A DNA stretch of 64,000 nucleotides from an uncultured Syntrophomonadaceae bacterium (GTDB lineage Bacteria > Bacillota > Dethiobacteria > DTU022). Position numbers and translations under genes: made by a program. The notes beneath the pieces were generated by a model that was not told the DNA's origin, did not search any database, and was given only the letters and a program-made list of their open reading frames with translations. Shown here piece after piece: positions 1 through 64,000 of the stretch (its first letter is position 1; each line of letters begins with the position of its first letter). The stretch covers positions 2,591 through 66,590 of the forward strand of contig CAYTER010000006.1 in assembly GCA_964436815.1 (NCBI GenBank). The letters are read 5' to 3'.

Positions 1-642
1 GAACTCGGCAACTGTCGGTGAAGATATTTCAATTCTGCGCGGAACTACTCCCAGAATCGGATATCCGCGTTCTTCGAGAATGTTTTTATAAATACTGCTG
101 CTTTTATTCCACTGTGCCTGTGAAACATTATTGATAATGCAGCCGATAATGCTAACATCTTTCTCTGCCCAAGCGCTTAAATTAAGTAGGTTTTCATCTA
201 GCTGGAAATCATCATCCGCCCGGATTACCGGTAAAGCAACAGCGCCAAGTTTCGAAGCCAGGGAAAAATCGTCCAGTCCCAGGTTGGAACCGACAAATGG
301 TTCGTAACTGCCGTCGATTAAAGCAAAATCATAGCCCTCTGTGCATTCAGTATAAGCTTTGATAATGCGCGGTAAAATATTTGACTGTTCTTTTAGAAAG
401 TGGGCAGTCAAATAATGGGCATTGACCGTTACCGGTGAGATCAGGCTGCTGCTGAACGGTAACTCAAAAATTTCCCGCATCAGAACAACATCGTCATCGT
501 TTTTTTTGTCCGCGCTTTTACGAAAGCCAATCGGTTTAAAATATGAGATTTTATAACCGGCATCTTTTAATTTCAGGCCTATTCCCAGGGCAGTTGCTGT
601 TTTACCGCCCCCGGCTTTTCCGGAAAAGTAGATCGCTTTCAT
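1..642 (-). CDS. P-loop BioD/CobQ-like protein (resembles the N-terminal regulatory part of large phosphotransacetylases). Only the N-terminal portion is present; the gene runs off the left edge.
   Basis: Not in the ORF track because there is no stop in the window. The reverse strand from ATG at 642..640 reads MKAIYFSGKAGGGKTATALGIGLKLKDAGYKISYFKPIGFRKSAD... and stays open to position 1. It has a Walker-A-like GKxGGGKT. Its ATG overlaps the TGA of the upstream gene (ATGA at 639-642). Confidence 0.6.
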   Translation of the reverse strand, partial: MKAIYFSGKAGGGKTATALGIGLKLKDAGYKISYFKPIGFRKSADKKNDDDVVLMREIFELPFSSSLISPVTVNAHYLTAHFLKEQSNILPRIIKAYTECTEGYDFALIDGSYEPFVGSNLGLDDFSLASKLGAVALPVIRADDDFQLDENLLNLSAWAEKDVSIIGCIINNVSQAQWNKSSSIYKNILEERGYPILGVVPRRIEISSPTVAEF

Positions 643-2777
643 TTATGATCACCTCGCAGTTCATGTTCTTTCTCTTCAATAGTAATTTTTACATCCAGGG
701 CTGTAACACCCCGGGCATGAACACGTATCGGGTTAATATCCATTTCAGTTATCTGATCCAGTTCTGTTACCAGCAAAGCTGTGCGCAAGATTGAGTCGAT
801 CAGGGCTTCCATATCTGCCGGTTTTTTGCCCCGATATCCCTTTAATAGCGTGTAAGCCTTGGTCTCGGCAATCATTTTTTCGACTTCATCGTGTGTTTTG
901 AGGGCCGATGCCAGCCGAAAGGTTACCTCTTCCAGCAAATTGACGTATATGCCACCAAGGCCAAAGACGATTAGAGGCCCGAACTGAATATCCCTTGACA
1001 TTCCAACAATAACTTCGACTCCGTCGTCTACCATATTTTGGACTTCAATGCCGTAGATAGGCGCTTCCGGCATGTAGTATTTTACCTTTTCCATGATCCT
1101 GTTAAAAGCCTTGCGTACTTCAATTTCGCTGTGCAGACCGATCTCAACTCCGCCGACATCGGTTTTATGGGCGATACGGGGAGAAGAAATTTTTAAAGCA
1201 ACAGGCAAACCTATTCTATCAGCAATTTCTGCAGCCTGGTCTTCAGTTTCAGCGAGGATGTTTTTACTGACCGGTATGCCGTATGCGGCCATCATCGCTG
1301 AAGCTTCATGCCCAAGCAGAACCACCCTGCGGTCAGCCAGCACACTTTTAATGATATTTTCGGCAATATTACGGTTAATGTCGGGAAACTCCGCTGAATC
1401 TTTTATTGCGGGTTTATTTCTATATTCTGCATAGTTGAGCATGCCTTTTAAAGAACGAACTGATGGTTCCGGAAAAGTGAAGGTTGGGATGCCATTTTCT
1501 GTAAGATAACTTTTTCCTGCCTGGAGCGACTTTCCACCCATATATACTGCCATCAACGGTTTATTGGTATAGCGTTTACTTAATTCAACTACAGATCGGG
1601 CCGTTTCTTCAGGTTCGGTTACAGCTGCCGGACAGAGCAGAACTAAGGCGCTGTCCACATTTTTGTCCTGAAGGATGGTTTCAAGCGCGAAGTGATAACG
1701 GTCATTGCGGGCATCGCCGATCAGGTCGACAGGATTGTAAATGTTTGCCGCCGGCGGTAGTTTGGAACGCAGAAAATCTATAGTTTCCTTGGTAAAACGG
1801 GCCATTTTGAGGCCGTTTTTCTCAACAGCATCAGTTGTAACGATGGCCGGTCCGCCTGCATTAGTGACGATTGCTACCCGATTATTGCGGGGAAGCGGTT
1901 GTGAAGAAAAGGCGCGGGCCAGATCGAACAGATCGTTCATGCTGTTTGCCCGCAGAACACCGCACTGCTTAAAAGCTGCATCATAAGCCCGGTCACTACC
2001 GGCCAGGGCTCCGGTATGTGAACTTGCTGCCTGAGCCCCTGCGGTACTGGTTCCGGACTTGAGAATAATAATCGGTTTCTTTCTAGCGGCTTCAGTACAA
2101 ACTTTAACAAAACGGTCGCCGTTGGTTACGTCTTCGATGTAGCAGAGTATTACATTGGTATGAGGATCATCAGCGCAGTTTTCGATAAAATCTATTTCAT
2201 TAAGATCGGCTTTATTGCCCAGGCTGACAAAGCTGGAAAAACCGATCCCCATTTCAAAACTCCAATCCAGAATTGAAACCAGCATTGCCCCGCTCTGAGA
2301 TATAAAAGAAATATTGCCCCGGTTTGGAAAGCCGTTGGCAAAAGAAGCATTTAAAGGGGAGTGAGTGTCCATGAGCCCGACACAATTTGGGCCGAGCATC
2401 CGCATCTCGAAATCGCTGCAGATTTTTAGAAGTTCCTGCTCAAGTTTTAAACCTTCACGCCCGACCTCCTTAAAGCCGGCTGTAATAACGATCAAACCCT
2501 TAACCCCTATTTCACCGCATTCACGGGCAACCAAATTTACTTTGTCAGCAGGGATAGAAAGCACCGCAAGATCGACCGGTGCGCCGATATCTTTTACACT
2601 GCAGTAAGATTTAAGCCCTTTAATTTCAGCTTCACGCGGGTTGACCGGGTAAATAAGGCCTTCGTATCCGCTTGTCATAATATTATTAATGATGGCATGT
2701 CCGATTTTTTGGGGGGACTGGGAAGCGCCAACAACGGCTACCTGTTTTGGGTTAAAAAGAAATTCGAGTGAGCTCAT
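639..2777 (-). CDS. ADP-forming acetyl-CoA synthetase (acetate--CoA ligase, fused alpha/beta, NDP-forming acyl-CoA synthetase family)
   Basis: 712 aa. N-terminal CoA-binding fold (VAVVGASQSPQKIGH), phospho-His loop SSHTGALAGS and a C-terminal ATP-grasp region (GHEASAMMAAYGIPV). Confidence 0.9.
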   Translation of the reverse strand: MSSLEFLFNPKQVAVVGASQSPQKIGHAIINNIMTSGYEGLIYPVNPREAEIKGLKSYCSVKDIGAPVDLAVLSIPADKVNLVARECGEIGVKGLIVITAGFKEVGREGLKLEQELLKICSDFEMRMLGPNCVGLMDTHSPLNASFANGFPNRGNISFISQSGAMLVSILDWSFEMGIGFSSFVSLGNKADLNEIDFIENCADDPHTNVILCYIEDVTNGDRFVKVCTEAARKKPIIILKSGTSTAGAQAASSHTGALAGSDRAYDAAFKQCGVLRANSMNDLFDLARAFSSQPLPRNNRVAIVTNAGGPAIVTTDAVEKNGLKMARFTKETIDFLRSKLPPAANIYNPVDLIGDARNDRYHFALETILQDKNVDSALVLLCPAAVTEPEETARSVVELSKRYTNKPLMAVYMGGKSLQAGKSYLTENGIPTFTFPEPSVRSLKGMLNYAEYRNKPAIKDSAEFPDINRNIAENIIKSVLADRRVVLLGHEASAMMAAYGIPVSKNILAETEDQAAEIADRIGLPVALKISSPRIAHKTDVGGVEIGLHSEIEVRKAFNRIMEKVKYYMPEAPIYGIEVQNMVDDGVEVIVGMSRDIQFGPLIVFGLGGIYVNLLEEVTFRLASALKTHDEVEKMIAETKAYTLLKGYRGKKPADMEALIDSILRTALLVTELDQITEMDINPIRVHARGVTALDVKITIEEKEHELRGDHK

Positions 2778-2926
2778 CTGGCATTACCTTTCAATTTAAA
2801 GCACTAGTACTGTTTCATCTTTTATTGTATAGAATCCAGTCTGGTTTCGCAATGAAGATAAAAAAGCAGAATTGAATCTTTCAGAAAACAGCTTAATATG
2901 GGCATTTGACTGCAAAAGGGGTTTGA

Positions 2927-2954
2927 TTGACTTTTACAATTAATTTGTTAAAAT
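2927..2954 (+). promoter_or_regulatory. Sigma-A-type promoter candidate for speD-speE-ndk
   Basis: TTGACT (2927-2932), a 16-nt spacer ending TGt, then TAAAAT (2949-2954), about 50 nt upstream of the AGGAGG RBS of speD. Confidence 0.4.
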
Positions 2955-3006
2955 GTATCTTGACGCTTTTCATCTGATAAAAAATATTTAAAAGGAGGTA
3001 TTAGAG

Positions 3007-3390
3007 ATGAGCGCTTTAGGCCGTCATATCTTGGCTGAGTTTTACGGCTGTCCACAGGATGTACTGTGCAACCTTGAGCTGATCAAGGAGCGCATGGTGG
3101 AAGCCGCCATTGAAGCTGGGGCTGAAGTGAGAGAAACTGTTTTTCATCAGTTCTGTCCCCAGGGCGTCAGCGGCGTAGTTGTCATATCAGAATCTCATCT
3201 GGCTATTCATACATGGCCGGAGTATGGCTACGCTGCGGTTGACGTTTTCACCTGTGGTCAAACCGTCAATCCATGGGTGTCCTGTAACTACTTGAAACAA
3301 GCTTTCTCAGCCCAGAATATGTCGGCCCGGGAAATCAAGCGCGGTATCTTTGACGTTGACCTTGAACATAAAACAGCAGCGAACTATTAA
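3007..3390 (+). CDS. speD: S-adenosylmethionine decarboxylase proenzyme (small bacterial/archaeal class)
   Basis: 127 aa. Hallmark self-processing region [27 protein letters not shown]. Strong RBS AAGGAGG. Confidence 0.9.
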
Positions 3391-3410
3391 GCCTTTACTG
3401 GCAGGGGAGT

Positions 3411-4325
3411 ATGGAAATGTCCTTTAATGAGCATAAATGGTTTATTGAACATACTTCTCCCGGTACAGCCCACATGTTCGGGGTTACAAATTTCCTCAAA
3501 AGCAGGCGCACAGCATATCAGCAAGTCGAAGTCGCTGATACGGAACTGTTCGGGCGGATATTGATCCTGGATGGAAAAATTCAATCATCTGAATATGATG
3601 AATACATTTATCATGAGGCGCTGGTCCACCCGGCTATGCTGGTTTGTCCGGCGCCTCGGCGTGTACTGGTAACCGGTGGTGGAGAAGGAGCTACTTTGAG
3701 GGAGGTATTTCGTCATCCCTCAGTTGAAAAACTGGTAATGGTCGATCTCGATCAGGAGGTAGTAGAGATCTGCAGGGAGTTATTAACCTCATGGCACCAA
3801 GGCAGTTTTGATGACAAACGCCTTGAGCTGCTTTTTATGGACGCCCGGGAGTATCTCGAACAGACTGATCAGCTCTTCGATGTGATTATCAGCGATGTGC
3901 CTGAGCCGGTTGAAGCAAGCCCGGCTTTAAAGCTTTTTACACAACAGTATTTTGATTTGATTAAAAAGCATTTGGCCCCGGGTGGTCTTTTTTCAATGCA
4001 AGCGGGAGATTACGGTCTACCGTTTATTGAAGCGCACAGCGCAATTTACAATACTGTCCGCCGGGTAATGCCCTTTAGCCTCTCCTATCGTTCATTCATC
4101 GCCTCTTTTAATACCGAGTGGGGCTTCATCATCGCCGGGGCGGAGGAGAACGAGTTTCCCAAAGCGGAGGTTATTAACCGCCTGATTAAAAAACGGGGTT
4201 TAGATTTGCGCTATTTTGATGGTGAGACAGCCAGAAGTATGTTTTCATTGCCAAAGGATATTAGGAAAAGGCTGGCTGCTGAATCCAGGGTTATTGATGA
4301 TCATAATTTAATAACTATTTTTTAG
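3411..4325 (+). CDS. speE: Spermidine synthase (polyamine aminopropyltransferase)
   Basis: 304 aa. [11 protein letters not shown] methyltransferase-fold motif and [10 protein letters not shown]. Lies directly downstream of speD. Confidence 0.9.
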
Positions 4326-4347
4326 CGCTGGAGAAAGGAGACTGTTA

Positions 4348-4806
4348 ATGGATATAAGGGAAAGAACTTTTTTAATGGTTAAGCCGGATGGTGTTAAGCG
4401 CGCTCTGGTTGGAAATATTATCAGCCGCTTGGAAAGTAAGGGCTTAAAGCTAGTGGCTATGAAGCTTATGCTGATCAGCGGTGATCTCGCTGCCCGGCAT
4501 TATGGAGAACACCAGGGAAAGCCATTTTATAATGGATTGATTGAATTTATTACTTCCGGACCGGTTGTAGCGATGATCTGGGAGGGAGATAAGGCAGTCG
4601 AACTGGTGCGTTCAATGATTGGAGCAACGGATCCAAGTAAAGCTGTACCGGGAACGATCAGGGGGGATCTCGCCGTCTTCACCGGAAAAAATATTGTTCA
4701 TGGCTCTGATTCAACTGCCAGTGCTGAAAGAGAAATGAAATTATTTTTTAAGAACAACGAACTTTGCGAGTATGCATTGCCTCACGAAGATTGTTTATAC
4801 GACTAG
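4348..4806 (+). CDS. ndk: Nucleoside diphosphate kinase
   Basis: 152 aa. [12 protein letters not shown] and the NIVHGSDS active-site His motif. Confidence 0.95.
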
Positions 4807-4861
4807 GCTGATCATTACTGAAGCTTATTCCGGTCTACAGTTGTTATCATTAATTATTTTA

Positions 4862-4886
4862 AAGCGGCATTTTTGTCGCTTTTTTT
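4862..4886 (+). terminator. Rho-independent terminator after ndk
   Basis: AAGCGGCA / TGTCGCTT stem (one G-U pair), TTTT loop, then a T-run (4882-4886). Confidence 0.5.
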
Positions 4887-4887
4887 G

Positions 4888-4916
4888 TTGCATTTAAGAA
4901 AGAGCTGATTTATAAT
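4888..4916 (+). promoter_or_regulatory. Near-consensus sigma-A promoter for the 4963-6353 operon
   Basis: TTGCAT (4888-4893), a 17-nt spacer, TATAAT (4911-4916). Confidence 0.5.
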
Positions 4917-4918
4917 AA

Positions 4919-4943
4919 ATATAACTAATTTAGTTAGTAATAT
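4919..4943. promoter_or_regulatory. Candidate Rrf2 operator (25-bp near-palindrome) just downstream of the -10 box
   Basis: ATATAACTAATTTAGTTAGTAATAT. It shares the 13-mer AAATATAACTAAT (4917-4929) with the rrf2 upstream region (6826-6838). Confidence 0.4.
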
Positions 4944-4962
4944 AAAAAGGCGGTGATCAATA

Positions 4963-5553
4963 ATGTTTGCCCAAAAATGCCCGGGGCAGGATATGCGCTA
5001 TTGGACAGCAGAGGATGTTTATGAAGAAAAATGTCCGGAGTGCGGGGAGTCAATCGAATTTTTCAAGACAGATATACGTTTGCGCTGTCCTAATTGCAAA
5101 ACACGGGTAGCTAATCCCCGGTTTGACATGGGTTGTGCGCAGTGGTGTTCATATGCAGAACAGTGCTTAGGTTCCGGGGCGAAAGGACTGAAGACAAAGT
5201 CAATCAGGCTTGCCCTTGAGGACGAATTGATTTCTAAAGCGAACTGTTTCCCTGAAGTAGTAGATCAGGTGAAGGCAGTTTTTGAAAGAGCAGAAGAAAT
5301 ATGCGCAAAAGAAAAGATTGATCTGCCGCCAATAATAGCCAATGTTTTGGCCTTAATTCTTCTACGTCTTGAGCTGATCGATTCGCCGGTCGATTATTTA
5401 AAGTCAACTGGCAGCAATTTAGCGATGCCGCCAATGGTAGCCAGCGAAACAGTGCATCTGGCTGAGATGATCAAAGAAAATGATCTGACCAGCAAAGCAG
5501 CACAAACAGTTATAAATCTGCTTGATGAGATTAAAGCCAAGCAGCTTGCCTGA
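4963..5553 (+). CDS. Cys-rich (zinc-ribbon-like N-terminus) protein of unknown function
   Basis: 196 aa. Eight Cys lie in the first 70 residues, including CPECG...CPNC and C..WC.....C. The C-terminal two thirds look helical and I recognise no motif there. Confidence 0.6.
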   Translation: MFAQKCPGQDMRYWTAEDVYEEKCPECGESIEFFKTDIRLRCPNCKTRVANPRFDMGCAQWCSYAEQCLGSGAKGLKTKSIRLALEDELISKANCFPEVVDQVKAVFERAEEICAKEKIDLPPIIANVLALILLRLELIDSPVDYLKSTGSNLAMPPMVASETVHLAEMIKENDLTSKAAQTVINLLDEIKAKQLA

Positions 5554-5606
5554 ATATTAACCGCTTAGCAGGATTATGATTTAACAGCAGATATGGAGGA
5601 GTCCAG

Positions 5607-6353
5607 ATGGAAAAAATATTGCGGAAAATTATCGAGATTGATGAAGAAAAGTGTGACGGCTGTGGTCTATGTGTTCCTTCTTGCGCCGAAGGGGCACTGC
5701 AGATTGTTGACGGGAAAGCAAGGCTGGTCAAAGAAATCTATTGTGACGGCCTGGGAAATTGTTTAGGCGAATGTCCCCAGGGAGCCATTGCTATTATTGA
5801 AAGAGAAGCGGATCCTTTTGATGAAAAAGCAGTAGAAGAGCACCTTGAAAAGCTGGAAAATACTGCAGTGCCGGTTGAAGAAGAGGGCGAGTGCAGTGTT
5901 TGTTGTGGAAGCGCAGTGGTTCAGGATTTAAAACCTCCTGCCGGAACGGTACACTATACAGATTCTGCCGGTAACAGTTATGAGCCGGAAGCTGAACTCA
6001 GCCACTGGCCGGTGCAGCTGCACCTGGTTAATCCGCAGTCTAAATTTTTACAGGGAGCCGATTTGCTGATTGCTGCAGACTGTGTACCTTTTGCCTATGC
6101 AGATTTTCACCGGAAATTCTTAGCAGGGAGATCGCTCGTGATCGGTTGTCCTAAACTTGATGATGTGGGGGCCTATCACCAGAAGTTGGTCCAGATTTTT
6201 AAAAATAACAAGCTCAATAGTATCACTCTTGTTCATATGGAAGTTGGCTGCTGCTTTGGTATCTCACGCCTGGTAAAGTCTGCCCTGGCCGAAGCAAATG
6301 TGAACACTCCTCTTGCAGAAGTGATCATCGGGGTTGACGGAACTGTAAAATAG
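5607..6353 (+). CDS. Iron-sulfur protein: N-terminal 2x[4Fe-4S] ferredoxin domain plus an uncharacterised C-terminal domain
   Basis: 248 aa. CDGCGLCVPSC and CDGLGNCLGECP cluster motifs, plus a further CSVCC and a C-terminal GCC. Confidence 0.75.
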   Translation: MEKILRKIIEIDEEKCDGCGLCVPSCAEGALQIVDGKARLVKEIYCDGLGNCLGECPQGAIAIIEREADPFDEKAVEEHLEKLENTAVPVEEEGECSVCCGSAVVQDLKPPAGTVHYTDSAGNSYEPEAELSHWPVQLHLVNPQSKFLQGADLLIAADCVPFAYADFHRKFLAGRSLVIGCPKLDDVGAYHQKLVQIFKNNKLNSITLVHMEVGCCFGISRLVKSALAEANVNTPLAEVIIGVDGTVK

Positions 6354-6394
6354 AAGATTATTTAAGAAGCATTATTATAATTGCGGCTGTCGGA

Positions 6395-6808
6395 TTAACA
6401 CTCAACGACAGCCGCTTCCGCCATATCTTTAACAGTCGCATCTTCAAGGACTTTCAACATTTCCTGCTGAGCTTTTGACCAGATACCACGTAAAGAACAG
6501 TGAGACTGATCACGACAGGGTGTACTGCTGAAAAGGCAGCGTGTAATACCAATCGGACCATCAACCGCCTCAATTATTTGCCTTAGGTTTATAGCCTGTG
6601 GATCTTTTATCAGCTGAATACCACCGGCAGGGCCGCGGGTTCCGCTGGTCCAGCCTGCATCCTTCAGGACAGCTAAAAGCTGAACCACTAAATTTACCGG
6701 GATTGAGCGTCGTGCTGCAATCTCTTTGCTTGTTACCGTAGTACCCGGCGGATGAGAAGCTAACTCAGTCAGGATGATTACGGCGTATTCTGCTTTTTTG
6801 GTGATCAT
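6395..6808 (-). CDS. Rrf2-family transcriptional regulator (three-Cys, probable Fe-S sensing type)
   Basis: The ORF track starts at a GTG at 6823. I prefer the ATG at 6808, which gives MITKKAEYAVIILTEL (a typical Rrf2 N-terminus) and puts GGAG 9 nt upstream. C-terminal CLFSSTPCRDQSHC triad. Confidence 0.85.
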   Translation of the reverse strand: MITKKAEYAVIILTELASHPPGTTVTSKEIAARRSIPVNLVVQLLAVLKDAGWTSGTRGPAGGIQLIKDPQAINLRQIIEAVDGPIGITRCLFSSTPCRDQSHCSLRGIWSKAQQEMLKVLEDATVKDMAEAAVVEC

Positions 6809-6826
6809 GATTAGATTCTCCACTTA

Positions 6827-6849
6827 AATATAACTAATATGGTTATATT
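6827..6849. promoter_or_regulatory. Candidate Rrf2 auto-operator (perfect 8-bp arms)
   Basis: AATATAAC-TAATATG-GTTATATT immediately upstream of the rrf2 RBS. Shares AAATATAACTAAT with 4917-4929. Confidence 0.45.
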
Positions 6850-6929
6850 ATAAGACATCCTCCCCTACCGGTCAATGAAAAACCGTTAGCGAATAAAGCA
6901 TGATACATAATGCAAGATAATTGCAATCT

Positions 6930-6958
6930 TTGAAAAAGTGTCCGAATAGCAGTATAAT
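6930..6958 (+). promoter_or_regulatory. Sigma-A promoter candidate for nfeD-SPFH
   Basis: TTGAAA (6930-6935), a 17-nt spacer, TATAAT (6953-6958). Confidence 0.45.
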
Positions 6959-6993
6959 TAATACAAGAGCACTATTTAGATGAGGGGATTGCC

Positions 6994-8346
6994 ATGAAAA
7001 ATAATGCAAGCTTTAAGTTGAATATATTGCTGATAATCTTTTTATTGCTATTTGTTTTAACCGGACCGGTTGTACCAACTGTTTTAGCGGCCACGCAGCC
7101 GGTCTATGTGGTAGAACTTGACGGTGCTGTTACTGCGGGTTTAAACAGCTATTTGCAGAGACAGGTTGAAAACGCTTTAGCCGAAGAAGCCCAACTATTT
7201 GTGCTGGTCATGTCTACACCGGGCGGACTGGTTGATGCTACCCTGCAGATCAATCAGCTATTTCTAAATGCCCGGCTTCCTGTAGCCGTCATAGTCGCAC
7301 CATCAGGTGCAATTGCCGGGTCGGCAGGAGCTTTTATTCTAATTTCAGCTGATCTGGCAGTAATGGCGCCTGGAACTACTGTCGGCGCGGCACAGCCAAT
7401 TGCCTTTTCGCCGGAGGGGGCCGAATCAGCAGATGAAAAAACCATTAATTTTTATGCCGGCCACCTGCGCAGTATCGCAAGAGAGAAGGGTCGTCCGGAA
7501 TTAATTGCTGAACGGTTTGTTACTGAAAACCTGACCATTGATGCCCGGGAAGCTTTAGAGGTCGGAATTATTGATTACATTGCTGCCGATCTGCAGGAGT
7601 TGCTGATCATCATTGATGGTGTGCAGGTTGAGAAGCAGGGGCGGATTTACAGCCTTGAAACGGCTGGTGCTTCCATTATGAGCGAAGATATGAATCTCAG
7701 GGAGCGTATGCAGAATTGGCTAAGCGATCCCCAAATTGCGTTTCTGGTTTTGATCATCGGATTTCTGGGAATCTATTTTGGCCTTAATGCCCCGGGGACT
7801 ATTGTGCCGGAAGTGAGCGGTCTGATCCTGGTTATTCTGGGTATTTACGGGATCGGTCTTTTTGATACCAATACCACCGGCATAGTTTTACTGATTGTTG
7901 GATTGGGCTTGATTATAGCCGAACTCTTTACTGCCGGGTTTGGCATACTAGGCATAGGAGGTGCTTTGTCGATGGTTGCCGGAGCTGTATTGCTGCCAAT
8001 GGAACCGTTAATGGCCAGGGAATGGTACAGTACTTTTTTGATTACAGTTGTCGGAACTGTTCTCGGGCTGCTGATCATTCTCATTTTTATTATTCAGCGT
8101 GTTATTGACAGCCGCCGCCGGTTTAGTGACGGCAGCGCATATTTCAATGCTCCTCTTAAAGGTGTTGTAGTCAGTGAAATAAACCCGGAAGGAGCAATCA
8201 AGGCCAGGGGGGAACTTTGGAAAGCAAGAAGCGCTGAAGGGACTGTTATTCCCGTCGGAACTGAGGTTGAAATTGTCCGCGCCGATACGTTAATGCTTTG
8301 GGTCAAGCCATCCGGGGCGGATGTTGAAGTTTTAACGAAGGAATAA
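6994..8346 (+). CDS. NfeD-family membrane-bound ClpP-class serine protease (long form)
   Basis: 450 aa. Signal/TM segment, ClpP-like domain, several TM helices and a C-terminal OB-like NfeD domain. Directly upstream of an SPFH gene, which is the classic pairing. Confidence 0.85.
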   Translation: MKNNASFKLNILLIIFLLLFVLTGPVVPTVLAATQPVYVVELDGAVTAGLNSYLQRQVENALAEEAQLFVLVMSTPGGLVDATLQINQLFLNARLPVAVIVAPSGAIAGSAGAFILISADLAVMAPGTTVGAAQPIAFSPEGAESADEKTINFYAGHLRSIAREKGRPELIAERFVTENLTIDAREALEVGIIDYIAADLQELLIIIDGVQVEKQGRIYSLETAGASIMSEDMNLRERMQNWLSDPQIAFLVLIIGFLGIYFGLNAPGTIVPEVSGLILVILGIYGIGLFDTNTTGIVLLIVGLGLIIAELFTAGFGILGIGGALSMVAGAVLLPMEPLMAREWYSTFLITVVGTVLGLLIILIFIIQRVIDSRRRFSDGSAYFNAPLKGVVVSEINPEGAIKARGELWKARSAEGTVIPVGTEVEIVRADTLMLWVKPSGADVEVLTKE

Positions 8347-8375
8347 TGTTTTCAAATTAAAAGGAGGGACTTACG

Positions 8376-9164
8376 ATGTTAGATCTTATTTTTAGCGGCG
8401 GTTTACTGGTACCTATTATTATAATTTTAGTTTTCTTTGTGACTTCAGCTTTAAAAGTAGTTCGCGAGTACGAAAGGCTGGTTGTTTTTCGCCTCGGTCG
8501 TCTGATTGGGGAAAAAGGCCCGGGCCTTGTGTTTGTAATCCCGATCATCGATCGTTTTGTCCGCATCTCGCTGCGGATTATAACGCTGGATGTTCCTACG
8601 CAGGAAGTGATCACCAGGGATAACGTTACCACTAATGTAAATGCGGTTGTATATTACAGGGTAGTTGATCCTAACCGGGCGGTAAACAATGTTGAGGAAT
8701 ACAAAATGGCGACTGCACAACTGGCTCAAACTACACTTAGAAGTGTCGCCGGGCAGGCTGAACTGGACGAACTGCTTTCGGAAAGAGATAAGCTGAATCT
8801 AAAAATTCAGAGTATCTTAGATGAGGCTACCGATCCATGGGGAATTAAAGTAACGGCTGTAGAAATTAAAGACGTTGGTATTCCCGAAGCTCTCCAAAAA
8901 GCAATCTCCAGGCAGGCTACTGCTGAGCGGGAAAGGCGGGCAGTCATCGTCCAGGCTGAGGGCGAAAAGGAAGCAGCCGGGAAAATTGCCGAAGCGGCGA
9001 AGATCCTTAACGCTGAAGAAGGCGGTTTTTATGTCCGTTTATTACGCACTCTGCCTGAGATAGCCAGTCAGCAGGGTTCGGTTATCGCTTTTCCGCTGCC
9101 CATTGAGTTGAGACACTTGTTGCCATTAGCTGGAGATGCAAAATCGGAAAAAGATAAAAAATAA
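8376..9164 (+). CDS. SPFH/band-7 (stomatin-like, slipin) protein
   Basis: 262 aa. N-terminal TM, then VVREYERLVVFRLGR...LDVPTQEVITRDNV..., typical of prokaryotic stomatins. Confidence 0.9.
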   Translation: MLDLIFSGGLLVPIIIILVFFVTSALKVVREYERLVVFRLGRLIGEKGPGLVFVIPIIDRFVRISLRIITLDVPTQEVITRDNVTTNVNAVVYYRVVDPNRAVNNVEEYKMATAQLAQTTLRSVAGQAELDELLSERDKLNLKIQSILDEATDPWGIKVTAVEIKDVGIPEALQKAISRQATAERERRAVIVQAEGEKEAAGKIAEAAKILNAEEGGFYVRLLRTLPEIASQQGSVIAFPLPIELRHLLPLAGDAKSEKDKK

Positions 9165-9185
9165 TCTTTAAGGCTGAAGAACACA

Positions 9186-10115
9186 ATGAATATATCAGGC
9201 CGGCCGATTAATATACCCTACAATACGGCGTTTGTTGTCAATCCGACCAGCGGCGCAGGAAATGCAGGGAAGGTATGGCCGCAAATTGCCGAACTGTTGG
9301 ATTACTCCGGACAACGATACAAGGTTTATTTTACCCGCTTTCATGGGGATGGTAGTAATCTGGCTGCAAAGGCAGTGCGAGAAGGGGCTGAGCTTGTTGT
9401 TGCCGTTGGCGGAGACGGAACGCTGAGGGAAGTTGTTAATGGCATCGAGCCCGATCAAACTGTCTTTGCAGTGATACCTCTTGGAACAGGAAATGGATTC
9501 AGACGTGGTTGCGGTCTGCCGGGGCAGTGGCAAAGTGCTTTATATGGCCTGGGACAGTGGCAGCCTCGGAAAATCGATCTTGGAGTGATCAATGGATCAT
9601 ACTTTTTGAATGTTGCTGGAATTGGTTTTGATGCGGCAGTAGCCGAAATGGCATCCGACAAGTACAGGAAAGTTAAAGGTTATACTGCTTACCTGATGGC
9701 CTTCTTTGATGAATTGCAGCATTTTGATCATTTTAGTGCAAAAATAGCAGGCCAAGAGTGGGAAGCGCTACAGCATGACGCCCTGTTGATCCTGGCAGCC
9801 AATGGGCCTTACTATGGAGCAGGATTTAAGATCGCACCCGATGCCGCCATTGATGATGGTAAACTTGATCTGATCATTATTCGCAAACTCAATAATCCTG
9901 AGACGACTTTACTGGCCTTTCAGGCTATGGTTGGGAGACATCTTAACCACCAGGCAGTTATCTCAGCCAAAGTAAAAGAGGTTCATATCGAAGCAGATCA
10001 CCAGGTTCCTCTGCACATCGATGGAGAGATTACCGGTAAGCTCCCGGTGCAGATAAGTGTCAAGGCCGGTGCGTTAAGGATTATTGCGCCGACGGAAACA
10101 AAGGATGACCGGTAA
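9186..10115 (+). CDS. Diacylglycerol-kinase-family lipid kinase (YegS/DagK-like)
   Basis: 309 aa. GGDGTLREVVNG catalytic-domain motif. Confidence 0.85.
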   Translation: MNISGRPINIPYNTAFVVNPTSGAGNAGKVWPQIAELLDYSGQRYKVYFTRFHGDGSNLAAKAVREGAELVVAVGGDGTLREVVNGIEPDQTVFAVIPLGTGNGFRRGCGLPGQWQSALYGLGQWQPRKIDLGVINGSYFLNVAGIGFDAAVAEMASDKYRKVKGYTAYLMAFFDELQHFDHFSAKIAGQEWEALQHDALLILAANGPYYGAGFKIAPDAAIDDGKLDLIIIRKLNNPETTLLAFQAMVGRHLNHQAVISAKVKEVHIEADHQVPLHIDGEITGKLPVQISVKAGALRIIAPTETKDDR

Positions 10116-10134
10116 CTATTTTTACTGCAGCTAC

Positions 10135-10163
10135 TTGATAAGCGCTTTCAGAGTCGGTATAAT
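10135..10163 (+). promoter_or_regulatory. Sigma-A promoter for tRNA-Leu
   Basis: TTGATA (10135-10140), a 17-nt spacer, TATAAT (10158-10163), about 20 nt before the tRNA 5' end. Confidence 0.5.
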
Positions 10164-10182
10164 AACAAGGCGGGCCAATCTT

Positions 10183-10269
10183 GCGAGCGTGGCGGAACGG
10201 CAGACGCGCTAGGTTCAGGACCTAGTGGGCTTAACGCCCGTGGAGGTTCAAGTCCTCTCGCTCGCACCA
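10183..10269 (+). tRNA. tRNA-Leu (anticodon CAG), class II with a long variable arm, CCA encoded
   Basis: Acceptor GCGAGCG/CGCTCGC, anticodon stem-loop CTAGG-TTCAGGA-CCTAG, long variable arm, T-loop GGTTCAAGTCC, 3' ACCA. Confidence 0.9.
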
Positions 10270-10274
10270 TAATA

Positions 10275-10305
10275 TTAAGGCGTCCTCTGTAATAGGGCGC
10301 CTTAA
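10275..10305 (+). terminator. Hairpin terminator after tRNA-Leu
   Basis: TTAAGGCGTCC ... GGGCGCCTTAA, an 11-bp stem with one G-U pair, followed by a T-rich TTATTGCTT. Confidence 0.45.
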
Positions 10306-10348
10306 TTATTGCTTAAAGGTCAAATCTGGTTTGTTGATTACTCTGTGA

Positions 10349-11221
10349 TCAAGATTTTTTAGATAACCCATGCAAGACTAGACTATAAACCGTTTCCAGA
10401 ACTTGGTCAGGGCCATACTTCGCATCTAAAATATCCCTGTAGGAGAAAGTTTCAAGCAGTGAAATAAGGGCGAAACTGGCAATTTCACTGTTAACCGGCC
10501 TGAAATCACCCCTGACTATACCCCTCTCCAGATCTTTAGCCAGTGGATCGACCCAGGCCTTTCTCAAGATTTCTTCTGCCCGCAAACGCTCTTCAATATC
10601 ATCCTGACGCAGTGAATCCTTCAGCAAATTGATTGATGTTAAAACCCTGCTGGAGTGAGCATGACCGGCTTTCCAACGTTTTTCAAGACGCCCCGTCGGT
10701 GTTTTCTCCCGGCGGATGCTATCAAGCGCTCGCTTGGAAAAAGCATCAAAGATACTGCTAAGACAGGTTATGTACAGATCTTTTTTATTCTTAAAATAAT
10801 AGTAGAATGAGGGTTTTGTAATTCCTACGCTGTCCATAATTTCAGCGATGGTAGTTTGACTGTAGCCTTTCCGGAGAAATATTTGCGAAGCCTTCTGAAT
10901 GATTTGTTCCCTGGTTTTTGAATCCGAGTAGTTTCCGGTTTTTCTTTTCAGTTTTTGAACGGATGGCAATTTGGATTTTTGTTCCCAAAGGTTCGCTGCA
11001 TGCGCCAGTGGAATTGCTTCTGCATTGCATTTTTTCAGAAATAACAGGCAGTCAAGATGCTGTTGACTATAATAAGCCTGATTTATGTTTTTATAGACTG
11101 GGGGATGAAGATACTTCATCCTCAGGTAGTAATGAATCAGTTGCTTACTAATCCCTGATCTCTTCGCCAGCTCCCCAATTCTCATTACTTTATCGGATGC
11201 CGCTATTTCCACGATCTTCAC
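10349..11221 (-). CDS. Dual-HTH transcriptional regulator: N-terminal MerR-type HTH fused to a complete TetR/AcrR-type regulator
   Basis: 290 aa. MRIGELAKRSGISKQLIHYYLRMKYL is MerR-like. REQIIQKASQIFLRKGYSQTTIAEIMDSVGITKPSFYYYFKNKKDLY is a TetR N-terminal HTH, followed by a helical ligand-type domain. Confidence 0.8.
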   Translation of the reverse strand: MKIVEIAASDKVMRIGELAKRSGISKQLIHYYLRMKYLHPPVYKNINQAYYSQQHLDCLLFLKKCNAEAIPLAHAANLWEQKSKLPSVQKLKRKTGNYSDSKTREQIIQKASQIFLRKGYSQTTIAEIMDSVGITKPSFYYYFKNKKDLYITCLSSIFDAFSKRALDSIRREKTPTGRLEKRWKAGHAHSSRVLTSINLLKDSLRQDDIEERLRAEEILRKAWVDPLAKDLERGIVRGDFRPVNSEIASFALISLLETFSYRDILDAKYGPDQVLETVYSLVLHGLSKKS

Positions 11222-11349
11222 CCCGCAGTACTGGCACAGAAATTTATATACTTATTATACGTTAACTAGACATATCCTTTATTTATGAGTAAAGATAAGG
11301 CCGCTTGTTAATAATATTATCGAAATATATAGGTGATTAAAAATATTGA

Positions 11350-11390
11350 TTTAATGGGTTCAAAGCAATAGACTAAATATAACCATTAAA
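11350..11390. promoter_or_regulatory. Inverted repeat in the regulator/operon intergenic region (possible operator or 5'-UTR hairpin)
   Basis: TTTAATGG (11350-11357) and CCATTAAA (11383-11390) separated by 25 nt. It ends 13 nt before the ATG at 11404. Confidence 0.25.
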
Positions 11391-11403
11391 CCAAGGGGGT
11401 ACT

Positions 11404-12321
11404 ATGTTAATGACAACCATTAAATTTGACGGTAAAGTAGCTGTAATCACCGGTGCCGGAGGCGGTCTCGGTAAAGCTTACGCCCTGCTGCTGGCATCGC
11501 GGGGAGCAAAAGTGGTGGTCAATGATCTCGGAGGGACATTTGACGGCAGCGGCTCTGACGCCACTCCGGCTCAACAGGTAGTTGATGAAATCAAAGCAGC
11601 CGGCGGTGAAGCGGTTGCCAATTACGACAGTGTGGCGGAATGGGACAGCGCACAAAATATTATTAATACAGCGATTAATCAGTATGGGCGGTTAGATATT
11701 CTGATCAACAATGCTGGTATTCTGCGAGATAAAAGCCTTTTGAAAATGGAGCTGGAAGATTATAGGAAAATAATGTCAGTTCATCTTGACGGAACCTTTT
11801 ACTGTACGAAAGCGGCGTTTGCAATTATGAAAGACCAGACCTATGGCCGGATTGTTTCGACTGCATCGGCTGCCGGCCTTTATGGCAACTTTGGCCAAAC
11901 CAACTATGGGGCTGCGAAAATGGGCATTGCCGGGATGATGAACTGTGTTGCTCAGGAAGGGGCCCGCTACAACATAAAAGCTAATACGATAGTCCCGACT
12001 GCCGGCACCAGGCTGACCTTTACGGTAATGCCCGAAGATGTTATCGGAAAAGTTAAGCCGGATTATGTTGCGCCGGTCGTTGCCTGGCTTTGTTCGGAAG
12101 AATGTACGGAAACCGCAAAGATGATCAGCGCGGGCGGCGGCTATTTCAGCCGGGCTGCCGTAGTTGAAGGCCCCGGGGTAGTATTTGATTCGAACAAAGA
12201 GATCACGATCGAAATGATTGTAGATAACCTTGAACAAATTATGAACCTGGAAGGCGGAAAAGAATTTGCTTCAGCGATGGAGCAGGCTGGCACAGTTCTA
12301 TCGAAAATGAGTATGAGCTAA
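11404..12321 (+). CDS. SDR-family (3R)-hydroxyacyl-CoA dehydrogenase-like protein (MFE-2/17beta-HSD4 dehydrogenase-domain type)
   Basis: 305 aa. TGAGGGLG cofactor motif, NNAGI, and the YGAAK catalytic Y-x3-K. Confidence 0.85.
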   Translation: MLMTTIKFDGKVAVITGAGGGLGKAYALLLASRGAKVVVNDLGGTFDGSGSDATPAQQVVDEIKAAGGEAVANYDSVAEWDSAQNIINTAINQYGRLDILINNAGILRDKSLLKMELEDYRKIMSVHLDGTFYCTKAAFAIMKDQTYGRIVSTASAAGLYGNFGQTNYGAAKMGIAGMMNCVAQEGARYNIKANTIVPTAGTRLTFTVMPEDVIGKVKPDYVAPVVAWLCSEECTETAKMISAGGGYFSRAAVVEGPGVVFDSNKEITIEMIVDNLEQIMNLEGGKEFASAMEQAGTVLSKMSMS

Positions 12322-12370
12322 ATTGAATTAAAATTATAAAGTGAAATATAAATCAGAAAGGAGTTAAATT

Positions 12371-13216
12371 ATGCCGATCGATCCAAAGCTGGTTGGTAAA
12401 GAACTTCCTGCCTTAGAGTTTAATTATACTCAAAAAGATATCATGCTCTATGCTCTCGGTATCGGTGCAGGAGCAGATCCTGAAGACTTGAAATATGTTT
12501 ATGAAAGTGAGCTGGCAGTAATCCCGACTTATGGGGTTATTCCGCCTTTTGGAGCATTATTTAGCATTGTTGGCATGGAAGGGATGGATTTTAATCTGGC
12601 CATGCTGCTTCACGGTGAACAGTACCTGGAGTTAAACAGGGAGATTCCAACTGCAGGAACACTGACTTCCTTTCCCAAAATTGCAGCGATTTATGATAAA
12701 GGAAAGGGAGCGCTGATTGAAATTGAAGTAGAGACCAAGAACAATAAAGGTGAAAAAGTATTTTTTAACCGGTTTAGCACATTTATCCGCGGTGAAGGCG
12801 GTTTCGGCGGAGAAAGGGGGCCTGAACCGGAATTCGATGCTCCTGACCGTAAGCCTGATCGAATAGCAGAAATGAAAACGCTACCCCAACAAGCACTGAT
12901 CTACAGACTCTCCGGTGATTTTAACCCTCTGCATGCAGACCCTGGTTTTGCTGCAATGGGTGGTTTTGAAAAACCGATCTTGCACGGTCTCTGTACTTTT
13001 GGCTTCGCCGGCCGGGCAGTACTAAAAGAGTTTTGTCATAACGATCCGCAAAAATTCAAAGCGATTAAAGTTCGCTTTTCCCGGCATGTTTACCCCGGGG
13101 AAACGATTGTGACCGAAATGTGGCAGGAAAAGGATGACCAGATCATTATACGCTCAAAGACCGCCGAACGTGGAGAATATTGCCTTACTAATGCAGCGGT
13201 CTGGCTAAACCAATAA
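12371..13216 (+). CDS. MaoC-like double hot-dog (R)-specific enoyl-CoA hydratase (MFE-2 hydratase-2 type)
   Basis: 281 aa. [14 protein letters not shown] hydratase-2 motif in the C-terminal hot-dog fold. Confidence 0.85.
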
Positions 13217-13239
13217 ACTGATAAAGGGGTGAACAAAGG

Positions 13240-14706
13240 GTGATTGGTATATGCTCATATGCAGGATATATACCACGATTCCGTTTAAACAGGATGACTA
13301 TCTTCAGCGCTATGGGCTGGCTTAATCCGGCTATCATCATGAATGCTGCCGGTGATAAAGCAGTAGCCAATTTTGATGAAGACGCCATTACCATGGCAGT
13401 TGAAGCGGGTTCCAAATGCCTGCAGGGTTTTGATCCAGGCCAGGTGGGAGCAGTCTATTTCGCTACCACTACCGCTCCTTTCCGGGAGCGGCAGAGCGCC
13501 AATCTAATCGCAGGGGCTTTATCAACCAGTGAGGAAATCAGGACAGCTGATTTCGGCGGATCCGTAAAATCAGGCACAGCAGCGCTGCTGGCTGCCCTGG
13601 AATATGCTGCCGGTGAAGATGGCCGGCAAGCCTTGGCCTGTGCGGCAGATTGCCGGATGGGCAAAGTCGGATCGGTGCAGGAGATGGTTTTTGGTGACGG
13701 TGGAGCAGCAGTTCTCGTTGGCGGTGAGAAGGTTATCGCCGCTTACCGAGGTTCTTACTCACTGGCTTGTGATTTTGTTGATCACCTGCGGGGTTCTAAT
13801 TCAAAATATGACCGGCAATGGGAAGAACGCTGGATCAGGGATCTGGGCTATGATCAGATAATTCCGCAGGCCATCGATGGCTTACTAAAAAAATATCAGC
13901 TGCAGCTCACGGACTTTAAAAAAGTAATCTACCCTTGTTATTACGGCGGGGCCCGGAAAAATATCAATCGCAAGCTCGGCCTTTCACCGGATCAGGTCCA
14001 GGATGACCTGATGATGGATGCCGGCGACACTGGATCTGCCCATCCGCTTCTGATGCTGGCCAGAGCCCTGGAAGATGCTGCTCCCGGAGATCGCCTGCTG
14101 CTGATCAGTTTTGGTAATGGCTGCGATGCGCTGATCTTTGAAGTGACAGAGGAAATCAGAAATTTAAAGGGGCGGCAACGAGTATCCGATTCGATCCTAA
14201 ATCAGGTGGAGTTGGATAACTTTTATAAATACCTGACCTGGCGTGAAATGCTGCCGGTTGATGTCGGTTTGCGCGGTGAAGAGGAAAGACTGACCCGCTG
14301 GTCGCTGGTCTGGCGCAGCCGCCGGGCTATTCTAGGCCTGGAAGGGACCTGTTGCCTGGCATGCGGGACCCAGCAGTATCCACCTCAACGGGTTTGCGTA
14401 AACCCGGATTGTGGCGCAGTTGACCGCATGGAACCGGTTGTTCTCTCGAACAAAAAAGGCAAAATTGTCAGCTTCACTTCCGACCTGCTGGCTGCAACTA
14501 CAAATCCTCCGGCGATCTATGGTAATGTTGACTTTGATGGCGGTGGCCGCTGTATGTTTGATTTCACCGATTGCATCCAGGAAGATCTCGCAGTCGGAAA
14601 AAACGTCCGCTTTTCCTTCAGAATTAAGTATTATGATCCGAAGCGCGATACTACATTTTATTTCTGGAAAGCAGTCCCAACCGGGGAGGTGACAGTTAAT
14701 GGCTGA
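13240..14706 (+). CDS. HMG-CoA-synthase-fold (thiolase-superfamily) domain fused to a DUF35 zinc-ribbon/OB-fold domain. The condensing-enzyme catalytic residues appear to be substituted.
   Basis: 488 aa, GTG start. The N-terminus IGICSYAGYIPRFRL...NFDEDAITMAVEAG...ALACAADCRMG is HMGCS-like. The C-terminus has CLACGTQQYPPQRVCVNPDCG (DUF35 zinc ribbon) followed by an OB-like segment. Confidence 0.8.
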   Translation: MIGICSYAGYIPRFRLNRMTIFSAMGWLNPAIIMNAAGDKAVANFDEDAITMAVEAGSKCLQGFDPGQVGAVYFATTTAPFRERQSANLIAGALSTSEEIRTADFGGSVKSGTAALLAALEYAAGEDGRQALACAADCRMGKVGSVQEMVFGDGGAAVLVGGEKVIAAYRGSYSLACDFVDHLRGSNSKYDRQWEERWIRDLGYDQIIPQAIDGLLKKYQLQLTDFKKVIYPCYYGGARKNINRKLGLSPDQVQDDLMMDAGDTGSAHPLLMLARALEDAAPGDRLLLISFGNGCDALIFEVTEEIRNLKGRQRVSDSILNQVELDNFYKYLTWREMLPVDVGLRGEEERLTRWSLVWRSRRAILGLEGTCCLACGTQQYPPQRVCVNPDCGAVDRMEPVVLSNKKGKIVSFTSDLLAATTNPPAIYGNVDFDGGGRCMFDFTDCIQEDLAVGKNVRFSFRIKYYDPKRDTTFYFWKAVPTGEVTVNG

Positions 14707-15910
14707 TGGTATAAAAGATAAGGTAGCCATTCTTGGCATGGGTTGCTCGGTTTTTGGAGAACGGTGGGAGGATGATTCCTCGGATCTTCTGCTGGAAGCG
14801 TTTCTCGAGTGTATCGAAGACGCCGGCTTGGAAAAGAAAGATATCAATGCAGCCTGGATTGGCAATCATATTGACGAAATCAGCATCGGCAAAGGTGGAT
14901 GCTATATTGCCAATGCCTTGCATCTTCCCTATATTCCGGTTACCAGGGTGGAAAATTTCTGTGCTTCCGGTACTGAAGCTTTCCGCGGAGCCTGCTACGC
15001 GGTCGCATCCGGAGCATATGATATTGTACTGGCTGCCGGAGTGGAAAAACTAAAAGATGTTGGGTACGGAGGATTACCGGATTCACCAATCTTCGGACAG
15101 CTGGCGAGGTTAATTAGCCCCAATGCGACAGCTCCAGGTCTTTTCGCCCAACTGGCCACAGCTTATGCAGCAAAGTACAATCTGCCGATGGACCAGGTTA
15201 AAGAAGCAATCACCCACATATCATGGAAGAGCCATCAGAATGGAGCTAAAAATCCCAAAGCGCATCTGCGTAAAGAGATTACCACCAACCAGATATGCGA
15301 ATCGCCATTTGTAGCTTACCCGCTTGGCTTGTTCGATTGCTGCGGAGTGAGCGACGGCTCAGCTATGGCAATTGTTACCACGCCGGAAATAGCAGCAAAG
15401 TTAAAGCCAAAACAGGAGCTGGTTACCGTTAAAGCGCTGCAGATTTCTGTAAGCTCCGGTGAAGAGTTGATTCACAATCGCTGGGATGGCAGCGGATTAA
15501 TGACAACGCAGCATGCTGCCCGCAAAGCTTATGCCGAAGCGGGTATTAACAATCCGCGCCAGGAATTGGGAATGATCGAAGTTCATGACTGTTTTTCAAT
15601 TACCGAGATGGTTACCATGGAAGATCTGATGATTTCTCCACCGGGAAAGGCGCCGGAAGATATCCTCAGTGGTTTTTACGATCTCGATGGTGAAGTGGCC
15701 TGTCAGCCTGATGGTGGACTAAAGTGCTTTGGCCATCCGATCGGCGCCTCAGGGTTAAGAATGATCTATGAAATATATAATCAGCTGCTCAGACGCTGGC
15801 CTGAAGATAGGCTGGTAAAAAACCCGAAGTTAGGCCTAACTCATAATCTGGGGGGCATTCCTGCCCAGAATGTTTGCAGTATTTGTATCCTTGGTTTAGA
15901 GGAAAGTTAG
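14699..15910 (+). CDS. SCP-x/nonspecific-lipid-transfer-type thiolase (the DUF35-associated type)
   Basis: 403 aa. Nucleophile context VENFCASGTEAF, EVHDCFS, and [14 protein letters not shown]. Overlaps the upstream gene by 8 nt (ATGGCTGA). Confidence 0.85.
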   Translation: MADGIKDKVAILGMGCSVFGERWEDDSSDLLLEAFLECIEDAGLEKKDINAAWIGNHIDEISIGKGGCYIANALHLPYIPVTRVENFCASGTEAFRGACYAVASGAYDIVLAAGVEKLKDVGYGGLPDSPIFGQLARLISPNATAPGLFAQLATAYAAKYNLPMDQVKEAITHISWKSHQNGAKNPKAHLRKEITTNQICESPFVAYPLGLFDCCGVSDGSAMAIVTTPEIAAKLKPKQELVTVKALQISVSSGEELIHNRWDGSGLMTTQHAARKAYAEAGINNPRQELGMIEVHDCFSITEMVTMEDLMISPPGKAPEDILSGFYDLDGEVACQPDGGLKCFGHPIGASGLRMIYEIYNQLLRRWPEDRLVKNPKLGLTHNLGGIPAQNVCSICILGLEES

Positions 15911-15962
15911 GGTTTTAGTGAATAAAAGCGCTTAGTCGTGAAAGCTCTGCTGACTGGAGATG

Positions 15963-16003
15963 AGGATGCAGTGATCTGTTCCTTTGAAAAGATCCTGCAT
16001 CCT
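15963..16003 (+). other. Strong intra-operon hairpin (possible attenuator, terminator or processing site)
   Basis: AGGATGCAG-T-GATCT...AGATC-CTGCATCCT (9+5 bp) followed by TTCTC. It lies in a 230-nt gap between the thiolase and CoA-transferase genes. Confidence 0.35.
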
Positions 16004-16149
16004 TTCTCAGTCATTGAAAACTTCTTGTGGACATTGTGTAAGAATCGTAACGGTAAAAACTGATCATCATGTAGAAGGGAATAATATGGAGCTAGAGAAT
16101 AAGATAGTGTAGTTCAGCCTAGCTGTCATCAAAACGGGAGGTGGTTTTC

Positions 16150-17172
16150 GTGACCGATTTCACAGAACTGTTAAAAGAAAAAAACGTTACCTATAAACCG
16201 GCAGGATGCGGTAAAATTTACACTGATCCGGATGCTGACCGGGCAAGGGTATACTTTCGTGATCAGAAGCCGCGTAAAATGATTGAAAAGACGATGTCGG
16301 TTGAAGATGCGGTAAAAAGTTTAATTAATGACGGAGATTATATCGGTGTTGGTGGTTTTGGCGCCAACCGTATCCCGACAGCAGTGCTGCACGAAATGGT
16401 CAGGCAGGGAAAGAAAAACTTAGGCCTGGCCGGACATACGGCAACCCACGATTTTCAGATCCTGGTTGCTGGAAAATGTGTTAACCGGTGTGATGTTGCC
16501 TATGTTGTCGGCCTCGAGGCCCGGGGTCTTTCAAAAATTGCCCGCAAAGCAATTGAAAGCGGTGAAATTGATACAACAGAATGGACCAACGCGGCCCTGA
16601 CCTGGCGCTATAAAGCAGCGGCGATGGGTATTTCATTTATGCCAGTTCGCTGTATGCTTGGCACCGATACACAAAAATATAGCGCTTCCATGGAAATAGA
16701 ATGTCCTTTTACCGGTACCAAGTACCTGGCCGTCCCTGCTTTATTTCCCGATGTTGGGATTATCCATGTTCATCGGGCTGATGTTTACGGCAACTGTCAG
16801 ATTGATGGGATAATGGTAGCTGACAGTGATTTGGCCAGGGCAGCTAAAAGACTGATCATAACCACTGAAAGACTGGTGCCGAACCTGGTTATTCGCCGTG
16901 AGCCGACGCGTACGGTTATCCCTTATTATTTAGTTGATGCCGTGATCGAAGTGCCCTTTGGCAGTTATCCCGGGAACATGGCCTACGAGTATTTCAGTGA
17001 CGAGGACCATCTGCGTGATTGGCTGAAAGCAGAAAATGATCCCGATGAGCTTAAAGCTTTTCTGAAACGTTATATCTATGATGTAAAAGATTTTAACGGA
17101 TACTTAGATCAGGTTGGCGGTATGGCAAGATTGCAGGAACTGAGATACCAAGAAAATATGGTAGAAAAATAA
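16150..17172 (+). CDS. Family-I CoA-transferase subunit A (glutaconate CoA-transferase GctA-like)
   Basis: The ORF track starts at GTG 16141. I prefer GTG 16150, 8 nt after GGGAGG. DGDYIGVGGFG motif. There is a roughly 50-aa N-terminal extension before the conserved core. Confidence 0.85.
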   Translation: MTDFTELLKEKNVTYKPAGCGKIYTDPDADRARVYFRDQKPRKMIEKTMSVEDAVKSLINDGDYIGVGGFGANRIPTAVLHEMVRQGKKNLGLAGHTATHDFQILVAGKCVNRCDVAYVVGLEARGLSKIARKAIESGEIDTTEWTNAALTWRYKAAAMGISFMPVRCMLGTDTQKYSASMEIECPFTGTKYLAVPALFPDVGIIHVHRADVYGNCQIDGIMVADSDLARAAKRLIITTERLVPNLVIRREPTRTVIPYYLVDAVIEVPFGSYPGNMAYEYFSDEDHLRDWLKAENDPDELKAFLKRYIYDVKDFNGYLDQVGGMARLQELRYQENMVEK

Positions 17173-17204
17173 TACCGATACCGATCTTTAGGAGGTAATA
17201 AATT

Positions 17205-17975
17205 ATGGAATATAATGACATGGAGCTGATGATCTGTCTGGCTTCCCGTTATCTTGAAGATGACAGTATTGTCGTGGTTGGAACCGGTGCCCCCTGTGCG
17301 GCCGCTATGCTGGCGCAGAAGCTGTATTCTCCCCGCCTGATGATCATGTTTGAAGCGGGCGGTATAGGACCTCTTCTGCCGTCAATGCCCATTTCGGTTG
17401 GTGATTCAAGGACATTTTACAGGGCGTTAGCCGCCAGCAGCATGCCTGAAATCATGGAAACCTGCCAGCGAGGCCTGGTCGATTACACATTTTTAGGCGG
17501 TGCTCAAATTGATCAATATGGCAATATAAACTCCACCATGATTGGAGATAATTATAAGACTCCGAAAGTCCGCTTTCCCGGGAGCGGTGGCGCCAATGAT
17601 CTTGGATCACTCTGCTGGAAGACAATGATGATAACCCCCCAGGATCAGAGACGTTTTACGGAAAAGATCGATTTTGTAACAACTCCGGGTTACCTAACCG
17701 GTCCAGGAGCAAGGGAAGAAGCCGGTCTGCCGGCCGGCAGCGGTCCGTATAAAGTGATTACGAATCTCTGTGTGATCGGTTTCGACGAAGAGACTAAAAG
17801 GATGAAGGTTGAAAGCATGCACCCCGGTATTACCAGAGAAGCAGTTAGCGAGAATACCGGATTTGAACTTCTCTGGTCAGACAGCTTGACGGAAAGCGAT
17901 CCACCAAGCACTGATGAGCTGAATATTTTACGCAGTGAAGTAGACCCTTACCGTTATATAATCGGCAGGGAATAA
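17205..17975 (+). CDS. Family-I CoA-transferase subunit B (GctB-like)
   Basis: 256 aa. Candidate catalytic Glu in [11 protein letters not shown], plus GSGGANDL. Confidence 0.85.
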
Positions 17976-18024
17976 TATTGAAGAATTTAAAATTAAGCGC
18001 AGTACACAGCAGGAGGGACAGGCT

Positions 18025-19203
18025 ATGAGAGAAGTTGTTGTGATCAGTGCAGTACGGACAGCAGTTGGAACATTCGGCGGATCACTTAAAGACATCAGCC
18101 CGGTAGATTTGGGAGCCACGGTTATTAAAGAAGCGCTTGGACGAGCCGGAGTTAAAGCAGAACAGGTTGATGAAGTGATCATGGGCTGTGTGCTGCAAGC
18201 CGGATTCGGACAGAATATTGCCCGCCAGGCTGCCCTGAAAGGAGGGCTGCCGATCGAAACCCCATGTCTGACCATCAATAAAGTCTGCGGGTCTGGTTTG
18301 AAAAGTGTTACGCTTGCGGCATCGATCATTGCTGCCGGGGATGCTGATATTATCGTCGCCGGAGGTACGGAAAACATGAGTGCCGCTCCTTACCTCAATT
18401 TTGGAGCCCGCTGGGGGTTGAGAATGGGTGACAGCACGATGATCGATTCCATGGTCAAAGACGGTTTGTGGTGCGCTTTTAACGACTACCACATGGGAAT
18501 GACAGCAGAAAACCTGGCCGTAAAATTTAATATAACCCGTGAACAGCAGGATCAATTTGCTTTAGAAAGTCAGGAAAAAGCGCAAAAGGCGATTGAAAGC
18601 GGTCGTTTTAAAGATGAAATAGTACCGGTTATGGTGCCGCAGAGAAAAGGCGATCCTCTTGTTTTTGCTGTAGATGAACACCCCCGGATGACTAATATGG
18701 ACTCTTTGGCCAAACTTAAACCTGCTTTTAAAAAAGACGGCACTGTGACAGCGGGCAACGCTTCGGGTATAAACGACAGTGCAGCAGCTATAGTAGTAAT
18801 GAGCAGTGATAAGGCAAAAGAACTTGGATTAAAGCCTTTTGCCCGGATAAAAAGCTTTGCGTCAGAGGGAGTGGATCCCTCGATCATGGGAACCGGACCG
18901 ATACCGGCGACCCAAAAAGCTCTGGCAAAAGCCGGCTGGTCGGTAAGCGACCTGCAGTTGATTGAAGCAAATGAAGCTTTTGCGGTGCAGGCTTTAGCAG
19001 TTTCACAGGAACTCGGTTTTGATCCCTCAATTGTTAATGTTAACGGCGGTGCGATTGCTATCGGTCACCCGATTGGGGCCAGCGGAGCGCGTATCTTTGT
19101 TACCCTGCTGCATGAGATGCATAAACGAGAAGTCCAGCGGGGTCTTGCCACACTTTGTATCGGCGGAGGACAGGGTATTGCCTGTGCTGTAGAAATGTTA
19201 TAA
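18025..19203 (+). CDS. Acetyl-CoA C-acetyltransferase (biosynthetic/degradative thiolase II)
   Basis: 392 aa. [11 protein letters not shown] (Cys nucleophile), [19 protein letters not shown], and LCIGGGQG. Confidence 0.95.
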
Positions 19204-19223
19204 AAACAGGAGGTTTATGGCAA

Positions 19224-20156
19224 ATGGCTGTTAATATGAAAGGAAAAGATCTGCTTTCAATTCATGATTTGAGCAGGGAAGAAGTCGAACAGGTATTAGA
19301 TACAGCTCACATTTTGAAAATGAAAAATAAGCTGGGTGAGATTTATCATCCCTTGAAGGGGAAAACTCTGGGAATGATCTTTCAGAAGTCATCCACCAGG
19401 ACCAGAGTTTCTTTTGAAGTAGGAATGTGGCAGTTAGGCGGGTATGCGCTTTTTTTAAGCTCCAATGATCTGCAATTGAACCGTGGTGAAACTATTGCCG
19501 ATACGGCCAGAAATTTAAGCCGTTACCTGGATGGAATTATGATTCGCACTTTTTCACACCAGGACGTAATTGATCTTGCTGAATACAGTTCGGTTCCGGT
19601 GATAAACGGCCTTACCGATCTGTTGCATCCCTGCCAGGTTTTAGCCGATCTTTTTTCAATCAGGGAGAAAAAACAGAAACTGGAAGGGTTGAAACTGGCC
19701 TATATCGGCGATGGCAATAACATGGCTCATTCGCTGATGTATGGTGGTGCTAAAGCAGGCATGCATATCGTCATTTGCTCACCGTCCGGATTTGAGCCGG
19801 ATCCCGAAGTAACCCGTCTTTCGCGCCTTGACGCTACCCAGACCGGCGCCACGATCACGATTCAGGACGACCCGGTCGAAGCTGTTCAGGCGGCAGATGT
19901 TATTTATACTGACGTCTGGACCAGCATGGGCATGGAAGCTGAATACGAAGAGCGGCTGAAAAGCTTTGCCCGTTACCAGCTTAACAGCGCCCTGCTGGAA
20001 AAAGCGCGGGAAGATGTATTGGTGATGCATTGTCTGCCTGCTCACCGCGGAGAGGAGATCACTGATGAAGTGATCGATGGACCACGTTCAATCGTTTTTG
20101 ATCAGGCCGAAAACCGCCTGCATGTCCAAAAAGCGATTATGTCCCTCGTCATGTAG
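19224..20156 (+). CDS. argF: Ornithine carbamoyltransferase
   Basis: The ORF track start (19155) overlaps the thiolase. ATG 19224 lies 10 nt after AGGAGG. Motifs SSTRTRVSFE, HPCQVLAD, DVWTSMG and HCLPAHRGEE. Confidence 0.9.
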   Translation: MAVNMKGKDLLSIHDLSREEVEQVLDTAHILKMKNKLGEIYHPLKGKTLGMIFQKSSTRTRVSFEVGMWQLGGYALFLSSNDLQLNRGETIADTARNLSRYLDGIMIRTFSHQDVIDLAEYSSVPVINGLTDLLHPCQVLADLFSIREKKQKLEGLKLAYIGDGNNMAHSLMYGGAKAGMHIVICSPSGFEPDPEVTRLSRLDATQTGATITIQDDPVEAVQAADVIYTDVWTSMGMEAEYEERLKSFARYQLNSALLEKAREDVLVMHCLPAHRGEEITDEVIDGPRSIVFDQAENRLHVQKAIMSLVM

Positions 20157-20176
20157 CAGGCCTCTTTGCCGCTGAA

Positions 20177-20521
20177 TCAAAGTTCAAAGGACAGGCCGAT
20201 TACTGCGGAAGCCTTGATTATAACCTTTTTTTCATTGCCGGTATCGATAAAAATGGTGCCGGCATTTTCGTCTAATTTATAAGGCACCCCGCTTAAACTG
20301 CTGCGCCCCGAATCGGTGAGGAGCGTGAAAAGAAGGTTTTTATGATCGTGAAGAGCCTGTTCGAGGATCTGCTGTTTTTCCGCTTGCAGCTGTTCATCAG
20401 CCAGCGGTTTGCGCTGTTCTTCGCAGCGCGCTTTGGCTGCAGCGTGCTGCTGCAGGTTGCCGCAGTGCTCGGGCAGCATCATCCTGCTGCAGGCAAATTG
20501 CTGGTTAAATTTCCTGCTCAT
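20177..20521 (-). CDS. YolD-like protein (accessory partner of Gram-positive Y-family polymerases)
   Basis: 114 aa. MMLPEH motif near the N-terminus. ATGA overlap with the polymerase gene. Confidence 0.7.
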   Translation of the reverse strand: MSRKFNQQFACSRMMLPEHCGNLQQHAAAKARCEEQRKPLADEQLQAEKQQILEQALHDHKNLLFTLLTDSGRSSLSGVPYKLDENAGTIFIDTGNEKKVIIKASAVIGLSFEL

Positions 20522-21750
20522 GCGTCATGACCCCCTATTTTTCCGGCTCGCTGGAGAAGCTGTGCTCCCGGTCTCAGCGAAGAGGCGCGAAATAGACTGG
20601 TCTTTCCGAAGCGTTCCCGGACCTGATCAGCGATCCGCGCCAGTGTTTCTTCTTTTTCGCCGCGGGTGGAAAAGGGCAGGCGCAGCTGACGGTAAACTGT
20701 CAAGCCGCTTAAGTTGATACCGACAGCCCGCAGCGGTTTGCGATCCCAGTGCGTCCGGAAGAGCTGCAAAACAGTCGGATAGATGTCAAGTGCATTTGCG
20801 GTCGCTTCGGGCAGCTTTTTCTGGCGCGCAAAACCGGAGGGGTGATCAAAATCGGCCCCCCGGCAGTAGAGATGAATGGTCGTACCGATTTTTTGGTGAC
20901 GCCTTGCCCTTTGACAGACCTCCTCGATCATCTCCAGCAAGACCAGTTCGATCTCCTGCTGTTTGCGGTAGTCACGGGGCAGGGTTGCCATGTGGCCGAT
21001 GCCTTTTTGTTCCTGGAACTGATCCGGTTCAACTGAGGAATAATCGATACCCTGCGCGTTTAGCCACAGGACTTCGCCGCAGATGCCCCAGCGGCGGCGC
21101 AGCATTTCCCGGGGCAGGGCTGCGAGGTGGCCGATGGTGCGCACACCGATCCGCTGAAAGTTGCGCTGCATGCGGTGCCCGACGCCGAAAAGCGAACCGA
21201 TTGGCAGCGGCCAGGTGTGAAAGGCGTAATTGTCGCTGTTCAGTTCAAAAAACAGATCCGCTCTTTTTTTGGCAAAACAGTCACAAGCCATTTTGGCCTG
21301 GAGCGGATTTTCACCCCGGCCGATCCGGCAGCGGATTCCTGTTTCAGCCCAGATTTTTTCGATCAGCATCGCCGCTATCTCCCGGGGCGACCCCTGCAGG
21401 AATGGTGAGCTGCTTAAATCAAGAAATTGCTCATCGATTGAGTAGGGTACAACCCGGTCGGTAAACTGTTCAAAAATAGAGGTGATGCGCAGCGAATAAT
21501 CAATGTACTGCTGCATGTGCGGATGAACAAAGACAATCCAGGGACACATGCGCCGCGCTTCCCAGGCCGGCTGGCCGGTTTTGACCCCCAGGGCTTTAGC
21601 CTCCCGGCTGGCGGCCAGGATAATCCCGTGCCGCAGGGCCGGATCGCCGCATACCGCTACCGGCTTGCCACGCAGGTACGGATTGCGGGCTGCCTCCACA
21701 CTGGCGTAAAATGATTCCATGTCGGCGAGGAAAATAACTCTGCTGCGCAC
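20518..21750 (-). CDS. Y-family (translesion) DNA polymerase, UvrX/YqjW/DinB-like
   Basis: 410 aa, GTG start. VIFLADMESFYASVE... with SIDEQFLD, typical of the IMS/UmuC family. Confidence 0.9.
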   Translation of the reverse strand: MRSRVIFLADMESFYASVEAARNPYLRGKPVAVCGDPALRHGIILAASREAKALGVKTGQPAWEARRMCPWIVFVHPHMQQYIDYSLRITSIFEQFTDRVVPYSIDEQFLDLSSSPFLQGSPREIAAMLIEKIWAETGIRCRIGRGENPLQAKMACDCFAKKRADLFFELNSDNYAFHTWPLPIGSLFGVGHRMQRNFQRIGVRTIGHLAALPREMLRRRWGICGEVLWLNAQGIDYSSVEPDQFQEQKGIGHMATLPRDYRKQQEIELVLLEMIEEVCQRARRHQKIGTTIHLYCRGADFDHPSGFARQKKLPEATANALDIYPTVLQLFRTHWDRKPLRAVGINLSGLTVYRQLRLPFSTRGEKEETLARIADQVRERFGKTSLFRASSLRPGAQLLQRAGKIGGHDA

Positions 21751-21772
21751 GAGACGAAGACCATCCTTAAGG

Positions 21773-21786
21773 CGAACTTATGTTTG
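21773..21786. promoter_or_regulatory. LexA (DinR) SOS box, Cheo-box type
   Basis: CGAACTTATGTTTG compared with the Gram-positive CGAAC-N4-GTTCG-type consensus. It lies just downstream of a minus-strand TATAAT (21797..21792), upstream of the polymerase gene. Confidence 0.6.
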
Positions 21787-21900
21787 CCTAAATTATACAC
21801 CCCGGCTTCGTGAAATAAAAGGGGTATTCTGGAGTTTTTTTTGGCAGGAATAAATAGTTTACTGTAGAAACAAGTTGCTCAGTCAAAGGAGGATGAGGCC

Positions 21901-23088
21901 ATGGACAAGCCACTGTCTGGATTAAAGGTAGTTGATTTGAGCCGTTTTATCGCCGGGCCTTACTGTACGATGAAACTCGGTGATATGGGAGCGGACGTAA
22001 TTAAAGTGGAGACACCGGGGAGGGGGGACGATTCCCGTGAACTTGGACCGCCTTTCCTGGAAGGCGAGTCAGCTTACTATATGTCCTTTAACCGCAACAA
22101 AAAGAGCATCACCTTAAATCTCAGGGAAGCAAAGGCGCGGGATATCTTACAGCAGCTAATTGCTGAAGCTGATGTGTTCGTCGAAAACTTCCGTATCGGG
22201 GTTACCGCTCAAATGGGGCTGACCTACGAAGATGTAAAAAAGATAAAGGAAGATATTATTTATTGTTCAATCACCGGCTATGGCCATAATAGTCCCTACC
22301 GGGAGAAACCGAGTTTTGATGTTATGATCCAGGGCGAGGCTGGTTTGATGAGTATCACCGGGTTTCCAGACGGTCCGCCTCAACGCCTCGGGGTGGCCAT
22401 CGCCGATATTTTAGGTGGTTTTCATGCTGTCGAGGGTATACTTTTGGCATTGCTGGTAAAAAATAGAAGCGGCAAGGGTCAGTTTGTCGATGTGTCGCTG
22501 ATGGATTCGATCATTGCTATATTAACTTATCAGGCGGGCAATTTTCTGGCAACCGGTAGAGCACCAGGCCGCGTTGGCAATCGGCATCCAATGATCACCC
22601 CTTACGAGAGTTTTGAAACAGAAGACGGTTACGTGATCTTTGCGGTCGGCAACCAGCGCCTGTGGGAGAGTTTTATCAAAGCGTTGGGGAAGGAAGAACT
22701 TAATGAAGATCCACGCTTTGCTGATATGAAAAGCCGTAACCAGAATCCGGCTGAGTTGAAGGCTATTATTGAAGATCTCACCCGGCGGAAAACCACCGAA
22801 AAGTGGGTGGAGATAATGGAAAAAGCCGGGGTGCCCTGCGGCAGGATCAGGACCATTGATCAAGTCCTGACTGATCCCCATGTGGATATTCGCGAAATGG
22901 TTGTCGAAACAGCTCATCCACTGGCCGGTAAAGTCAAGCTGATTGGCGTTCCGACCAAGCTATCCCTTACTCCCGGCGCCGTTACCCTGCCACCGCCAAC
23001 ACTTGGCCAGCATACAGAGGAAATCTTAGTCAGCCTTGGGTTAACACAAAAAGAAATCAGTGATTTACGGGAAAAAGGTGTTATATAA
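21901..23088 (+). CDS. Family-III (CaiB/BaiF/Frc-type) CoA-transferase
   Basis: 395 aa. LSGLKVVDLSRFIAGPYCTMKLGDMGADVIKVE and AIADILGG (catalytic Asp context). Confidence 0.9.
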   Translation: MDKPLSGLKVVDLSRFIAGPYCTMKLGDMGADVIKVETPGRGDDSRELGPPFLEGESAYYMSFNRNKKSITLNLREAKARDILQQLIAEADVFVENFRIGVTAQMGLTYEDVKKIKEDIIYCSITGYGHNSPYREKPSFDVMIQGEAGLMSITGFPDGPPQRLGVAIADILGGFHAVEGILLALLVKNRSGKGQFVDVSLMDSIIAILTYQAGNFLATGRAPGRVGNRHPMITPYESFETEDGYVIFAVGNQRLWESFIKALGKEELNEDPRFADMKSRNQNPAELKAIIEDLTRRKTTEKWVEIMEKAGVPCGRIRTIDQVLTDPHVDIREMVVETAHPLAGKVKLIGVPTKLSLTPGAVTLPPPTLGQHTEEILVSLGLTQKEISDLREKGVI

Positions 23089-23977
23089 AACCTTACCAGC
23101 AAAATGGCAGGCGCTTGATCTCGACTCTGATCAGGGCCGTCATACACTGAGTCCGCTATCGATTCATCAGCATGTAGTCAATTTTCAGGTTGATGGCGGA
23201 CCGCATCTGCTATTCGTTGCTGATCAGGATCTGTCCAAAGGCCCGGCATCGATCGGCCTTACAAATGAAAGTTTCAGGTTATTCTCACGCCAGGTTGAGC
23301 AAATAGCTGCAGGCTGGTATGATCATCACCAACTTTTTATCGAAACCGAGTCCGTTAAGCTGGTTATTGACCGGTGCACAGGAGAAAAAATATCCTTTGC
23401 TCCGGTTTTTTTCAATGCTTTAAACGATAATGCATCATTGACTGTTCTGAATTGTTATGAAAAATTACTGAAGAGTAACGATATACCTACCCCGGCAGCG
23501 GTTTTGCTGAATTGTAACGGAGGAGAGGATTATTACCGACAGGCTATTGCCCAGAGCTTTTCTTCTATAATTAACGCACTGATTTATCAAAAGAGGCAGG
23601 AATTGATTAAATATTGTCGAAATATTTGCGGGATGGGTCATGGTCTGACTCCCAGCGGTGATGATCTAATCCATGGCGCGTTGATTGCCTTTAGTGCTTG
23701 CGGTAAGCCGGGAAAAGATTTTTTCAGGCTAGTACAGTTAGAAATGAAAGAGCTCTCAACTCTGACCGGCTTGTTTGGCTGGCATATGATCGATACAGGA
23801 TGCCGGGGTTTAACCGCAGAACCGCTGATCAGGTATCTTGAGGCAATCAACAGCGGTGTTTATGAGCCGGCAATTCTTGCAGAAGTGCTGAAAATTGGCT
23901 CCAGAACCGGCTATGATCTGGCGATAGCGGTAACAGCGACGCTTTCAGCGCTGCTGAAAAAAAAGATATTTAGATAA
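23060..23977 (+). CDS. DUF2877 / AllH (YlbF)-like protein
   Basis: 305 aa. GMGHGLTPSGDDLIHGALIAF motif. The start is uncertain: GTG 23060 overlaps the upstream gene by 29 nt, and an in-frame GTG at 23078 is an alternative. Confidence 0.7.
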   Translation: MIYGKKVLYKTLPAKWQALDLDSDQGRHTLSPLSIHQHVVNFQVDGGPHLLFVADQDLSKGPASIGLTNESFRLFSRQVEQIAAGWYDHHQLFIETESVKLVIDRCTGEKISFAPVFFNALNDNASLTVLNCYEKLLKSNDIPTPAAVLLNCNGGEDYYRQAIAQSFSSIINALIYQKRQELIKYCRNICGMGHGLTPSGDDLIHGALIAFSACGKPGKDFFRLVQLEMKELSTLTGLFGWHMIDTGCRGLTAEPLIRYLEAINSGVYEPAILAEVLKIGSRTGYDLAIAVTATLSALLKKKIFR

Positions 23978-24203
23978 TCAACACAAAAAATTAGCTTTAA
24001 AATTATTTACTTGTAATAAAGGTATTTGATGCGGACCATTGAATTAACTAAAATTAAGAAAAAACAGTATTCACTAAATCTTTTAAGTTCATAGATTCAG
24101 TATATGTTGATCTTTGGTTAAGCAAAAACTTGAAGGAGGTGATAGGAAGAACTAGAAAGGCAGGCAGTTTGTATTTTAATATCTTAGAAGGAGGACTAAA
24201 AGT

Positions 24204-25568
24204 ATGAGTGAAGGCAGGACTATGGTTTACACGCTGGATGAAGTACCAAAGCCATTTGGCAGAGCATTAGGTCTCGGTATCCAGCACGTGCTAACCATGT
24301 TTGGCGCCACTGTTTCGGTTCCGCTGATTATTGCGCCGGCTCTCGGTGCAACACCGGAACAAATTGCTATTCTCGTCGCATCAGTTATGCTCGCATCTGG
24401 TATTGCAACATTTTTCCAGGTTAACTTCGGAACCCGACTGCCGATTATCCAGGGTGTATCGTTCTCATTTTTAGGACCATTCTTTGCAATTATCGGTTTG
24501 ACGGTTGCCGGAGGCATGGAGATGTCGATGCAGTATATCGCCGGTGCTATTCTGCTCGGTGCAATCGTGGAGATGCTAGTCGGGTTTACCGGATTGATCG
24601 GTAAACTGCAGAAATTCGTCAGCCCGGTTGTTATCGGTCCAGTTATCGCTATGATCGGTTTAGCTCTTTACCAGGCCGGCGCTCCGCTTGCTGCCGCAAA
24701 CTGGTGGCTGGCTATCACCGTTATCGTATTCGCATTTTTCTTCTCACTTATTTTAGGACCGAAAAAACCGTTCTTTGCTCTCTTCCCGATTCTGTTAGCG
24801 ATCATTGTCGCTTACGTCCTCGGCATTATCCTCGGGGAAGTAAGCTTCGATGCCGTAAGAAACGCTCCCTGGATCCGTCTTCCCTGGGGTCCGGGCGGCT
24901 GGGTTCTGCCCTGGGGCATGCCCAAATTTGAAATTGGCTTCGTGCTGATCATTTTGGCCGGTTACCTGGCTTCGATGATCGAATCCTACGGGGATTATCA
25001 TGCTATTAATGAAGCAGCAGAGGGACCGCCACTTACCGATAGGCAGATCAGCCGCGGTATCGGCATGGAAGGGTTAGGCTGCTTTGTCGGCGCCCTCTTT
25101 GGCGGTCTGGCCAGCACCAGCTACACCGAGAATATCGGTTTGGTCGGTCTGACGAAAGTGGCAAGCCGCTATGTTGTTAATATCGGTGTGGTAATACTGA
25201 TTCTGATGGGGATCATCGGCAAGTTCGGCGGCCTGGTCGCTACCATTCCCGGGGCTATTGTCGGTGGACTTTACTGCACCCTGTTTGGTTTAATCGCATC
25301 AATCGGTCTCAGCAACTCGGCTAAAGCTGATATGCACTCGATGCGTAACCAGATGATCATCGGTTTTATTCTTTTCATGGGTCTGAGTTTGCCCTATTAC
25401 TTCCAGACAGCCGGCGTATCCTTTGAACCGCAGTGGCTTTCTAACATCGTGGTATCAATCGGATCGACCGGTATGGCCGTAACTGCAATCCTGGGATTAA
25501 TTCTCGACAACATCATCCCCGGGACAGATGAAGAGCGCGGTCTGCACATGTTTGGTGAAAAGAAATAA
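24204..25568 (+). CDS. NCS2-family nucleobase (xanthine/uracil/urate-type) permease
   Basis: 454 aa, polytopic. QGVSFSFLGP and YTENIGLVGLTKVASR signature regions. Confidence 0.9.
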   Translation: MSEGRTMVYTLDEVPKPFGRALGLGIQHVLTMFGATVSVPLIIAPALGATPEQIAILVASVMLASGIATFFQVNFGTRLPIIQGVSFSFLGPFFAIIGLTVAGGMEMSMQYIAGAILLGAIVEMLVGFTGLIGKLQKFVSPVVIGPVIAMIGLALYQAGAPLAAANWWLAITVIVFAFFFSLILGPKKPFFALFPILLAIIVAYVLGIILGEVSFDAVRNAPWIRLPWGPGGWVLPWGMPKFEIGFVLIILAGYLASMIESYGDYHAINEAAEGPPLTDRQISRGIGMEGLGCFVGALFGGLASTSYTENIGLVGLTKVASRYVVNIGVVILILMGIIGKFGGLVATIPGAIVGGLYCTLFGLIASIGLSNSAKADMHSMRNQMIIGFILFMGLSLPYYFQTAGVSFEPQWLSNIVVSIGSTGMAVTAILGLILDNIIPGTDEERGLHMFGEKK

Positions 25569-25595
25569 ATCTTTAAATTGAAATGCAGTTTTTAC

Positions 25596-25633
25596 AAAAA
25601 GAGAGGCAGGTATTCGACCTGCTTCTCTTTTTT
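25596..25633 (+). terminator. Rho-independent terminator after the permease gene
   Basis: AGAGAGGCAGGT-ATTCG-ACCTGCTTCTCT flanked by an A-run and a T-run, so it is potentially bidirectional. Confidence 0.6.
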
Positions 25634-25695
25634 AATAGTACTGTTTTGAGCCTTGGTACTGGGTGATTATCCGGGATGGTTTTCAGGGAAAATAA

Positions 25696-27393
25696 TCACA
25701 CTTTCTGGCTGCGGAAAAGTTTTAGTATATTAACGGCTATTTCTAAATTAAGCGAATCCTCCGGGTTATCCAGGCTAATACCGGTCAGCTCTTCAATTTT
25801 CCGGATCCGGTAGAGCACGGTATTATAATGAGTAAATAGTTTGGTTGAAGTCAGCTTCAGGTTACGATTCGTGTCGTAATAAGTTTCGAGTGTTTTCACT
25901 AACTCCCCTTTGCGGGTTTGATCATAATCAAAGACAGGTTGTAGAAGTTCGTGCACAAAACTCTCAAGATCACCGCGGTTTTTCTCACTTAGTATTTTAT
26001 AAAAACCAAGATTATCATAGAAAACAACCTGGGTTCGATCGGAAAGCTGGGCAATTCTAAGTGCTTCCCGCGCTTCTTCCAAACTGCGGCTAATCTTGCG
26101 CAGGTCGGAATAGTTCCTGCCTACCCCGATATTAAGCGAATCTCCGGAACGAAGGGTCGCGTTTAAGTAATTAGCCAGATCAGTCACGATCTCTTTCAGG
26201 TGGGCGTTGGGATTACCGCCACTGATGCTTCCGACGATGACAATGTTGTTTCCCTTGATGCCGGCAATGAAATTCTCAACGCCGGCCTGTTTGAAGAATA
26301 TATTAATCAATTTGAGCAGGCTTTCCTTTGAACGAGATCCGTTTATATTCATATATTGCTTTATTTCAGTGATCTGATCAACACTGTTATCATTAACGAG
26401 AATTACAGCTGTCGGCAGTTCTAAGTTAATATTAAACACCTTGCCGCGGCTGACAATTTCACCGCTGTTTTCAAAATCGCAGGAAAGCAAAATCTCCAGA
26501 AAATCATTATAATAACTCTTTTCAATTTCATAGATCGCCTTGCGCTTTGTAAATTCAAGCGCCGCTATGGTAGCTGCTCTTTCCATGGTCAGAATATCGG
26601 GTTCGAAAACAGGGTTATTGACAATAGCCACCATGTGGCCGTACTGATATTTATCAGCGATAATCGGTATCCGCAGCGCTTTAATCGTCAAGGGAATATC
26701 AGTTTCGGAGGTGTATTCGAGAGAATACTTGACTTCTTTAATGTTGCCGAAACGAAGCTTTTCTTTCTTGATTTCGATGCTGCCATCAGAGAAAAAGAGT
26801 TCGAACTTGTATTTATCCGGGCAGTCATCGTTGACAATAATGAACCCTTCCCGGTCTGCGATTGCAACAGGATTTGAGATTAGTTTTCCTGTTTCTTTGC
26901 ATAGTTCTTCCAAAGGGCTGCCGTTTAAAGCAAGATCCATTAATTTATTATGAGCCTGCTCCAGTTTTTGCAGAATTTTATTCTGCTTGTTAAAGACAAC
27001 ACCGAGAATCGGGGCAATTATTTCAGAGAAAGAAAGGTCAAAGGGGACTTCCAAAAGGGGGATATCATGGGTATTAGCGCTTTCAATCATTTCAGCGGGT
27101 ATCTCGGACATGTAACGCTTGGTCTTAATGGCCAGAGCGGCGCTGCTGGTCTCATCCATCCGGGGAATCAGTGATTTCATCAGTTCCGGGTATTCACGGA
27201 ATGAATAGCCTGTGGTCAATAAAAACTCTCCATCAATCAGCCAGTCCATAATATCCGGGACTTCGATGACATTAACCAGCTTGATCACCCGATCAAGGCC
27301 ACGTTCGCCTCCAACTAGCTTCAAACGGTCCACAACATCTAAAGAGAGCGCTTCGCGAACAGTAATACCATATTGCTTTTGCATGAGAACCAC
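25696..27393 (-). CDS. PucR-family (purine catabolism-type) transcriptional regulator
   Basis: 565 aa. N-terminal PucR/PurC-like domain (VIEVPDIMDWLIDGEFLLTTGY) and C-terminal PucR HTH (LFTHYNTVLYRIRKIEELTG). Confidence 0.85.
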   Translation of the reverse strand: MVLMQKQYGITVREALSLDVVDRLKLVGGERGLDRVIKLVNVIEVPDIMDWLIDGEFLLTTGYSFREYPELMKSLIPRMDETSSAALAIKTKRYMSEIPAEMIESANTHDIPLLEVPFDLSFSEIIAPILGVVFNKQNKILQKLEQAHNKLMDLALNGSPLEELCKETGKLISNPVAIADREGFIIVNDDCPDKYKFELFFSDGSIEIKKEKLRFGNIKEVKYSLEYTSETDIPLTIKALRIPIIADKYQYGHMVAIVNNPVFEPDILTMERAATIAALEFTKRKAIYEIEKSYYNDFLEILLSCDFENSGEIVSRGKVFNINLELPTAVILVNDNSVDQITEIKQYMNINGSRSKESLLKLINIFFKQAGVENFIAGIKGNNIVIVGSISGGNPNAHLKEIVTDLANYLNATLRSGDSLNIGVGRNYSDLRKISRSLEEAREALRIAQLSDRTQVVFYDNLGFYKILSEKNRGDLESFVHELLQPVFDYDQTRKGELVKTLETYYDTNRNLKLTSTKLFTHYNTVLYRIRKIEELTGISLDNPEDSLNLEIAVNILKLFRSQKV

Positions 27394-27619
27394 CCCTTTT
27401 TATAGTCAGGACAAGTCGTGCAACGGGAGGTAAACGCTGTTAATTAGTTTGTAGCATATTTACAAAGGTTAAACAATATTTTAGTGATATAATCTAAAGG
27501 AAATTCTTAATAAATGTTTAATTTTTAAAATTGTCGATGCAAATCTAAAATAATTGGGTCGTTAAGCAAAAATGATCTGTTTCTAAAAATTCAAATTAAA
27601 AAGCAGGAGGTTGTTATTT

Positions 27620-29176
27620 TTGGTTCTGAAAAGCTACATCTCGAAAAATATGTTTCGTGATTCAGTTTACCTGATGAGACTTTCAAATACAGTAAGAGGT
27701 TTTGATGGAGTGATTGAAGCCGAAGTAATAATCGGCACTGATCATAACAAGAAATTTTTACGTTCCGGCGGGCTCTGGTCAGAAGAAATTGAACGGGAAG
27801 CCGGCGCTAATGATTTAATTATTGCCATTAAAGCAGAGACTGAAGAGAAGGCTGAACAGGCCATACAGGGTGCTCTTGATGAACTCAATAAATCGGTGGA
27901 ACGGGAGAACCTTTTAGGCGAGTTTGTACCGCGGACATTTGAAACAGCGTTAAAGAATTTCCCCGGAGCTAATATGGCTCTGATCTCAATACCCGGCAGA
28001 TATGTCGAGCGGGAAGTAGACCAGATTCTTGACTCCGGACTTAATGTGATGATCTTCAGTGATAATGTCAGTATTGAAGCAGAGATTGCTTTAAAGAAAA
28101 AAGCTAAGAACAAAGGGCTGCTTGTGATGGGACCTGACTGTGGAACCGCCATTATCAATGGTGTTCCACTGGCATTTGCCAATGAAGTCAAAAGAGGCAA
28201 GATCGGTATTGTTGCCGCTGCCGGAACCGGTTTGCAGGAAGTATCAACCCTGATCAGTAATCTTGGCGAAGGAATCAGCCAGGGTATCGGCACCGGTGGT
28301 CGTGATGTGAAGGAAGCAGTCGGTGGAATCAGTATGCTGATGGCGCTGGAAGCCCTGCTCGAAGACGAGAAAACTGAAATAGTGGTTCTAGTTTCCAAGC
28401 CGCCGGATAAAAGCGTAACAGAGAAAGTACTTGAGTTGGCGAAAAAGAGCAGAAAACCGGTTATAGTCAATTTTTTAGGCGGCGATCTTGCTCAAGTCGA
28501 ATCAGCAGGTTGTATACCCGCTGTTACGTTAAAGGAAGCCGCCTACAAAGCGGTCAGCCTGGTACGCAAACAGGAAGTAGGTCCGGAGGCTAAGCAACAA
28601 GCCGATAAAAAACTGGCGGAAAAAGAGCAAAATAAACTGGCAGGCAGCCAGAAATATCTACGGGCGCTTTATTCAGGCGGCACCCTGGCTTATGAAGCAT
28701 TAGTCATGCTGGAGGGTCAAATTAAACCAATTTATACCAATTTGAGTTATCGGAGTGCTAAAAAAATCGAAGATGTTTATAGAAGTCGTGAACATACGGT
28801 TATTGACTTTGGAGAAGATGAATTTACCCAGGGAAGACTTCACCCGATGATCGATCCTACGTTACGCAACAGCCGGATCCTGAATGAAGCCAAAGACCCG
28901 GAAACGGCTGTAATCATGCTTGACCTTGTGCTCGGGTATAACGCTCATCCTGATCCGGCCGGTTCAGCATTGGAAGCAATTAAAGAAGCTCAGCAAATAG
29001 CGAAAAATGATGGGAGAAGTATCACCTTTGTTACTTCTGTCTGCGGCACTGATCAGGACCCGCAAAAAAGAAACGAACAGGTAGCCAAACTCGAAAAAGC
29101 CGGTGTTCACGTTTTTGAAAGCAATGCTGATGCAGTCGCTTTCCTGGCTATGGTTCTGTCATTTAAGAAGGAATAA
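27620..29176 (+). CDS. fdrA: FdrA (AllF)-family protein, succinyl-CoA-synthetase-alpha-like
   Basis: The ORF track starts at TTG 27611, which abuts the RBS. The in-frame TTG at 27620 is 9 nt after AGGAGG. The N-terminus FRDSVYLMRLS resembles E. coli FdrA, and a CoA-ligase-like core follows (GIVAAAGTGLQE). Confidence 0.85.
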   Translation: MVLKSYISKNMFRDSVYLMRLSNTVRGFDGVIEAEVIIGTDHNKKFLRSGGLWSEEIEREAGANDLIIAIKAETEEKAEQAIQGALDELNKSVERENLLGEFVPRTFETALKNFPGANMALISIPGRYVEREVDQILDSGLNVMIFSDNVSIEAEIALKKKAKNKGLLVMGPDCGTAIINGVPLAFANEVKRGKIGIVAAAGTGLQEVSTLISNLGEGISQGIGTGGRDVKEAVGGISMLMALEALLEDEKTEIVVLVSKPPDKSVTEKVLELAKKSRKPVIVNFLGGDLAQVESAGCIPAVTLKEAAYKAVSLVRKQEVGPEAKQQADKKLAEKEQNKLAGSQKYLRALYSGGTLAYEALVMLEGQIKPIYTNLSYRSAKKIEDVYRSREHTVIDFGEDEFTQGRLHPMIDPTLRNSRILNEAKDPETAVIMLDLVLGYNAHPDPAGSALEAIKEAQQIAKNDGRSITFVTSVCGTDQDPQKRNEQVAKLEKAGVHVFESNADAVAFLAMVLSFKKE

Positions 29177-29220
29177 TATGGTGCTATTTTATACGAGCTG
29201 CTAAACGGGAGGCAGAGCTG

Positions 29221-29382
29221 ATGAAAAAACTCTTTGAAAGCGAACTAAAAGTAATTAATATCGGCCTTGAGGGATTTGCCGATACCCTGAAGGAGAGAGA
29301 AACGCCTGTAATGCACGTACGCTGGCAACCACCCGCCATGGGCGATAGTGATCTGTTGAGCCTGCTGGATAAATTAAAATAA
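29221..29382 (+). CDS. Unannotated 53-aa ORF between fdrA and the DUF1116 gene
   Basis: Below the ORF-track length cutoff. ATG lies 8 nt after GGGAGG (29207-29212). Translates to MKKLFESELKVINIGLEGFADTLKERETPVMHVRWQPPAMGDSDLLSLLDKLK*. It fills the otherwise non-coding gap almost exactly. Confidence 0.5.
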   Translation: MKKLFESELKVINIGLEGFADTLKERETPVMHVRWQPPAMGDSDLLSLLDKLK

Positions 29383-29404
29383 TTTTCTGGAGGTGTGCTT
29401 TAAA

Positions 29405-30706
29405 ATGAGTAAGTATGATCAGGCAAATCAGGAAGCGGTTAAGAGAATGATGCTTTCCAGACCGGTCTGGGTTGATGTGGGACGGGCTAAAGATGTAATC
29501 CCCGGGATGAAAGACAACCTCTTTCTTCATGCCGGCCCGCCAATCAGCTGGGAGCGGATGAGCGGTCCCCTGAAAGGAGCAATCATCGGTGGGCTGATTT
29601 ATGAGGGTAAAGCCAAGAACCGTGAAGAAGCTGAAAAACTGGCAGCATCGGGAACAATCGAATTTGCACCCTGTCATCATTACAACACGGTCGGACCGAT
29701 GGCCGGGGTTACAACACCTTCGCAAATGGTCTTTATTTTAGAGGACAAAGAGTGGGGCGGTTTCACCTATTCAAACATGAACGAAGGTTACGGAAAAGTT
29801 TTGCGCTACGGCGCTTATGACGAATCAGTTTTAAACCGGCTGAAGTGGCTAGATGAAGTTTATGCTCCGGTTATTAGAGAAGCAGTACATCTGGCTAAGG
29901 GCATAGACATTAAAACAATCATTGCCCAGGCTTTACACATGGGGGACGACGGCCATAACAGGAACAGGGCGACCACATCCCTTTTCATTCGTAGCATTGC
30001 TCCATTTATTGCCGAGACACAGTGGGGCAAAAAAACTGATTATGATGCTCCGCGCCTTGATCTTTCAAATGTATCGGAATACTTCAAGGGGAAAAAAGCA
30101 ACAGCTGCTGCCGAGGTGCTGGCTTTCATGCACAGCAATGATTTAACCTCGCTTAATGCGATCATGGCTGCCTGCAAGAGTATGGCCCTGGCTGCCCACG
30201 GAGTGGAAAACTCGACTGTTGTAACTACCATGGCCCGCAACGGGACCGATTTTGGCATCAGGGTCAGCAGTACCGGTGACAAGTGGTTCACAGCACCGGC
30301 CAATGTACCCGATGGCCTTTATTTCTCAGGCTTCAGCGCATCTGACGCTAACCCTGATATCGGAGACAGCGTAATCACCGAAACAGTTGGAATAGGTGGA
30401 TTCGCCATGGCTGCAGCCCCGGCAATTGTAAACTTTATCGGCGGTTCACCGGCTGATGCCTTTGAGGCGACCAACGAGATGTTCGAAATAACAGTGGCAG
30501 AAAATAACAACTTCAATATACCCGCCATGGACTTTAAAGGCACCCCGACAGGAATCGATGTCCGAAAGGTTGTTGAAAAGGGCATAGTGCCTCGGATTAA
30601 TACCGGTATAGCTCATAAGGAGCCAGGTATTGGGCAGGTCGGAGCCGGTATTGTCAAGCCACCGATGGAAATCTTTGTCGCGGCGCTTAAAGAATTGGCA
30701 AAATAA
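29405..30706 (+). CDS. DUF1116 / AllG (YlbE)-like protein
   Basis: The ORF track starts at GTG 29393. I prefer ATG 29405 (MSKYDQANQEAV...) by analogy with the E. coli YlbE N-terminus. LHAGPPISWERMSGPLKGA and FAPCHHYNTVGPMAG. Confidence 0.85.
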   Translation: MSKYDQANQEAVKRMMLSRPVWVDVGRAKDVIPGMKDNLFLHAGPPISWERMSGPLKGAIIGGLIYEGKAKNREEAEKLAASGTIEFAPCHHYNTVGPMAGVTTPSQMVFILEDKEWGGFTYSNMNEGYGKVLRYGAYDESVLNRLKWLDEVYAPVIREAVHLAKGIDIKTIIAQALHMGDDGHNRNRATTSLFIRSIAPFIAETQWGKKTDYDAPRLDLSNVSEYFKGKKATAAAEVLAFMHSNDLTSLNAIMAACKSMALAAHGVENSTVVTTMARNGTDFGIRVSSTGDKWFTAPANVPDGLYFSGFSASDANPDIGDSVITETVGIGGFAMAAAPAIVNFIGGSPADAFEATNEMFEITVAENNNFNIPAMDFKGTPTGIDVRKVVEKGIVPRINTGIAHKEPGIGQVGAGIVKPPMEIFVAALKELAK

Positions 30707-30751
30707 AGATATATCAAGCTAATATTACTTTTATGGAGGTGATCCAACCAA

Positions 30752-31588
30752 ATGCTTTCTTACGACTATGTTAAATGCGCCGACTTAAAGCAGGCTTTTG
30801 AGATCCTGAAAAGCAATGAGCACGCGCTACCTTTTGCCGGCGGAACCGATTTGATGGTCGGGATGCGTGGCGGTAAATTTGCTCCCCGCCTTTTGGTTGA
30901 TATTAAAGGCCTGGAGGAGCTTCATGTTCTTAAAGAAGATGATTCAGGAATTACAGTTGGTGCTGCAGTTACCCTAAATCAGATCGCACTTTTTGACCCA
31001 ATCGTTAAAAACGCCACCCCCCTGGCTGAGGGCGCTCATAGCGTAGGCAGCTATGCAATCCGTAACAGGGCGACTCTGGCCGGTAATATTTGCAACGCCT
31101 CGCCGGCTGCAGACACAGCTGCTCCATTATATAGCCTGGCAGCTGTGATAAACCTGATTGGTCCGGATCAGAAGCGATCCATGCCGATTGAAGAATTTTT
31201 TCTCGGTCCCGGCAGGACTGCATTGCAGAAAGGTGAGCTAGTCCACTCTTTTTTAATCCCAAAACCATACGCGAACGGAAAAGGAGTTTATTTTAAAGCA
31301 TCAAGGACCGGTTCGGTTGACCTTTCAACAGTGGGAGTTGCGGTTCAAAATTGGAGCGGCAAGGTAAGAATTGCCGTAGGTGCTGTTGCCCCGACGCCGG
31401 TCAGAGCTTTTCAGGTTGAGAAAGCGATCAATGAAGGCGGAGAAAAAGATTGGGCAAAAGCTGCAAGATTGGTCCATGAGGACATTTCACCGATCACGGA
31501 TCTGAGAGGTTCACGTGACTATCGCTACCATATCGCCGAGGTTCTGGTCCGCCGTGGACTCGAGCAGACATTGGGGGTGTGGAAATGA
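30752..31588 (+). CDS. Xanthine-dehydrogenase-family FAD-binding (medium) subunit
   Basis: 278 aa. FAGGTDLMVGMR and RNRATLAGNICNASPAAD. Confidence 0.9.
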   Translation: MLSYDYVKCADLKQAFEILKSNEHALPFAGGTDLMVGMRGGKFAPRLLVDIKGLEELHVLKEDDSGITVGAAVTLNQIALFDPIVKNATPLAEGAHSVGSYAIRNRATLAGNICNASPAADTAAPLYSLAAVINLIGPDQKRSMPIEEFFLGPGRTALQKGELVHSFLIPKPYANGKGVYFKASRTGSVDLSTVGVAVQNWSGKVRIAVGAVAPTPVRAFQVEKAINEGGEKDWAKAARLVHEDISPITDLRGSRDYRYHIAEVLVRRGLEQTLGVWK

Positions 31589-32052
31589 CAAAAACAGTAA
31601 CCCTTAACTTTACTGTAAATGGTGATCGTGAAACCAGGGAAACTTATATTGGGCAAACCCTGTTAAAATTTATCCGGGAGGAACTGCACCTGACCGGCAC
31701 CAAGGAAGGCTGTGAAATTGGTGAATGCGGGGCCTGCACAGTATTATTGAATGGTAAACCAGTCAATAGTTGTCTGGTTCTGGCGGTTGAGCTCGATGGC
31801 AAGGAACTGGTAACAATTGAAGGTTTGTCAAAAAATGGCGAACTTGACAAGCTTCAAAAAGCCTTTATCAAGCATGCTGCTTTTCAATGCGGTTATTGCA
31901 CGCCGGGAATGATCATGGCGGGAAAGGCGCTTCTGGATCGAAAGCCTAACCCGACAGATGAGGATATAAACGAAGCCTTAAGCGGTAACCTCTGCCGTTG
32001 CGGCGCTTACCAGGAAATCAGAGAGGCAATCAAAGCCTCAGCGAAAAGTTAA
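31585..32052 (+). CDS. Xanthine-dehydrogenase-family [2Fe-2S] (small) subunit
   Basis: I prefer ATG 31585 (ATGA overlap with the upstream stop). GCEIGECGACTV and QCGYCTPGMIM...CRCGAY. Confidence 0.9.
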   Translation: MTKTVTLNFTVNGDRETRETYIGQTLLKFIREELHLTGTKEGCEIGECGACTVLLNGKPVNSCLVLAVELDGKELVTIEGLSKNGELDKLQKAFIKHAAFQCGYCTPGMIMAGKALLDRKPNPTDEDINEALSGNLCRCGAYQEIREAIKASAKS

Positions 32053-32071
32053 GGAGAAAGGAGGAATATAA

Positions 32072-34369
32072 ATGGCGGATTTAAAATATGTGGGAACTTC
32101 AGTTCCGCGAAAAGACGCTGTCGATAAAGTAACCGGTGCGGCGGAGTTTATTGATGACCGATTTCTTGGCCCCTTACTTTATGTAAAAATGAAAAAGAGT
32201 ACCGTTGCCCACGGTAAAATCAAAAAACTGGATATAGCCAAAGCCGCAGCTCACCCGGGAGTAAAGACAGTGATGACCGGTAAGGATTATCCGAATAAAA
32301 TAGGGCTTTACCTGGTTGACAGAGACTTTGTCGCTGTTGATAAAGTTCGTTTTATCGGTGAACCGGTCGCCATAGTGGCTGCAACGAGTGAAAGAGCAGC
32401 CCTTGAAGCTGTTGAACTCATTGAAGTTGAATATGAAGAGCTACCCGGGGTTTTTGATCCCCGCGAGGGCATGAAACCTGAGTCGCCACTGGTCCACGAA
32501 AATTTGGAAGCCTACGAAAGAGTGCCGATCTTCTATCCAGTGCCGGGCACTAATATCAGCAACCATTTTAAACTGCGCAAAGGCGATGTGGAAAAAGGTT
32601 TTGCTGAAGCAGACCTGGTGATCGAGCGTGACTACTATGTGCCGCAGATGCAACATGTACCGATCGAAACGCATAAGGCTGCAGCTCAATGGAGCCCGGG
32701 CGGCAAACTAACGGTTTGGAGTACTGCTCAATCACCAAACGTAGTGCGGCAGTTGCTGGCCAAAGCTTTTGAACTGCCAATGCAGAATATCAGGGTAATT
32801 TCCAGCTATATCGGCGGTGGTTTCGGTTGTAAGGCCGGCGCTTCCCTTGAGGGCCTGGTTATACCGATCGCCATGAAATTCCCCGGCTATGTAGCCAAAA
32901 TAGTCTTCAATCGTGAGGAAGATATGCAGGGCACTTTTATGCGTCAGGGCCTCTATTCAACGCTTAAAACAGGGGTCCGTAAAAATGGACGGATCACTGC
33001 CCTGGAATATAAAATGGTCTGGGATGGTGGAGCCTACACCGAGTATGGTGTCAATATCGTCAGGGCTGCCGGTTACAGCTCAACAGGCGCTTATGACATT
33101 CCGAATGTAAAAACAGATTCATATTGTGTCTACACCAACAATTCAATTGGCGGCCCGGTACGTGGCTTTGGCATGTGTGAAATGCAGTGGGGCATTGAAC
33201 GTCAGATTGAAGAGATTGCCAAAGAGCTAAAGATGGATCCGCTGGAAGTGCGCCTGCTTAACGGCATGAAAGAAGGCTCAACGACCGCAGCCGGTCAGGT
33301 GGTTCATCATGTAGCTTATGACAAATGCCTTAAAACTGTAGCGGATAAGATTGGCTGGGGTAAAAAGGAGGGCAAGTTCCGCGGCAAAGGGATAGCCGGA
33401 TTAGTTAAATGCCCGGCCCAGCCGAGCAACGCTGCTTCATCGGCGATCATCCGCATTAATGAAGATGGCAGCGCCCACGTGATGATTGGGGCTACTGAGA
33501 TGGGCCAGGGTATGCTGACCGCAATCAGCCAGATCGCGGCTGAAGGCCTGAATATCCCGGTGGATAAGATTGATATCAAGGTTCCCGATACCGATTTTAC
33601 CCCTTACGAATGGCAGAGCGTAGGCAGCAGGGTTACTTATACCTGCGGAACTGCTGTAAAACGGGCTGCGGCAGATGCCCTGGGGCAGATTTATTCTGTA
33701 GCATCCAACCTGCTGGAAGTACCGAAAGAAGACTTAAGTTTTGACGGTAAAATGGTTTATTCAACTAAAGATAAAAACATCAAAGCGACGATCAGGGAGG
33801 TAGCAGACAGCTGCAAGAAGTGCACCGGTGAGGGTATAGCCGGACCGATTATCGGCCGTGGTTCTTTTGTGCCATCCAATATGACCAACCTTGATCCGGA
33901 AACCGGACAGGGTAATCCCGGTCTCTTTTACTGTTTCGGAGCAACGGCAGTTGAAGTGGAAGTTGACCCTGAAACCGGGGTAATTACTGTATTACAGCTG
34001 GCCAGCTCAATTGATGCCGGCAAGGCTGTAAACCCGCAGCTCTGTCATGTGCAGCTACATGGTGGAGCAATAATGGGACTTTCTACTGCTCTATACGAGG
34101 AAGTAAAGTTCGACAAGGGTGTGATGCTAAACCGTAACTTTACAGATTACAAGATAGCAGCAATCGACAATACCCCATATCTTGACAGTTTCATCATTGA
34201 GACACCTGAGGAAAACGGACCGTACGGCGCCCGGGGTATCGGCGAACAACCGATGATCGGTGTAGCTCCGGCAATTGCCAATGCGGTGTGCGACGCCCTG
34301 GATATTGATGTGAACACATTCCCATTAACACCGGAGCGTGTCTGGCAGGCTATTAAAGCTAAAAAATAA
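32072..34369 (+). CDS. Xanthine-dehydrogenase-family molybdopterin-binding (large) subunit
   Basis: 765 aa. a/b-hammerhead N-terminus, GGGFGCK, and an ARGIGEQP active-site Glu context. Confidence 0.9.
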   Translation: MADLKYVGTSVPRKDAVDKVTGAAEFIDDRFLGPLLYVKMKKSTVAHGKIKKLDIAKAAAHPGVKTVMTGKDYPNKIGLYLVDRDFVAVDKVRFIGEPVAIVAATSERAALEAVELIEVEYEELPGVFDPREGMKPESPLVHENLEAYERVPIFYPVPGTNISNHFKLRKGDVEKGFAEADLVIERDYYVPQMQHVPIETHKAAAQWSPGGKLTVWSTAQSPNVVRQLLAKAFELPMQNIRVISSYIGGGFGCKAGASLEGLVIPIAMKFPGYVAKIVFNREEDMQGTFMRQGLYSTLKTGVRKNGRITALEYKMVWDGGAYTEYGVNIVRAAGYSSTGAYDIPNVKTDSYCVYTNNSIGGPVRGFGMCEMQWGIERQIEEIAKELKMDPLEVRLLNGMKEGSTTAAGQVVHHVAYDKCLKTVADKIGWGKKEGKFRGKGIAGLVKCPAQPSNAASSAIIRINEDGSAHVMIGATEMGQGMLTAISQIAAEGLNIPVDKIDIKVPDTDFTPYEWQSVGSRVTYTCGTAVKRAAADALGQIYSVASNLLEVPKEDLSFDGKMVYSTKDKNIKATIREVADSCKKCTGEGIAGPIIGRGSFVPSNMTNLDPETGQGNPGLFYCFGATAVEVEVDPETGVITVLQLASSIDAGKAVNPQLCHVQLHGGAIMGLSTALYEEVKFDKGVMLNRNFTDYKIAAIDNTPYLDSFIIETPEENGPYGARGIGEQPMIGVAPAIANAVCDALDIDVNTFPLTPERVWQAIKAKK

Positions 34370-34392
34370 CACTCAAGAGGGTTTTAAGATTG

Positions 34393-34425
34393 GGGGTACG
34401 GGTTAATACCGTGCCCCTTTATTTT
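34393..34425 (+). terminator. Rho-independent terminator after the Mo-subunit gene
   Basis: GGGGTACGG-loop-CCGTGCCCC, then TTTATTTT. Confidence 0.55.
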
Positions 34426-34506
34426 ATGCCTATGCATAAAATGCATCTCCTTTAGTTTGTAGTATAATTATGATGTTATTAAGAAGACGGCAAAAGGAAG
34501 GAACCG

Positions 34507-35304
34507 ATGATTCCTAAATTAGTAGTGATCAGAGGTGCCGGTGATCTGGCAACAGGAGTTGCCCATCGTCTCTGGCAGGCAGGGTTTGAGCCGGTTATGC
34601 TTGAACTCGAAAAACCGCTGGTCGTCCGCCGCACGGTATCGTTTGCCACGGCAGTATTTGAGAAGTCAATAACCGTGGAGGGCATTACGGCCATGCTTGG
34701 CTCTAGTGCAGAAGATGCCTGTAAATTATTGAACAGTAATATAATACCGGTTATTATTGATCCGGATGCAGGATCACTCGCAACCTTGCAACCCAAAATA
34801 GTAGTCGATGCCACTATGTCCAAAGGAAATGTGATTACCAGTCTGAACGATGCTCAACTGGTGATCGGTTTAGGGCCGGGTTTTTCAGCGGGTGTTGATG
34901 TCCATGCAGTTGTAGAGACAAAGAGGGGGCATTCACTGGGCAGAGCCATTTATCAGGGTTCTGCAGCCGAAGATACAGGCGAGCCGGGGTTAATAGCCGG
35001 GTATGGCCGTGAAAGACTGCTTCGTGCGCCGGTTAATGGGACAATAAAACCGGCTAAAGATATAGGTGCACTGGTAGAGAAGGGTGAAGTTGTCGCTACA
35101 GTAGATAAAATACCGATCAAGGCAGAAATAAGCGGAATGTTGCGGGGTATGCTCTACCCGGGTTTGACAGTAAGCCGGGGGGTTAAAGTCGGCGATATTG
35201 ATCCCCGGGGTGTAGAAGTTGATTATTTAGCAATCTCCGACAAGGCCAGAGCGATCGGCGGTGGCGTTCTCGAAATAATCCTGAACCGTTATTTCAAGTA
35301 TTAA
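34507..35304 (+). CDS. yqeB: YqeB-family selenium-dependent molybdenum hydroxylase system protein
   Basis: 265 aa. The N-terminus VVIRGAGDLATGVAHRLWQAGFEPVMLE and the overall size match my recollection of the YqeB (EF2563-type) family. Context: next to an XDH-family enzyme and yqeC. Confidence 0.7.
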   Translation: MIPKLVVIRGAGDLATGVAHRLWQAGFEPVMLELEKPLVVRRTVSFATAVFEKSITVEGITAMLGSSAEDACKLLNSNIIPVIIDPDAGSLATLQPKIVVDATMSKGNVITSLNDAQLVIGLGPGFSAGVDVHAVVETKRGHSLGRAIYQGSAAEDTGEPGLIAGYGRERLLRAPVNGTIKPAKDIGALVEKGEVVATVDKIPIKAEISGMLRGMLYPGLTVSRGVKVGDIDPRGVEVDYLAISDKARAIGGGVLEIILNRYFKY

Positions 35305-35388
35305 CAAAACTTATTAACTGTCCCGGGTTAAAAGATGATGATCCCCCTTTAAAAAGGGTAAAAGCAAATAATAATTGGAGGAATATAG

Positions 35389-35661
35389 ATGTCTGCTGAA
35401 TCTATTAAACAAAATAATCCAGAACTAGAATACTGCTACTGCCACGAATGTCACAAACTGCGGGAAGCGGTCGATTTGGTTCTGACCGAAAAGGGTCTGC
35501 AATGCCGCTACTGCGGAGGTTATAATTTTGACCAGGCCGGCTGGGTCGTTTGCCCTCACCATAAAATATCTGCTGTCAAGTGTCCACGTTCCGGCAAGGG
35601 AATTATTGCAAGTGAAAACGGTCTGGAATGCACTGACCGCTGCTTTTTCCGTTCGATCTGA
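35389..35661 (+). CDS. Small Cys-rich (9 Cys in 90 aa) zinc-ribbon-like protein, uncharacterised
   Basis: Good RBS (TGGAGG 6 nt upstream). CxCxxC...CxxC knuckles plus four further Cys. Sits between yqeB and yqeC. Confidence 0.6.
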   Translation: MSAESIKQNNPELEYCYCHECHKLREAVDLVLTEKGLQCRYCGGYNFDQAGWVVCPHHKISAVKCPRSGKGIIASENGLECTDRCFFRSI

Positions 35662-35679
35662 AACACGGGGAATTAAGAT

Positions 35680-37068
35680 GTGGATCAGCTTACACTTAAC
35701 CATGCACTGCAACTGAGGAGACCTGCTGTTGTCTCCTTCTTTGGCGCGGGTGGAAAAACTTCCCTGATGCTGAAACTGGCAGGAGAGCTTGCCGATAATA
35801 AACTAAAAACTGTTATTACGACAACAACCAAAATCTATCCTCCCGCTAATCTGCCGCTTATTTTGGCCTCAGATACAATCCCGGCGCTGAAAGAAATCAA
35901 TCAATGTCTAAAAAAGTCTGACATTGTTGTACTCGGCAGCAGCATTTCTGCAGACGAAAAACTTAAAGGCATCGAGCCGGAGATGGTTTCGGAAATCCAA
36001 AATTCTCTTGAAAGCTTTGTTTTAGTAGAAGCTGACGGGGCGAATCGCAAGCCGCTAAAGGGCTTCAACCGCTATGAACCAGTTCTGCCAAAAGATTCCA
36101 ACCATGTCCTTGCTGTAGTTGGAGCCGATGCCCTGGGAAAGATGATCAACGAAACTATTGTACACAGATTGAACATGTTTTCTGTCGCCACAGGTTTAAA
36201 TAAAGGCGAATCAATAACCGTATCTACCCTGGAACGGATATACCGTTATATGCTGGAAGCTGGTGAACCCCAGGCACCGGAGGCCATATTTACAGCTGTC
36301 CTGAATAAGGTGGATCTGCTAAGTAAACCGGAAGAAGTTGCCCTTAATTTATCAGCGGCGATGGCTAAATGCGGATCTGCCTATCGCAATTTACTCTTAA
36401 CTACAACGGCCGAAGCAGATCCGGTTAAATTTCTGATTAGCACTGACTCAAAGCCAGTCAGGGTAAAAGTAGCCGCGATAATCCTCGCGGCCGGGCGATC
36501 TGAAAGGATGGGCGAGGATAAGCTTAATTTAAAACTAGGTGGCATCACTGTCTTTGAACATACGCTGAAAGCGGTTCTAAAAGCCGGAGCCGATCAGATT
36601 ATCATTGTCGTGCGGCCTGATAGCACTTTAAGCGGACTGGCTGAAAAAGAGCAGTGCAGGATTGTGGTTAATCCTGCCCCTGAAACAGGTCTTTCTTCCT
36701 CACTGAAAGTAGGTTTAAGTGCTGTAGATGATACTTGCCAGGGGGTGCTTTTCGCTCTCGGGGATCAACCATTGACCCCGGTTACGGTTTACCGGGCTTT
36801 AATCAAAAGTTACCGGAATACTCTTAAAAAAATCACCTGTCCGCTGTTTGAAGGCAGAAGAGGCAATCCAACCATATTTGACCGACGAACATGGCCGGAA
36901 CTACTGTTGCTCGAAGGTGACCAGGGCGGAAGATCGCTTATCGATCAATCTGCTGAAGATCAGATCGAATACCTGGCAGTCGACGATCCTGCCGTTGTTG
37001 CCGACCTCGATACTCCAGAAGACTATATTCGTTTTCAGCGTGCTTTCAAAATGATGGAGCATTCTTAA
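35680..37068 (+). CDS. yqeC: Fusion of a YqeC-family selenium-dependent hydroxylase accessory protein (N-terminal) with a MocA/MobA-like molybdenum-cofactor nucleotidyltransferase (C-terminal)
   Basis: 462 aa, GTG start 8 nt after GGGGA. The N-terminus has VSFFGAGGKTSLMLKLA (P-loop, YqeC-like). The C-terminus, from about residue 265, has AAIILAAGRSERMGEDKL...LGDQP (NTP_transf_3/MobA-like). Confidence 0.75.
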   Translation: MDQLTLNHALQLRRPAVVSFFGAGGKTSLMLKLAGELADNKLKTVITTTTKIYPPANLPLILASDTIPALKEINQCLKKSDIVVLGSSISADEKLKGIEPEMVSEIQNSLESFVLVEADGANRKPLKGFNRYEPVLPKDSNHVLAVVGADALGKMINETIVHRLNMFSVATGLNKGESITVSTLERIYRYMLEAGEPQAPEAIFTAVLNKVDLLSKPEEVALNLSAAMAKCGSAYRNLLLTTTAEADPVKFLISTDSKPVRVKVAAIILAAGRSERMGEDKLNLKLGGITVFEHTLKAVLKAGADQIIIVVRPDSTLSGLAEKEQCRIVVNPAPETGLSSSLKVGLSAVDDTCQGVLFALGDQPLTPVTVYRALIKSYRNTLKKITCPLFEGRRGNPTIFDRRTWPELLLLEGDQGGRSLIDQSAEDQIEYLAVDDPAVVADLDTPEDYIRFQRAFKMMEHS

Positions 37069-37079
37069 CTGCACTTAAA

Positions 37080-37958
37080 CTAAATGGATAAAACATGATT
37101 GGCTATCAATTCAACTACCTGGGGAATAAGTGGATCGGGCAGATCGTGACCAAGACCGTCAATCAATTCAAAACGGCTGTTTGGCACATATTTGACGATA
37201 TCCCTGCCGGCAGCGTAGGGAATAAGGGGATCAATTGAGCCATTGATAACCAAAGTGGGAGCATTGATTTTTTTCAACAGGTTTGTGCGGCTGCCATCAC
37301 TGAGAATTGCGGCCAGCTGATGCAAAGTCCCCTGTGGATAAAGAGATCGGGAAACATTTGCTTTTACTCTTTCCAGCAGGGCCTGTTCATCCATTGAAGG
37401 GCTGCCAATCAGCTTAAAAAGTTCAACGTAGTAATCCACCCAGCTTTCCTGGTTCCTGTTTTTTGGTTTTTGTAATATTTTCCTCAGAACTGCAGGGCGA
37501 GGCCCCGGCATTCGGGGATTGCCGGAAGAAGATATTATACAAGTTAGCGAGTTTACCCGTTCCGGGTATTTGGCAGCAACTACCTGGGCAATCATACCGC
37601 CCATCGATATTCCGGCCAGGTGAACCCGGTCTAACCCCAGGATATCCAGCAAACCTACTGTGTCTGCAGCCATATCGCTTAAGCTGTAAGGGGCTGTGGT
37701 CCGGATTCCCAGGCGTGACATCAGGGCCAGCAGAAAGATATTCGGTTCTTGCTCAACCTTTATTTTTGTTGATAGGCCGATGTCACGGTTGTCAAAACGA
37801 ATGACGAAAAGACCAAGATCTTCAAGCATCCGGTAAAACAGATCCGGCCAGGCGGTCAGTTGATTGCCAAGCCCCATGATTAAAATTATTGCCGGATTAC
37901 TGCTGTCACCGGAGGTTTCATATTCAATCGTAATTCCATTTACCTGCACTGAAGGCAT
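37080..37958 (-). CDS. Alpha/beta-fold hydrolase
   Basis: 292 aa. HLAGISMGGMIAQ nucleophile elbow and a C-terminal GHD. Confidence 0.85.
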   Translation of the reverse strand: MPSVQVNGITIEYETSGDSSNPAIILIMGLGNQLTAWPDLFYRMLEDLGLFVIRFDNRDIGLSTKIKVEQEPNIFLLALMSRLGIRTTAPYSLSDMAADTVGLLDILGLDRVHLAGISMGGMIAQVVAAKYPERVNSLTCIISSSGNPRMPGPRPAVLRKILQKPKNRNQESWVDYYVELFKLIGSPSMDEQALLERVKANVSRSLYPQGTLHQLAAILSDGSRTNLLKKINAPTLVINGSIDPLIPYAAGRDIVKYVPNSRFELIDGLGHDLPDPLIPQVVELIANHVLSI

Positions 37959-38062
37959 CTCGAATTAACTCCTTTATGCCGCTTCTTCTTATTATATCAC
38001 CGCTAACAAGCGTGAATACTTCTGTATGAGCATGTTTCTATTGATGGCGAGTACTGAATATG

Positions 38063-38091
38063 TTACAAAATATAGCTTTTTGTGTTATTAT
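38063..38091 (+). promoter_or_regulatory. Sigma-A promoter candidate (extended -10)
   Basis: TTACAA, a 17-nt spacer ending TGT, TATTAT (38086-38091). Confidence 0.45.
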
Positions 38092-38133
38092 GGTTTCATG
38101 ATTTTGCTCTAAAACGCGGAAGGAGGTTAATAA

Positions 38134-38562
38134 ATGACAGAGGAAAAAGAATTTAGAAATTGTCCTCATTGCGGCCAGGAAATATATGCCAAAGCCATCA
38201 AATGTAAACATTGCAAGCAATTCGTAAATGGCGATCCTGGTTTGATTCGGGAACAGGAACCAGTTGTCTTTGAAAATGAAAAAGGGTTTTTGGGATCGTT
38301 GTTTGACTTAAGCATGACGGAAATGATAACTCCTAAGATTATCCGTTTTATCTTTATAATTGGTCTGCTTGGTTTAATTGCCGGCACTGTTTTCAGCCTG
38401 GTTACCGTAATTATGACTGGGGAAATACTGATGATCATTCTGACGCTGATCGGCTTGGTGATCGGTATTTTTGTGGCAGCTATTTTATTGCGTATATACC
38501 TGGAGCTGGTGATTGTCCTCTTCCGGATTTATGATGAACTGAGATATCTGAATCGCAATTAA
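38134..38562 (+). CDS. Zinc-ribbon + DUF4282-like membrane protein
   Basis: 142 aa. CPHCGQ...CKHC, then GFLGSLFDLSMTEMITPKIIRFIFIIGL and two TM helices. Confidence 0.7.
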   Translation: MTEEKEFRNCPHCGQEIYAKAIKCKHCKQFVNGDPGLIREQEPVVFENEKGFLGSLFDLSMTEMITPKIIRFIFIIGLLGLIAGTVFSLVTVIMTGEILMIILTLIGLVIGIFVAAILLRIYLELVIVLFRIYDELRYLNRN

Positions 38563-38580
38563 AAAAGTAATTATTATTAT

Positions 38581-38615
38581 AAAAGAAGCGTCAGTCAAGT
38601 GCTGACGCTTCTTTT
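38581..38615. terminator. Bidirectional rho-independent terminator, serving the + strand gene and the minus-strand tRNA operon
   Basis: AAAA-GAAGCGTCAG-TCAAGTG-CTGACGCTTC-TTTT. Confidence 0.65.
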
Positions 38616-38620
38616 ATTTC

Positions 38621-38696
38621 TGGTGAGCCATCCAGGGCTCGAACCTGGGACACCCTGATTAAAAGTCAGGTGCTCTACCAACTGAGCTAATGGCCC
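38621..38696 (-). tRNA. tRNA-Lys (anticodon UUU)
   Basis: The reverse complement is GGGCCATTAGCTCAGTTGGTAGAGCACCTGACTTTTAATCAGGGTGTCCCAGGTTCGAGCCCTGGATGGCTCACCA. Confidence 0.9.
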
Positions 38697-38701
38697 TTAA
38701 A

Positions 38702-38787
38702 TGGTGGAGAGGACTGGATTCGAACCAGTGAAGGCGCTGCCAGCAGATTTACAGTCTGCCCCCTTTGGCCAGCTTGGGTACCTCTCC
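38702..38787 (-). tRNA. tRNA-Tyr (anticodon GUA), long variable arm
   Basis: The reverse complement is GGAGAGGTACCCAAGCTGGCCAAAGGGGGCAGACTGTAAATCTGC...GGTTCGAATCCAGTCCTCTCCACCA. Confidence 0.9.
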
Positions 38788-38798
38788 ACGTCTGTCGG

Positions 38799-38873
38799 TG
38801 GAGCCGACGAAGGGAATCGAACCCCCAACCTGCTGATTACAAATCAGCTGCTCTACCGTTGAGCTACGTCGGC
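38799..38873 (-). tRNA. tRNA-Thr (anticodon UGU)
   Basis: The reverse complement is GCCGACGTAGCTCAACGGTAGAGCAGCTGATTTGTAATCAGCAGGTTGGGGGTTCGATTCCCTTCGTCGGCTCCA. Confidence 0.9.
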
Positions 38874-38902
38874 CAAACGTATACCGCTTCTGAAGCATTA
38901 AC

Positions 38903-38931
38903 AGTATAGCTTATTTTATAAGTGGCGTCAA
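38903..38931 (-). promoter_or_regulatory. Sigma-A promoter for the tRNA Thr-Tyr-Lys operon
   Basis: On the minus strand: TTGACG (38931..38926), a 17-nt spacer, TATACT (38908..38903). Confidence 0.5.
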
Positions 38932-39014
38932 CACTGATAGAGCAGGATTTTTTTATCATTCTAGCGAAGTCATGAATGTTATAGATAACAAATAATATCC
39001 AAAGGAGCTTTAAG

Positions 39015-39809
39015 ATGGATGAAATTAAAGTAGCGATCATTGGTGGGACAGGAGTCTATGATCAGTCTCTGCTGGAAAACGAGACAGAGATTAAAGTTGA
39101 TACAAGGTTTGGATCGGTTTTAATGAACCAGGGAAGCTACAAGGGGAGAAAGGTATACTTTTTAGCCAGGCATGGGGGAGGCCATTCAGTTCCGCCGCAC
39201 CTGGTCAATTACAGGGCTAATATTGCGGCATTAAAAAAACTTGATGTTAACGCAGTAATCGCCACGGCAGCAGTAGGCACCATGCGTAAATCAATGCCTC
39301 CCGGCAGCAGGGTGTTAATCGATCAGTTTATCGATTTTACTAAAAACCGCACTCCCACTTTTTATGAAGGAAAGGAAGGTTTTGTGGTTCATACAGATTT
39401 TACTGAACCCTATTGCTTCGAAATCAGGGATGCCGTGATCCGGGCTGCGGACAAGCTGGGCCAGGAGCTGATTGACGGCGGCTGTTACATATGCGCCGAA
39501 GGACCGCGATTTGAAACACCGGCCGAAATAAAAATGATGGAGAAATGGGGTGGTGATCTGGTTGGGATGACCAATGTGCCTGAAGTTGTCCTGGCCAGGG
39601 AGGCCGGCTTGTGTTACGCGACAATCGCTTTACCGACCAATTATGCAGCCGGTATCTCTGCCACTCCTTTAACCCATGAAGAGGTGCTGGAAGAGATGGA
39701 AAAGGGAAAACCGCACCTTGATCTCCTGCTGGCTTCCAGCATCATGGAGATCAAGCCTGAACATCAGTGCAGTTGCAGCGCCGCTGGTGTAAACTGGCCG
39801 GGGGCTTGA
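39015..39809 (+). CDS. mtnP: S-methyl-5'-thioadenosine (or methylthioinosine) phosphorylase, PNP/MTAP family
   Basis: 264 aa. IIGGTGVYD, FLARHG..H..PPH, and VGMTNVPE. Confidence 0.85.
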   Translation: MDEIKVAIIGGTGVYDQSLLENETEIKVDTRFGSVLMNQGSYKGRKVYFLARHGGGHSVPPHLVNYRANIAALKKLDVNAVIATAAVGTMRKSMPPGSRVLIDQFIDFTKNRTPTFYEGKEGFVVHTDFTEPYCFEIRDAVIRAADKLGQELIDGGCYICAEGPRFETPAEIKMMEKWGGDLVGMTNVPEVVLAREAGLCYATIALPTNYAAGISATPLTHEEVLEEMEKGKPHLDLLLASSIMEIKPEHQCSCSAAGVNWPGA

Positions 39810-40889
39810 TTGCTGACGATGATCAGGGAAAAAGATCTGCCCACCTTATACTGGAAAAACGATCAGCTCTATTTGATCGATCAGCGTTTTCTGCCAACGC
39901 GGATTGTTTACAGGATTTGTAGAAGTTGTGAAGATGTCGTAAATTCGATCAGAGAGATGACGGTTCGCGGCGCCCCGGCAATTGGAATCAGCGCTGCTTT
40001 TGGAATGGTAATCGAAGCTAAAAGTGCTCGTTTAGCAGGCGCTGATCAAGAAGAACTACAGAAAAGAATAAAAGAGGCAGGCATTAAACTAATCAACGCC
40101 CGTCCGACAGCAGTTAACCTGTCATGGGCTGTGGAACGAATGATCAAACAGCTCGAAAGCAATCAACATTTAGGACCGGATGAACTGCTGGATGTTCTGG
40201 AACAGGAAGCGCTCTCCATTTATAAAGAGGATATTGAGAATAACCGCCTGATTGGCCGGTATGGCGCTAAGTTGGTTCCGAACCGGGCGAACATCTTAAC
40301 TCACTGTAATGCCGGGGCTTTAGCAACGGGAGGTTATGGTACTGCTCTTGGTATAATCAGGGCTGCACAAGAACTCGGCAAAGGAATCCATGTTTATATA
40401 GATGAAACGAGGCCCCTGCTCCAGGGCGCCAGGTTAACGGCATTTGAGTTATATCATGAAGGAATACCGGCAACGCTGATTACTGATAATTGTGCTGGTT
40501 ACCTCATGTCCAGGGGTAGCATTGATTTAATCATCACCGGGGCGGACCGAATAGCGTCAAACGGTGACACAGCTAATAAAATAGGAACATACAGCCTGGC
40601 GGTACTGGCAGACTATCATCAAATTCCTTTCTATATCGCAGCTCCGCTTTCAACCATAGACCAATCGATTAGCAATGGCAATGAGATCATCATCGAAGAG
40701 CGATGCTGCAAAGAAATAACCCATTTCGAGTCACAACCTGTTGTTGCCGAAGGGGTTGAGGCGTTTAACCCTGCCTTTGACATTACGCCGGCAGAACTGA
40801 TCACTGCGATCATTACCGAAAAAGGAGTGATTAGGAAGCCAACAGTTGAAAAAATAATGGAGTTGTTTAACATCAAGGAGGTTTCATAG
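39810..40889 (+). CDS. mtnA: S-methyl-5-thioribose-1-phosphate isomerase
   Basis: 359 aa. The start is either TTG 39810 or ATG 39819. TVRGAPAIG, THCNAGALAT, and GADRIASNGDTANKIGTY. Confidence 0.9.
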   Translation: MLTMIREKDLPTLYWKNDQLYLIDQRFLPTRIVYRICRSCEDVVNSIREMTVRGAPAIGISAAFGMVIEAKSARLAGADQEELQKRIKEAGIKLINARPTAVNLSWAVERMIKQLESNQHLGPDELLDVLEQEALSIYKEDIENNRLIGRYGAKLVPNRANILTHCNAGALATGGYGTALGIIRAAQELGKGIHVYIDETRPLLQGARLTAFELYHEGIPATLITDNCAGYLMSRGSIDLIITGADRIASNGDTANKIGTYSLAVLADYHQIPFYIAAPLSTIDQSISNGNEIIIEERCCKEITHFESQPVVAEGVEAFNPAFDITPAELITAIITEKGVIRKPTVEKIMELFNIKEVS

Positions 40890-42212
40890 TTGGCAAAAAC
40901 TCTCATCAAAGATACCCTGATTGTTACCGTAGATCAGCACAGACCTGATTATTTTTATGGTGACATCCTGATCAATGCTGATAGAATTGAAAAAATTACT
41001 GAATATCCTGAAAAGATCGATTCTGCGAACGCTGAAACAATTATTGACGGCAGTAGAATGCTGGTGATGCCGGGATTAATTAATACTCATGGTCACGCTG
41101 CGATGACCCTTTTCCGCAGTTACGCCGATGATTTACCCTTAAAGGAATGGCTGGAAGAAAAAATCTGGCCGATAGAAGAACATCTGACCGCAGATGATGT
41201 CTACTGGGGAGCGCTGCTGGCCATTTGTGAAATGATTCGTGGCGGTACGACTACTTTCAAAGATATGTATTTCTTTATGGAAAAAGTGGCAGAAGCAGTG
41301 GCAGAGAGTGGCATCAGGGCTTATTTATCAAGGGGGATGATCGGTTTTGGCGAATCAGCTGAACGGGGGCTGATTGAAGCAGAAGATTTTATCCGCTCCT
41401 GGCATGGGAAAGAAGAAGGCCGCATCAATGTCACTTTAGGACCACATGCGCCGTACACCTGCCCCCCTGAGTATTTAAAAAAAGTAATGAACCTGGCTGA
41501 CAAAACAGGCCGGCCGCTGCAAATACATCTTTCTGAAACAAAATTCGAAGTGGAAGAAAGTATTCGCCAATTTGGTAAAAGCCCGATTGAACTTGTCCAC
41601 CAGTTAGGCTTGTTCGATTTTAAAGTTACTGCCGCTCACTGTGTTCATGTCAGCGATCACGATCTTGATCTGCTGGCAGAAAATAATGTTGGCGTAGCCA
41701 ACAATCCTGGCAGTAACTTGAAATTAGGCAGTGGAATAGCGCCTGTTGTAAAAATGTTAAAAAGGGGTATAAATGTCGGTATTGGCACAGACGGCGCCTC
41801 AAGCAACAACAACCTTGATATGTTTGAAGAAATGAGGCTGACCTCGCTTTTAGCGAAAGGCTTAGCTCTTGATCCGACATTAATTGAAGCTAAAACCGCT
41901 CTGCGTATGGCTACGGTGACTGGTGCGAAAGCTTTGTTTATGGAAAATACGGGCCAATTAACCGAAAACTGGAAAGCCGATTTGATTGGTCTGCGTCTTG
42001 ATCGTCCGCACTTTGTTCCGATGCATGATCCGCTGGCTCAATTGGTATATGCAGCTTCTTCTGCAGATGTTGATCTGGTGCTGGTCAACGGTAGAATCCT
42101 ACTTGAAAAAGGAGAGCTTAAAACGTTGGACGAAGAAAAAATCAAAGCGGAAGCAACGCGCTGTGCGTCAAGACTGGTAGATCTTGCAGCCGAAAAAGAA
42201 GGCCCACGATGA
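40890..42212 (+). CDS. mtaD: 5-methylthioadenosine/S-adenosylhomocysteine deaminase (amidohydrolase, TRZ/ATZ family)
   Basis: 440 aa. TTG start 8 nt after AAGGAGG. NTHGHAAMTLFRSYADDLPLKEWL, HLSET, and GTDGASSNN. Confidence 0.8.
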   Translation: MAKTLIKDTLIVTVDQHRPDYFYGDILINADRIEKITEYPEKIDSANAETIIDGSRMLVMPGLINTHGHAAMTLFRSYADDLPLKEWLEEKIWPIEEHLTADDVYWGALLAICEMIRGGTTTFKDMYFFMEKVAEAVAESGIRAYLSRGMIGFGESAERGLIEAEDFIRSWHGKEEGRINVTLGPHAPYTCPPEYLKKVMNLADKTGRPLQIHLSETKFEVEESIRQFGKSPIELVHQLGLFDFKVTAAHCVHVSDHDLDLLAENNVGVANNPGSNLKLGSGIAPVVKMLKRGINVGIGTDGASSNNNLDMFEEMRLTSLLAKGLALDPTLIEAKTALRMATVTGAKALFMENTGQLTENWKADLIGLRLDRPHFVPMHDPLAQLVYAASSADVDLVLVNGRILLEKGELKTLDEEKIKAEATRCASRLVDLAAEKEGPR

Positions 42213-43006
42213 GCCGCTATCACATTCTGGTTACCAATGATGATGGTATACATGCGGAAGGAATCCAGTATTTATGCCAGGTTTTACACCGGGAAAAATG
42301 TATCCACAGCCTTTCGATCGTTGCGCCGGATCGCGAGCGCAGCGCTGTCGGCCATGCGATCACCATGCATCAACCGCTAAGAGTTGAAAAAATAAAGTTT
42401 CTCCACAACCGGGAACTGAACGGCTGGGCAGTAAACGGCACACCTTCGGATTGTGTCAAGCTGGCGGTTGAGGCAATACTGGAAGCAAAACCTGACCTGG
42501 TAATTTCCGGGATTAACCGGGGCAGCAACTTAGGTACCGATGTGCTTTATTCAGGAACTGTCTCGGCGGCTGTTGAAGGCCTGATTATGGGTATTCCTGC
42601 TATTGCCGTATCTCTTACTGATCGGGGAGAAGAAAAAGATTATCTCTATGCAGCAAAATTTATTTGCGCTCTTTACCCGGCTCTTCTGGAAAGTGGAATT
42701 TCCCCGGCAACCCTCTTTAACATTAATGTTCCTGTAAATACCGATCAGATAAAAGGGTTTCGTGTAACCAGTCTCGGAAAAAGAAGATACAGAAATACTT
42801 TTGATCAGAGAATAGATCCACGTGGTTCAATCTATTACTGGCTGGCTGGCGAACTGGTCGAAGATGATCCCGAAAGTGAAGACAGTGACACAAAAGCTAT
42901 TCGGGATCAGTTTATTTCTATTACACCGGTGCATTTTAACCTGACCGACCGGGAGGCAATGAGAGTTTTAAATCAAAAATTGAATAAGATACCGCTTTTA
43001 AAATAA
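42209..43006 (+). CDS. surE: 5'/3'-nucleotidase SurE
   Basis: 265 aa. ILVTNDDGIHAEGI, and GINRGSNLGTDVLYSGTV. 4-nt overlap with mtaD. Confidence 0.9.
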   Translation: MSRYHILVTNDDGIHAEGIQYLCQVLHREKCIHSLSIVAPDRERSAVGHAITMHQPLRVEKIKFLHNRELNGWAVNGTPSDCVKLAVEAILEAKPDLVISGINRGSNLGTDVLYSGTVSAAVEGLIMGIPAIAVSLTDRGEEKDYLYAAKFICALYPALLESGISPATLFNINVPVNTDQIKGFRVTSLGKRRYRNTFDQRIDPRGSIYYWLAGELVEDDPESEDSDTKAIRDQFISITPVHFNLTDREAMRVLNQKLNKIPLLK

Positions 43007-43039
43007 TCAGTATTATATTTTAAACTGAGGTCATTGATT

Positions 43040-44470
43040 ATGAAAATACTTGAACCGCTAAGCAAAAACTGTTACCGGATTCCGAGGCAGGGCAGGATGA
43101 AGGCGGAAGTACATATATACCTGAACCGGCTACTCTATGAAGGTTTTTCCGAAGATAATTCATTGCAACAGCTGATCGATGCTGCTTCTTTGCCCGGAGT
43201 AATCAGCCCTGTGGTTGGGATGCCTGATTTGCACAGCGGTTTCGGACTACCGATTGGCGGGGTCATGGCCATGGATGCAGAAAACGGTTTGGTTTCTGCC
43301 GGGGCAGTGGGAATGGATATTAACTGCGGGGTCAGACTGCTGCGCACGAATTTGGCGGCGACTGATGTGAGCAGTGAAAATCTTAGGGCATTGATCCGGA
43401 TAATCGGCGAGAAAGTCCCTAGCGGCATCGGTACGAAGAGCAAACACGCGGGACTGATTAAAGAACATTTTAAAAAGATCCTGGTTCAAGGGGTTCCTTT
43501 TTTAGTCGAAGAGGGTTATGGCTGGCTGAGCGATCTTGAAGCAATCGAGGATCGAGGTTGTCTGACAGGGGCAGATTTCAGCTCGCTAAGCAGTAAAGCC
43601 ATTGAGCGCGGATTACAGCTGTCTACAATCGGCGGTGGCAATCATTTTATTGAAATTGGCATGGTTGAGGAACTGTTTGACAAGGATGCAGCCTCGATCT
43701 ACGGACTTGAAAAAGGCTATTTATCAATTCTCATTCATACCGGCAGCAGAGGTTTTGGTCACCAGATTTGCACAGATTACTCATCCGCTATGAAAAAAAC
43801 GGCCCGAAAATACAACCTGGAAATACCGAACCCGGGATTAGCCGCAGTGCCGATCAATTCGTCTGAAGGTCAGCAGTATATAGCAGCTATGAACTGTGCC
43901 ATTAACTTTGCTTTTTGTAACCGGCAGTGGATAACTGATGATATCCGTAAATCATTCAGCCAGCTGTTCGGCGGTAGAGCAGAAGATTATAATCTCGAAC
44001 TGGTCTACGATGTTGCACACAACACTGCAAAATTCGAAGTGGTTAACGGACAAAGACTGCTGATTCACCGTAAAGGTGCTACCCGTGCTTTGCCCTCAGG
44101 ACATTCTTTAAATCCGGATATTTATAAAGATTACGGTCACCCGGTTTTAATACCTGGCAGCATGGGAACCGCTTCCTATGTGATCAGAGCGGATAAAGGG
44201 GTCGAGAAGGTCTATAATTCTGTAAACCACGGTGCGGGTAGGGTATTGTCACGAACAGCAGCCAAAAAAGAAATCACAGTCGACGAGCTTAAACAAAAAC
44301 TGGGGCAGGTCATAGTTTCCGGCCGCAGCTTTAAAGCATATCTTGATGAAGCTCCGCAGGCCTACAAAGACATTGATCAGGTCGTCGAAACCCTGGTTGA
44401 AATCGGTATTAGCAGTAAGGTCGCCAGATTAAAGCCTCTGGCAGTTTTGAAGGGTGAAGGGAATGACTAG
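43040..44470 (+). CDS. rtcB: RtcB-family RNA 3'-phosphate ligase
   Basis: I prefer ATG 43040 (9 nt after GAGG) to the track's TTG at 43034. MDINCGVRLL, GGGNHFIE, HTGSRGFGHQ, and VNHGAGR. Confidence 0.9.
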   Translation: MKILEPLSKNCYRIPRQGRMKAEVHIYLNRLLYEGFSEDNSLQQLIDAASLPGVISPVVGMPDLHSGFGLPIGGVMAMDAENGLVSAGAVGMDINCGVRLLRTNLAATDVSSENLRALIRIIGEKVPSGIGTKSKHAGLIKEHFKKILVQGVPFLVEEGYGWLSDLEAIEDRGCLTGADFSSLSSKAIERGLQLSTIGGGNHFIEIGMVEELFDKDAASIYGLEKGYLSILIHTGSRGFGHQICTDYSSAMKKTARKYNLEIPNPGLAAVPINSSEGQQYIAAMNCAINFAFCNRQWITDDIRKSFSQLFGGRAEDYNLELVYDVAHNTAKFEVVNGQRLLIHRKGATRALPSGHSLNPDIYKDYGHPVLIPGSMGTASYVIRADKGVEKVYNSVNHGAGRVLSRTAAKKEITVDELKQKLGQVIVSGRSFKAYLDEAPQAYKDIDQVVETLVEIGISSKVARLKPLAVLKGEGND

Positions 44471-44497
44471 CAAACCATCCAAAGGAGAGGATAGCCT

Positions 44498-45460
44498 GTG
44501 CTTTATCTGAACGCCGCGGATCTGGCCAAAGCGGTAAATTATAAAGATTTAATGTCAGCTATAGAGAAAGCTTATGCTCTTGAAATCGCCGGTGCCTATA
44601 ACATGCCGAATCGTATTCACCTTGAACACCGGGGTAATACACTGCTTTACATGCCCTGTTTTCTCGAATCGGTTTTTGGCACCAAGGTTCTAAGCCTCTT
44701 TCCGGGAAACCCTCAGCTAGGTTTGCCGGTGATCAGCGGGCTTGTAATGCTTAATAATGCTGAAAACGGGTTGCCGGTAGCCTTAATGGACGGTGCGGCA
44801 ATTACCGCTTTTCGGACCGGTGCGGTTGGAGCTGTAGCAATCCGTCACACGGCCCAACCAGATTCAGCTACAGTAGGGTTAATCGGTTCCGGGGTTCAGG
44901 GTTATTATCAGGTACTATTCGCCTGCCAGGCCAGGGAAATCAAAAAAGCAATAATATTTGATCTTGATTCAGCGAAAGCTATCGATCTTGGTCAAAGGCT
45001 AAGGAAAGATCTCTCGCAGCTTGAAATTGTGACGGCGAATACGGTGGAAGAACTGTTGGTGGAGTCTGAAATAGTTATTACGGCTACCCCGGCGACTAGT
45101 CCTGTGCTTCCAGATAATGAAGAGCATTTACGTGATAAAAGCTACATAGCTATCGGGTCTTATAAGCCGGAGATGAGAGAGCTGCCCCATTCGCTCTATA
45201 ATCTCATTGAGAGCGTTTTAATTGACACGGAGCATGGGATTGAAGAATCAGGAGATTTAATAACGCCTCTTGAAAAGGACTGGGTAAAAACTAATCAGAT
45301 CATTAAGTTTGGTGAGTATCTTGACCAGGGTCCCCGGTTAAGAAAAACAGGAGAGACGACTCTTTTTAAAAGTGTAGGGATGGCCTTGTTTGATATCGTA
45401 GTCGCAGAAAGTATTTATCATCAGGCACTGCGAGAAGGGATTGGCACAAATCTCATTTAA
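44498..45460 (+). CDS. Ornithine cyclodeaminase/mu-crystallin-family NAD(P)-dependent enzyme
   Basis: 320 aa, GTG start after AAGGAGAGG. ITAFRTGAVGAVA and GLIGSGVQG Rossmann motif. Confidence 0.8.
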   Translation: MLYLNAADLAKAVNYKDLMSAIEKAYALEIAGAYNMPNRIHLEHRGNTLLYMPCFLESVFGTKVLSLFPGNPQLGLPVISGLVMLNNAENGLPVALMDGAAITAFRTGAVGAVAIRHTAQPDSATVGLIGSGVQGYYQVLFACQAREIKKAIIFDLDSAKAIDLGQRLRKDLSQLEIVTANTVEELLVESEIVITATPATSPVLPDNEEHLRDKSYIAIGSYKPEMRELPHSLYNLIESVLIDTEHGIEESGDLITPLEKDWVKTNQIIKFGEYLDQGPRLRKTGETTLFKSVGMALFDIVVAESIYHQALREGIGTNLI

Positions 45461-45492
45461 GAATTTTACTCTTACATAGGGAGAAATATACT

Positions 45493-47070
45493 TTGCAACA
45501 ACAACCCCCCAGCATCTTTAACGATGTAATCGGTCCGATCATGCGCGGGCCTTCCAGTTCGCATACGGCAGCAGCTGTTAGAATTGGAAAACTGCTGCAC
45601 CAATATTACAACGGTAAATTTAAAGAAATAATGGTTGAGTTTGATCCGCAAGGATCTCTGGCCACGACCTACAGCAGTCAGGGATCGGATATTGGTTTGG
45701 CAGGGGGGATCCTGGATATGGATCCTGCGGATCCGGGATTATTAAATGCCTTAAAAACTGTTGCTGAAAAGGGTGTTTCTTTAAAATTTAAGATCACCGA
45801 ATTTGAGGCAAATCACCCGAACACTTACCGGATTAGAGTAATCAGTCCCAGTTTGAGAGAAGATTGCTTTATTTTTATCTCAACTGGTGGCGGAATGATC
45901 GAGTTGCAGGAGATTAACGGTTTGCCCGTATCGATCAAAGGAGATTATTTTGAAACGCTTTTGCTGCTTAAAAGTACAGATGAAGATCTGGTCCGAAAAT
46001 TTAAGACCAGGTTAATGGAAGAATATGAGACTATCGATTACTTTCTGGTCAATTCTGCCGGAGACCTGACATTAGTTGATATTAAAAGCACATCAATACT
46101 ACCTGATATAAGTAATCTGGCGTATCAGTATTTCCCGGAATTGATCAAGGTAACCTGCTTTACACCGGTTCTTCCAGTCAGATCAAACATTAAGGTTAGT
46201 CTGCCATTTCTCAACGCTGGGGAAGCTTTAGAAAATGATCGAAATAAAAAGCGGGCTCCTTCTGAGCTGGCCATTGAGTATGAATGTGCCCGAAGCGGGT
46301 TAACGAAAGAAGAAATTATAGAACAGGGACGTTTTCTGATTAAGGTTATGAGAGAGTCCGTTCAACAAGGCTTTTCAGGCAAAAAGTATGAAGATCGGAT
46401 TCTAGGCCCGCAGGCGGTCATGCTGAAAGATTTTAAGGGACAGTTGGTAAGCGGATCATTAAATAAGCGGGTAATTACCTATATTACAGCGATCATGGAA
46501 ACAAAAAGTTCCATGGGGGTAATCGTGGCTGCACCTACAGCCGGTTCGTGCGCAGGTTTACCCGGAGTCCTTCTAGCAGTAGCAGATGAGCTTGGACTGG
46601 CGGAAGATCTTATTGTAAGAGGGTTGCTCGCAGCCGGTTTAATTGGCGTTTTTATTTCTGCTACAAGCACATTTGCAGCCGAAGAATGCGGATGCCAGGC
46701 TGAATGCGGTTCAGGGTCCGGCATGGCAGCGGCAGCGTTGGTTGAATTAGCAGGAGGATCATCTGAAACTGCATTTTCGGCCGCCTCGATGGCTTTACAA
46801 AATATTCTGGGACTGGTCTGCGATCCAGTTGCGAATCGAGTAGAGGTGCCCTGTCTTGGCAAAAATGTTTTAGCCGGTATGAATGCCCTGGCATCTGCCG
46901 ATATGGCACTTTCCGGTTTTGACCCGGTAGTACCCTTAGATGAAAGTATCATCGCCCTTGATCAAGTCGGTCGGCTTTTACCTGCCGAATTACGTTGTAC
47001 CGGAAAAGGGGGCTTGTCTATAACTCCGGCTTCAGTTGCCCTGGAAAAGAAATTTCCATCAAAAAGTTAA
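45493..47070 (+). CDS. Iron-sulfur L-serine dehydratase-family protein (fused beta+alpha, unusually long)
   Basis: 525 aa, TTG start. VIGPIMRGPSSSHTAAAVRIG and a C-terminal alpha-domain with AAEECGCQAECGSGSGMAA. Confidence 0.8.
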   Translation: MQQQPPSIFNDVIGPIMRGPSSSHTAAAVRIGKLLHQYYNGKFKEIMVEFDPQGSLATTYSSQGSDIGLAGGILDMDPADPGLLNALKTVAEKGVSLKFKITEFEANHPNTYRIRVISPSLREDCFIFISTGGGMIELQEINGLPVSIKGDYFETLLLLKSTDEDLVRKFKTRLMEEYETIDYFLVNSAGDLTLVDIKSTSILPDISNLAYQYFPELIKVTCFTPVLPVRSNIKVSLPFLNAGEALENDRNKKRAPSELAIEYECARSGLTKEEIIEQGRFLIKVMRESVQQGFSGKKYEDRILGPQAVMLKDFKGQLVSGSLNKRVITYITAIMETKSSMGVIVAAPTAGSCAGLPGVLLAVADELGLAEDLIVRGLLAAGLIGVFISATSTFAAEECGCQAECGSGSGMAAAALVELAGGSSETAFSAASMALQNILGLVCDPVANRVEVPCLGKNVLAGMNALASADMALSGFDPVVPLDESIIALDQVGRLLPAELRCTGKGGLSITPASVALEKKFPSKS

Positions 47071-47204
47071 AATAATAATAATTTCACAAGCAGGCTAGTA
47101 TTTATAGATTGCAGGATAAGCTTATGCTATAATTAAGAGTATATTAGAAACATTATAATATTTATAAATTATGGCATTTCAGATAAAATGCGGAGGTGGA
47201 TTTC

Positions 47205-47606
47205 TTGAAAATAGTCGGTACAAATGCAAAAGAATGCACGCTTTGCGGAGCTTGTGAAACTACGTGCTCCACTTTCTACTTTAAAGAAGATAATCGAAAA
47301 AAATCAGCGATCCAGATTGAGGAGCTTCCTAACAACGCCGCTGCAGCAATCCATGTATGCAACCAGTGTGGAGATTGTATCGCGGTTTGCCCTGTTTTAG
47401 CCATAAAGCGCACTAAAAGCGGAGTTGTTGTTATTAATAAAAAGCTTTGCATCGGCTGTTTTAATTGTGTCGGGGTTTGCCCCACAGGAACAATGTTCTG
47501 GCATGAAGAACTAACTGAACCTTTTAAATGTATAGCCTGCAGCCGCTGCACAAAAGAGTGCCCGACGGAAGCAATATTTATGCAGGAAGTATCAATTCCT
47601 GTTTAA
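47205..47606 (+). CDS. Poly-[4Fe-4S] ferredoxin (AOR electron-transfer partner type)
   Basis: I prefer TTG 47205 (8 nt after GGAGG) to the track's GTG at 47196. It has several CxxCxxCxxxCP-type motifs (CNQCGDCIAVCP, CIGCFNCVGVCP, CIACSRCTKECP). Confidence 0.8.
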   Translation: MKIVGTNAKECTLCGACETTCSTFYFKEDNRKKSAIQIEELPNNAAAAIHVCNQCGDCIAVCPVLAIKRTKSGVVVINKKLCIGCFNCVGVCPTGTMFWHEELTEPFKCIACSRCTKECPTEAIFMQEVSIPV

Positions 47607-47639
47607 GTCTCGTAAATCTTATTTTAGGGAGGATCAGTA

Positions 47640-49799
47640 ATGACTAATGCTGTTGAGAAAATGCGCTCATCAAGGCGAGTGCTTGCTGAATTTAATTATG
47701 AACCAGCTAAAATCGATCGCGGCTATGCCGGAAAAACTCTGTATGTAAATCTTTCCAATAATATAATTGAATCCAAGACAGTTACCCAGCAGATGAAGGA
47801 TATTTTTATCGGCGGAAAAGGTTTTGGACTCTGGTATCTTTGGAATGCTGTTAAACCGGAAACAAAATGGAACGATCCTGAAAATGAAATAATTATATCC
47901 CCCGGACCAATAGCCGGCATAACCCAGTACCCGGGTTCCGGAAAATCACTGGTAGTCACTCTTTCACCCTTAACTGATTCAGTAATGGACAGCAATGTGG
48001 GTGGTTTTTTTGGTCCTTACTTTAAATTTTCAGGTTGGGACGCCCTGGAGATTCAGGGAAAAGCCAACAAAGATGTTGTAGTCTTTATCGACGGCGATAA
48101 AGGGCTGGTGACAATCGAAGAAGTTGATCTGGATCCAGGTGCGAGCCATCTGGTGAGCGAACGTCTAACCGAACTGATGGCTGAATCTGAACAGGATAAG
48201 AAGAATATATCAGTAGTATCTACCGGTAGCGGTGCAGAACACACCAGGGTAGGCATACTGAACTTTTCTTTTTATGACCTGCGAAGAAAAGTAGCCAGGT
48301 TAAAACAGGCTGGCAGAGGCGGTATCGGCACGGTATTCAGGGATAAAAAACTGGCAGCGCTGGTAGTTAAATTTTCCAATTTAAGCGGTAAAAGCAATAA
48401 CCCGGCCGACCCTGCAGCTATTGCCCGGACCGGGGTTAAGATTACAAGAGAGATCAATAAGTTTGATGATCAGCAGTTCAGAATGAGGCAGGTTGGCACC
48501 GCCAACCTGATGACTCCGATGAATGATTATGACCTGCTTCCGGTTCATAATTTTAAATACGGTTCGCATAAAGATGCCGGTGGTCTCTCGACAGAAGTTC
48601 TTCGGAACCGATTTACACAAAAGATGCCTGATGGCTGTTGGGTTGGCTGTGCTCTCTCCTGTTGTAAAGCGGTTGATGATTTTGAATTGAAGAGCGGACC
48701 TTTCAAAGGTGAAAAAGTTGTAGTTGATGGTCCTGAATATGAAAATGCTGCCGGGCTTGGTACAAACTGCGGTATATTTGATCCAGATTATGTGATCGAG
48801 GCTAATTTTTACTGTGATACCTATGGATTGGATACCATATCAACGGGTACAATCATCGCTTTTATTATGGAGTGCTATGAAAACGGCATTTTAAACAAAG
48901 AGATCACCGGCGGGCTGGAACTTAATTTCGGAAACGCCGATGCGGCAATGGAGCTGATTCACCAAATGGGCCAGGGACGCGGTTTCGGCAAGATCGCCGG
49001 CCAGGGAGTGCGGCGGATGAAGAAGATCTTTGCCGAAGAATACGGCGGAGATCCTGCGTTCCTGCAGGATATTGGTATGGAGAATAAGGGACTTGAATAT
49101 TCACAGTACCAGGCTAAGGAATCCTTGGCCCAGCAAGGTGGTTATGCCCTGACCAATAAAGGACCTCAGCATGATGAAGCCTGGTTGATTTTTATGGACA
49201 TGGTCAACAATCAGCTGCCGACTTTTGAGAAGAAAGCTGAAGCTTTGCATTATTTCCCAATGTTTAGAACCTGGTTTGGCCTTCAGGGTTTATGTAAACT
49301 GCCATGGAATGATATTATCCCGGAAGGGAATGCAGAGACGGAAGCACCGGAAAAAATACCGGAGCATGTCCAAAATTATGTTGATATTTTTAACGCAGTA
49401 ACCGGAAAAAATATTAACAAAGAAGAGATGATTCGCCAGTCAGAGAGAGTTTATAATTTCCAGCGGGTTTTTAACTTAAAGATGGGTTTTGGAACCAGAG
49501 AACACGATGCCGCGCCCTACAGGGCGCTTGGACCGGTGACTGAAGAAGAATACGAATCCCGTCAGGATCGTTATGATAAACAATTAAAGGAAGATGCCGG
49601 CATCGATCCGGCAGGAATGACAACTAAAGAAAAAGTCGCCGCGATGCGCAAATATCGTCAGGATCGCTACGATACCCTGGTTGATGTTGTTTACAAGCGC
49701 AGGGGCTGGAACGAAAACGGCGTGCCCAAAATTGAGCATCTGAAAGAGCTCGGGATTGATTTCCCGGAAGTGATCGAAGTTGTCAGGAAGCACCTGTAA
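47640..49799 (+). CDS. Aldehyde:ferredoxin oxidoreductase (AOR) family tungsto/molybdopterin enzyme, long (719 aa) variant
   Basis: N-terminal AOR_N-like region (GGKGFGLWYLW), EYENAAGLGTNCG, DTYGLDTIS, and a Cys cluster GCWVGCALSCC. Confidence 0.9.
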   Translation: MTNAVEKMRSSRRVLAEFNYEPAKIDRGYAGKTLYVNLSNNIIESKTVTQQMKDIFIGGKGFGLWYLWNAVKPETKWNDPENEIIISPGPIAGITQYPGSGKSLVVTLSPLTDSVMDSNVGGFFGPYFKFSGWDALEIQGKANKDVVVFIDGDKGLVTIEEVDLDPGASHLVSERLTELMAESEQDKKNISVVSTGSGAEHTRVGILNFSFYDLRRKVARLKQAGRGGIGTVFRDKKLAALVVKFSNLSGKSNNPADPAAIARTGVKITREINKFDDQQFRMRQVGTANLMTPMNDYDLLPVHNFKYGSHKDAGGLSTEVLRNRFTQKMPDGCWVGCALSCCKAVDDFELKSGPFKGEKVVVDGPEYENAAGLGTNCGIFDPDYVIEANFYCDTYGLDTISTGTIIAFIMECYENGILNKEITGGLELNFGNADAAMELIHQMGQGRGFGKIAGQGVRRMKKIFAEEYGGDPAFLQDIGMENKGLEYSQYQAKESLAQQGGYALTNKGPQHDEAWLIFMDMVNNQLPTFEKKAEALHYFPMFRTWFGLQGLCKLPWNDIIPEGNAETEAPEKIPEHVQNYVDIFNAVTGKNINKEEMIRQSERVYNFQRVFNLKMGFGTREHDAAPYRALGPVTEEEYESRQDRYDKQLKEDAGIDPAGMTTKEKVAAMRKYRQDRYDTLVDVVYKRRGWNENGVPKIEHLKELGIDFPEVIEVVRKHL

Positions 49800-49832
49800 A
49801 CGATTTACACTTAAAGTAAGGAGCTGTCCAAT

Positions 49833-50030
49833 CTGATCACGGTAAACGGCAATAATCTAGAGTGGGAGGATAATTTAACAGTCGAGAAGCTGTTACGCAA
49901 GCTGAATTATACTTTTCCCAAAATAGTAGTCAGGGTCAATGGTACGGTAATTAAAAAGGAGAGTTGGCCTGATTATCAGGTCCCGGATGGCGCTGAAGTT
50001 CATGCTCACCATCTTATTGCCGGTGGTTAG
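49833..50030 (+). CDS. ThiS/MoaD-family beta-grasp sulfur-carrier protein (65 aa) with an apparent non-canonical CTG start
   Basis: Not in the ORF track. The frame is open from 49815 to TAG at 50028-50030 and contains no in-frame ATG, GTG or TTG. AAGGAG (49818-49823) is 9 nt before CTG 49833. The product (M/L)ITVNGNNLEWEDNLTVEKLL...VRVNGTVIKKESWPDYQVPDGAEVHAHHLIAGG ends in the diagnostic GG. Confidence 0.6.
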   Translation: MITVNGNNLEWEDNLTVEKLLRKLNYTFPKIVVRVNGTVIKKESWPDYQVPDGAEVHAHHLIAGG

Positions 50031-50301
50031 CAAAAGTTTACGAAAAATTAACATTCAAATAAAGGATAAAATGGCCTGATAGAGAATAAAATGTCATTCT
50101 GAGGTTTGACTATTGCCTATAATTGTATGGGAAGTCAGATATCAGTCAAGGAGGTGAGGCGTTAAGTAAATTGGCTAAATATTTGCCTTTTACGGATAAT
50201 GGTAAAGGGGGGATATGAGCTAAAAGAGGTTACTGTATTATATTGATGATCATGGTTTTACCTGTTACCGGAACAAAACCAAAAATTAGGGGAGGTCATT
50301 T

Positions 50302-51474
50302 TTGTTGTTGAAGAATAAAAGCATTCTATTATTAATGTTGGTTGTTGTTTTTGTGGTTTTTGGCGTTTTTGGTTGCGGTCAGCCGGCTACACCGCCTGCT
50401 GATGATACAGGCGAAGAGCCCGCTGCCGAATTTGAAGGCCAGGTTGTAATGGGCATCATGCTGCCGATTACCGGAGCTGTTGCTGAAAACGGAATCGATA
50501 TGGAGAATGCTGCAAAACTGGCGGTTGCTGAAATTAACGCTGCTGGTGGAGTATTAGGTTATGAGATTGTTACCTCGACCGGTGACGATGGTTGCGATCC
50601 GGCAATGGCAACTGCAGCAGCCAGCAAACTGGTTTCTGAAGAGGTCTTTGGTGTTGTTGGCGGTTACTGCTCAGGGGCTACCCTGCCAACCCTGAAAATC
50701 TACGGTGACGCCGGCATTCCTATCGTTTTGGCTGCTTCAAACTCAACCGCACTGATTGATGAGAACCCGGGTTGGGCTTTTCTGATTAATAGTACCGGCG
50801 ACATGCAGGCTGAAAACGCTGTAGCACAGTTTGAAAAACTTGGTGTTGAAACTATCGGGATCATTGATGCCGGTGACGCCTATTCAGCCGACGTTAAAGT
50901 TCAGACAACTGCTCAGTGGACTGCTAAAGGCTTTGAAGTTGTGATGGATGGTACTGTAAACCCCGGCGAGCAGGATTTCTCCTCGCTTGTAACAACCATT
51001 ATGTCAATTAATCCAGGCGGCATTTACTGGACTGGTTACCACGCTGAAGGCGGACTGTTGGTTCGTCAGCTGCGTGAAGCAGGTTACGAAGGAGTTCTGA
51101 TGGTAGCTGATGGAACCAGCGACCCAGCCTTTATCGATATCGCCGGTGAATATGGTGAAGGAGTCTTTTTAACAGCTCCTCCTTTTGCCGATTTAACTCC
51201 AACTGCACAGGGTTTTGCTAATGATTATCGTGCAACTTACAACAGGAATCCAGGTGCTTATGCTGGTTTAACCTATGATGCAGTTTATCTTCTGGTTGAT
51301 GCAGTTGAGCGTGCCGGTACTTTTGACGGCGCAGCGCTTAGAGATGAACTTGCAGCAACAGCAAATTGGCCTGGAATTTCAGGTGTAGTAACATTTACGG
51401 ATAAAAACACTATGAGTACCAGTAACTTCGTTATACTCGTTGTAAAAGATGGAGTATGGGCATTCGCTGAATAG
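50302..51474 (+). CDS. Branched-chain/hydrophobic amino acid ABC transporter substrate-binding lipoprotein (LivJ/K-like)
   Basis: 390 aa. Signal peptide with a lipobox-like VFGC. Type-I periplasmic binding fold. Three tandem in-frame TTG codons at 50302-50310, so the exact start is ambiguous. Confidence 0.9.
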   Translation: MLLKNKSILLLMLVVVFVVFGVFGCGQPATPPADDTGEEPAAEFEGQVVMGIMLPITGAVAENGIDMENAAKLAVAEINAAGGVLGYEIVTSTGDDGCDPAMATAAASKLVSEEVFGVVGGYCSGATLPTLKIYGDAGIPIVLAASNSTALIDENPGWAFLINSTGDMQAENAVAQFEKLGVETIGIIDAGDAYSADVKVQTTAQWTAKGFEVVMDGTVNPGEQDFSSLVTTIMSINPGGIYWTGYHAEGGLLVRQLREAGYEGVLMVADGTSDPAFIDIAGEYGEGVFLTAPPFADLTPTAQGFANDYRATYNRNPGAYAGLTYDAVYLLVDAVERAGTFDGAALRDELAATANWPGISGVVTFTDKNTMSTSNFVILVVKDGVWAFAE

Positions 51475-51493
51475 CATGCCTGAGCCAAGTGGA

Positions 51494-51521
51494 ACGCAGG
51501 CCCGTTTAAACGGGCCTGCGT
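51494..51521 (+). other. Perfect 11-bp hairpin between the binding-protein and permease genes (partial terminator or mRNA stabiliser)
   Basis: ACGCAGGCCCG-TTTAAA-CGGGCCTGCGT. No T-run follows. Confidence 0.4.
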
Positions 51522-51540
51522 ATTCTAGAGAGGTGAGCAG

Positions 51541-52458
51541 ATGTCCTTCTGGGAAATATTTCTTCAGCAGCTTTTTAATGGCTTATTAGTTGGTTCTTTT
51601 TATGGTCTTGTCGCAATTGGATATTCAATGGTCTATGGAATTATCAAGCTGCTCAACTTTGCTCACGCAGACATTTACATGAGCGGTGCTTTTGTTGGGA
51701 TGGTAGTTTTATCGTTTTTTGCAAATACTTTTATTGGTAATGCCTGGCTAGGTATTTCTATATCCCTTATCATTACCATGTTACTCGTTGGTCTGCTTGG
51801 AGTTATTATCCAACGAGTTGCTTATCGCCCAATGCTAAAGGCCCCCCGTCTGTCAATTCTAATTACTGCATTAGCGGTGTCCATGCTTTTATATAATTTC
51901 GTTTTGCTGCTTACCGGTGGTCAGGTAAGAGCTTTTAGAACTGGATTATCTGGAGATAGCTTTTTTATCGGTTCACTGAGGCTAACAGAAACCAGAGTGG
52001 TTCTATTAATTGCGGCATTCTTATTGATGTTAATTTTACACCAATTTATTACCAGAACTATGTACGGAAAAGCGATGAGGGCTATTGCCCTTGATCGCGA
52101 TACATGCCAATTAATGGGTATTAATGTATTCAAAATAATCGCACTAACCTTTTTTGTCGGCTCTTCACTTGCGGCAGCAGCCGGTATTATGGCCGGAGTT
52201 TATTACGGCTCAGCTCACTATTTTATGGGCTTTTTAATTGGCCTTAAAGCATTCACTGCTGCAGTTATAGGTGGCATTGGCATAATCCCTGGAGCGATGC
52301 TTGGAGGTTTACTTTTAGGGTTGCTTGAATCTTTTGCAATTCAGCTTCCATTCATCGGTACCGTATGGAAAGATGTTTTTTCCTTTGTTTTTCTTATTTT
52401 ATTCTTAATATTTAAACCAAACGGTATACTAGGACGTATTGAAAGTGAAAGGATGTAG
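51541..52458 (+). CDS. livH: Branched-chain amino acid ABC transporter permease (LivH-type)
   Basis: 305 aa polytopic. LLNFAHADIYMSGAF. Confidence 0.9.
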   Translation: MSFWEIFLQQLFNGLLVGSFYGLVAIGYSMVYGIIKLLNFAHADIYMSGAFVGMVVLSFFANTFIGNAWLGISISLIITMLLVGLLGVIIQRVAYRPMLKAPRLSILITALAVSMLLYNFVLLLTGGQVRAFRTGLSGDSFFIGSLRLTETRVVLLIAAFLLMLILHQFITRTMYGKAMRAIALDRDTCQLMGINVFKIIALTFFVGSSLAAAAGIMAGVYYGSAHYFMGFLIGLKAFTAAVIGGIGIIPGAMLGGLLLGLLESFAIQLPFIGTVWKDVFSFVFLILFLIFKPNGILGRIESERM

Positions 52459-52464
52459 CGCCCT

Positions 52465-53469
52465 ATGGAACATATAAAACAAAAAGAGAAAACCCTCAAC
52501 CCTTTTGAAAAAGTAGTTGAAAAGCTGTTTGCGTTATTTGACAATAACGTATTGCGCTACACAGTAATAGCACTTATAATTGCGTTTCTGGTCTATCTGC
52601 CGATGTCTGCCAGTCGTTTTACACAGGAAATCATGACCAATATGTTTTTTTATGTAGTTGTTTGTCTTGGACTCAATATAATTGTTGGTTTTGCCGGGCT
52701 ACTGCATCTTGGCTATGCTGCCTTTTTTGCTATTGGAGCTTATGTAACCGGTATTTTATCCTCAACTTACGGATTTAATTTCTGGATGACACTGCCGTTT
52801 AGTATTGTGGCCGCAATCATTGCCGGTCTGGTTATTGGCGTACCGACTTTGAGACTTCGTGGAGACTACCTGGCTATCGTAACACTTGGTTTTGGAGAAA
52901 TTATTCGCTTAACAGCACGTAATATATCTATTACCGGCGGTGCGGTAGGCTTGATCGGTATCGAAAGACCGGTGCTTTTTGGAATGGTCCTAAACCAGAT
53001 TTCTCATTTTTATTACATGTTTTTCATAATGGCTATTATTGCTATATTTATGTCCTACCGGCTGCATGATTCAAGGCTGGGCCGAGCCTGGCAGTATATC
53101 AGGGAGGATGAGGATGCCGCTTCTGCCATGGGCATTAATGTTGTTTCCACCAGACTCTTGGCATTTATAATCGGTTCATGCTTTGGGGCCCTGGCCGGCT
53201 CTTTCTTTGCTGTTAAAATGACTGCTATTACCCCTGAATCGTTTATGTTTTTACATTCGATTATGATTTTGTTGGCTGTCGTTCTGGGGGGGATGGGTAA
53301 GATCCCGGGGGTAGTGCTAGGAGCGATTATAGTTACTCTCTTCCCTGAACTCTCGAGAGATATAGGTCAATATAGAATGATTATTTTTGCCGTTGTTTTG
53401 TTAGTCCTAATGTTATACCGTCCACAGGGACTATGGCCGGACCGGCAGTTATTATCAACCAAAGAATAA
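52465..53469 (+). CDS. livM: Branched-chain amino acid ABC transporter permease (LivM-type)
   Basis: 334 aa polytopic. GLLHLGYAAFFAIGAY and LRGDYLAIVTLGFGEI. Confidence 0.9.
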   Translation: MEHIKQKEKTLNPFEKVVEKLFALFDNNVLRYTVIALIIAFLVYLPMSASRFTQEIMTNMFFYVVVCLGLNIIVGFAGLLHLGYAAFFAIGAYVTGILSSTYGFNFWMTLPFSIVAAIIAGLVIGVPTLRLRGDYLAIVTLGFGEIIRLTARNISITGGAVGLIGIERPVLFGMVLNQISHFYYMFFIMAIIAIFMSYRLHDSRLGRAWQYIREDEDAASAMGINVVSTRLLAFIIGSCFGALAGSFFAVKMTAITPESFMFLHSIMILLAVVLGGMGKIPGVVLGAIIVTLFPELSRDIGQYRMIIFAVVLLVLMLYRPQGLWPDRQLLSTKE

Positions 53470-53481
53470 TGGGGTGTTGTA

Positions 53482-54261
53482 GTGGCGCTGCTTGAAATCA
53501 AAGACTTAACCTTACGATTTGGCGGACTTTGTGCCGTCAATAATCTGTCACTTGAAATTGAGGAACACTCAATCAGAAGCCTTATTGGACCGAACGGGGC
53601 TGGTAAAACCTGTGTTTTTAACTGCCTTACCGGTTTTTACAAACCGAGCGGTGGAGATATGGTTTTTCAGGGAGAAAGCCTCTTAAAGAAAAAACCGCAT
53701 ATTATAACATACCGGGGAATGGCTAGGACATTCCAAAACCTGCGCTTATTTAGGCAAATGAATGTCATTGAAAATGTGATGTCGGGGATGCATTGCCGGA
53801 CCAGCGCCGGTTTTTCAGCGGCAGTTTTAAGGACAAAAGGTCAGAAAGCTGAAGAAAAAAGAATTCGTGAGGTAGCCGAGGAGTGCCTTGATTTTGTAGG
53901 CATCCTCGATAAAAAACATTACATGGCCAAAAACCTGCCTTATGGTGATCAGAGACGGGTTGAATGGGCGCGAGCGCTTGCCACCCAACCCAAGTTACTG
54001 TTGCTGGACGAGCCGGCGGCTGGATTGAATAAAGAAGAAAAAGCCCGCTTGATTGAATTAATTGCCCGCATTCGTGATGAACGCAAGATCACAATCTTCC
54101 TGATTGAGCATGACATGGGTTTGGTAATGAAGATTTCAGAAAAAATATTTGTGATTGATTACGGGGTAAAAATTGCCGAAGGGACAGCAAAAGAAGTCCG
54201 GGACAACCCACGGGTGATAGAAGCTTATCTGGGTAAGGAAGAACAGGAGGATGCCGTATGA
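53482..54261 (+). CDS. livG: ABC transporter ATP-binding protein (LivG-type)
   Basis: 259 aa. GPNGAGKT, LLLLDEPAAGL, and RVIEAYLG. Confidence 0.9.
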   Translation: MALLEIKDLTLRFGGLCAVNNLSLEIEEHSIRSLIGPNGAGKTCVFNCLTGFYKPSGGDMVFQGESLLKKKPHIITYRGMARTFQNLRLFRQMNVIENVMSGMHCRTSAGFSAAVLRTKGQKAEEKRIREVAEECLDFVGILDKKHYMAKNLPYGDQRRVEWARALATQPKLLLLDEPAAGLNKEEKARLIELIARIRDERKITIFLIEHDMGLVMKISEKIFVIDYGVKIAEGTAKEVRDNPRVIEAYLGKEEQEDAV

Positions 54262-54974
54262 GCGAAGTAGTCCTGGAGCTAAAAGATGTCGAAACACGCT
54301 ATGGTCAAATCTATGCTTTGCGCGGTGTCAACTTTCAGGTAAAAAAAGGTGAAATTGTTACCTTGCTCGGAGCGAATGGCGCCGGTAAAAGCACAACTTT
54401 GAAGACTATATCCAGTCTGGTCCCGGCCAGCGCCGGACAAGTACTTTTTATGGGTAAGGATATAACCTATGATCAACCTCACGCCATTGTGGAGATGGGT
54501 GTAATCCATGTTCCAGAAGGCCGGATGATCTTTAAGGAACTAACAGTTCGCGAAAATTTAGAGCTCGGTTCTTTTACCTTAAAGGATAATGTAGAGCGTA
54601 ACAAGCGTATCGAGCATGTATTTGAGATATTTCCGGTTCTTAAAGAACGCCACAAGCAGATGGGCGGTTTTCTGTCCGGAGGCGAACAGCAGATGCTGGC
54701 GATTGGCCGGGCAATGATGACTGAACCTAAAGTATTGATGCTTGACGAACCTTCAATGGGCTTGGCACCGATTATTGTCCAGAAGATTATGGAAATCATC
54801 AAAAAGATCAATGACGAAGGCACTACCGTGCTGCTGGTTGAACAGAATGCCAAGGTAGCGCTAAAACTCGCTGACCGGGGGTATGTCCTTGAAACTGGTG
54901 AAATTTCTATGGAAGGCGATGCTGATGTTTTGAGCAAGGATGAAAGCATTGTAAAAGCTTACCTGGGCGAGTGA
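54258..54974 (+). CDS. livF: ABC transporter ATP-binding protein (LivF-type)
   Basis: 238 aa. GANGAGKST, LSGGEQQML, LMLDEPSMGL, and VKAYLG. Confidence 0.9.
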   Translation: MSEVVLELKDVETRYGQIYALRGVNFQVKKGEIVTLLGANGAGKSTTLKTISSLVPASAGQVLFMGKDITYDQPHAIVEMGVIHVPEGRMIFKELTVRENLELGSFTLKDNVERNKRIEHVFEIFPVLKERHKQMGGFLSGGEQQMLAIGRAMMTEPKVLMLDEPSMGLAPIIVQKIMEIIKKINDEGTTVLLVEQNAKVALKLADRGYVLETGEISMEGDADVLSKDESIVKAYLGE

Positions 54975-55066
54975 TTTAAGGTCGATTGCAGAACTGTTTA
55001 TTTTGGAGTGATTGATTAATCTTAAATCAAAAAACAGTTATTATTTTTTTACTGCTGGTTTTTCTG

Positions 55067-56254
55067 ATGTCTATTCAAACCGGTCCTAAATTGGCTTCGG
55101 CAGCAACTGATGAACCGGAGATTGAAGAAAATATCCTCTATTATTTCTGGGGGCACTGCCCGATATGCAGCAAGCCGGAAGAGCATGTCGGACTTTTCAC
55201 TGATTATCCGGTCGAAGTCCGCATTTATGAAGTTTTTTACGACGAGGTTGGAAGAAACAAATATGATCAGGTCAGGGAAGAGCTTAACATAACCACGCTG
55301 GGTTTTCCAACTCTCGTCTATAACGATCGCTATTGGCTCGGTTTTTCGGAAACCGTTCAAGATGAGATCACTGCTGCAATTGAGTATTCACTGGATCTAA
55401 GGGAAGCCGATCGGGCCGGGAATATCATTGATTTGCCGCTTATAGGTAAAGTTGATCTTCAGACTGCGCCAATCATCCTAACTACAGTTCTTATTGCCTT
55501 TCTAGACGGGTTTAACCCCTGTTCACTGTTTGTGCTGACTTTTCTGTTGGCCATCATCATTCACTCGGCTTCCCGTAAGAAAATCTTTCTAATCGGCTTT
55601 ACTTTTCTTTTGGTTACCGCTGCTGTTTATGGCTTGTTCATATTAGGAATTCTAAACATTATGGTTTTTGCAGCCCGCCTCTTCTGGATTCGTAACATTA
55701 TTGCCGCGCTTGTGATCGTAGTCGGACTGTTTGGCATTAAAGATTTTTTAGTAGCGCAAGAGGGTCCGACATTTTCGATACCGGAAAAGCATAAATCGAA
55801 GTTTTACAAACAGGTCAGGAAAATATTTTACACCGATTCTGTGCTGCCGATGATCGGCGCCACGGCAGTGATGGGGTTGGGTATCGCCCTGGTTGAATTG
55901 CCCTGTACAGCCGGTTTCCCGTTTATTTGGAGTACAATCGTCTCCGGGCTGGATCTTTCAAAAAACTATTTTGTATTGCTTTTTGCGATTTACATACTTA
56001 TTTACCTGCTGGATGAGATCGTTATATTCATGGTGGCAGTAATAAAAATGCGCTCGGCAAAAATGACGGAAGAGCAGGGGAGAACCCTGAAACTGGTCGC
56101 CGGAACATTAATGCTGGTTCTGGGCTTGATACTGCTATTCAAACCTGAATATATGGAAAGCATACTCGGCTTAGTCGCCACTTTTGGCGTGGCCATTTTG
56201 GTTACTTTTTTAATCTATCAGCTAAAGAAGTTTTATAATATGAAAAGATCATAG
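55067..56254 (+). CDS. Thioredoxin-like (CPIC) domain fused to a DsbD/CcdA-like transmembrane thiol-disulfide electron-transfer domain. The true start is probably upstream of 55067.
   Basis: 395 aa from ATG 55067. [13 protein letters not shown] CxxC motif. Membrane domain with [13 protein letters not shown] and [10 protein letters not shown]. The same frame is open back to 55016 and encodes a signal-peptide-like segment. Confidence 0.75.
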
Positions 56255-57277
56255 CTGCGGCCAGGTGTCGGAGATGCGGTAACCTTCCGGCCAGGGATCA
56301 GTCGGATCAACAATATGCTGGTGAGTTCCCGTAATCCAGGCCTGCCCGGAAATAAGCGGATAGATAGCCTGCCGTTCGCCAACCCTGGTCAGTGAATCTA
56401 TGGTGCAATGAAAACGGGATCCGATGATTGATTCGCCGATATATTGTTCACCGGGTTTTAAAAGCCCCTGGTGATGCAGTAAAGCCATGCGGGCTGAGCA
56501 CCCGGTACCGGTGGGGCTTCGATCCAGTTTTCCCGGTTGAATAACGACGGTATTGCGCCCAATTAAACAGCTATTCTCTTTTATCAGTGAAGCAGTTAAC
56601 TGGCAAAAAGAAATGTGGTTCCACTCTGGATTTTCAGGATGATAAAAACCCAGCTGTTCATTGGCGGCATTAGTAATTTTAATCCCGGTTTCAACCAAAT
56701 CCCGGGCTTCATCAGCGGTTAGTTTAAACCCAAGATTTTCGGCATCAACGATTACAAAACTATCTCCGCCATAAGCAGTGGCGACAGTTAAGCTGCCTAG
56801 CCCTTCAACTTCCAAGGTGGCACTTGCTTTATCGACAAAAGACGGAACGTTACGAACTGTAACGCGGGTAACTTTACCATTTTCACAGCGAGCTACTACT
56901 TCAATCAATCCACCCGGCGGTTCCAGGATCATTTTTGTTTCCGGTTCCTGCATTGGAATAATGCCGGTTTCTAAAAGAACTGTTGAAACACAAATTGAGT
57001 TGGAACCGGACATCGGTGGGGTATCCTCAGGTTCCATTATAATCCAGCCCATTTGCGCCTTTGAATTTATTGGCGGAACGAGCAGGTTCACATGACGAAA
57101 AACTCCGCCACGCGGTTCATTAAGCATCAGATTGCGCAATTTCTGATCTGCAGCAATAAAACGGGATTGTTCCCAGATTGTTTTTCCGGGCGGAGGCGCA
57201 ACACCCCCGACGATAACATCTCCTACTTCTCCTTCAGCATGGCAACTGACAACATGAATAACCTGTTTTGCGCGCAA
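56249..57277 (-). CDS. Proline racemase/4-hydroxyproline epimerase-superfamily protein with Ser/Thr at the two catalytic positions (possible hydroxyproline dehydratase-type member)
   Basis: 342 aa. TTG start 6 nt after [17 protein letters not shown] where racemases and epimerases have MCGHNS, and [12 protein letters not shown] where they have DRSPCGTG. Confidence 0.85.
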
Positions 57278-57292
57278 AGTTTTCCCTCCAGC

Positions 57293-58255
57293 CTAAATTA
57301 ATCCGCTCCCGGATTTTACCGGCAAAGCGCCCGCGAAACTTCGCATAAAGGAAACTCTCTCCTTAAGATACTCTTCTGTCGGTGGTTTCAGATCCCGGCA
57401 TTGATATTCGAGGCCAAGGTGCCGGTAGGTATCGCTGCCGAGGCGATGGAAGGGTAAAATTTCCAGTGAGGATATGCAGGTATGTTTAAGGCAGAATTTA
57501 ACTGTTTCCTGCAGATTTTGATCTTTATCATTAAAGCCTGGAATCAGGGGCAGCCGGATTGTAACCTTTAGGGGAAAATCGGAAGCGTCGATCTTCTTTA
57601 TATTTTCCAAGATCAAAATGTTGTCTTCCCCCAGCCACAGATGGTGTAGCTTGGCGTCCATCTGTTTCAGGTCGATATAAAGATGATCAAGCCAGGGTAA
57701 AGACAGGGCGATTTGCTCAAAAGGGACATGAAGGCAGCTTTCAACAGCAGTGTGGATACCGAGTTTTTTACAGTTCTTGAGCACCGCAGCGGTAAATTCC
57801 GATTGAACAAAAGGTTCTCCACCACTGATGGTCACTCCGCCGCCGGAATGGAAGTAAAATACTTCGTCTTTGCGGATCTGATCAACCGTTTCTGCCACAG
57901 TAAGGGTTAACCCGTATCTTCTGATGGCGTTTTGTAGACAGGCACCTGCACAGATTAAACAGTGTTTGCACCTTGACTGATCAATGGTTACCCTCTTTTG
58001 AACTTGATCCAGGGTAAGCGCCTGCTCAGGACAGGCATCGACGCATCTGCCGCAAAATATACAGAGCTCTTCGATGTAGCCGCGCTGTGGGCTTTGATTT
58101 CTCGATTCCGGGGTTGAGCACCAGGGGCAGTGAAGAGGGCAGCCTTTTAAAAAGATGACAGTTCTTAAACCCTGACCATCGTGGAGGGAAGCCCGTTCAA
58201 ACCTTAGTACATCGCCCTGTAAAGCAACACCTGATTTTTGAAGGTTATCATTCAT
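57293..58255 (-). CDS. Glycyl-radical enzyme activating enzyme (radical SAM, with an extra ferredoxin-like 2x[4Fe-4S] insert)
   Basis: 320 aa. CPLHCPWC radical-SAM motif, CIFCGRCVDACP and CKHCLICAGAC, and GGVTISGGEP. ATGA overlap with the GRE gene. Confidence 0.9.
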   Translation of the reverse strand: MNDNLQKSGVALQGDVLRFERASLHDGQGLRTVIFLKGCPLHCPWCSTPESRNQSPQRGYIEELCIFCGRCVDACPEQALTLDQVQKRVTIDQSRCKHCLICAGACLQNAIRRYGLTLTVAETVDQIRKDEVFYFHSGGGVTISGGEPFVQSEFTAAVLKNCKKLGIHTAVESCLHVPFEQIALSLPWLDHLYIDLKQMDAKLHHLWLGEDNILILENIKKIDASDFPLKVTIRLPLIPGFNDKDQNLQETVKFCLKHTCISSLEILPFHRLGSDTYRHLGLEYQCRDLKPPTEEYLKERVSFMRSFAGALPVKSGSGLI

Positions 58256-60663
58256 CCGACTGAAATGCCCTGCAGCACGGTCCGTCCAATGATTTCATCC
58301 TGGACATCTTTACCCAACTCGGTAAAGTAAGCAGTATAACCAGCCACCCTGACCAGAAGGCCTTTGTATTTTTCAGGTTCCTGCTGAGCTTTCAGTAAAG
58401 TTTCCTGGTCGATTACATTAAACTGAACGTGATAGACTCCAAGACTGCACATACTCTTTAACATTGCCATTAACTGGGTGATTCCGTTTTCCGTATTAAA
58501 CATGGCCGGTTCAATTTTCATGTTCAAAAGCGTTCCCTGAACAAAGCGACCGTGAGGGATGTGGGCTACTGAAGATAAAACTGCAGTCGGCCCGTTTAAA
58601 TCTGTTCCACCGCTTGGACTGACTCCGTCAGCGAGAGGCTGCCAAGCTTTGCGACCTGAAGGTAAAGCGCCAACTTCAAGACCAAAGGGGGTATTACCGG
58701 AAACAGGTAGAATCCCGGGAGTCATTTTGCCATATTTGCTGCTGTATTGTTCAATTTCATCGGCTATGAAAGTGAATATATCCCCTGCTATCTGATCGGT
58801 AAGAGAATCATTATTACCATATTTTGGAGCCTCAAGGCAAAATTTTCGCAGTTCGTCATAACCGATAAAATCAGCGTCCAGAGCCTTAACCAGGTCGCAC
58901 ATCCGGACGTGGCCGGTGTCGTATACTAAATGTTTTACAGCAGCGATGCTGTTAATCAGATCGGCTACTCCAATCAGGATAATCCCGTTGCCTGTATTAT
59001 ATTTTGCACCGCCCCAGGCATAATCAAGGCCTTTATCAATGCATTCACGGAAAGTGAGTGATAGAGCAGGAACAGGCCGGTTAGTGCCGATTTCGTCAAT
59101 CACGTGGCTGCCGGCAACCACTGATCTTGTCACGTAGGCAATCTGCGCTTTAATTGCATCAAGGAACTGTTCATAGTTTACAAAGGAGGTCGGGTCCCCG
59201 GTTCGGGCTGAGATGTACAGATCGCTTTTTCTATTTTTGCCATCGGCTAGTGCAAACTCGACTATGCTGCCGAGGTTAATATCGGCTAAAGCAGTGTACT
59301 GGCGTAAACGGCCTTCGAGATTAGTTTCAACGCAACCACAGGGGTTCCAGTTATACGCTTCTTTTAAAGGAATACCCTTGTTCATCAGCATCATAATTCC
59401 AAGATCATCATTATGAAAAGCGGGAAATCCGGTGCCAAGGCTAATAAGTTCAACAATTTTGCGCAGGAAAGCATTTGGATTTTTGGCCATGCTATAACGT
59501 ACAGAAAGAGATGGTTGATAGAGCTGCACATCCATCGTGGCTTGCAGAATCAGGTAAGAAAGTTCATTGACCGCATCTTTACCGGTGGTATCAACCCCGC
59601 CGACACAGACATTTTGAAACATCGGGTAGCCGGCGGCAAATTCTGCTGTCAGGGCATCCTGAAATAAGCAGGGTTCACTGAACTTCACCCATAAACAATC
59701 AATTAATTCCTGTGCTTCTTCGCGGCTTAATCTGCCGGCAGCGAGATCAGCCTGGTAGTAGGGCCACAAATACTGATCCATACGTCCGGGGTTGTAACTG
59801 GCAGCATTTTGTTCCATGAAGATACAGGTTTGATAGAAATAAAGCGATTGCAGAGCTTCTCTGAATGTCCGGGCTGGTTGCTGAGGTACATGATGACAGG
59901 TGTCGGCAATCTGTAATAATTCTTCCCGCCGGCGGCAATCAGTTTCCAGCTCCGCCAGGCGTTCTGCTTCTAAAGCGTATCTTTTGGCAAGAGCGGCCAT
60001 TCCTTCCGCAACGATTAACAGTGCTTGCAGATAGCAATCTTTTTCATAATCTCCCGGGCGGGTGATATCCAGTTTTATACGTTTTGCTTTAATCGTATCA
60101 ATGATGCCGGAAAGCCCATCCCTGATCAGCCATTCATAACCGGCAGTTGTTTCGCCCCAACCCCGCACCGCTTTTCGATCAATATATACAACTCCATGAT
60201 CGCGTAAGGCCCGGGTAGATTCAGGGATCTGGGCCAGCCATGCTTCATAATTTGAACGACCCTTCCAGTAAGGCTTAATCTCTTTTTCAAACATAATTTT
60301 ATCTTCAGGTTTTAGATAGAATGGATCATATTTACGCGTACTAATGGTCTCAAGTTCCTGATCGAGAACCGACCAGCATGAATCGGCGCAAAGAATACCG
60401 CCGCGGATTTTACTGCCGGAGCAGCCGACGATCAGCTCATCATCCCAGATTTTGATCGTTTTTAAGAGGCACTGTTTTTTAAAAGCTTTTGCTTTTCTAA
60501 GAACGAGAGGCTCTCCTTCAGTCTCACGGAAACCTTCAGTTAACAACTTCGCGTTCTCCAGATCCATTTCCGGCTTTGTAGATAGAACCCGCTTTTTTAA
60601 ACGGAAAATGCGTTCCATGTAGCTTGGAATTTGATCCAGGATTTTTTCTGTTGTTTGGGGCAT
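58252..60663 (-). CDS. Glycyl radical enzyme (PFL2/glycerol-dehydratase-like eliminase clade), substrate unknown (GRE-1)
   Basis: The ORF track extends to 60804, but its first 47 codons are low-complexity AT-rich sequence. ATG 60663 has GGAGGG 7 nt upstream and gives 803 aa. Cys loop NPCGCVETN. Glycyl radical motif LLVRVAGYTAYF. Confidence 0.9.
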   Translation of the reverse strand: MPQTTEKILDQIPSYMERIFRLKKRVLSTKPEMDLENAKLLTEGFRETEGEPLVLRKAKAFKKQCLLKTIKIWDDELIVGCSGSKIRGGILCADSCWSVLDQELETISTRKYDPFYLKPEDKIMFEKEIKPYWKGRSNYEAWLAQIPESTRALRDHGVVYIDRKAVRGWGETTAGYEWLIRDGLSGIIDTIKAKRIKLDITRPGDYEKDCYLQALLIVAEGMAALAKRYALEAERLAELETDCRRREELLQIADTCHHVPQQPARTFREALQSLYFYQTCIFMEQNAASYNPGRMDQYLWPYYQADLAAGRLSREEAQELIDCLWVKFSEPCLFQDALTAEFAAGYPMFQNVCVGGVDTTGKDAVNELSYLILQATMDVQLYQPSLSVRYSMAKNPNAFLRKIVELISLGTGFPAFHNDDLGIMMLMNKGIPLKEAYNWNPCGCVETNLEGRLRQYTALADINLGSIVEFALADGKNRKSDLYISARTGDPTSFVNYEQFLDAIKAQIAYVTRSVVAGSHVIDEIGTNRPVPALSLTFRECIDKGLDYAWGGAKYNTGNGIILIGVADLINSIAAVKHLVYDTGHVRMCDLVKALDADFIGYDELRKFCLEAPKYGNNDSLTDQIAGDIFTFIADEIEQYSSKYGKMTPGILPVSGNTPFGLEVGALPSGRKAWQPLADGVSPSGGTDLNGPTAVLSSVAHIPHGRFVQGTLLNMKIEPAMFNTENGITQLMAMLKSMCSLGVYHVQFNVIDQETLLKAQQEPEKYKGLLVRVAGYTAYFTELGKDVQDEIIGRTVLQGISVG

Positions 60664-60797
60664 GAAATATCCCTCCAGGCAATGCATTAATGTATAATTG
60701 ATTATAGCATACCGTGAGGAGAGAACACAGAAAAATATAGATGTAATGTATATAATTATGTTATAATAATAATCGTTATTAGAATAGATGGAGAAAT

Positions 60798-61715
60798 ATG
60801 ACACAAGGATTAATATTTAATATCCAGCGGTTTTCACTGCATGACGGGCCAGGTGTTAGAACTACTGTATTCTTAAAGGGCTGCCCCTTAAACTGTAGCT
60901 GGTGTCAAAATCCTGAAGGGATTAGCATGGATCCGCTGATTGTCAGGCATATAAACAAATGCCTGGCCTGTTTAAGTTGTTTTAAACAATGTCCGACCGG
61001 CTCAATTAAAATAACTGATAAAGGACCTGTAATAGATCAGCAGAGTTGCCGAAAATGTTTTGGCTGTGCTGATGTCTGTCCGGCCGGAGCAATTAAAGTT
61101 GCCGGAAAAATGTTTACAGCTGAAGCATTAACTAAAGAGTTGCTTAAAGATCGCCTTGTTTACGAAGAATCAGGAGGAGGAGTAACCTTTTCCGGCGGTG
61201 AGCCTTTCATGCAGCCGGTGTTTCTGCTGGAAATGTTAAAAAGCTTAAAGAATCAGGGCATACATACGGCGATTGAAACCTGCGGACACACTAAATGGGA
61301 AAATATAAAAGAGACAATTCCTTTTACAGATCTCTATCTATACGATCTTAAATTTATTGATGAAGAAAAATGCGCTCGTTATACAGGGGTTTCGGGGCAG
61401 TTAATTCTTTCTAATTTTAAAAAACTTACCGCTCTGAATCCGGCTATAATAATAAGAATACCATTGATACCTAGTATAAACGATGATCATGCAAGCCTGC
61501 TTAAAATAGCTGAGTTTCTAAAATCAGCAGCTGTCGATCACGCTGAGTTAATACCTTACCATAATTATGGAGAAAGTAAGTATGATAATATCGGGTGCGA
61601 GTATAAATTAAAGGGCTTGGAAAAGCATTCTGACCTGGATTTGGAAAACATAAAATATGTTTTGGGTAGAGCCGGTATAAACACTGATAATGGGGGTGGA
61701 AGTAATGTCTTATGA
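60798..61715 (+). CDS. Glycyl-radical enzyme activating enzyme (second copy)
   Basis: 305 aa. CPLNCSWC, CLACLSCFKQCP and CRKCFGCADVCP, and GGVTFSGGEP. Confidence 0.9.
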   Translation: MTQGLIFNIQRFSLHDGPGVRTTVFLKGCPLNCSWCQNPEGISMDPLIVRHINKCLACLSCFKQCPTGSIKITDKGPVIDQQSCRKCFGCADVCPAGAIKVAGKMFTAEALTKELLKDRLVYEESGGGVTFSGGEPFMQPVFLLEMLKSLKNQGIHTAIETCGHTKWENIKETIPFTDLYLYDLKFIDEEKCARYTGVSGQLILSNFKKLTALNPAIIIRIPLIPSINDDHASLLKIAEFLKSAAVDHAELIPYHNYGESKYDNIGCEYKLKGLEKHSDLDLENIKYVLGRAGINTDNGGGSNVL

Positions 61716-64000
61716 AGAACGAGGCATGAACGCCAGGATCAAAAAATTAAGAGCACAAAGTGAAAACACTGCTCCGGAAATATCTCCCGAAAGAGCTTTA
61801 ATTGTTACGGAAACATATAAAAAAGAATCCGGCAAAGTTTCCACCCTGATGCTTAGGGCACTCACTTTTAAGAATTTAATGGAACAGAAAACAATTTGCA
61901 TTAATGAAGGCGAACTGATTGTTGGTGAAAGGGGAACGGGACCGCAGGTAACCCCAACCTACCCTGAATTATGCTGTCATACCATAGACGATCTTGATGT
62001 TATCAGCAACCGTGAAAAAATCTCTTTCAAAGTAAGCGCTGAAACCAAAAAGATTCAACAACAGGAAATCATTCCTTTTTGGAAAGATCGCTCCATGCGG
62101 GAAACTATATTTAAAAAAATGAATCAGCAGTGGCTGGATTGCTATCAGGCCGGCCTGTTTACTGAGTTTATGGAGCAACGCGCTCCGGGTCATACAGTAG
62201 CTGGGAACAAAATATATGACACAGGAATGTTGGATATTATTGCATTAATTGATAAAAGACTGTCAGAAAGCGATCGCCAGGAAAGCTTTTTAAGCGCAGA
62301 ACAGCAGGAAGAACTGAAGGCAATGGCAATATGCGCAAAAGCGTTAATCAGTTTTGCCGAACGTCATGCCGCTATGGCTGAACTGATAGTCGAGACAGAA
62401 ACAGACGCTGCCCGGAAAAAAGAGCTGCTGCAGATAGCCGAAGTCTGCCGGTACATACCTGCGCACGCTCCGCGCAACATGTGGGAAGCTTTACAGTACT
62501 ACTGGTTCGTTCACCTTGGTGTCATTACCGAACTCAATACCTGGGATGCTTTCTGTCCGGGACGTCTGGATCAACACCTTGAACCTTTTTATCAGAAAGA
62601 TCTCAAATCGGGAGCGCTAACACGCGAAAAAGCCAAGGAATTGCTTGAATGCTTTTGGATTAAATTTAACAATCAACCGGCGCCTCCAAAGGTTGGCATA
62701 ACCCTGAAAGAGAGCGGTACCTATACTGACTTTGCTAATATCAACCTTGGTGGAGTAAAGGCGGATGGTTCAGACGGCGTTAATGATTTGACTTATCTGC
62801 TGCTGGAAGTTATCGATGAGATGAGATTGCTGCAGCCAAGCACCAACGTGCAGGTCAGTAAAAAAAATCCGGATCTTTTTGTTCGAAAAGCGGGAGAAGT
62901 GATCCGCAAAGGCTGGGGACAGCCATCAGTTTTTAATGTCGAGGCTATCATCCAGGAGCTGTTAGGACAGGGAAAGTCTTTGATTGATGCCCGCTGTGGT
63001 GGAACGAGCGGCTGTGTGGAAACAGGTGCATTTGGTAAAGAAAGTTATATTCTGACCGGCTATTTTAACTTGACCAAAGTTTTAGAGATAACGCTGAATG
63101 ATGGTCTGGATCCCGCGACCGGAAAACTGATTGGGCTTGGGACGGGAAAAGAGGCCGCTTTTGAATCTTTTGATCATTTAATGGAAGCATTTAATAAGCA
63201 GCTGAATCATTTTATTGACATAAAAATAGAGGGCAATCAAATTATCGAAGAACTTTATGCCACCTTAATGCCGGCGCCATTCCTATCACTGATTATTGAC
63301 GATTGCATTGACAACGCCAGGGATTATAACGCAGGTGGATCCCGCTACAATACCAACTACATCCAGGGTGTGGGCATTGGGTCAATAACCGACAGTCTGA
63401 GCGCGATCAAGAAACATGTTTTCGAAGAACATCGATTGAGCATGTCCGAACTGCTTGAGATCCTAAAAAGTAATTTTTCCGGCCAAGAGCACGTCAGGCA
63501 GCTACTGATCAATAAAACTTCTCATTACGGCAATGATGATGAATACGCAGATGAGATAATGAAAAAAGTGTTTCATCTGTTCCATGCGGCCGTTGATGGC
63601 AGGGCGAGCTATCGCGGCGGAACTTATAGGATTAACATGCTTCCAACAACCTGTCATGTTTATTTCGGTTCAGTGATTGGAGCTACTCCCGATGGAAGGC
63701 TAAGCGGCATGCCTTTATCGGAAGGAATATCCCCGGTTCAGGGTGTAGATTTAAATGGACCGACTGCCGTGATAAAATCAGCATCAAAAATGGACCATCT
63801 TTTAACCGGCGGTACTTTGCTCAATGTTAAATTTACACCGCAGGTTCTGTCAGGTGAGAAGGGTTTAGACAGTCTCGTTCACTTGATTCGTTCATATTTC
63901 AGATTAGACGGGCATCATATCCAGTTTAATGTAGTTGACTCGGAGATGCTCAAGAAAGCACAAAAATTTCCTGAACAGTACGGGAATTTAATCGTCAGGG
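61705..64000 (+). CDS. Glycyl radical enzyme, trans-4-hydroxy-L-proline dehydratase (HypD)-like (GRE-2). The 3' end lies beyond the window.
   Basis: Not in the ORF track because there is no stop in the window. ATG 61705 follows GGGGGTGGA and overlaps the activase stop by 11 nt. The frame is open to 64000 and ends ...EQYGNLIVR, just before the expected RVAGY glycyl motif. Contains FTEFMEQRAPGHT, NNQPAPPKVGITLKESGTYTDFANIN and GGTSGCVETG. Confidence 0.85.
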   Translation, partial: MSYEERGMNARIKKLRAQSENTAPEISPERALIVTETYKKESGKVSTLMLRALTFKNLMEQKTICINEGELIVGERGTGPQVTPTYPELCCHTIDDLDVISNREKISFKVSAETKKIQQQEIIPFWKDRSMRETIFKKMNQQWLDCYQAGLFTEFMEQRAPGHTVAGNKIYDTGMLDIIALIDKRLSESDRQESFLSAEQQEELKAMAICAKALISFAERHAAMAELIVETETDAARKKELLQIAEVCRYIPAHAPRNMWEALQYYWFVHLGVITELNTWDAFCPGRLDQHLEPFYQKDLKSGALTREKAKELLECFWIKFNNQPAPPKVGITLKESGTYTDFANINLGGVKADGSDGVNDLTYLLLEVIDEMRLLQPSTNVQVSKKNPDLFVRKAGEVIRKGWGQPSVFNVEAIIQELLGQGKSLIDARCGGTSGCVETGAFGKESYILTGYFNLTKVLEITLNDGLDPATGKLIGLGTGKEAAFESFDHLMEAFNKQLNHFIDIKIEGNQIIEELYATLMPAPFLSLIIDDCIDNARDYNAGGSRYNTNYIQGVGIGSITDSLSAIKKHVFEEHRLSMSELLEILKSNFSGQEHVRQLLINKTSHYGNDDEYADEIMKKVFHLFHAAVDGRASYRGGTYRINMLPTTCHVYFGSVIGATPDGRLSGMPLSEGISPVQGVDLNGPTAVIKSASKMDHLLTGGTLLNVKFTPQVLSGEKGLDSLVHLIRSYFRLDGHHIQFNVVDSEMLKKAQKFPEQYGNLIVR

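Follow-up and report, generated by a model that had tools for sequence, protein, structure and literature searches.

Within the window (the whole 64,000-nucleotide stretch of DNA that was analysed), a forward-strand open reading frame at 13240-14706 begins with GTG and encodes a 488-amino acid putative scaffold protein. An HMG-CoA-synthase-like (PhlA-like), thiolase-fold domain (13240..14253, residues 1 to ~338) is joined by a linker (14254..14337, ~residues 339-366) to a DUF35 rubredoxin-like zinc ribbon (14338..14418; Pfam zf-ChsH2, residues 367-393, with C372, C375, C386, and C391) and a DUF35 OB-fold domain (14446..14682; Pfam OB_ChsH2_C, residues 403-461). The N-terminal domain reads ATTT at residues 75-78, GSVKSGT at 107-113, and VIYPC at 229-233, and the zinc ribbon reads CLACG (372-376) and CVNPDCG (386-392), all at the positions given in an initial annotation that had claimed, from a by-eye alignment, loss of the catalytic Glu, Cys, and His of HMG-CoA synthase. 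Pairwise phmmer alignment and a profile built from 20 diverse relatives place E82, C114, H238, and N270 of HMGCS at T77, V109, P232, and D263 of the scaffold, and the two registers agree against four structures (6esq_I, 1tvz, PhlA, and MucA). The by-eye alignment was therefore not shifted, and the Asn is lost in addition to the three residues named. As the cysteines closest to position 109 are C60 and C134, there is indeed no Cys within 20 residues of it, and the whole protein contains only two histidines, H182 and H268.

The N-terminal domain matched PhlA (E 1e-64), archaeal HMGCS (6esq_I, 3e-60), and S. aureus MvaS (1tvz, 3e-27). Its NCBIfam score was 208.6 bits for PRK04262, under that model's cutoff of 244, versus 45 bits for the bacterial model TIGR01835, and none of the NCBIfam HMGCS equivalog models reached its cutoff on this protein. 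While the register of the original comparison to MvaS-type enzymes held, the type did not; on these scores the domain is archaeal-type or PhlA-type, not MvaS-type. An AlphaFold2 model of moderate quality (pLDDT 70.6, pTM 0.78) was structurally closest to PhlA (5mg5_A, E 4e-27, TM 0.74), followed by archaeal HMGCS (6et9_I, TM 0.79). The pLDDT fell below 50 over residues 320-360, and the linker, a low-confidence prediction, is poorly conserved in alignment A2 of scaffold relatives. Pairwise, profile, and structural comparison thus all show loss of the tetrad, and the interpretation of the HMGS-like domain as a pseudoenzyme covalently joined to DUF35 is supported. The C-terminal third, already read as a DUF35 zinc ribbon plus OB fold, matched the DUF35 chains 6esq_E (2e-22) and PhlB (3e-15), both across profile positions 345-470, and ChsH2-DUF35 (2e-11).

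The next gene (14699-15910, forward strand) has an 8-nt overlap (ATGGCTGA) with the scaffold gene, as had been reported, and each gene has its own Shine-Dalgarno sequence: AGGGGTG, 9 nt 5' of the GTG, for the scaffold and GGAGGTG, 8 nt 5' of the ATG, for its partner. It encodes a 403-amino acid SCP2/archaeal-type thiolase, intact as claimed, with ENFCASG at residues 85-91 (Cys88), HDCF at 296-299 (H296 and C298), and CFGHP at 343-347 (G345-H346-P347). It scored 635.8 bits on NCBIfam PRK06157, above the cutoff of 403. Matches in the PDB were to archaeal thiolase (6esq_A, 5.5e-59, 203 bits), BbsB (7pxp_C, 1e-37), and PhlC (8e-22, 81 bits), and the score against the BbsB model was 134 bits, with a cutoff of 750. 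A retro-aldol (Ltp2-like) activity appears unlikely because Cys88 is kept, and the retro-Claisen alternative raised for the complex is thiolysis by another name.

Published precedents and conservation of the family

Liao et al. 2026 (Nat Commun 17:2196, PMC12960953) mined 1,030 bacterial HMGS/ACAT/DUF35 loci. In the complex purified from Pseudomonas fluorescens (PfACAT/HMGS-DUF35), as in the window, a fused HMGS-DUF35 protein lacks E-C-H-N and the adjacent thiolase retains the Cys, HDxF, and GHx motifs, with the His at residue 294 in PfACAT and at 296 in the window thiolase. That complex thiolysed acetoacetyl-CoA, an activity abolished by H294Y, but made no HMG-CoA and formed no acetoacetyl-CoA from acetyl-CoA; it was termed an evolutionary intermediate without a pathway (PMC12960953). 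As this architecture has been described and assayed, the window pair adds to a family already known and widespread in bacteria, and we infer its orthology to the P. fluorescens complex from shared features only. Neither has PKS or NRPS neighbours, and CoA-dependent thiolysis is expected of both; PfACAT/HMGS-DUF35 is from Pseudomonadota, whereas the window pair is from Bacillota (Syntrophomonadaceae).

The initial annotation had proposed an undescribed scaffolded thiolase or retro-Claisen complex. Reading it as a scaffolded complex is sound in kind because the parts match those of the archaeal thiolase/HMGCS/DUF35 complex, but "undescribed" does not stand, given the P. fluorescens complex, PhlA and MucA, and the list published by Krishna et al. 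in 2010 (PMC2954200) of proteins in which DUF35 is fused to a thiolase-superfamily, SDR, SCP2, or hot-dog domain. The archaeal complex has the same three folds and the same thiolase Cys/HDCF/GHP motifs, and is the closest solved relative of both the window thiolase and the DUF35 part. As Glu, Cys, His, and Asn are all gone from the HMGS part in the window, however, it can neither catalyse a second condensation nor channel a product to HMG-CoA. In the archaeal complex DUF35 is free, whereas in the window it is fused, and a mevalonate-pathway context is lacking there.

The initial annotation had also asked how widespread the fusion is; the family comprises 556 clusters at 50% identity, almost all fused to DUF35. 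No Glu occupies position 77 in any of the 69 locus sequences or 134 representatives, and neither Cys at 109 nor His at 232 occurs in the residue counts, which for the 134 representatives give the eight commonest residues. The four zinc-ribbon cysteines are invariant in alignments A1 and A2 and present in 122-129 of the 134 representatives. In the dead domain, DED46-48 is invariant in all 134 and E83-R84 is also strongly conserved; these motifs may have a role beyond filling space, such as CoA/acyl binding or regulation. C233 directly adjoins the lost His, E83 lies 6 residues past the lost Glu, and each is at least 90% conserved in the clade of the window, which would fit a domain that is still an enzyme, with a relocated site (e.g., C233, E83, or H268) yielding HMG-CoA or a related branched product. 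We consider this extremely improbable: more distant members carry Ala, Gly, or Ser in place of C233, the canonical tetrad positions are lost across the family, the HMGCS equivalog scores fall under their cutoffs, mutating all four tetrad residues inactivates archaeal HMGCS, and the P. fluorescens complex produced no HMG-CoA (PMC12960953).

Among the partner thiolases, Cys88 and HDCF are invariant (58/58) and GHP is present in 57 of 58, with short overlaps or gaps relative to the scaffold gene, as in translational coupling. These motifs bear on a second alternative, a C-acyltransferase like PhlACB (PpATase, PDB 5M3K/5MG5; structure published in PMC6392133) or MucABC (SmaATase, PDB 9VBO), Friedel-Crafts enzymes in which the only active site, as proposed for the window pair, is on the thiolase-like subunit. 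Their PhlA and MucA subunits are known tetrad-less, non-catalytic HMGS paralogues within thiolase/DUF35 complexes (PhlA was recognised as an inactive thiolase-superfamily member already in 2010; PMC2954200) and are the closest solved relatives of the window domain. PhlA is its best sequence and structure match and shares the N270-to-D substitution. An acetyl group from acetyl-CoA would here pass via Cys88 to a non-CoA small-molecule acceptor, but we regard this as very unlikely. PhlC and MucB, which use non-CoA acceptors, have lost the HDxF that the window thiolase keeps as HDCF, and the window thiolase matches archaeal thiolase far above PhlC. In addition, PhlACB and MucABC have a separate DUF35 chain and a secondary-metabolism context, whereas the window pair has no PKS or NRPS genes nearby and lies amid acyl-CoA metabolism, and the fused-type P. 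fluorescens complex acted as a thiolase, in contrast to PpATase and SmaATase (PMC12960953).

Operon and gene context in relatives

The best functional clue is the surrounding operon. Upstream of the pair, on the forward strand, lie an MFE-2-type (3R)-hydroxyacyl-CoA dehydrogenase of the SDR family (11404..12321, 305 aa; PDB 2et6_A 2.5e-134, human HSD17B4 1zbq 3e-89, rat 1gz6 3.3e-89), whose VVVNDLGG motif suggests NAD dependence, and an MFE-2-type 2-enoyl-CoA hydratase 2 (12371..13216, double hot-dog, 281 aa; Pfam MFE-2_hydrat-2_N and MaoC_dehydratas; human MFE-2 hydratase-2 1s9c 2.8e-74). Downstream, also on the forward strand, are the alpha (16141..17172; Pfam CoA_trans, PDB 1poi_A 6.3e-40) and beta (17205..17975; 1poi_B 4.4e-49) subunits of a glutaconate-CoA-transferase-type CoA-transferase; the Glu of IMFEAGG in the beta subunit aligns with the Glu of GctB IIVESG, where the decarboxylase AibB has no Glu. 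Three genes downstream of the pair, a class II (AtoB/PhaA-type) acetyl-CoA acetyltransferase (18025..19203, forward strand; Pfam Thiolase_N 359 bits and Thiolase_C) scored 499.8 bits on NCBIfam TIGR01930, above the cutoff of 240.55. A divergently transcribed regulator (10349..11221, reverse strand) fuses a MerR HTH (Pfam MerR_1, 13-80) to a TetR domain (TetR_N, 107-150) that resembles the acyl-CoA-sensing FadR type, with 45.9 bits on the Bacillus-type FadR model of NCBIfam, under its cutoff. Its position is kept in loci L001, L002, L004-L006, L013-L015, L018, and L045. No SCP2 domain was found in the window operon, nor any acyl-CoA dehydrogenase or enoyl-CoA reductase, so the operon by itself fixes neither a complete oxidation cycle nor its direction.

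Among 52 loci that retain 3 kb or more of flank, the thiolase gene adjoins the scaffold gene in 51, spanning Bacillota, Actinomycetota, Desulfobacterota, Chloroflexota, Pseudomonadota, and one archaeon. The order SDR-MaoC-scaffold-thiolase is kept in 14/14 close relatives and recurs in Achromobacter (L053) and Phreatobacter (L081), the latter with an additional acyl-CoA dehydrogenase. In the group at 55-67% identity, SDR is present in 4 of 17 loci and MaoC in 2, and most Actinomycetota members have no MFE-2-type partners nearby; the association thus marks particular clades and does not define the family. Domain fusions join the same parts: scaffold with SDR and SCP2 (P0125, whose SDR domain is 54% identical to the window SDR), scaffold with SDR (P0133), and scaffold with two SCP2 domains (P0124). 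In L082, a hydratase-2/SDR/SCP2 polyprotein and an ACOX-like dehydrogenase adjoin the pair, and neighbours at other family loci include acyl-CoA dehydrogenases, ETF, crotonases, and acyl-CoA synthetases.

Such contexts bear on whether the pair is an evolutionary leftover, an archaeal-type HMGS/ACAT/DUF35 complex that lost HMG-CoA synthesis and joined no defined pathway, leaving a generic acetoacetyl-CoA thiolase on a vestigial scaffold. Liao et al. read in this way both the P. fluorescens complex and 1,001 loci without biosynthetic neighbours (PMC12960953), and the bare pair stands alone at many Actinomycetota loci. This reading is nonetheless quite unlikely for the window, as purifying selection acts strongly on the dead domain, which keeps long stretches unchanged from phylum to phylum, the family holds 556 clusters, and the pair lies within conserved beta-oxidation operons, is fused to MFE-2-type SDR and SCP2 domains elsewhere, and has a separate class II acetoacetyl-CoA thiolase already encoded in the window.

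Proposed function of the pair

The pair probably acts as a scaffolded 3-ketoacyl-CoA thiolase within an (R)-specific beta-oxidation module. We infer that the two products would form a heteromeric enzyme acting in the thiolytic direction, as the fused P. fluorescens precedent cleaved acetoacetyl-CoA and made no HMG-CoA (PMC12960953). The thiolase would be the sole catalytic subunit, with Cys88 as acyl-accepting nucleophile, His and Cys of the HDCF loop in acid-base roles, and the GHP histidine at the oxyanion site. The HMGS-like domain would perform no chemistry and would pair with the thiolase as a structural partner, forming the second wall of a shared CoA-binding chamber, after the solved archaeal, PhlACB, and MucABC complexes. 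The fused zinc ribbon and OB fold would clamp both thiolase-fold proteins, with stoichiometry fixed by fusion and translational coupling. A scaffolded thiolase is consistent with MucB, which is insoluble or inactive without its partners, and with Sulfolobus, where a ketothiolase is physically linked to an (R)-specific SDR and a MaoC dehydratase through a DUF35 protein (bioRxiv 10.1101/2024.07.05.601840).

Other known systems share parts of this arrangement. In eukaryotic peroxisomal MFE-2 (HSD17B4) plus SCPx thiolase, hydratase-2, (3R)-hydroxyacyl-CoA dehydrogenase, and SCP2-type thiolase act in the same reaction order, and some members of the scaffold family carry fused SCP2 domains; the window polypeptides are split, however, and the dead HMGS/DUF35 scaffold is prokaryote-specific. 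BbsAB benzoylsuccinyl-CoA thiolase (PDB 7PXP), Ltp2-ChsH2(DUF35), and Sal-Shy also place DUF35 on an SCP2-type thiolase-fold enzyme in CoA-thioester catabolism, but an HMGS-like partner is missing from all of them. In BbsAB the DUF35 protein, BbsA, is free; in ChsH2 and Shy, DUF35 is joined to a MaoC hydratase; and the steroid side-chain aldolases Ltp2 and Sal are retro-aldolases. The "archaeal fatty acid synthase complex" of Sulfolobus acidocaldarius (KT/DUF35/ACR/MaoC-HCD) resembles the window in that thiolase and DUF35, its assembly hub, are co-encoded or assembled with a MaoC hot-dog enzyme as well as an (R)-specific SDR. It has no HMGS-like subunit, however, and is biosynthetic, with an NADPH-specific reductase and an enoyl-CoA reductase, whereas the window SDR appears NAD-type and is encoded alongside a CoA-transferase and a degradative thiolase.

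The same window complex could also run in the condensing direction, as CoA-dependent, ACP-independent chain elongation (reverse beta-oxidation or FAS-like), with acetoacetyl-CoA from the class II thiolase and the scaffold channelling the unfavourable Claisen product to the reductase. The thiolase, DUF35, (R)-specific SDR, and MaoC dehydratase are identical in kind to the parts of the archaeal complex, the ancestral archaeal HMGCS complex serves to pull an unfavourable condensation, and acyl-CoA dehydrogenase is absent from the operon. In Syntrophomonadaceae, such reactions run near equilibrium, and butyrate or hexanoate and PHA are made via (R)-3-hydroxyacyl-CoA, which would also favour this direction. 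We consider it unlikely, as the operon lacks an enoyl-CoA reductase, VVVNDLGG would be typical of NAD-dependent MFE-2 dehydrogenases rather than the NADPH-specific archaeal reductase, the CoA-transferase suits substrate activation, acyl-CoA dehydrogenase, ETF, and acyl-CoA synthetase adjoin the pair in relatives, and the P. fluorescens complex given acetyl-CoA formed no acetoacetyl-CoA (PMC12960953).

The beta-oxidation reading instead draws on the MFE-2-type SDR and hydratase-2, the gene order conserved in relatives, the scaffold/SDR/SCP2 fusions, the acyl-CoA dehydrogenase, ETF, crotonase, and acyl-CoA synthetase neighbours, and the Glu kept by the CoA-transferase beta subunit. A free acid would be activated by the GctAB-type CoA-transferase, 2-enoyl-CoA would be converted to 3-oxoacyl-CoA by hydratase-2 and the NAD-type dehydrogenase, both presumably recruited to the scaffold, the scaffolded thiolase would cleave the 3-oxoacyl-CoA, and the class II thiolase would split the last acetoacetyl-CoA. 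What is new here is the operon context, which the main text of Liao et al. does not mention (PMC12960953): the pair follows an MFE-2-type dehydrogenase and hydratase-2 within a beta-oxidation operon, where it would carry out thiolysis within an (R)-specific, MFE-2-like module in a probable Syntrophomonadaceae host.

The fused scaffold protein and its catalytic residues

The 488-aa product of the gene at 13240-14706 (+ strand), hereafter the scaffold, is encoded by a single open reading frame with Pfam matches to ACP_syn_III_C, zf-ChsH2 and OB_ChsH2_C and with PDB matches to HMG-CoA synthase (HMGCS) and PhlA over residues 2-336 and to DUF35 proteins over residues 358-481, in agreement with the initial annotation, which had placed an HMGS-like domain and DUF35 on one chain. 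The scaffold and thiolase motifs quoted there were each recovered exactly where it had put them; in the scaffold these are ATTT (residues 75-78), GSVKSGT (107-113), VIYPC (229-233), CLACG (372-376) and CVNPDCG (386-392). Matches of the DUF35 part by profile were to 6esq_E (2e-22), PhlB (3e-15) and ChsH2-DUF35 (2e-11), and its four zinc-binding cysteines are conserved across relatives. The NCBIfam models for HMG-CoA synthase all scored under their cutoffs (PRK04262, 208.6 versus 244; TIGR00748, 153.5 versus 353; TIGR01835, 45.2 versus 360). On profile comparison, the N-terminal two thirds of the scaffold are assigned to the archaeal-type HMG-CoA synthase lineage, with only about 45 bits for the bacterial MvaS model TIGR01835.

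In order to check the alignment register, pairwise phmmer alignments and a profile of 20 relatives with identities as low as 30% (alignment A2) were used, and both gave the same register against archaeal HMGCS (6esq_I, 3e-60), S. aureus MvaS (1tvz, 3e-27), PhlA (1e-64) and MucA (6e-39). Thr77, Val109, Pro232 and Asp263 of the scaffold align to the catalytic Glu82, Cys114, His238 and Asn270 of 6esq_I, the E-C-H-N tetrad in the numbering of Liao et al. (PMC12960953). The loss of the Glu/Cys/His triad, originally read by eye, is thereby borne out by two alignments, with no catalytic Glu, Cys or His in register; every Cys is more than 20 residues away from position 109, and the entire scaffold contains only two histidines. 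An AlphaFold model comparison had been proposed as a further check, and the AlphaFold2 model (pLDDT 70.6, pTM 0.78) matched PhlA, then archaeal HMGCS, then MucA, which makes PhlA the best PDB match to the HMGS-like domain both by sequence (1e-64, profile) and by fold (4e-27). The domain falls below every cutoff for HMG-CoA synthase (EC 2.3.3.10), lacks that enzyme's catalytic residues and is predicted to be catalytically dead.

Residues at the catalytic positions were counted in 69 sequences of related loci and in 134 full-length representatives of 50%-identity clusters, with the counts for the latter limited to the eight most frequent residues at each position. Neither set has Glu at position 77, which is occupied by Thr, Ala, Ser, Leu or a similar residue. 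Leu, Val, Ile, Gln or the like occupy position 109, and Pro, Tyr, Ala, Ser or the like position 232; no Cys was counted at the former and no His at the latter, either in the 69 locus sequences or among the eight most frequent residues of the 134 representatives. Judging from these alignments, loss of the tetrad is a property of the whole family rather than of the window sequence alone. The DED motif D46-E47-D48 (13375-13383), which the family has in common with HMGCS and PhlA, is invariant (134/134 representatives), and E83-R84 (13486-13491), directly after the lost Glu position, is nearly invariant. That the HMGS active site has instead been relocated within the domain is extremely improbable, as there are no conserved candidate residues to carry it; C233, E83 and H268 were considered as a new site and rejected because they are not conserved beyond the clade of the window protein.

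The partner thiolase and relatives of the pair

The scaffold gene overlaps the gene for a 403-aa thiolase (14699-15910, + strand) by 8 nt (ATGGCTGA), as had been reported, with a good Shine-Dalgarno site ahead of both starts. The description of this thiolase as intact also held, with ENFCASG at residues 85-91 (Cys88), HDCF at 296-299 and CFGHP at 343-347 (GHP 345-347), and with an NCBIfam PRK06157 'acetyl-CoA acetyltransferase' score of 635.8 bits, above the cutoff of 403. Its nearest solved relative is 6esq_A from the archaeal thiolase/HMGCS/DUF35 complex (5.5e-59), and other PDB matches were to BbsB (1e-37), PhlC (8e-22) and Ltp2 (6ok1_A, 1.7e-14). Cys88 and HDCF are present in all 58 thiolases encoded immediately downstream of a family member and GHP in 57 of them, and the distance between the two genes in these 58 pairs clusters at -8, -4 and 0 to +4 nt.

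The fused architecture, whose spread had been left to be checked, proved to be very widespread. A word-indexed search gave more than 2,700 matches, the best 120 of which are all fused proteins of about 485-490 aa, and when 1.84 billion representatives were searched exhaustively, 556 clusters were recovered at E <= 1e-30 and 1,765 at E <= 1e-10, with nearly all of the best 150 matches forming one stretch over residues 1-481. Relatives in genome matches share 64-85% identity in Syntrophomonadaceae and other Bacillota, to which the window itself most probably belongs, about 60-66% in Actinomycetota/Geothermincolia, 50-58% in Desulfobacterales, 45% in one archaeon, 41% in Achromobacter and 31-37% in Dehalococcoidia, Acidobacteriota and marine Gammaproteobacteria. 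A thiolase gene adjoins the scaffold gene in 51 of the 52 loci that have 3 kb or more of flanking sequence. One 723-aa cluster representative (P0224) was considered as a further fusion and set aside as a probable chimera or miscall, because its added ATP-grasp and molybdopterin-binding domains are unrelated and DUF35 is missing.

Relation to described DUF35 complexes

The structural reading of the initial annotation, a dead HMGS-like domain with DUF35 and a thiolase, was right, but its claim that such a scaffolded complex is undescribed fails because the architecture and its relatives are already covered by published work. Fusions of DUF35 proteins to thiolase-superfamily, SDR, SCP2 and hot-dog domains were listed by Krishna et al. 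in 2010 (PMC2954200), who also recognized PhlA as an inactive thiolase-superfamily member of the PhlACB complex, the structure of which has since been published (PMC6392133). Liao et al. (2026, PMC12960953) report the structure of MucABC (9VBO), the absence of the E-C-H-N tetrad from MucA and PhlA, the mining of 1,030 bacterial HMGS/ACAT/DUF35 loci, and the purification and assay of a Pseudomonas fluorescens complex (PfACAT/HMGS-DUF35). That complex has a fused HMGS-DUF35 protein without the tetrad and an ACAT that retains Cys, HDxF and GHx; it formed neither HMG-CoA nor acetoacetyl-CoA from acetyl-CoA, it cleaved acetoacetyl-CoA thiolytically, and its activity was abolished by H294Y.

The window genes have all the defining sequence-level features of the PfACAT/HMGS-DUF35 type, namely the fusion, the tetrad loss, a thiolase with Cys, HDxF and GHx, and the lack of PKS/NRPS neighbors, a match made on the published description. 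A search seeded with the Achromobacter homologue returned no Pseudomonas-labelled protein among its best 120 matches. The archaeal mevalonate complex differs in having an active HMGCS and a free DUF35 protein, where the window pair has a dead HMGS-like domain and a fused DUF35. The Friedel-Crafts acyltransferases PhlACB and MucABC also have a tetrad-less HMGS-like subunit; an acylase activity of this kind is nevertheless very unlikely for the window pair, whose thiolase retains HDCF, where their thiolase-like subunit lacks HDxF (PMC12960953), and whose gene context conflicts with such a role. Benzoylsuccinyl-CoA thiolase BbsAB has a free DUF35 subunit, BbsA, and the window thiolase, next to a DUF35 fused to the HMGS-like domain, reaches 134.4 bits against the cutoff of 750 for the BbsB model NF053628. 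The Ltp2/Sal retro-aldolases have DUF35 on a MaoC hydratase and are not known to carry the nucleophilic Cys, whereas the MaoC protein of the window (12371-13216) has no DUF35 and the thiolase retains Cys88. Literature searches on Syntrophomonas with HMG-CoA synthase found nothing, and those on DUF35, thiolase, MaoC and anaerobic beta-oxidation found steroid, PAH and archaeal work only.

The operon and its proposed role in (R)-specific beta-oxidation

The pair lies in a co-directional operon on the + strand, in the order SDR (11404-12321), double hot-dog MaoC protein (12371-13216), scaffold, thiolase, two-subunit family I CoA-transferase (16141-17172 and 17205-17975) and class II thiolase (18025-19203), with a divergent MerR/TetR-fusion regulator at 10349-11221 (- strand). 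The SDR is matched to MFE-2-type (3R)-hydroxyacyl-CoA dehydrogenases (2et6_A, 2.5e-134; human HSD17B4, 3e-89), and its motif VVVNDLGG suggests NAD dependence; the MaoC protein matches MFE-2 hydratase-2 (1s9c, 2.8e-74). The CoA-transferase resembles glutaconate CoA-transferase (1poi_A, 6e-40; 1poi_B, 4e-49). An AibAB-type decarboxylase or IpdAB-type hydrolase was considered for these genes and rejected, a genuine CoA-transferase being more likely because the match to GctAB is much stronger and because the Glu of IMFEAGG in the beta subunit aligns with that of IIVESG in GctB, which we take to be catalytic, a position at which the decarboxylase AibB differs.

Pfam searches of most large ORFs between 639 and 29176, excepting 9186-10115 and 19155-20156, found only acyl-CoA metabolism, housekeeping and purine-related genes and no PKS/NRPS near the pair, and no mevalonate genes were found among the annotated window ORFs. 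Downstream of the operon, and before unrelated genes, lies an ornithine carbamoyltransferase-like ORF (19155-20156, + strand; by eye from its translation) that was called mechanically from a TTG with a 49-nt overlap of the class II thiolase end; its true start is probably the ATG near 19227 (MAVNMKGKD...). Farther along, a family III CoA-transferase, an AllH-like protein, a xanthine/uracil permease, a PucR-type regulator and a CoA-ligase-domain protein (21901-29176) resemble a catabolic cluster of purine or oxamate type, unrelated to the pair; the family III CoA-transferase is also kept downstream in three related genome loci (L001, L002, L004). On the other side, a tRNA-Leu(CAG) (10183-10269, + strand) followed by a terminator-like hairpin with a 13-bp stem (10274-10306) sits between ORF 9186-10115, diacylglycerol-kinase-like by eye, and the divergent regulator. 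Rfam matches were tRNAs only, and promoter and terminator scans of 10000-20500 gave counts near shuffled expectation and were uninformative.

All 14 close relatives that have sufficient flanking sequence carry SDR, MaoC, scaffold and thiolase genes together, and of the 52 loci flanked by at least 3 kb, 31 have an SDR homologue and 17 a MaoC gene. The same four-gene module recurs in Achromobacter (L053, gene content from tblastn). From called genes, Phreatobacter (L081) has an acyl-CoA dehydrogenase and a hydratase-2 divergent from SDR, scaffold and thiolase, and a metagenomic locus (L082:4284-10640) has an ACOX-like dehydrogenase and a 709-aa hydratase-2/SDR/SCP2 polyprotein ahead of the pair, the latter predicted from its domains to be a bacterial MFE-2-like enzyme with inverted domain order. 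Three cluster representatives are Rosetta-stone fusions of the scaffold, with an MFE-2-type SDR and SCP2 (P0125, 911 aa), with an SDR (P0133, 800 aa) and with two SCP2 domains (P0124, 722 aa). The SDR domain of P0125 shares 54% identity with the SDR of the window, and the two SDR fusions would argue for proximity of SDR and scaffold. In other relatives the pair is accompanied by acyl-CoA dehydrogenases, ETF, crotonases, (S)-type 3-hydroxyacyl-CoA dehydrogenases and acyl-CoA synthetases, most of them identified by eye in the translations of representatives.

Other neighborhoods vary. Actinomycetota/Geothermincolia relatives carry a conserved 111-aa ORF directly upstream of the scaffold gene (L059:7514-7849; L026:5935-7491; also L024, L031-L033, L038, L039), which has no Pfam match and is preceded by a gene that by eye looks like a B12-binding radical-SAM protein; since MFE-2-type genes are absent from these loci, the pair may serve a different pathway there. 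Syntrophomonas sp. MAGs (50% identity) have an HpaB/4-hydroxybutyryl-CoA-dehydratase-family gene ahead of the pair (L049:~200-1690, L050:6303-7808, L054) and next a gene for a large membrane protein that, by eye, may be a transporter. In a Syntrophomonadaceae subset (L006, L013, L014, L015, L018, L045), the CoA-transferase and class II thiolase downstream of the thiolase are replaced by a crotonase-like gene, a CrtI/amine-oxidase-like FAD oxidoreductase and an FNR-like FAD/NAD/2Fe-2S reductase (e.g., L015:11531-13141, L014:13262-14446), the two oxidoreductases having been searched with Pfam, and an acyl-CoA-synthetase-like gene is added in L006, L014, L018 and L045. These replacements suggest a different or additional route of substrate activation and desaturation.

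The most likely reading is that the complex catalyzes the thiolysis in an (R)-specific, MFE-2-like beta-oxidation module encoded by the window operon. A condensing role in reverse beta-oxidation finds a precedent in Sulfolobus, where a KT/DUF35 pair, with DUF35 as assembly hub, binds an (R)-specific SDR and a MaoC dehydratase (bioRxiv 10.1101/2024.07.05.601840), a set of genes that also co-occurs in the window operon. The Sulfolobus complex, however, uses an NADPH-specific reductase and a partner enoyl-CoA reductase, whereas the SDR motif here suggests NAD, no enoyl-CoA reductase was found in the operon, the neighbors in relatives are catabolic, and the P. fluorescens complex showed no condensation when assayed (PMC12960953), all of which makes condensation unlikely. 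A role in beta-oxidation differs from the view of Liao et al. (PMC12960953), who regard the P. fluorescens complex as an intermediate in evolution that no pathway has yet taken up; the main text of their paper makes no mention of hydratases or MaoC genes and does not discuss beta-oxidation neighbors. The window operon, its conservation and the SDR and SCP2 fusions argue instead that the fused complexes serve (R)-specific beta-oxidation. That the complex is purely vestigial is rather less probable than a condensing role, given that the dead domain is strongly conserved and that operons and fusions are conserved as well.

From the anatomy, conservation, synteny and fusions observed, we infer that scaffold and thiolase form a complex, that it works in the thiolytic direction and that SDR and hydratase dock on it. 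The thiolase would carry all of the chemistry, with Cys88, HDCF for acid-base catalysis and GHP as oxyanion hole, while the dead HMGS-like domain and fused DUF35 would form the frame of the quaternary structure and probably one half of the chamber that binds CoA. Such thiolases may need this frame, being otherwise insoluble or inactive, by analogy with MucB, which is so without its partners (PMC12960953). The CoA-transferase would feed the beta-oxidation module and the class II thiolase would complete the pathway; going by the analogy with MFE-2/SCPx and by the GctAB type of the transferase, its substrates may be branched or dicarboxylic acids. More tentatively, the scaffold may be the hub of a bacterial beta-oxidation metabolon, holding the SCP2-type thiolase, docking SDR, hydratase-2 and, where present, SCP2, and passing the 3-oxoacyl-CoA of a non-standard substrate (2-methyl-branched, dicarboxylic or cyclic acyl-CoAs) through a shared CoA chamber.

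With the architecture already known, the remaining interest lies in the consistent link to MFE-2-type beta-oxidation, in misleading annotations and in the question of substrate. The scaffold represents a pseudoenzyme kept for architecture, a putatively dead condensing enzyme under strong selection in many phyla as the predicted obligatory partner of a live thiolase, and the scaffold-thiolase module would be an abundant catabolic module of anaerobic fatty-acid degraders. If the (R)-specific beta-oxidation role is true, "HMG-CoA synthase" annotations of scaffold genes in genomes are misleading and could falsely imply a mevalonate pathway in Syntrophomonadaceae, Geothermincolia, Desulfobacterales and many Proteobacteria. 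The metabolon, if it exists, would correspond, in bacteria and on the catabolic side, to the archaeal DUF35-mediated FAS complex, and would be a relative of peroxisomal MFE-2/SCPx among prokaryotes.

Follow-up and report, generated by a model that had tools for sequence, protein, structure and literature searches.

A candidate nucleobase-degradation cluster joining a molybdenum hydroxylase to AllFGH-like proteins in an uncultured Syntrophomonadaceae bacterium

Which compound is broken down by a gene cluster in which a xanthine dehydrogenase (XDH)-family molybdenum hydroxylase stands beside homologs of the Escherichia coli AllFGH proteins, and do the two enzymes act in one pathway? The cluster lies in a 64-kb stretch of DNA (the window) from an uncultured Syntrophomonadaceae bacterium, an anaerobe that degrades fatty acids. 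An initial annotation had suggested a purine or urate route. Every gene that it named was found where it had been placed (Table 1), and its interpretation is supported in part. It had opened the locus at the permease gene (24204). We instead place the start at about 21901, because an allH-like gene and a family III CoA-transferase gene, both previously missed, sit just upstream of the permease. We tentatively read positions 21901 to 37068 as a single catabolic cluster that would break down a nucleobase, with uracil and/or thymine the likeliest candidates, and give this reading slightly less than an even chance.

Table 1. Positions of the cluster's features and of a nearby carbamoyltransferase gene in the window.
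Feature	Position	Strand	Basis
Ornithine carbamoyltransferase	19155..20156	+	TIGR00658, 429 bits vs cut-off 281
Family III CoA-transferase, dicarboxylate type	21901..23088	+	PF02515, 451 bits
AllH-like (DUF2877), third OXTCase subunit	23060..23977	+	PF11392, 58 bits vs cut-off 25
Upstream motif TTGGTTAAGCAAAAA, putative regulator site	24114..24128	+	Core GTTAAGCAAAAA again at 27561-27572
NCS2 nucleobase:cation symporter	24204..25568	+	PF00860, 291 bits
PucR-family transcription regulator, divergent from allF operon	25696..27393	-	PucR, GGDEF_2, HTH_30
Motif TTAGTTTGTAG, pucR-allF intergenic	27444..27454	+	Exact repeat at 34452-34462 upstream of yqeB
AllF/FdrA main body, succinyl-CoA-synthetase-alpha-like	27611..29176	+	NF004760, 509 bits vs cut-off 433
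Detached AllF C-terminal tail, 53 aa	29221..29382	+	NF004760 positions 508-555
AllG (DUF1116) subunit	29393..30706	+	PF06545, 303 bits
XDH-family FAD-binding subunit	30752..31588	+	FAD_binding_5 + CO_deh_flav_C
XDH-family 2x[2Fe-2S] subunit	31579..32052	+	Fer2 + Fer2_2
XDH-family molybdopterin subunit, clade 2	32072..34369	+	Ald_Xan_dh_C, MoCoBD_1, MoCoBD_2
Intrinsic-terminator-like hairpin, T-rich tail, Mo subunit/yqeB gap	34392..34428	+	10-pair stem, 7 G-C
YqeB, short form without XdhC domain	34507..35304	+	TIGR03309, 350 bits vs cut-off 220
Cys-rich protein, 90 aa, 9 Cys, between yqeB and yqeC	35389..35661	+	ORF
YqeC fused to MocA-type molybdenum cofactor cytidylyltransferase	35680..37068	+	PF19842, PF12804, TIGR03172

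The main body of AllF has the CoA_binding and Ligase_CoA domains of a succinyl-CoA synthetase alpha-like protein, shares 39% identity with E. coli AllF, and finds its best Protein Data Bank match in FdrA (3dmy_A). The small open reading frame behind it had been taken for a gene of its own. We find that it is really the split-off C-terminal tail of AllF: in addition to its NF004760 match, it is 44% identical to residues 511 to 555 of E. coli AllF/FdrA. Such a tail is a separate open reading frame of 53 to 61 aa in other Bacillota loci too, and AllF lengths of about 575 aa in Chloroflexota and 555 aa in E. coli are consistent with a fused tail. Independent DNA assemblies span the junction without indels, and the split is therefore not an assembly artifact. 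AllG is 44% identical to its E. coli counterpart and 57 to 96% identical to relatives from 80 species. Between the AllH-like protein and E. coli AllH, identity is 27% across 104 aa. Its gene, also called on the source contig, starts at 23078 according to the gene caller, overlaps the CoA-transferase gene by 11 to 29 bp, varying with the start chosen, and is kept in related loci L007-L009, L014-L016, and L020.

The FAD and 2Fe-2S subunits of the hydroxylase are 30% and 44% identical to E. coli XdhB and XdhC, respectively. The Mo subunit shares only 29% identity with XdhA and passes no XDH equivalog cut-off in NCBIfam profile searches, scoring 536 and 500 bits against XdhA-type models with cut-offs of 780 and 916. 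Ala255 follows GGGFGCK, and Ala occupies the position of bovine XDH Glu802; this residue check, which the initial annotation had itself advised for predicting the substrate class, disfavors a purine or urate. Residues R331, R364, F366, and E725 are kept in all 17 clade-2 proteins. Judged by these profiles and residues, the Mo subunit is not that of a canonical xanthine dehydrogenase. Most Chloroflexota loci carry another Mo-subunit clade, about 30% identical and with different pocket residues, and lineages may therefore vary in the hydroxylation step.

Our comparison covered 83 loci, comprising AllG relatives in 80 species-level genomes and three loci found via the Mo subunit; a well-flanked subset consists of 33 species-level loci that extend 6 kb or more beyond AllG in both directions. 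All three XDH-type subunits occur in 29 of these 33 loci and a PF04199 amide/lactam hydrolase (“cyclase”) in 27; in most, genes for an amide hydrolase and for a CoA-transferase or ligase of dicarboxylate type are present as well. Among all 83 loci, the co-located genes encode FAD (61), FeS (62), and Mo (53) subunits of XDH type, the cyclase (62 to 64), CN_hydrolase (23 to 24), Amidase-family enzymes (18), CoA-transferase III (22 to 27), AMP-ligase (7), NCS2 permeases (21 to 25), and carbamate kinase (5). Solved structures related to PF04199 are those of kynurenine formamidase and isatin hydrolase, both amide/lactam hydrolases. On these gene neighborhoods, the module of AllF/AllG and XDH-family proteins is widespread among phyla that include Bacillota and Chloroflexota, and we consider it likely that the hydroxylase and AllFGH are functionally coupled. 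The initial annotation had described two E. coli gene sets as fused here; one conserved AllF/AllG-XDH unit does exist, but it is a widespread module and not peculiar to the window. Nor does the hydroxylase probably feed the AllFGH step directly, as had been proposed, because the PF04199 hydrolase is co-located in most loci.

The selenium-cofactor markers have a narrower distribution. The YqeB and YqeC assignments hold up, with profile scores above curated equivalog cut-offs (for YqeC, TIGR03172 gives 165 bits against 73). YqeB is 53% identical to residues 269 to 524 of E. coli YqeB, and the fused MocA-type part reaches 131 bits with PF12804 and 178 bits with TIGR03310, slightly below the cut-off of 186. 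The Cys-rich protein between them matched no Pfam or NCBIfam family and has only six homolog clusters in a search of 5.8 billion proteins; its position is kept in L007, L012, L014, and L016. In eight related loci, yqeB adjoins the Mo subunit gene and yqeB-yqeC come directly after the XDH genes, and the YqeC-MocA fusion is kept in seven to eight. These markers occur in 8 of the 83 loci, in a Syntrophomonadaceae-like branch only, and Chloroflexota loci have XdhC/CoxG in their place. On this distribution, they are a lineage-specific add-on to a wider module. The YqeB model TIGR03309 has been reported from selD-positive genomes only (PMC2276186); selD was not found within the 64-kb window. We regard selenium dependence of the hydroxylase in this lineage as moderately likely.

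Shared upstream motifs weakly suggest that the locus is co-regulated. The promoter regions of the permease gene and allF have the exact 12-mer GTTAAGCAAAAA in common, and the longer upstream motif may resemble the Bacillus subtilis PucR box. Sites like TTAGTTTGTAG, with at most two mismatches, recur between pucR and allF in L008, L009, L014, L015, L016, and L020. The position of pucR is kept in 10 related loci, and its product probably controls the flanking operons. The terminator reported earlier at 34393-34425 was recovered: a terminator-like hairpin at 34392-34418, followed by a T-rich tail, separates the Mo subunit gene from yqeB, with a TATAAT box behind it at about 34461. Two anaerobic-digester metatranscriptomes contain transcripts of the permease, allF, allG, and Mo subunit genes, and within the locus the permease reaches the highest abundance (word depth 33-59; rest of the locus 0-8). 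Their RNA contigs end at 34339-34387, that is, at the terminator, and none falls in 34624-37227, leaving no yqeB-yqeC signal in these two datasets.

The permeases provide clues to the substrate. That of the window lies below each NCBIfam equivalog cut-off. Its NAT motif, TENIG, has a Glu as in UraA and RutG, whereas XanQ and UacT have Gln, and at the UraA ligand positions it reads F-E-D-T-E versus FEHGE in UraA. Overall, however, it is not UraA-like: its closest E. coli match is the urate permease UacT (32% identity; 157 bits versus 113 to UraA), which we count against a pyrimidine, as we do the classic association of PucR regulators and XDH-type enzymes with purine catabolism. In other loci, the permeases of the Carboxydothermus and Alkaliphilus clusters are 60% and 42% identical to E. 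coli UraA, and 13 permeases from Chloroflexota match UraA with 160-200 bits but XanQ/UacT with 45-100 bits. The uracil-binding residues of UraA (F73/E241/H245/G289/E290) are kept in all of these except Alkaliphilus, which has FEDSE. Furthermore, the Carboxydothermus cluster includes an mmdA-type biotin decarboxylase set (methylmalonyl-CoA-decarboxylase), and L023, L027, and L029 have DHO_dh, OMP-decarboxylase/PRTase, ATCase-like, and amidohydrolase genes inside the module. The UraA-like linked permeases, pyr-like genes, and mmdA-type decarboxylase make the earlier purine or urate guess less likely than a pyrimidine, which we hold to be a plausible substrate at somewhat under even chances.

For a pyrimidine, the NCS2 permease would import the base, and the three-subunit hydroxylase would oxidize a ring C-H, converting uracil to barbiturate. 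A ring-amide hydrolase, for which PF04199 is the candidate in most related genomes, would open barbiturate to the N-acylurea ureidomalonate. AllF with its detached tail, AllG, and AllH would phosphorolyze the N-acylurea to carbamoyl phosphate and malonamate, as proposed because they are homologs of the oxamic transcarbamylase (OXTCase) purified from E. coli; by this analogy, the formation of carbamoyl phosphate is reasonably probable. Carbamate kinase, clustered in five related loci, would then generate ATP from carbamoyl phosphate. Alternatively, carbamoyl phosphate would be used in biosynthesis, with the ornithine carbamoyltransferase as a possible sink. Membership of that gene in the cluster is uncertain; a YolD and Y-family polymerase pair on the opposite strand stands between the two, and L015 has an aspartate carbamoyltransferase-like gene (ATCase) inside the module where the window has the ornithine enzyme. 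An amidase or CN-hydrolase would release the final dicarboxylate, proposed to be malonate (oxalate in a rival reading), which the family III CoA-transferase would activate to (methyl)malonyl-CoA. As a separate downstream unit, YqeB, the Cys-rich protein, and YqeC-MocA would build the cytosine-dinucleotide Mo cofactor and equip it with a labile selenium ligand.

No ring-opening hydrolase (cyclase), amidase/CN-hydrolase, or carbamate kinase was found within the 64-kb window, or within reach in the closest relatives (L007, L008, L009, L016, and L020). The proposed route is thus incomplete in this organism unless another part of its genome encodes these enzymes. The absence of ygeW-ygfU neighbors and allantoin genes claimed earlier holds across the whole 64-kb window, where tblastn (E ≤ 1e-3) detected no YgeX, YgeY, HyuA, YgfK, AllB, AllC, AllD, AllE, or AllK/YqeA. 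The sole match to YgeW was the genuine ornithine carbamoyltransferase (25% identity), and the sole match to SsnA was an amidohydrolase in a methylthioadenosine-salvage context (26% identity).

In a purine or urate route, which we consider unlikely, the hydroxylase would act as a selenium-dependent dehydrogenase on xanthine/hypoxanthine (or in a urate-related reaction), and its product would be turned into oxalurate. AllFGH would split oxalurate into oxamate and carbamoyl phosphate as in E. coli, oxamate would be deamidated to oxalate, and the CoA-transferase would form oxalyl-CoA. Besides the PucR-type regulator, the XDH-type enzyme, and the permease's proximity to UacT, this route is favored by oxalurate being the sole proven AllFGH substrate, by the purines and nicotinate used by selenium-dependent Mo hydroxylases already known, and by the CoA-transferase, which scores 308 and 287 bits against oxalate and formyl-CoA transferase models (its best NCBIfam matches, all below cut-offs, are succinate-glutarate, oxalate, mesaconate, and formyl-CoA transferases). 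Yet allantoinase, allantoate/ureidoglycine hydrolase, and ureidoglycolate dehydrogenase are absent from the window and the 83 loci, and we know of no route that takes a purine to an N-acylurea by two steps, hydroxylation and hydrolysis. The Mo subunit's sub-threshold XDH scores and its Ala at the Glu802 position, the UraA-type permeases linked in other loci, and the Carboxydothermus decarboxylase, which is of biotin/mmdA type and not a thiamine-dependent oxalyl-CoA decarboxylase, also argue against it. No more probable is some other N-heterocycle or cyclic ureide (hydantoin/imidazolone-type, parabanate, or a modified or methylated base) handled by the same hydroxylate-open-phosphorolyze logic. 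Two divergent Mo-subunit clades on one AllF/AllG/cyclase core suggest substrate diversity, the FEDTE of the window-type permease matches neither the UraA nor the XanQ/UacT pattern, and many Chloroflexota loci carry NmrA-like reductases and second XDH sets, a hint of added redox steps. However, no specific alternative is positively supported, and UraA orthology in cultured Carboxydothermus, together with the full UraA ligand residues in Chloroflexota, favors uracil.

A CoA-thioester pathway is very unlikely; in it, an acyl-CoA would be the substrate of the XDH-family enzyme, as it is for 4-hydroxybenzoyl-CoA reductase and furoyl-CoA dehydrogenase, and AllF/AllG would be an ADP-forming acyl-CoA synthetase that saves thioester energy and not a carbamoyltransferase. 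The nearest solved structure to the Mo subunit is indeed 4-hydroxybenzoyl-CoA reductase alpha (1rm6_A, 347 bits), AllF has CoA-related domains, and a CoA-transferase is in the cluster; but the 534 bits to the reductase model TIGR03194 are far below its cut-off of 995, and the E. coli AllFGH proteins, when purified, are a transcarbamylase. The co-located carbamate kinases likewise speak for carbamoyl transfer, and the conserved partners are nucleobase permeases and amide hydrolases, with no aromatic-acid genes seen in the related loci. Chance juxtaposition of unrelated permease/PucR, AllFG, XDH, and yqeB-yqeC units is hardly credible, given the comparative data: the AllF/AllG-XDH synteny extends over several phyla, yqeB-yqeC lie right behind the XDH genes in other loci, allG and the first XDH gene are only 45 nt apart, and upstream motifs are shared. 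These outweigh the strong terminator-like hairpin before yqeB, the uneven RNA depth, and the cyclase, carbamate kinase, and amidase missing from the window.

The cluster points to an undescribed route of nucleobase breakdown in which Mo-dependent ring hydroxylation would be paired with the formation of energy-rich carbamoyl phosphate, in many other bacteria too; its substrate is more probably uracil or thymine than a purine. As had been recognized, the unit matches neither of the two E. coli regions: AllC, AllD, AllE, YgeW, YgeX, YgeY, YgfK, and SsnA were found in 0 of the 83 related loci. The purified E. coli AllFGH proteins have OXTCase activity (PMC11326118). Oxalurate, the substrate of that enzyme, is one CH2 shorter than the ureidomalonate proposed here.

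Profile searches recover every gene named in the initial annotation and extend the locus upstream. Its start had been placed at 24204, missing two genes just upstream of the permease, one for AllH/DUF2877 and one for a family III CoA-transferase, which put the start near 21901. With AllH found, each subunit of the oxamic transcarbamylase of E. coli (AllFGH) has a counterpart in the locus. The Mo, FAD and 2Fe-2S structural subunits of a xanthine dehydrogenase (XDH)-family enzyme are all recognized by their Pfam domains (30752-34369), and the YqeB and YqeC assignments both hold above curated cut-offs. The window derives from a metagenome contig of 66.7 kb (ENA ERZ17914141, NODE_346); its closest genome matches are uncultured Syntrophomonadaceae MAGs, whose AllG is 95-96% identical.

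Features of the extended locus, with window positions and profile scores
Feature	Position	Evidence or remark
Family III CoA-transferase	21901-23088	overlaps AllH start
AllH/DUF2877	23060-23977	PF11392 58 bits vs 25; outside the initially annotated locus
NCS2 permease	24204-25568	profile search
PucR-family regulator	25696-27393	opposite strand; profile search
FdrA/AllF main body, 521 aa	27611-29176	NF004760 509 bits vs cut-off 433
53-aa ORF, AllF tail	29221-29382	
AllG/DUF1116	29393-30706	PF06545 303 bits
XDH-family FAD subunit	30752-31588	
XDH-family 2Fe-2S subunit	31579-32052	
XDH-family Mo subunit	32072-34369	
Terminator-like hairpin, T-rich tail	34392-34418	3' of Mo subunit
YqeB	34507-35304	TIGR03309 350 bits vs cut-off 220
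90-aa ORF, nine Cys	35389-35661 (+)	
YqeC-MocA fusion	35680-37068	TIGR03172 165 bits vs 73; PF19842 147 bits; TIGR03310 178 bits vs cut-off 186; PF12804 131 bits

The 53-aa ORF, the small ORF of the initial annotation, is the detached C-terminal tail of AllF. It aligns to positions 508-555 of the FdrA model (NF004760) and to residues 511-555 of E. coli FdrA, with 44% identity. A separate tail ORF of 53-61 aa is also found in other Bacillota loci, while the AllF lengths of Chloroflexota (~575 aa) and E. coli (555 aa) would fit a fused tail. At the AllF-tail junction, two independent DNA assemblies run through without indels. Since the same split is kept in other Bacillota and the assemblies are indel-free, a frameshift artefact is ruled out and the gene is genuinely split. 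The tail ORF lies in a different frame from AllF in the window and in the related locus L004; in L002, from the JGI MAG of 70% identity, it is in frame with AllF and directly follows its stop (5183-5188).

We find that the pairing of AllF/AllG with an XDH-family enzyme, first taken for a local fusion of two E. coli gene sets, is conserved. Alignment of AllG against one genome per species gave at least 566 relatives, of which the best 80 loci were examined. Together with three loci reached through the Mo subunit, these were compared by a tblastn panel and by unbiased ORF clustering, with the same picture. Among the 33 well-flanked loci (6 kb or more of sequence on either side of AllG), XDH subunits are present in 29 and the PF04199 cyclase in 27. 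Conservation of the module extends over at least 80 species-level genomes, drawn from Bacillota, Chloroflexota and further phyla.

Genes co-located in the 83 related loci, many of which are truncated
Gene or family	Loci (of 83)
AllF	63-69
PF04199 cyclase	62-64
XDH FAD / FeS subunits	61-62
XDH Mo subunit	53-55
NmrA-like	28
CoA-transferase III	22-27
NCS2 permease	21-25
CN_hydrolase	23-24
CoxG	19
Amidase (PF01425)	18
XdhC	10
AMP-ligase	7
Bmp/PnrA-type ABC transporter	7
Carbamate kinase	5

XDH-linked AllGs of Bacillota and Chloroflexota share 62% identity, compared with only 46-49% to E. coli AllG, and their substrate may therefore differ. The three contexts of Mo-subunit homologs, from the JGI MAG (70% identity), Carboxydothermus islandicus (52%) and Alkaliphilus peptidifermentans (51%), all hold AllF, the tail ORF, AllG and an NCS2 permease, as well as the PF04199 cyclase, a CN_hydrolase and a family III CoA-transferase. 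A PucR regulator and a carbamate kinase are each present in two of the three. Over all 83 loci, YqeB (8 loci), YqeC-MocA (7) and the 90-aa protein (4) occur only in a Syntrophomonadaceae-like tier, and Chloroflexota loci carry XdhC and CoxG in place of YqeB/YqeC. The confinement of the selenium markers to one tier thus indicates a lineage-specific maturation choice on a far wider module.

Four Chloroflexota loci (L051, L062, L081 and L026) contain two full XDH-type sets, one per Mo-subunit clade, and two cyclase genes, one short (~260-300 aa) and one long with two domains (~557-590 aa). This doubling suggests two successive hydroxylation and ring-opening steps in some Chloroflexota. At the upstream edge of the locus in the window, a YolD-like gene and a Y-family (ImpB/MucB) translesion polymerase gene (20177-21750, minus strand) lie between an ornithine carbamoyltransferase gene and the CoA-transferase gene, in the window's segment of highest GC (0.54). 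The pair sits at the same spot in two related loci (L007, L008), and the polymerase is also found in L016 and L020.

The Mo subunit is 28-29% identical to E. coli XdhA and XdhD (29% to XdhA) and scores below all XDH equivalog cut-offs (NF043082, 536 vs 780; PRK09970, 500 vs 916; pucD, 395 vs 784; xdhB, 292 vs 850). It keeps the catalytic Glu E725 and an R364-G-F366 motif, and reads GGGFGCK-A255, with Ala at the position of bovine Glu802. E725 corresponds to bovine E1261 and R364/F366 to R912/F914; R331 is probably the Arg at the bovine R880 position. The sub-cut-off equivalog scores and the Ala at the Glu802 position rule out a canonical xanthine dehydrogenase. AllG-linked Mo subunits form two clades, a window type (17 loci) and a Chloroflexota type (34 loci), that are ~30% identical and differ in their pocket residues.

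TIGR03309, the YqeB family, has been reported only from selD-positive genomes (PMC2276186); the annotated genes of the 64-kb window include no selD. The 90-aa Cys-rich protein matches no Pfam or NCBIfam family. A search of 5.8 billion proteins yielded only six homolog clusters, each with at least 61% identity and none with a functional clue; the protein may be a partner of YqeB/YqeC in metal or selenium handling that is specific to this lineage.

The pucR gene is divergent from allF. The 12-mer GTTAAGCAAAAA lies upstream of both the permease gene and allF, and an exact 11-mer, TTAGTTTGTAG, has one copy in the spacer between pucR and allF and another 45 nt upstream of yqeB, with similar sites in the same spacer of six related loci. 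The 12-mer may be a regulator site resembling the PucR box of B. subtilis. Two anaerobic-digester metatranscriptomes cover the permease gene at a word depth of 33-59 and allF, allG and the Mo-subunit gene at 2-8, contig depth being a poor measure of expression. The terminator-like hairpin noted in the initial annotation is confirmed; full insulation by it had been named there as a refuting condition. Neither metatranscriptome gives RNA signal past it (34624-37227), although RNA may be present even at zero depth. In any case, the adjacency of the two gene sets, conserved across eight loci, speaks for a functional link. The genes for maturation probably form a unit of their own with weak expression. 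In run X9, one metatranscriptome contig follows the gene of the Mo subunit to 34387, just before the terminator, and continues with 209 letters unlike the window, probably from a related strain with a different neighbor downstream of this gene.

Several independent pieces of context, namely permeases, a carboxyltransferase set, pyrimidine-biosynthesis-like genes and the absence of purine-route genes, point to pyrimidines as substrates. In the Carboxydothermus cluster the permease shares 60% identity with E. coli UraA, and in the Alkaliphilus cluster 42%; thirteen Chloroflexota permeases score 160-200 bits to UraA versus 45-100 to XanQ/UacT. The UraA residues F73/E241/H245/G289/E290 are kept in all of these linked permeases (FEHGE in Carboxydothermus) except that of Alkaliphilus (FEDSE). 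The Carboxydothermus cluster also holds an mmdA-type carboxyltransferase with OAD gamma, biotin-carrier and OAD beta subunits, implying (methyl)malonyl-CoA as end product. In three Anaerolineales loci (L023, L027 and L029) the module includes genes for an amidohydrolase, an ATCase-like protein, an OMP-decarboxylase/PRTase fusion and a DHO_dh, and in a Syntrophomonadaceae locus (L015) an ATCase gene stands between those for the CoA-transferase and AllH. The Anaerolineales run lies at ~15-19 kb of each locus, between AllH and NmrA/NCS2; it could be a catabolic branch of reversed pyrimidine biosynthesis, via orotate or dihydroorotate. On chemical grounds, hydroxylation of uracil at C6 would give barbiturate, and hydrolytic ring opening would then give ureidomalonate, the one-carbon-longer homolog of oxalurate, on which E. 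coli AllFGH acts. Among proteins of known structure, those related to the PF04199 protein are kynurenine formamidase and isatin hydrolase, which hydrolyze an amide or a lactam.

A purine/oxalurate reading, in which AllFGH would keep its E. coli substrate, is less likely. The window permease belongs to a different NCS2 subtype that is slightly closer to UacT overall; it scores 130 bits with NF007995 (cut-off 477) and reads FEDTE at the UraA ligand positions, and its NAT motif TENIG has Glu as in UraA/RutG, not Gln as in XanQ/UacT. The window-type permease is ambiguous as a substrate indicator. The gene complement speaks against the known purine routes. The absences described in the initial annotation extend over the whole 64-kb window, where tblastn (E ≤ 1e-3) finds no YgeX, YgeY, HyuA, YgfK, AllB, AllC, AllD, AllE or AllK/YqeA. 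AllC, AllD, AllE, YgeW, YgeX, YgeY, YgfK, SsnA and RutA/RutB occur in none of the 83 related loci, and an AllB-like amidohydrolase (26% identity) in three. An E. coli-type allantoin route is ruled out, its genes missing from the window and the related loci, as is the ygeW-ygfU (2,8-dioxopurine) route, for which YgfK/UacX, SsnA, HyuA, YgeW, YqeA, YgeY and YgeX were not found. A search of 19000-39000 with Rfam (E ≤ 1) returned no purine, xanthine or Moco riboswitch, only three tRNAs.

Another heterocycle is likewise a less likely substrate, as the UraA-type residues of the linked permeases favor uracil. A CoA-ester pathway, to which 4-hydroxybenzoyl-CoA reductase alpha as nearest solved structure of the Mo subunit would point, is unlikely; the linked permeases indicate a nucleobase instead.

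For the uracil/thymine reading we infer, beyond the gene families, their synteny and the transcripts of the permease, allF, allG and Mo-subunit genes, the following steps. The base would be taken up, hydroxylated by the Mo enzyme, and opened by the PF04199 hydrolase. AllF (with its tail), AllG and AllH would phosphorolyze the resulting N-acylurea to carbamoyl phosphate and malonamate. Carbamate kinase would form ATP, an amide hydrolase would free the acid, and the family III transferase would activate it with CoA. YqeB, the Cys-rich protein and YqeC-MocA would mature the cofactor. Three of these enzymes are not encoded here: the window contains no PF04199 cyclase, CN_hydrolase or carbamate kinase (tblastn, E ≤ 1e-3), and cyclase, amidase and carbamate kinase are not within reach in the window or its five nearest relatives. 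Carbamate kinase is found in L002, L003, L010, L014 and L015. The ornithine carbamoyltransferase (19155-20156), whose membership in the cluster is uncertain, could consume carbamoyl phosphate. An alpha/beta hydrolase just downstream (37080-37958) was not adopted as ring-opening enzyme: its RutD-like score is far below cut-off, and a homolog is present in only one related locus examined.

Other parts of the window hold recognizable units. Upstream (11404-19203, plus strand) lies a beta-oxidation-type block of an SDR, a MaoC dehydratase, a DUF35/OB-fold protein, two thiolases and a two-subunit CoA-transferase, as would suit a host from the Syntrophomonadaceae. The three tRNA genes stand in tandem downstream of the cluster (38624-38873, minus strand). 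They are followed by a methylthioadenosine (MTA)-salvage-like set (39015-43006, plus strand) of a PNP_UDP_1 phosphorylase, an IF-2B/MtnA-like isomerase, a TRZ/ATZ-type amidohydrolase resembling MTA/SAH deaminases, and SurE. This amidohydrolase (40890-42212; 26% identical to SsnA) was rejected as SsnA, given its sub-cut-off score and its MTA phosphorylase, MtnA-like and SurE neighbors, and is not part of the locus. A 4Fe-4S ferredoxin-like protein precedes an aldehyde:ferredoxin oxidoreductase, a tungsten/molybdenum pterin enzyme of a different family (47196-49799, plus strand); in the related locus L009, a 1069-aa AFOR_N-NuoE-NuoF fusion protein follows yqeC-mocA. At 56249-64000, two glycyl-radical enzyme/activase pairs adjoin a proline-racemase-family gene, a layout like that of hydroxyproline dehydratase clusters.

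We tentatively propose a widespread "oxidative-phosphorolytic" pathway for uracil and thymine, in which (5-methyl)barbiturate would be opened by the PF04199 hydrolase and phosphorolyzed by AllFGH, (methyl)malonamate would lead to (methyl)malonyl-CoA, and a selenium-dependent molybdenum hydroxylase (SDMH) would be the first enzyme in Syntrophomonadaceae. We see a moderate chance that the locus stands for a pyrimidine pathway, so far undescribed, that conserves energy, and that it adds a new class of substrates to those of selenium-dependent hydroxylases. If so, this would be the first SDMH acting on a pyrimidine, extending the short list of SDMH substrates, and AllFGH-type transcarbamylases, for which we know of one substrate, would gain a second physiological one. 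It would also explain how an anaerobe could gain ATP from a nucleobase via carbamoyl phosphate, in parallel to the recently solved 2,8-dioxopurine pathway of urate. If the substrate is a purine after all, the locus would represent a new branch of purine breakdown in anaerobes that depends on AllFGH. The idea is directly testable, as Carboxydothermus islandicus and Alkaliphilus peptidifermentans are cultured carriers. Full-text searches of the literature outside subscription journals found no description linking FdrA/DUF1116/AllFGH with XDH-family enzymes, barbiturate or ureidomalonate, and FdrA and DUF1116 go unmentioned in both papers on the uric acid pathway.

The locus combines parts of the AllFGH transcarbamylase with an SDMH maturation set, and lacks context features of both systems. 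Its hydroxylase shares the three-cofactor architecture of canonical XDHs (E. coli XdhABC, B. subtilis PucCDE, R. capsulatus XDH and bovine XOR) but has the gene order FAD-FeS-Mo. SDMH loci are marked by YqeB/YqeC/YgfJ, as in the E. coli ygeW-ygfU region and for enzymes of E. faecalis, C. difficile and C. sporogenes, and examples include XDH, purine hydroxylase, nicotinate dehydrogenase and 2,8-dioxopurine dehydrogenase (PMC2276186; PMC11448449; bioRxiv 10.1101/2025.04.24.650524). There, as in the window, the YqeB domain, YqeC and a MocA-type cytidylyltransferase are encoded directly 3' of the XDH-family genes, the last scoring just below its TIGR03310 cut-off in the window. Unlike these loci, the window lacks YgeW, YgeX, YgeY, HyuA, SsnA, YgfK and YqeA, its YqeB is without an XdhC domain, its YqeC and MocA form one fusion protein, and between the genes for YqeB and YqeC-MocA lies that of a Cys-rich protein restricted to the lineage.

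The AllFGH transcarbamylase was identified in 2024 (PMC11326118); the purified E. coli enzyme acts on oxalurate, and the allFGHK operon includes the carbamate kinase AllK (Kim & Kim 2024, PMC11326118). All three families are in the window (AllF 39%, AllG 44% and AllH 27% identity), and related loci likewise include a carbamate kinase, 40-47% identical to AllK/YqeA. The same chemistry, phosphorolysis of an N-acylurea to carbamoyl phosphate, would be expected. In contrast to E. coli, AllF is split in the window (521 aa + 53 aa), AllH is in a separate upstream unit, and there is neither a carbamate kinase in the window nor allantoin genes nearby. Across the module, the AllFGH genes are instead linked to an XDH-family hydroxylase, a PF04199 hydrolase, an amide hydrolase and a CoA-transferase.

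Bacterial pyrimidine degradation follows three established routes, the reductive, Rut and oxidative pathways; to our knowledge, only some genes of the oxidative route have been identified, and descriptions of this route are confined to aerobes. In aerobic actinobacteria it comprises uracil/thymine dehydrogenase, barbiturase and ureidomalonase (PMC3758960, PMC4051656). The first two steps proposed here would be alike, with Mo-dependent conversion of uracil to barbiturate and then ureidomalonate, a likeness that is functional only. The PF04199 hydrolase would replace the AtzD-family barbiturase, and phosphorolysis to carbamoyl phosphate and malonamate would take the place of hydrolysis to urea and malonate. 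Furthermore, the hosts of the module are anaerobes, and the cofactor of their hydroxylase may carry selenium.

Follow-up and report, generated by a model that had tools for sequence, protein, structure and literature searches.

The locus studied here raises the question of why two glycyl radical enzymes (GREs), each with an activase of its own, diverge from a single control region, and which substrates they and the neighbouring proline racemase (ProR)-fold protein act upon. The window, i.e. the whole stretch of DNA analysed, spans 64,000 nucleotides. On balance we favour, with some reserve, a reading in which the region would be the central part of a conserved island for the anaerobic use of hydroxyproline, carrying out three dehydrations in parallel. 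What is observed in this model is the assignment of the proteins to families, the residues of the pockets, the synteny and the conservation of the promoter blocks.

Gene layout and the shared promoter spacer

On the minus strand, GRE-1 (58252-60663; 803 aa) begins at an ATG preceded by a GGAGGG site; this start was preferred over a GTG-extended ORF of 850 aa, which was judged spurious. An ATGA overlap joins the stop of GRE-1 to the start of activase-1 (57293-58255, minus strand; 320 aa), a radical-SAM GRE-activating enzyme, and through it activase-1 is predicted to be translationally coupled to GRE-1. The gene of the ProR-fold protein (56249-57277, minus strand; 342 aa) starts with a TTG 15 nt past activase-1, with a GGAGGG ribosome-binding site within the gap. 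On the plus strand, activase-2 (60798-61715; 305 aa), the radical-SAM activating enzyme for the second GRE, overlaps by 11 nt with GRE-2 (61705-64000), of which 765 of 793 aa lie in the window, the edge truncating it just ahead of the RVAGY glycyl-radical motif. The full-length 793-aa GRE-2 is present on the source contig (L001), which ends 79 bp beyond the GRE-2 stop. RVAGY occurs in both GREs (Gly775 in GRE-1; Gly768 in the full-length GRE-2 copy), as does the GCVE Cys loop (Cys444 and Cys437, respectively), and the quoted motifs GCSGSKIRGGILCADSCWSVLDQE, NWNPCGCVETNLEG and ARCGGTSGCVETGAFG were all found. The five genes, overlaps and motifs thus lie where the original prediction had placed them, and its description of two GREs sharing the GCVE loop yet divergent elsewhere agrees with an identity of 35% between GRE-1 and GRE-2 (37% between the two activases).

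Both modules diverge from one spacer of 134 bp (60664-60797) between GRE-1 and activase-2, as expected for the single control region that had been proposed. A generic -35/-10 scan detected nothing in the spacer, and it matched no Rfam family. An extended -10 element for GRE-1, TGCTATAAT, is located at 60709-60701 on the minus strand, overlapping a near-palindrome (60693-60706), and another, TGTTATAAT, at 60759-60767 on the plus strand for activase-2 and GRE-2, where it is overlapped by the palindrome TAATAA-TCG-TTATTA (60767-60781). In an alignment of the spacer with five related loci (mean column identity 74%), both -10/palindrome blocks are invariant or nearly so. A separate extended -10 promoter would drive each GRE operon from the shared spacer, and the two modules may be co-regulated.

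Assignment of the two glycyl radical enzymes

By family model and pocket residues, GRE-2 is identified as a trans-4-hydroxy-L-proline dehydratase (HypD), as had been predicted. It scores 1296.5 bits against the HypD equivalog NF043068 (cut-off 1100), despite the C-terminus being cut by the window, and aligns without a gap to the C. difficile enzyme (6VXC), at 1093 bits. All 14 catalytic and substrate-binding residues of HypD (F152, R156, H160, W277, D278, K326, S334, D339, F340, C434, V435, E436, Y450 and T645; PMC7077986) are identical in GRE-2, and likewise in all 11 syntenic HypD homologues. Activase-2 scores 338.6 bits against TIGR02494 (cut-off 174) and carries CPLNCSWC and two ferredoxin-type Cys motifs; among the equivalogs it is matched best by that of the HypD activase (NF043069; 350.8 bits, below the cut-off of 425). 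The activase lies immediately upstream, as for C. difficile HypD (6VXC/6VXE), whereas the divergent pairing with a second GRE module is not shared with the C. difficile enzyme. HypD with activase-2 would convert trans-4-hydroxy-L-proline to P5C by the known thiyl-radical route, that is, abstraction of the C5 hydrogen followed by loss of the 4-OH. Neither the window nor the syntenic relatives have a P5C reductase gene adjoining HypD, and in relatives the genes that come after HypD encode ornithine aminotransferase and Fe-S flavoproteins. Downstream, the products of the dehydrations may be handled by an aldehyde:ferredoxin oxidoreductase (AFOR) and, in relatives, by the ornithine aminotransferase.

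GRE-1, which the original prediction had left unassigned, falls in the HpyG/HpzG family, reportedly a family of N-methyl-4-hydroxyproline dehydratases (Jiang et al., ACS Catal 2024). It scores 1234 bits against HpyG (8ID1) and 920 against HpzG (8IOF), these PDB assignments being taken from a review (PMC13450708), whereas all other characterised GREs score at most 660 bits (CutC structures 560-660, HypD 487, HplG 353). Identity in tblastn is 66.7% to HpyG over the full length and 51% to HpzG, and the GRE phylogeny that had been suggested as a check, built here as an NJ tree, places GRE-1 within an HpyG-like clade with HpzG as outgroup. Every NCBIfam equivalog is below its cut-off for GRE-1; activase-1 scores 309.1 bits against TIGR02494. 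Like HpyG, GRE-1 has the GCVE Cys loop (NWNPCGCVETNLEG, with Cys444 and Glu446 corresponding to Cys435 and Glu437 of HpyG) and the RVAGY motif, and the gene of a dedicated activase follows it directly; GRE-1 also has Ala in place of the amine-deprotonating Asp278 of HypD, and equals HpyG at 13 of the 14 pocket positions as mapped from HypD by sequence alignment rather than by 8ID1 coordinates. HpzG belongs to the same family and fold and has the CVE motif in common with GRE-1, but the two differ at the four stereo-discriminating mapped positions (R/K, A/S, F/T and D/E in HpyG/HpzG), at all of which GRE-1 has the HpyG residue. From these comparisons GRE-1 is assigned as an HpyG-family glycyl radical dehydratase, with an N-methyl-4-hydroxyproline as its probable substrate, and together with activase-1 it would perform HypD-type chemistry on an N-methylated 4-hydroxyproline. 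The earlier suggestion that GRE-1 is an eliminase with its own activase, specific for a different proline derivative, is therewith supported.

The ProR-fold protein and rival readings of GRE-1

The ProR-fold protein scores 620.9 bits against NF047722 (cut-off 550) in an alignment that spans protein and model from end to end, and its two catalytic positions are occupied by Ser (MSGSNS) and Thr (DRSPTGTG). Against 4K7G, which is B9K4G4, a characterised trans-3-hydroxy-L-proline (t3Hyp) dehydratase (PMC4113996) of Agrobacterium vitis, it scores 538 bits with about 70% identity, equal length and the same Ser90/Asn93/Thr256, both motifs being identical; it differs in that its gene belongs to a Bacillota-type MAG and is the last one of a GRE operon. 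There is one catalytic base, Thr256 replacing the second Cys, and Asn93 positions Ser90. B9K4G4 is a member of cluster 3 of the proline racemase superfamily (Zhao et al. 2014). This cluster holds the closest relatives of the ProR-fold protein, and since it is functionally heterogeneous (4HypE/3HypE as well as t3HypD), a minor epimerase activity is possible. In 11 relatives the ProR slot is taken by a different paralogue (best model NF045511) with Cys/Thr, the alternative signature of enzymes that dehydrate t3Hyp. The gene of this paralogue is the last of the transporter operon and lies on the other strand, and the link between ProR and GRE-1 is thus at the level of the locus rather than a fixed operon partnership. 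Judged by its catalytic residues and model matches, the protein is predicted to be a dehydratase, not an epimerase feeding GRE-1, and would convert trans-3-hydroxy-L-proline to Pyr2C without radicals.

This bears on the original model, which takes two forms: either GRE-1 receives a D- or 3-hydroxyproline isomer made by the ProR-fold enzyme, or it is a C-N lyase of the HplG type. In favour of such a supply, the ProR-fold gene follows activase-1 on the same strand after 15 nt and has a ribosome-binding site of its own, and in 15 related loci a member of the ProR family adjoins the GRE-1 module; 11 of these loci, however, have it on the other strand, within the transporter operon. Moreover, the partner is Ser/Thr (Cys/Thr elsewhere) and lacks the two-base pair of classical Cys/Cys epimerases, it matches t3Hyp dehydratase models, and the Pyr2C that it would form offers a GRE eliminase no hydroxyl to act on. 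As to the lyase, HplG (7VUA) is a GRE that acts on a hydroxyproline isomer and has a CXE motif, but scores only 353 bits with GRE-1 (against 1234 for HpyG) and 380 with GRE-2, and no AKP thiolase (OrtAB) pair, as in the HplG-type context, is found in the locus; the HplG family was rejected for both GREs. We regard this model, in either form, as very improbable. Still more remote, to the point of being negligible, is that GRE-1 is a choline trimethylamine-lyase (CutC), the name given by JGI to several close relatives. CutC (TIGR04394) is indeed its best NCBIfam equivalog, but the score of 684.9 bits is far under the cut-off of 1050 (GRE-2 scores 443.6), the CutC structures reach 560-660 bits compared to 1234 for HpyG, and microcompartment or choline-utilisation genes are absent nearby.

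A more serious, if still doubtful, alternative is that GRE-1 has a separate specificity in the HpyG-like family. The GRE-1 subclade (33 sequences) and HpyG proper (seven sequences) differ consistently at no more than three alignment columns, and two of them, Ser334→Ala and Tyr450→Leu, are in substrate-pocket segments and fixed across the GRE-1 subclade (Ala343 and Leu459 in GRE-1). The first corresponds to the essential carboxylate-binding Ser334 of HypD; the second is within two residues of HypD Tyr450, a mapping weakened by its dependence on a sequence alignment that is gapped close by rather than on 8ID1 coordinates, and here the Leu of GRE-1 is nearer to the Ile of HpzG than to the Tyr of HpyG. 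Pocket state also tracks neighbourhood across 55 loci: S/Y loci have HTH-cupin, P5CR-like, MttB, BCCT or MFS genes (at least one such type in eight of nine), while A/L loci have HypD, ProR, LivK and AFOR, or nothing, and none of the HpyG-proper neighbours except in L005, where a P5CR-like protein matches distantly, at 26% identity. In the window, none of the neighbours of HpyG proper (P5CR-like reductase, HTH-cupin regulator, MttB-family methyltransferase, BCCT/MFS transporters) occurs within 10 kb of GRE-1, whose neighbours are instead HypD, the t3Hyp dehydratase, an ABC transporter and AFOR, and no gene handling N-methyl-P5C is evident. Given a sister subclade with two pocket-region changes and without MttB, P5CR-like or BCCT neighbours, the exact substrate of GRE-1 may therefore differ from that of HpyG. 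Identity to HpyG, of which a single enzyme is characterised, is also no more than 67%, which counts against the preferred substrate. The substrate might be N-methyl-trans-4-hydroxy-L-proline, which is the common natural isomer, another N-alkyl or hydroxyproline isomer, or a non-methylated cis-4-hydroxyproline, and GRE-1 would then have been taken up into a hydroxyproline island of the collagen type rather than into a betaine-demethylation pathway. Against this stand the 13 of 14 mapped pocket residues shared with HpyG, all four HpyG/HpzG discriminators included, the usual retention of GRE specificity at 67% identity, and the presence of the A/L state in basal branches too, so that it may be ancestral and neutral. 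That the Ala/Leu subclade represents a third specificity among the N-methyl-hydroxyproline GREs, for instance for N-methyl-trans-4-hydroxy-L-proline or some other derivative of hydroxyproline, is accordingly a tentative proposal which we think less probable than an HpyG-like substrate. If true, a previously unrecognised pathway of oxidative, multi-substrate hydroxyproline use in syntroph-like Bacillota would be defined by the fixed association of such an enzyme with HypD, the 3-hydroxyproline dehydratase, AFOR, ornithine aminotransferase and the amino-acid ABC transporter.

Conservation and the wider neighbourhood

Returning to the hydroxyproline-utilisation island, the layout in which HypD and activase-2 diverge from GRE-1, activase-1, ProR, membrane protein, ABC transporter and AFOR is common in public genomes: it was found in 11 more, most of them MAGs resembling Syntrophomonadaceae, and the HypD and GRE-1 trees branch in parallel. 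The gene combination is conserved and apparently undescribed; since all of its parts come from known families, what is new is a tidy way of combining them and not a new kind of enzyme.

The transporter operon, on the plus strand, is headed by AFOR (47640-49799; AFOR_N, AFOR_C), which is kept at the same position with 82-89% identity in L005, L020, L034, L049 and L051. It continues with a LivK/H/M/G/F-type amino-acid ABC transporter (50302-54974; Peripla_BP_6, two BPD_transp_2 and two ABC_tran domains), syntenic in at least 12 related loci, which is presumed to be the hydroxyproline uptake system and through which the substrates would probably be imported. The last gene of the operon (55067-56254) encodes a membrane protein of 395 aa with an N-terminal CPIC motif and about six TM segments; it has no Pfam or NCBIfam match and is found at the same position, with 60-84% identity, in nine related loci.

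Pyr2C would probably be reduced to proline by an OCD/mu-crystallin-family reductase (44498-45460, plus strand), a candidate whose gene lies in the same extended locus, 11 kb from the ProR-fold gene, and which is below every curated cut-off (NCBIfam OCD-family and Pyr2C/Pip2C reductase models). OCD-family genes also occur in the ProR-paralogue locus of L004, L013, L017 and L047, directly adjoining ProR in L004 and L013. Next to the reductase in the window is a fused Fe-S serine-dehydratase-like protein (45493-47070, plus strand; Pfam SDH_alpha and SDH_beta, NCBIfam sda alpha/beta below cut-off). The pair of OCD and serine-dehydratase-like genes adjoins LivK in L017 and L047, and a partial OCD ORF lies beside the serine-dehydratase-like gene in L009.

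Two divergent modules and their spacer

The two glycyl-radical enzymes (GREs) and their radical-SAM activases are arranged as had been predicted, and the minus-strand gene order, the ATGA coupling of GRE-1 to activase-1 and the 11-nt overlap of activase-2 with GRE-2 were borne out by the ORF list, the translations and the overlap sequences, both of which are present. On the minus strand, GRE-1 (58252-60663, 803 aa) starts at an ATG 3' of a GGAGGG ribosome-binding site, a longer ORF with a GTG start being regarded as an artefact, and is followed by activase-1 (57293-58255) and by the gene for a proline-racemase-fold (ProR-fold) protein (56249-57277), which starts at a TTG and has a GGAGGG site of its own inside the gap of 15 nt. 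On the plus strand, activase-2 (60798-61715) precedes GRE-2 (from 61705), which meets the window edge after 765 codons and is complete at 793 aa on the source contig. Both GREs carry the GCVE and RVAGY motifs, and identity is 35% between the GREs and 37% between the activases. By its sequence, GRE-2 is the trans-4-hydroxy-L-proline dehydratase HypD: even truncated by the window edge, it reaches 1296.5 bits against a cut-off of 1100 for the NCBIfam HypD equivalog, aligns without gaps with C. difficile HypD (PDB 6VXC), and carries 14 of the 14 HypD residues described as catalytic, substrate-contacting or charge-stabilising (list in PMC7077986). Since the contig, from an ENA metagenome assembly, ends 79 bp past the GRE-2 stop, the sequence downstream of HypD is unreadable in the source organism, and the genes following it were deduced from relatives instead.

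The modules are separated by a 134-bp spacer. Rfam detected no riboswitch or leader near the locus and none in the spacer, only four tRNAs elsewhere, and a generic sigma-70 scan of the spacer gave no canonical -35/-10 site. Extended -10 elements were revealed only by aligning the spacer with those of five relatives, in which two blocks are invariant: TGCTATAAT (60709-60701, GRE-1 strand), overlapping a near-perfect 14-nt palindrome that is perfect in the relatives, and TGTTATAAT (60759-60767, HypD strand), overlapping TAATAA-TCG-TTATTA. The two blocks look like a back-to-back pair of extended -10 promoters, together with candidate operators. The locus contains no gene for a regulator; the two modules thus share the spacer physically, and may be regulated in common.

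GRE-1 and the HpyG-like family

No NCBIfam equivalog reaches its cut-off with GRE-1, and the top model is that of CutC, which explains why GRE-1 was left unassigned in the original prediction and is taken as generic or as 'choline TMA-lyase' in public annotation. There is no NCBIfam model that captures HpyG-type enzymes, and public annotation still gives these the label of 'choline TMA-lyase' or of a generic PFL-family protein. Against PDB, GRE-1 has its highest scores with HpyG (8ID1, 1234 bits) and HpzG (8IOF, 920 bits), both N-methyl-4-hydroxyproline dehydratases (Jiang et al., ACS Catal 2024, as cited in a review; PMC13450708), compared with 487 bits for HypD. A CutC identity was rejected on score (685 bits vs a cut-off of 1050, and at most 660 bits against CutC structures), as was an HplG identity (353 bits). 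GRE-1 is 66.7% identical to HpyG and 51% to HpzG, and in a neighbor-joining tree of 45 GRE-1/HpyG-type sequences, HpzG and 13 HypD sequences, HpyG clusters with six genome homologues, GRE-1 falls in a larger sister subclade and HpzG forms the outgroup. With the HypD pocket mapped onto the alignment, GRE-1 and HpyG share the residue at 13 of 14 positions, and GRE-1 is in the HpyG state at all four positions that distinguish HpyG from HpzG. The position of HypD Asp278, the amine-deprotonating residue, is Ala in GRE-1, from which we infer a fit to a tertiary amine substrate.

The 33 sequences of the GRE-1 subclade are cleanly set apart from the 7 of HpyG proper by only three columns of the alignment. 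From HpyG proper to the GRE-1 subclade these are Ser334 to Ala, at the position of HypD Ser334, Tyr450 to Leu, within two residues of HypD Tyr450, and Asp515 to Glu. In HypD, Ser334 is essential and binds the carboxylate of the substrate, for which Tyr450 is the other ligand. Over the 55 loci compared, the state of the first two columns (S/Y in HpyG proper, A/L in the GRE-1 subclade) divides with gene neighbourhood. The S/Y group, whose members include the Eubacterium maltosivorans homologue and a protein (P0121) with exactly the 8ID1 sequence, is found with a P5CR-like reductase, an HTH-cupin regulator, an MttB-family methyltransferase and BCCT/MFS transporters, a betaine-demethylation context; such neighbours are absent around the A/L proteins in these loci, save for one distant P5CR-like match in a single locus (L005). 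Thus, GRE-1 can safely be placed in the HpyG-like family, and its exact substrate may differ from that of HpyG. Where GRE-1-type genes stand alone, in Clostridium-like genomes (L018, L021 and L050), they lie among unrelated sporulation, cyanophycin and arginine-deiminase genes, and these neighbourhoods gave no functional clue.

[quoted passage not shown] What warrants follow-up is the conserved island of three dehydratases and the pocket/context split, neither of which is mentioned in the literature read for this analysis; the layout may already have been described. The split offers a concrete, testable lead on the divergence of substrate specificity within the HpyG-like GREs.

The ProR-fold protein and a possible pathway

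The ProR-fold protein shares about 70% identity, and the residues Ser90, Asn93 and Thr256, with 4K7G, 4K8L and 1TM0. 4K7G (B9K4G4) catalyses the dehydration of trans-3-hydroxy-L-proline, in which Ser90 acts as the base and Thr256 has no catalytic role, and comes from a cluster that its authors warn is functionally heterogeneous (Zhao et al. 2014, PMC4113996). Among 15 related loci with a ProR-family gene adjoining the GRE-1 module, four have the Ser/Thr type on the GRE-1 strand, and 11 have a paralogue of 29-35% identity on the opposite strand, as the final gene of the transporter operon. The paralogue is of the Cys/Thr type, the other known t3Hyp-dehydratase signature (PMC4113996), and its top model, NF045511, stays under the cut-off. 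An OCD-family gene lies within the paralogue locus in L004, L013, L017 and L047, immediately adjacent in the first two. That two paralogues of like predicted activity occupy one slot argues that the locus requires a 3-hydroxyproline dehydratase rather than an epimerase feeding GRE-1. The Ser/Thr protein of the window has its matches of about 70% identity in Alphaproteobacteria (Agrobacterium, Ochrobactrum, Brucella), as against 29-35% identity to the Cys/Thr paralogue of sister lineages, which points to replacement at this slot by a horizontally acquired gene.

Anoxic habitats are rich in hydroxyprolines, which derive from collagen, plant cell walls and osmolytes and serve as sources of carbon and nitrogen. 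The hydroxyprolines would presumably be imported through the ABC transporter (50302-54974, plus strand, in the upstream part of the window) and undergo three dehydrations: HypD would convert trans-4-hydroxy-L-proline to P5C, GRE-1 would convert an N-methyl-4-hydroxyproline to N-methyl-P5C by the same route as HypD (C5 hydrogen abstraction and 4-OH elimination), and the ProR-fold enzyme would convert trans-3-hydroxy-L-proline to Pyr2C, from which the OCD-family enzyme may form proline by reduction. As a speculation based on conserved neighbours, P5C/glutamate semialdehyde could yield glutamate via an aldehyde:ferredoxin oxidoreductase (AFOR), or ornithine via the aminotransferase of relatives. 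The AFOR (47640-49799, plus strand), unusually long at 719 aa, heads the transporter operon; since it is 82-89% conserved at that place in relatives, an aldehyde intermediate, e.g. glutamate semialdehyde, is suggested. In this locus, one lineage appears to combine three hydroxyproline dehydratases of known kinds with functions in uptake and aldehyde oxidation.

The wider locus and its relatives

Comparison of 54 related loci by tblastn and ORF clustering identified a block that is conserved among Bacillota MAGs, both Syntrophomonadaceae-like and other. Its left arm consists of an Fe-S flavoprotein, a NuoF-like protein, ornithine aminotransferase, HypD and activase-2, divergent from the right arm of GRE-1, activase-1, a ProR-family gene, a 395-aa membrane protein and LivF/G/M/H/K, after which the block ends in AFOR or in an SDH-like and an OCD gene. 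HypD and GRE-1 co-occur in 11 other loci, plus three partial cases at contig edges, and their trees branch in parallel, implying that the pair is inherited as a unit. In Desulfosporosinus the two are co-directional; in Desulfosporosinus sp. SB140 (L004 12394-14266, complete genome) each GRE activase gene is apparently in two fragments, which could be due to real frameshifts or to sequencing errors.

The membrane protein (55067-56254, plus strand) has an N-terminal CPIC, about six TM segments and lone Cys residues in NPC and LPC motifs, a combination reminiscent of thiol-disulfide transporters of the CcdA/DsbD type. Even at E = 0.01 it matches nothing in Pfam or NCBIfam; in nine related loci it is conserved (60-84% identity), with the ProR gene on one side and the ABC ATPases on the other. 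Further upstream are an OCD/mu-crystallin-family gene (44498-45460, plus) and a fused beta+alpha Fe-S L-serine-dehydratase-like gene (45493-47070, plus), both just under curated cut-offs; the pair also adjoins LivK in L017 and L047, and L009 has a partial OCD ORF. The serine-dehydratase-like protein might dehydrate another beta-hydroxy amino/imino acid and so feed the OCD reductase.

After HypD, seven relatives (L005 1-9785, L009, L034, L036, L047, L049 and L051) carry an ornithine aminotransferase (NF003145, above cut-off), a NuoF-like Fe-S flavoprotein of about 800 aa and an HcnAB-like Fe-S/flavin protein, and L005 additionally a DAO-family protein and P5C reductase. Together these look like a proline/P5C-oxidising module.

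The remaining genes of the window (beta-oxidation-like, purine/xanthine and MTA salvage) are unrelated to the locus. The purine/xanthine catabolism cluster (21901-37068) encodes xanthine-dehydrogenase-type Mo/FAD/2Fe-2S subunits, a PucR regulator, a xanthine/uracil permease, AllG/AllH-like oxamate carbamoyltransferase subunits and a YqeC/MocA fusion. Upstream of the beta-oxidation-like set (SDR, MaoC hydratase, thiolase-like proteins, CoA transferase) lies an ORF (10349-11221, minus strand) of unusual double-HTH architecture, in which a MerR HTH at the N-terminus is joined by a TetR_N domain.
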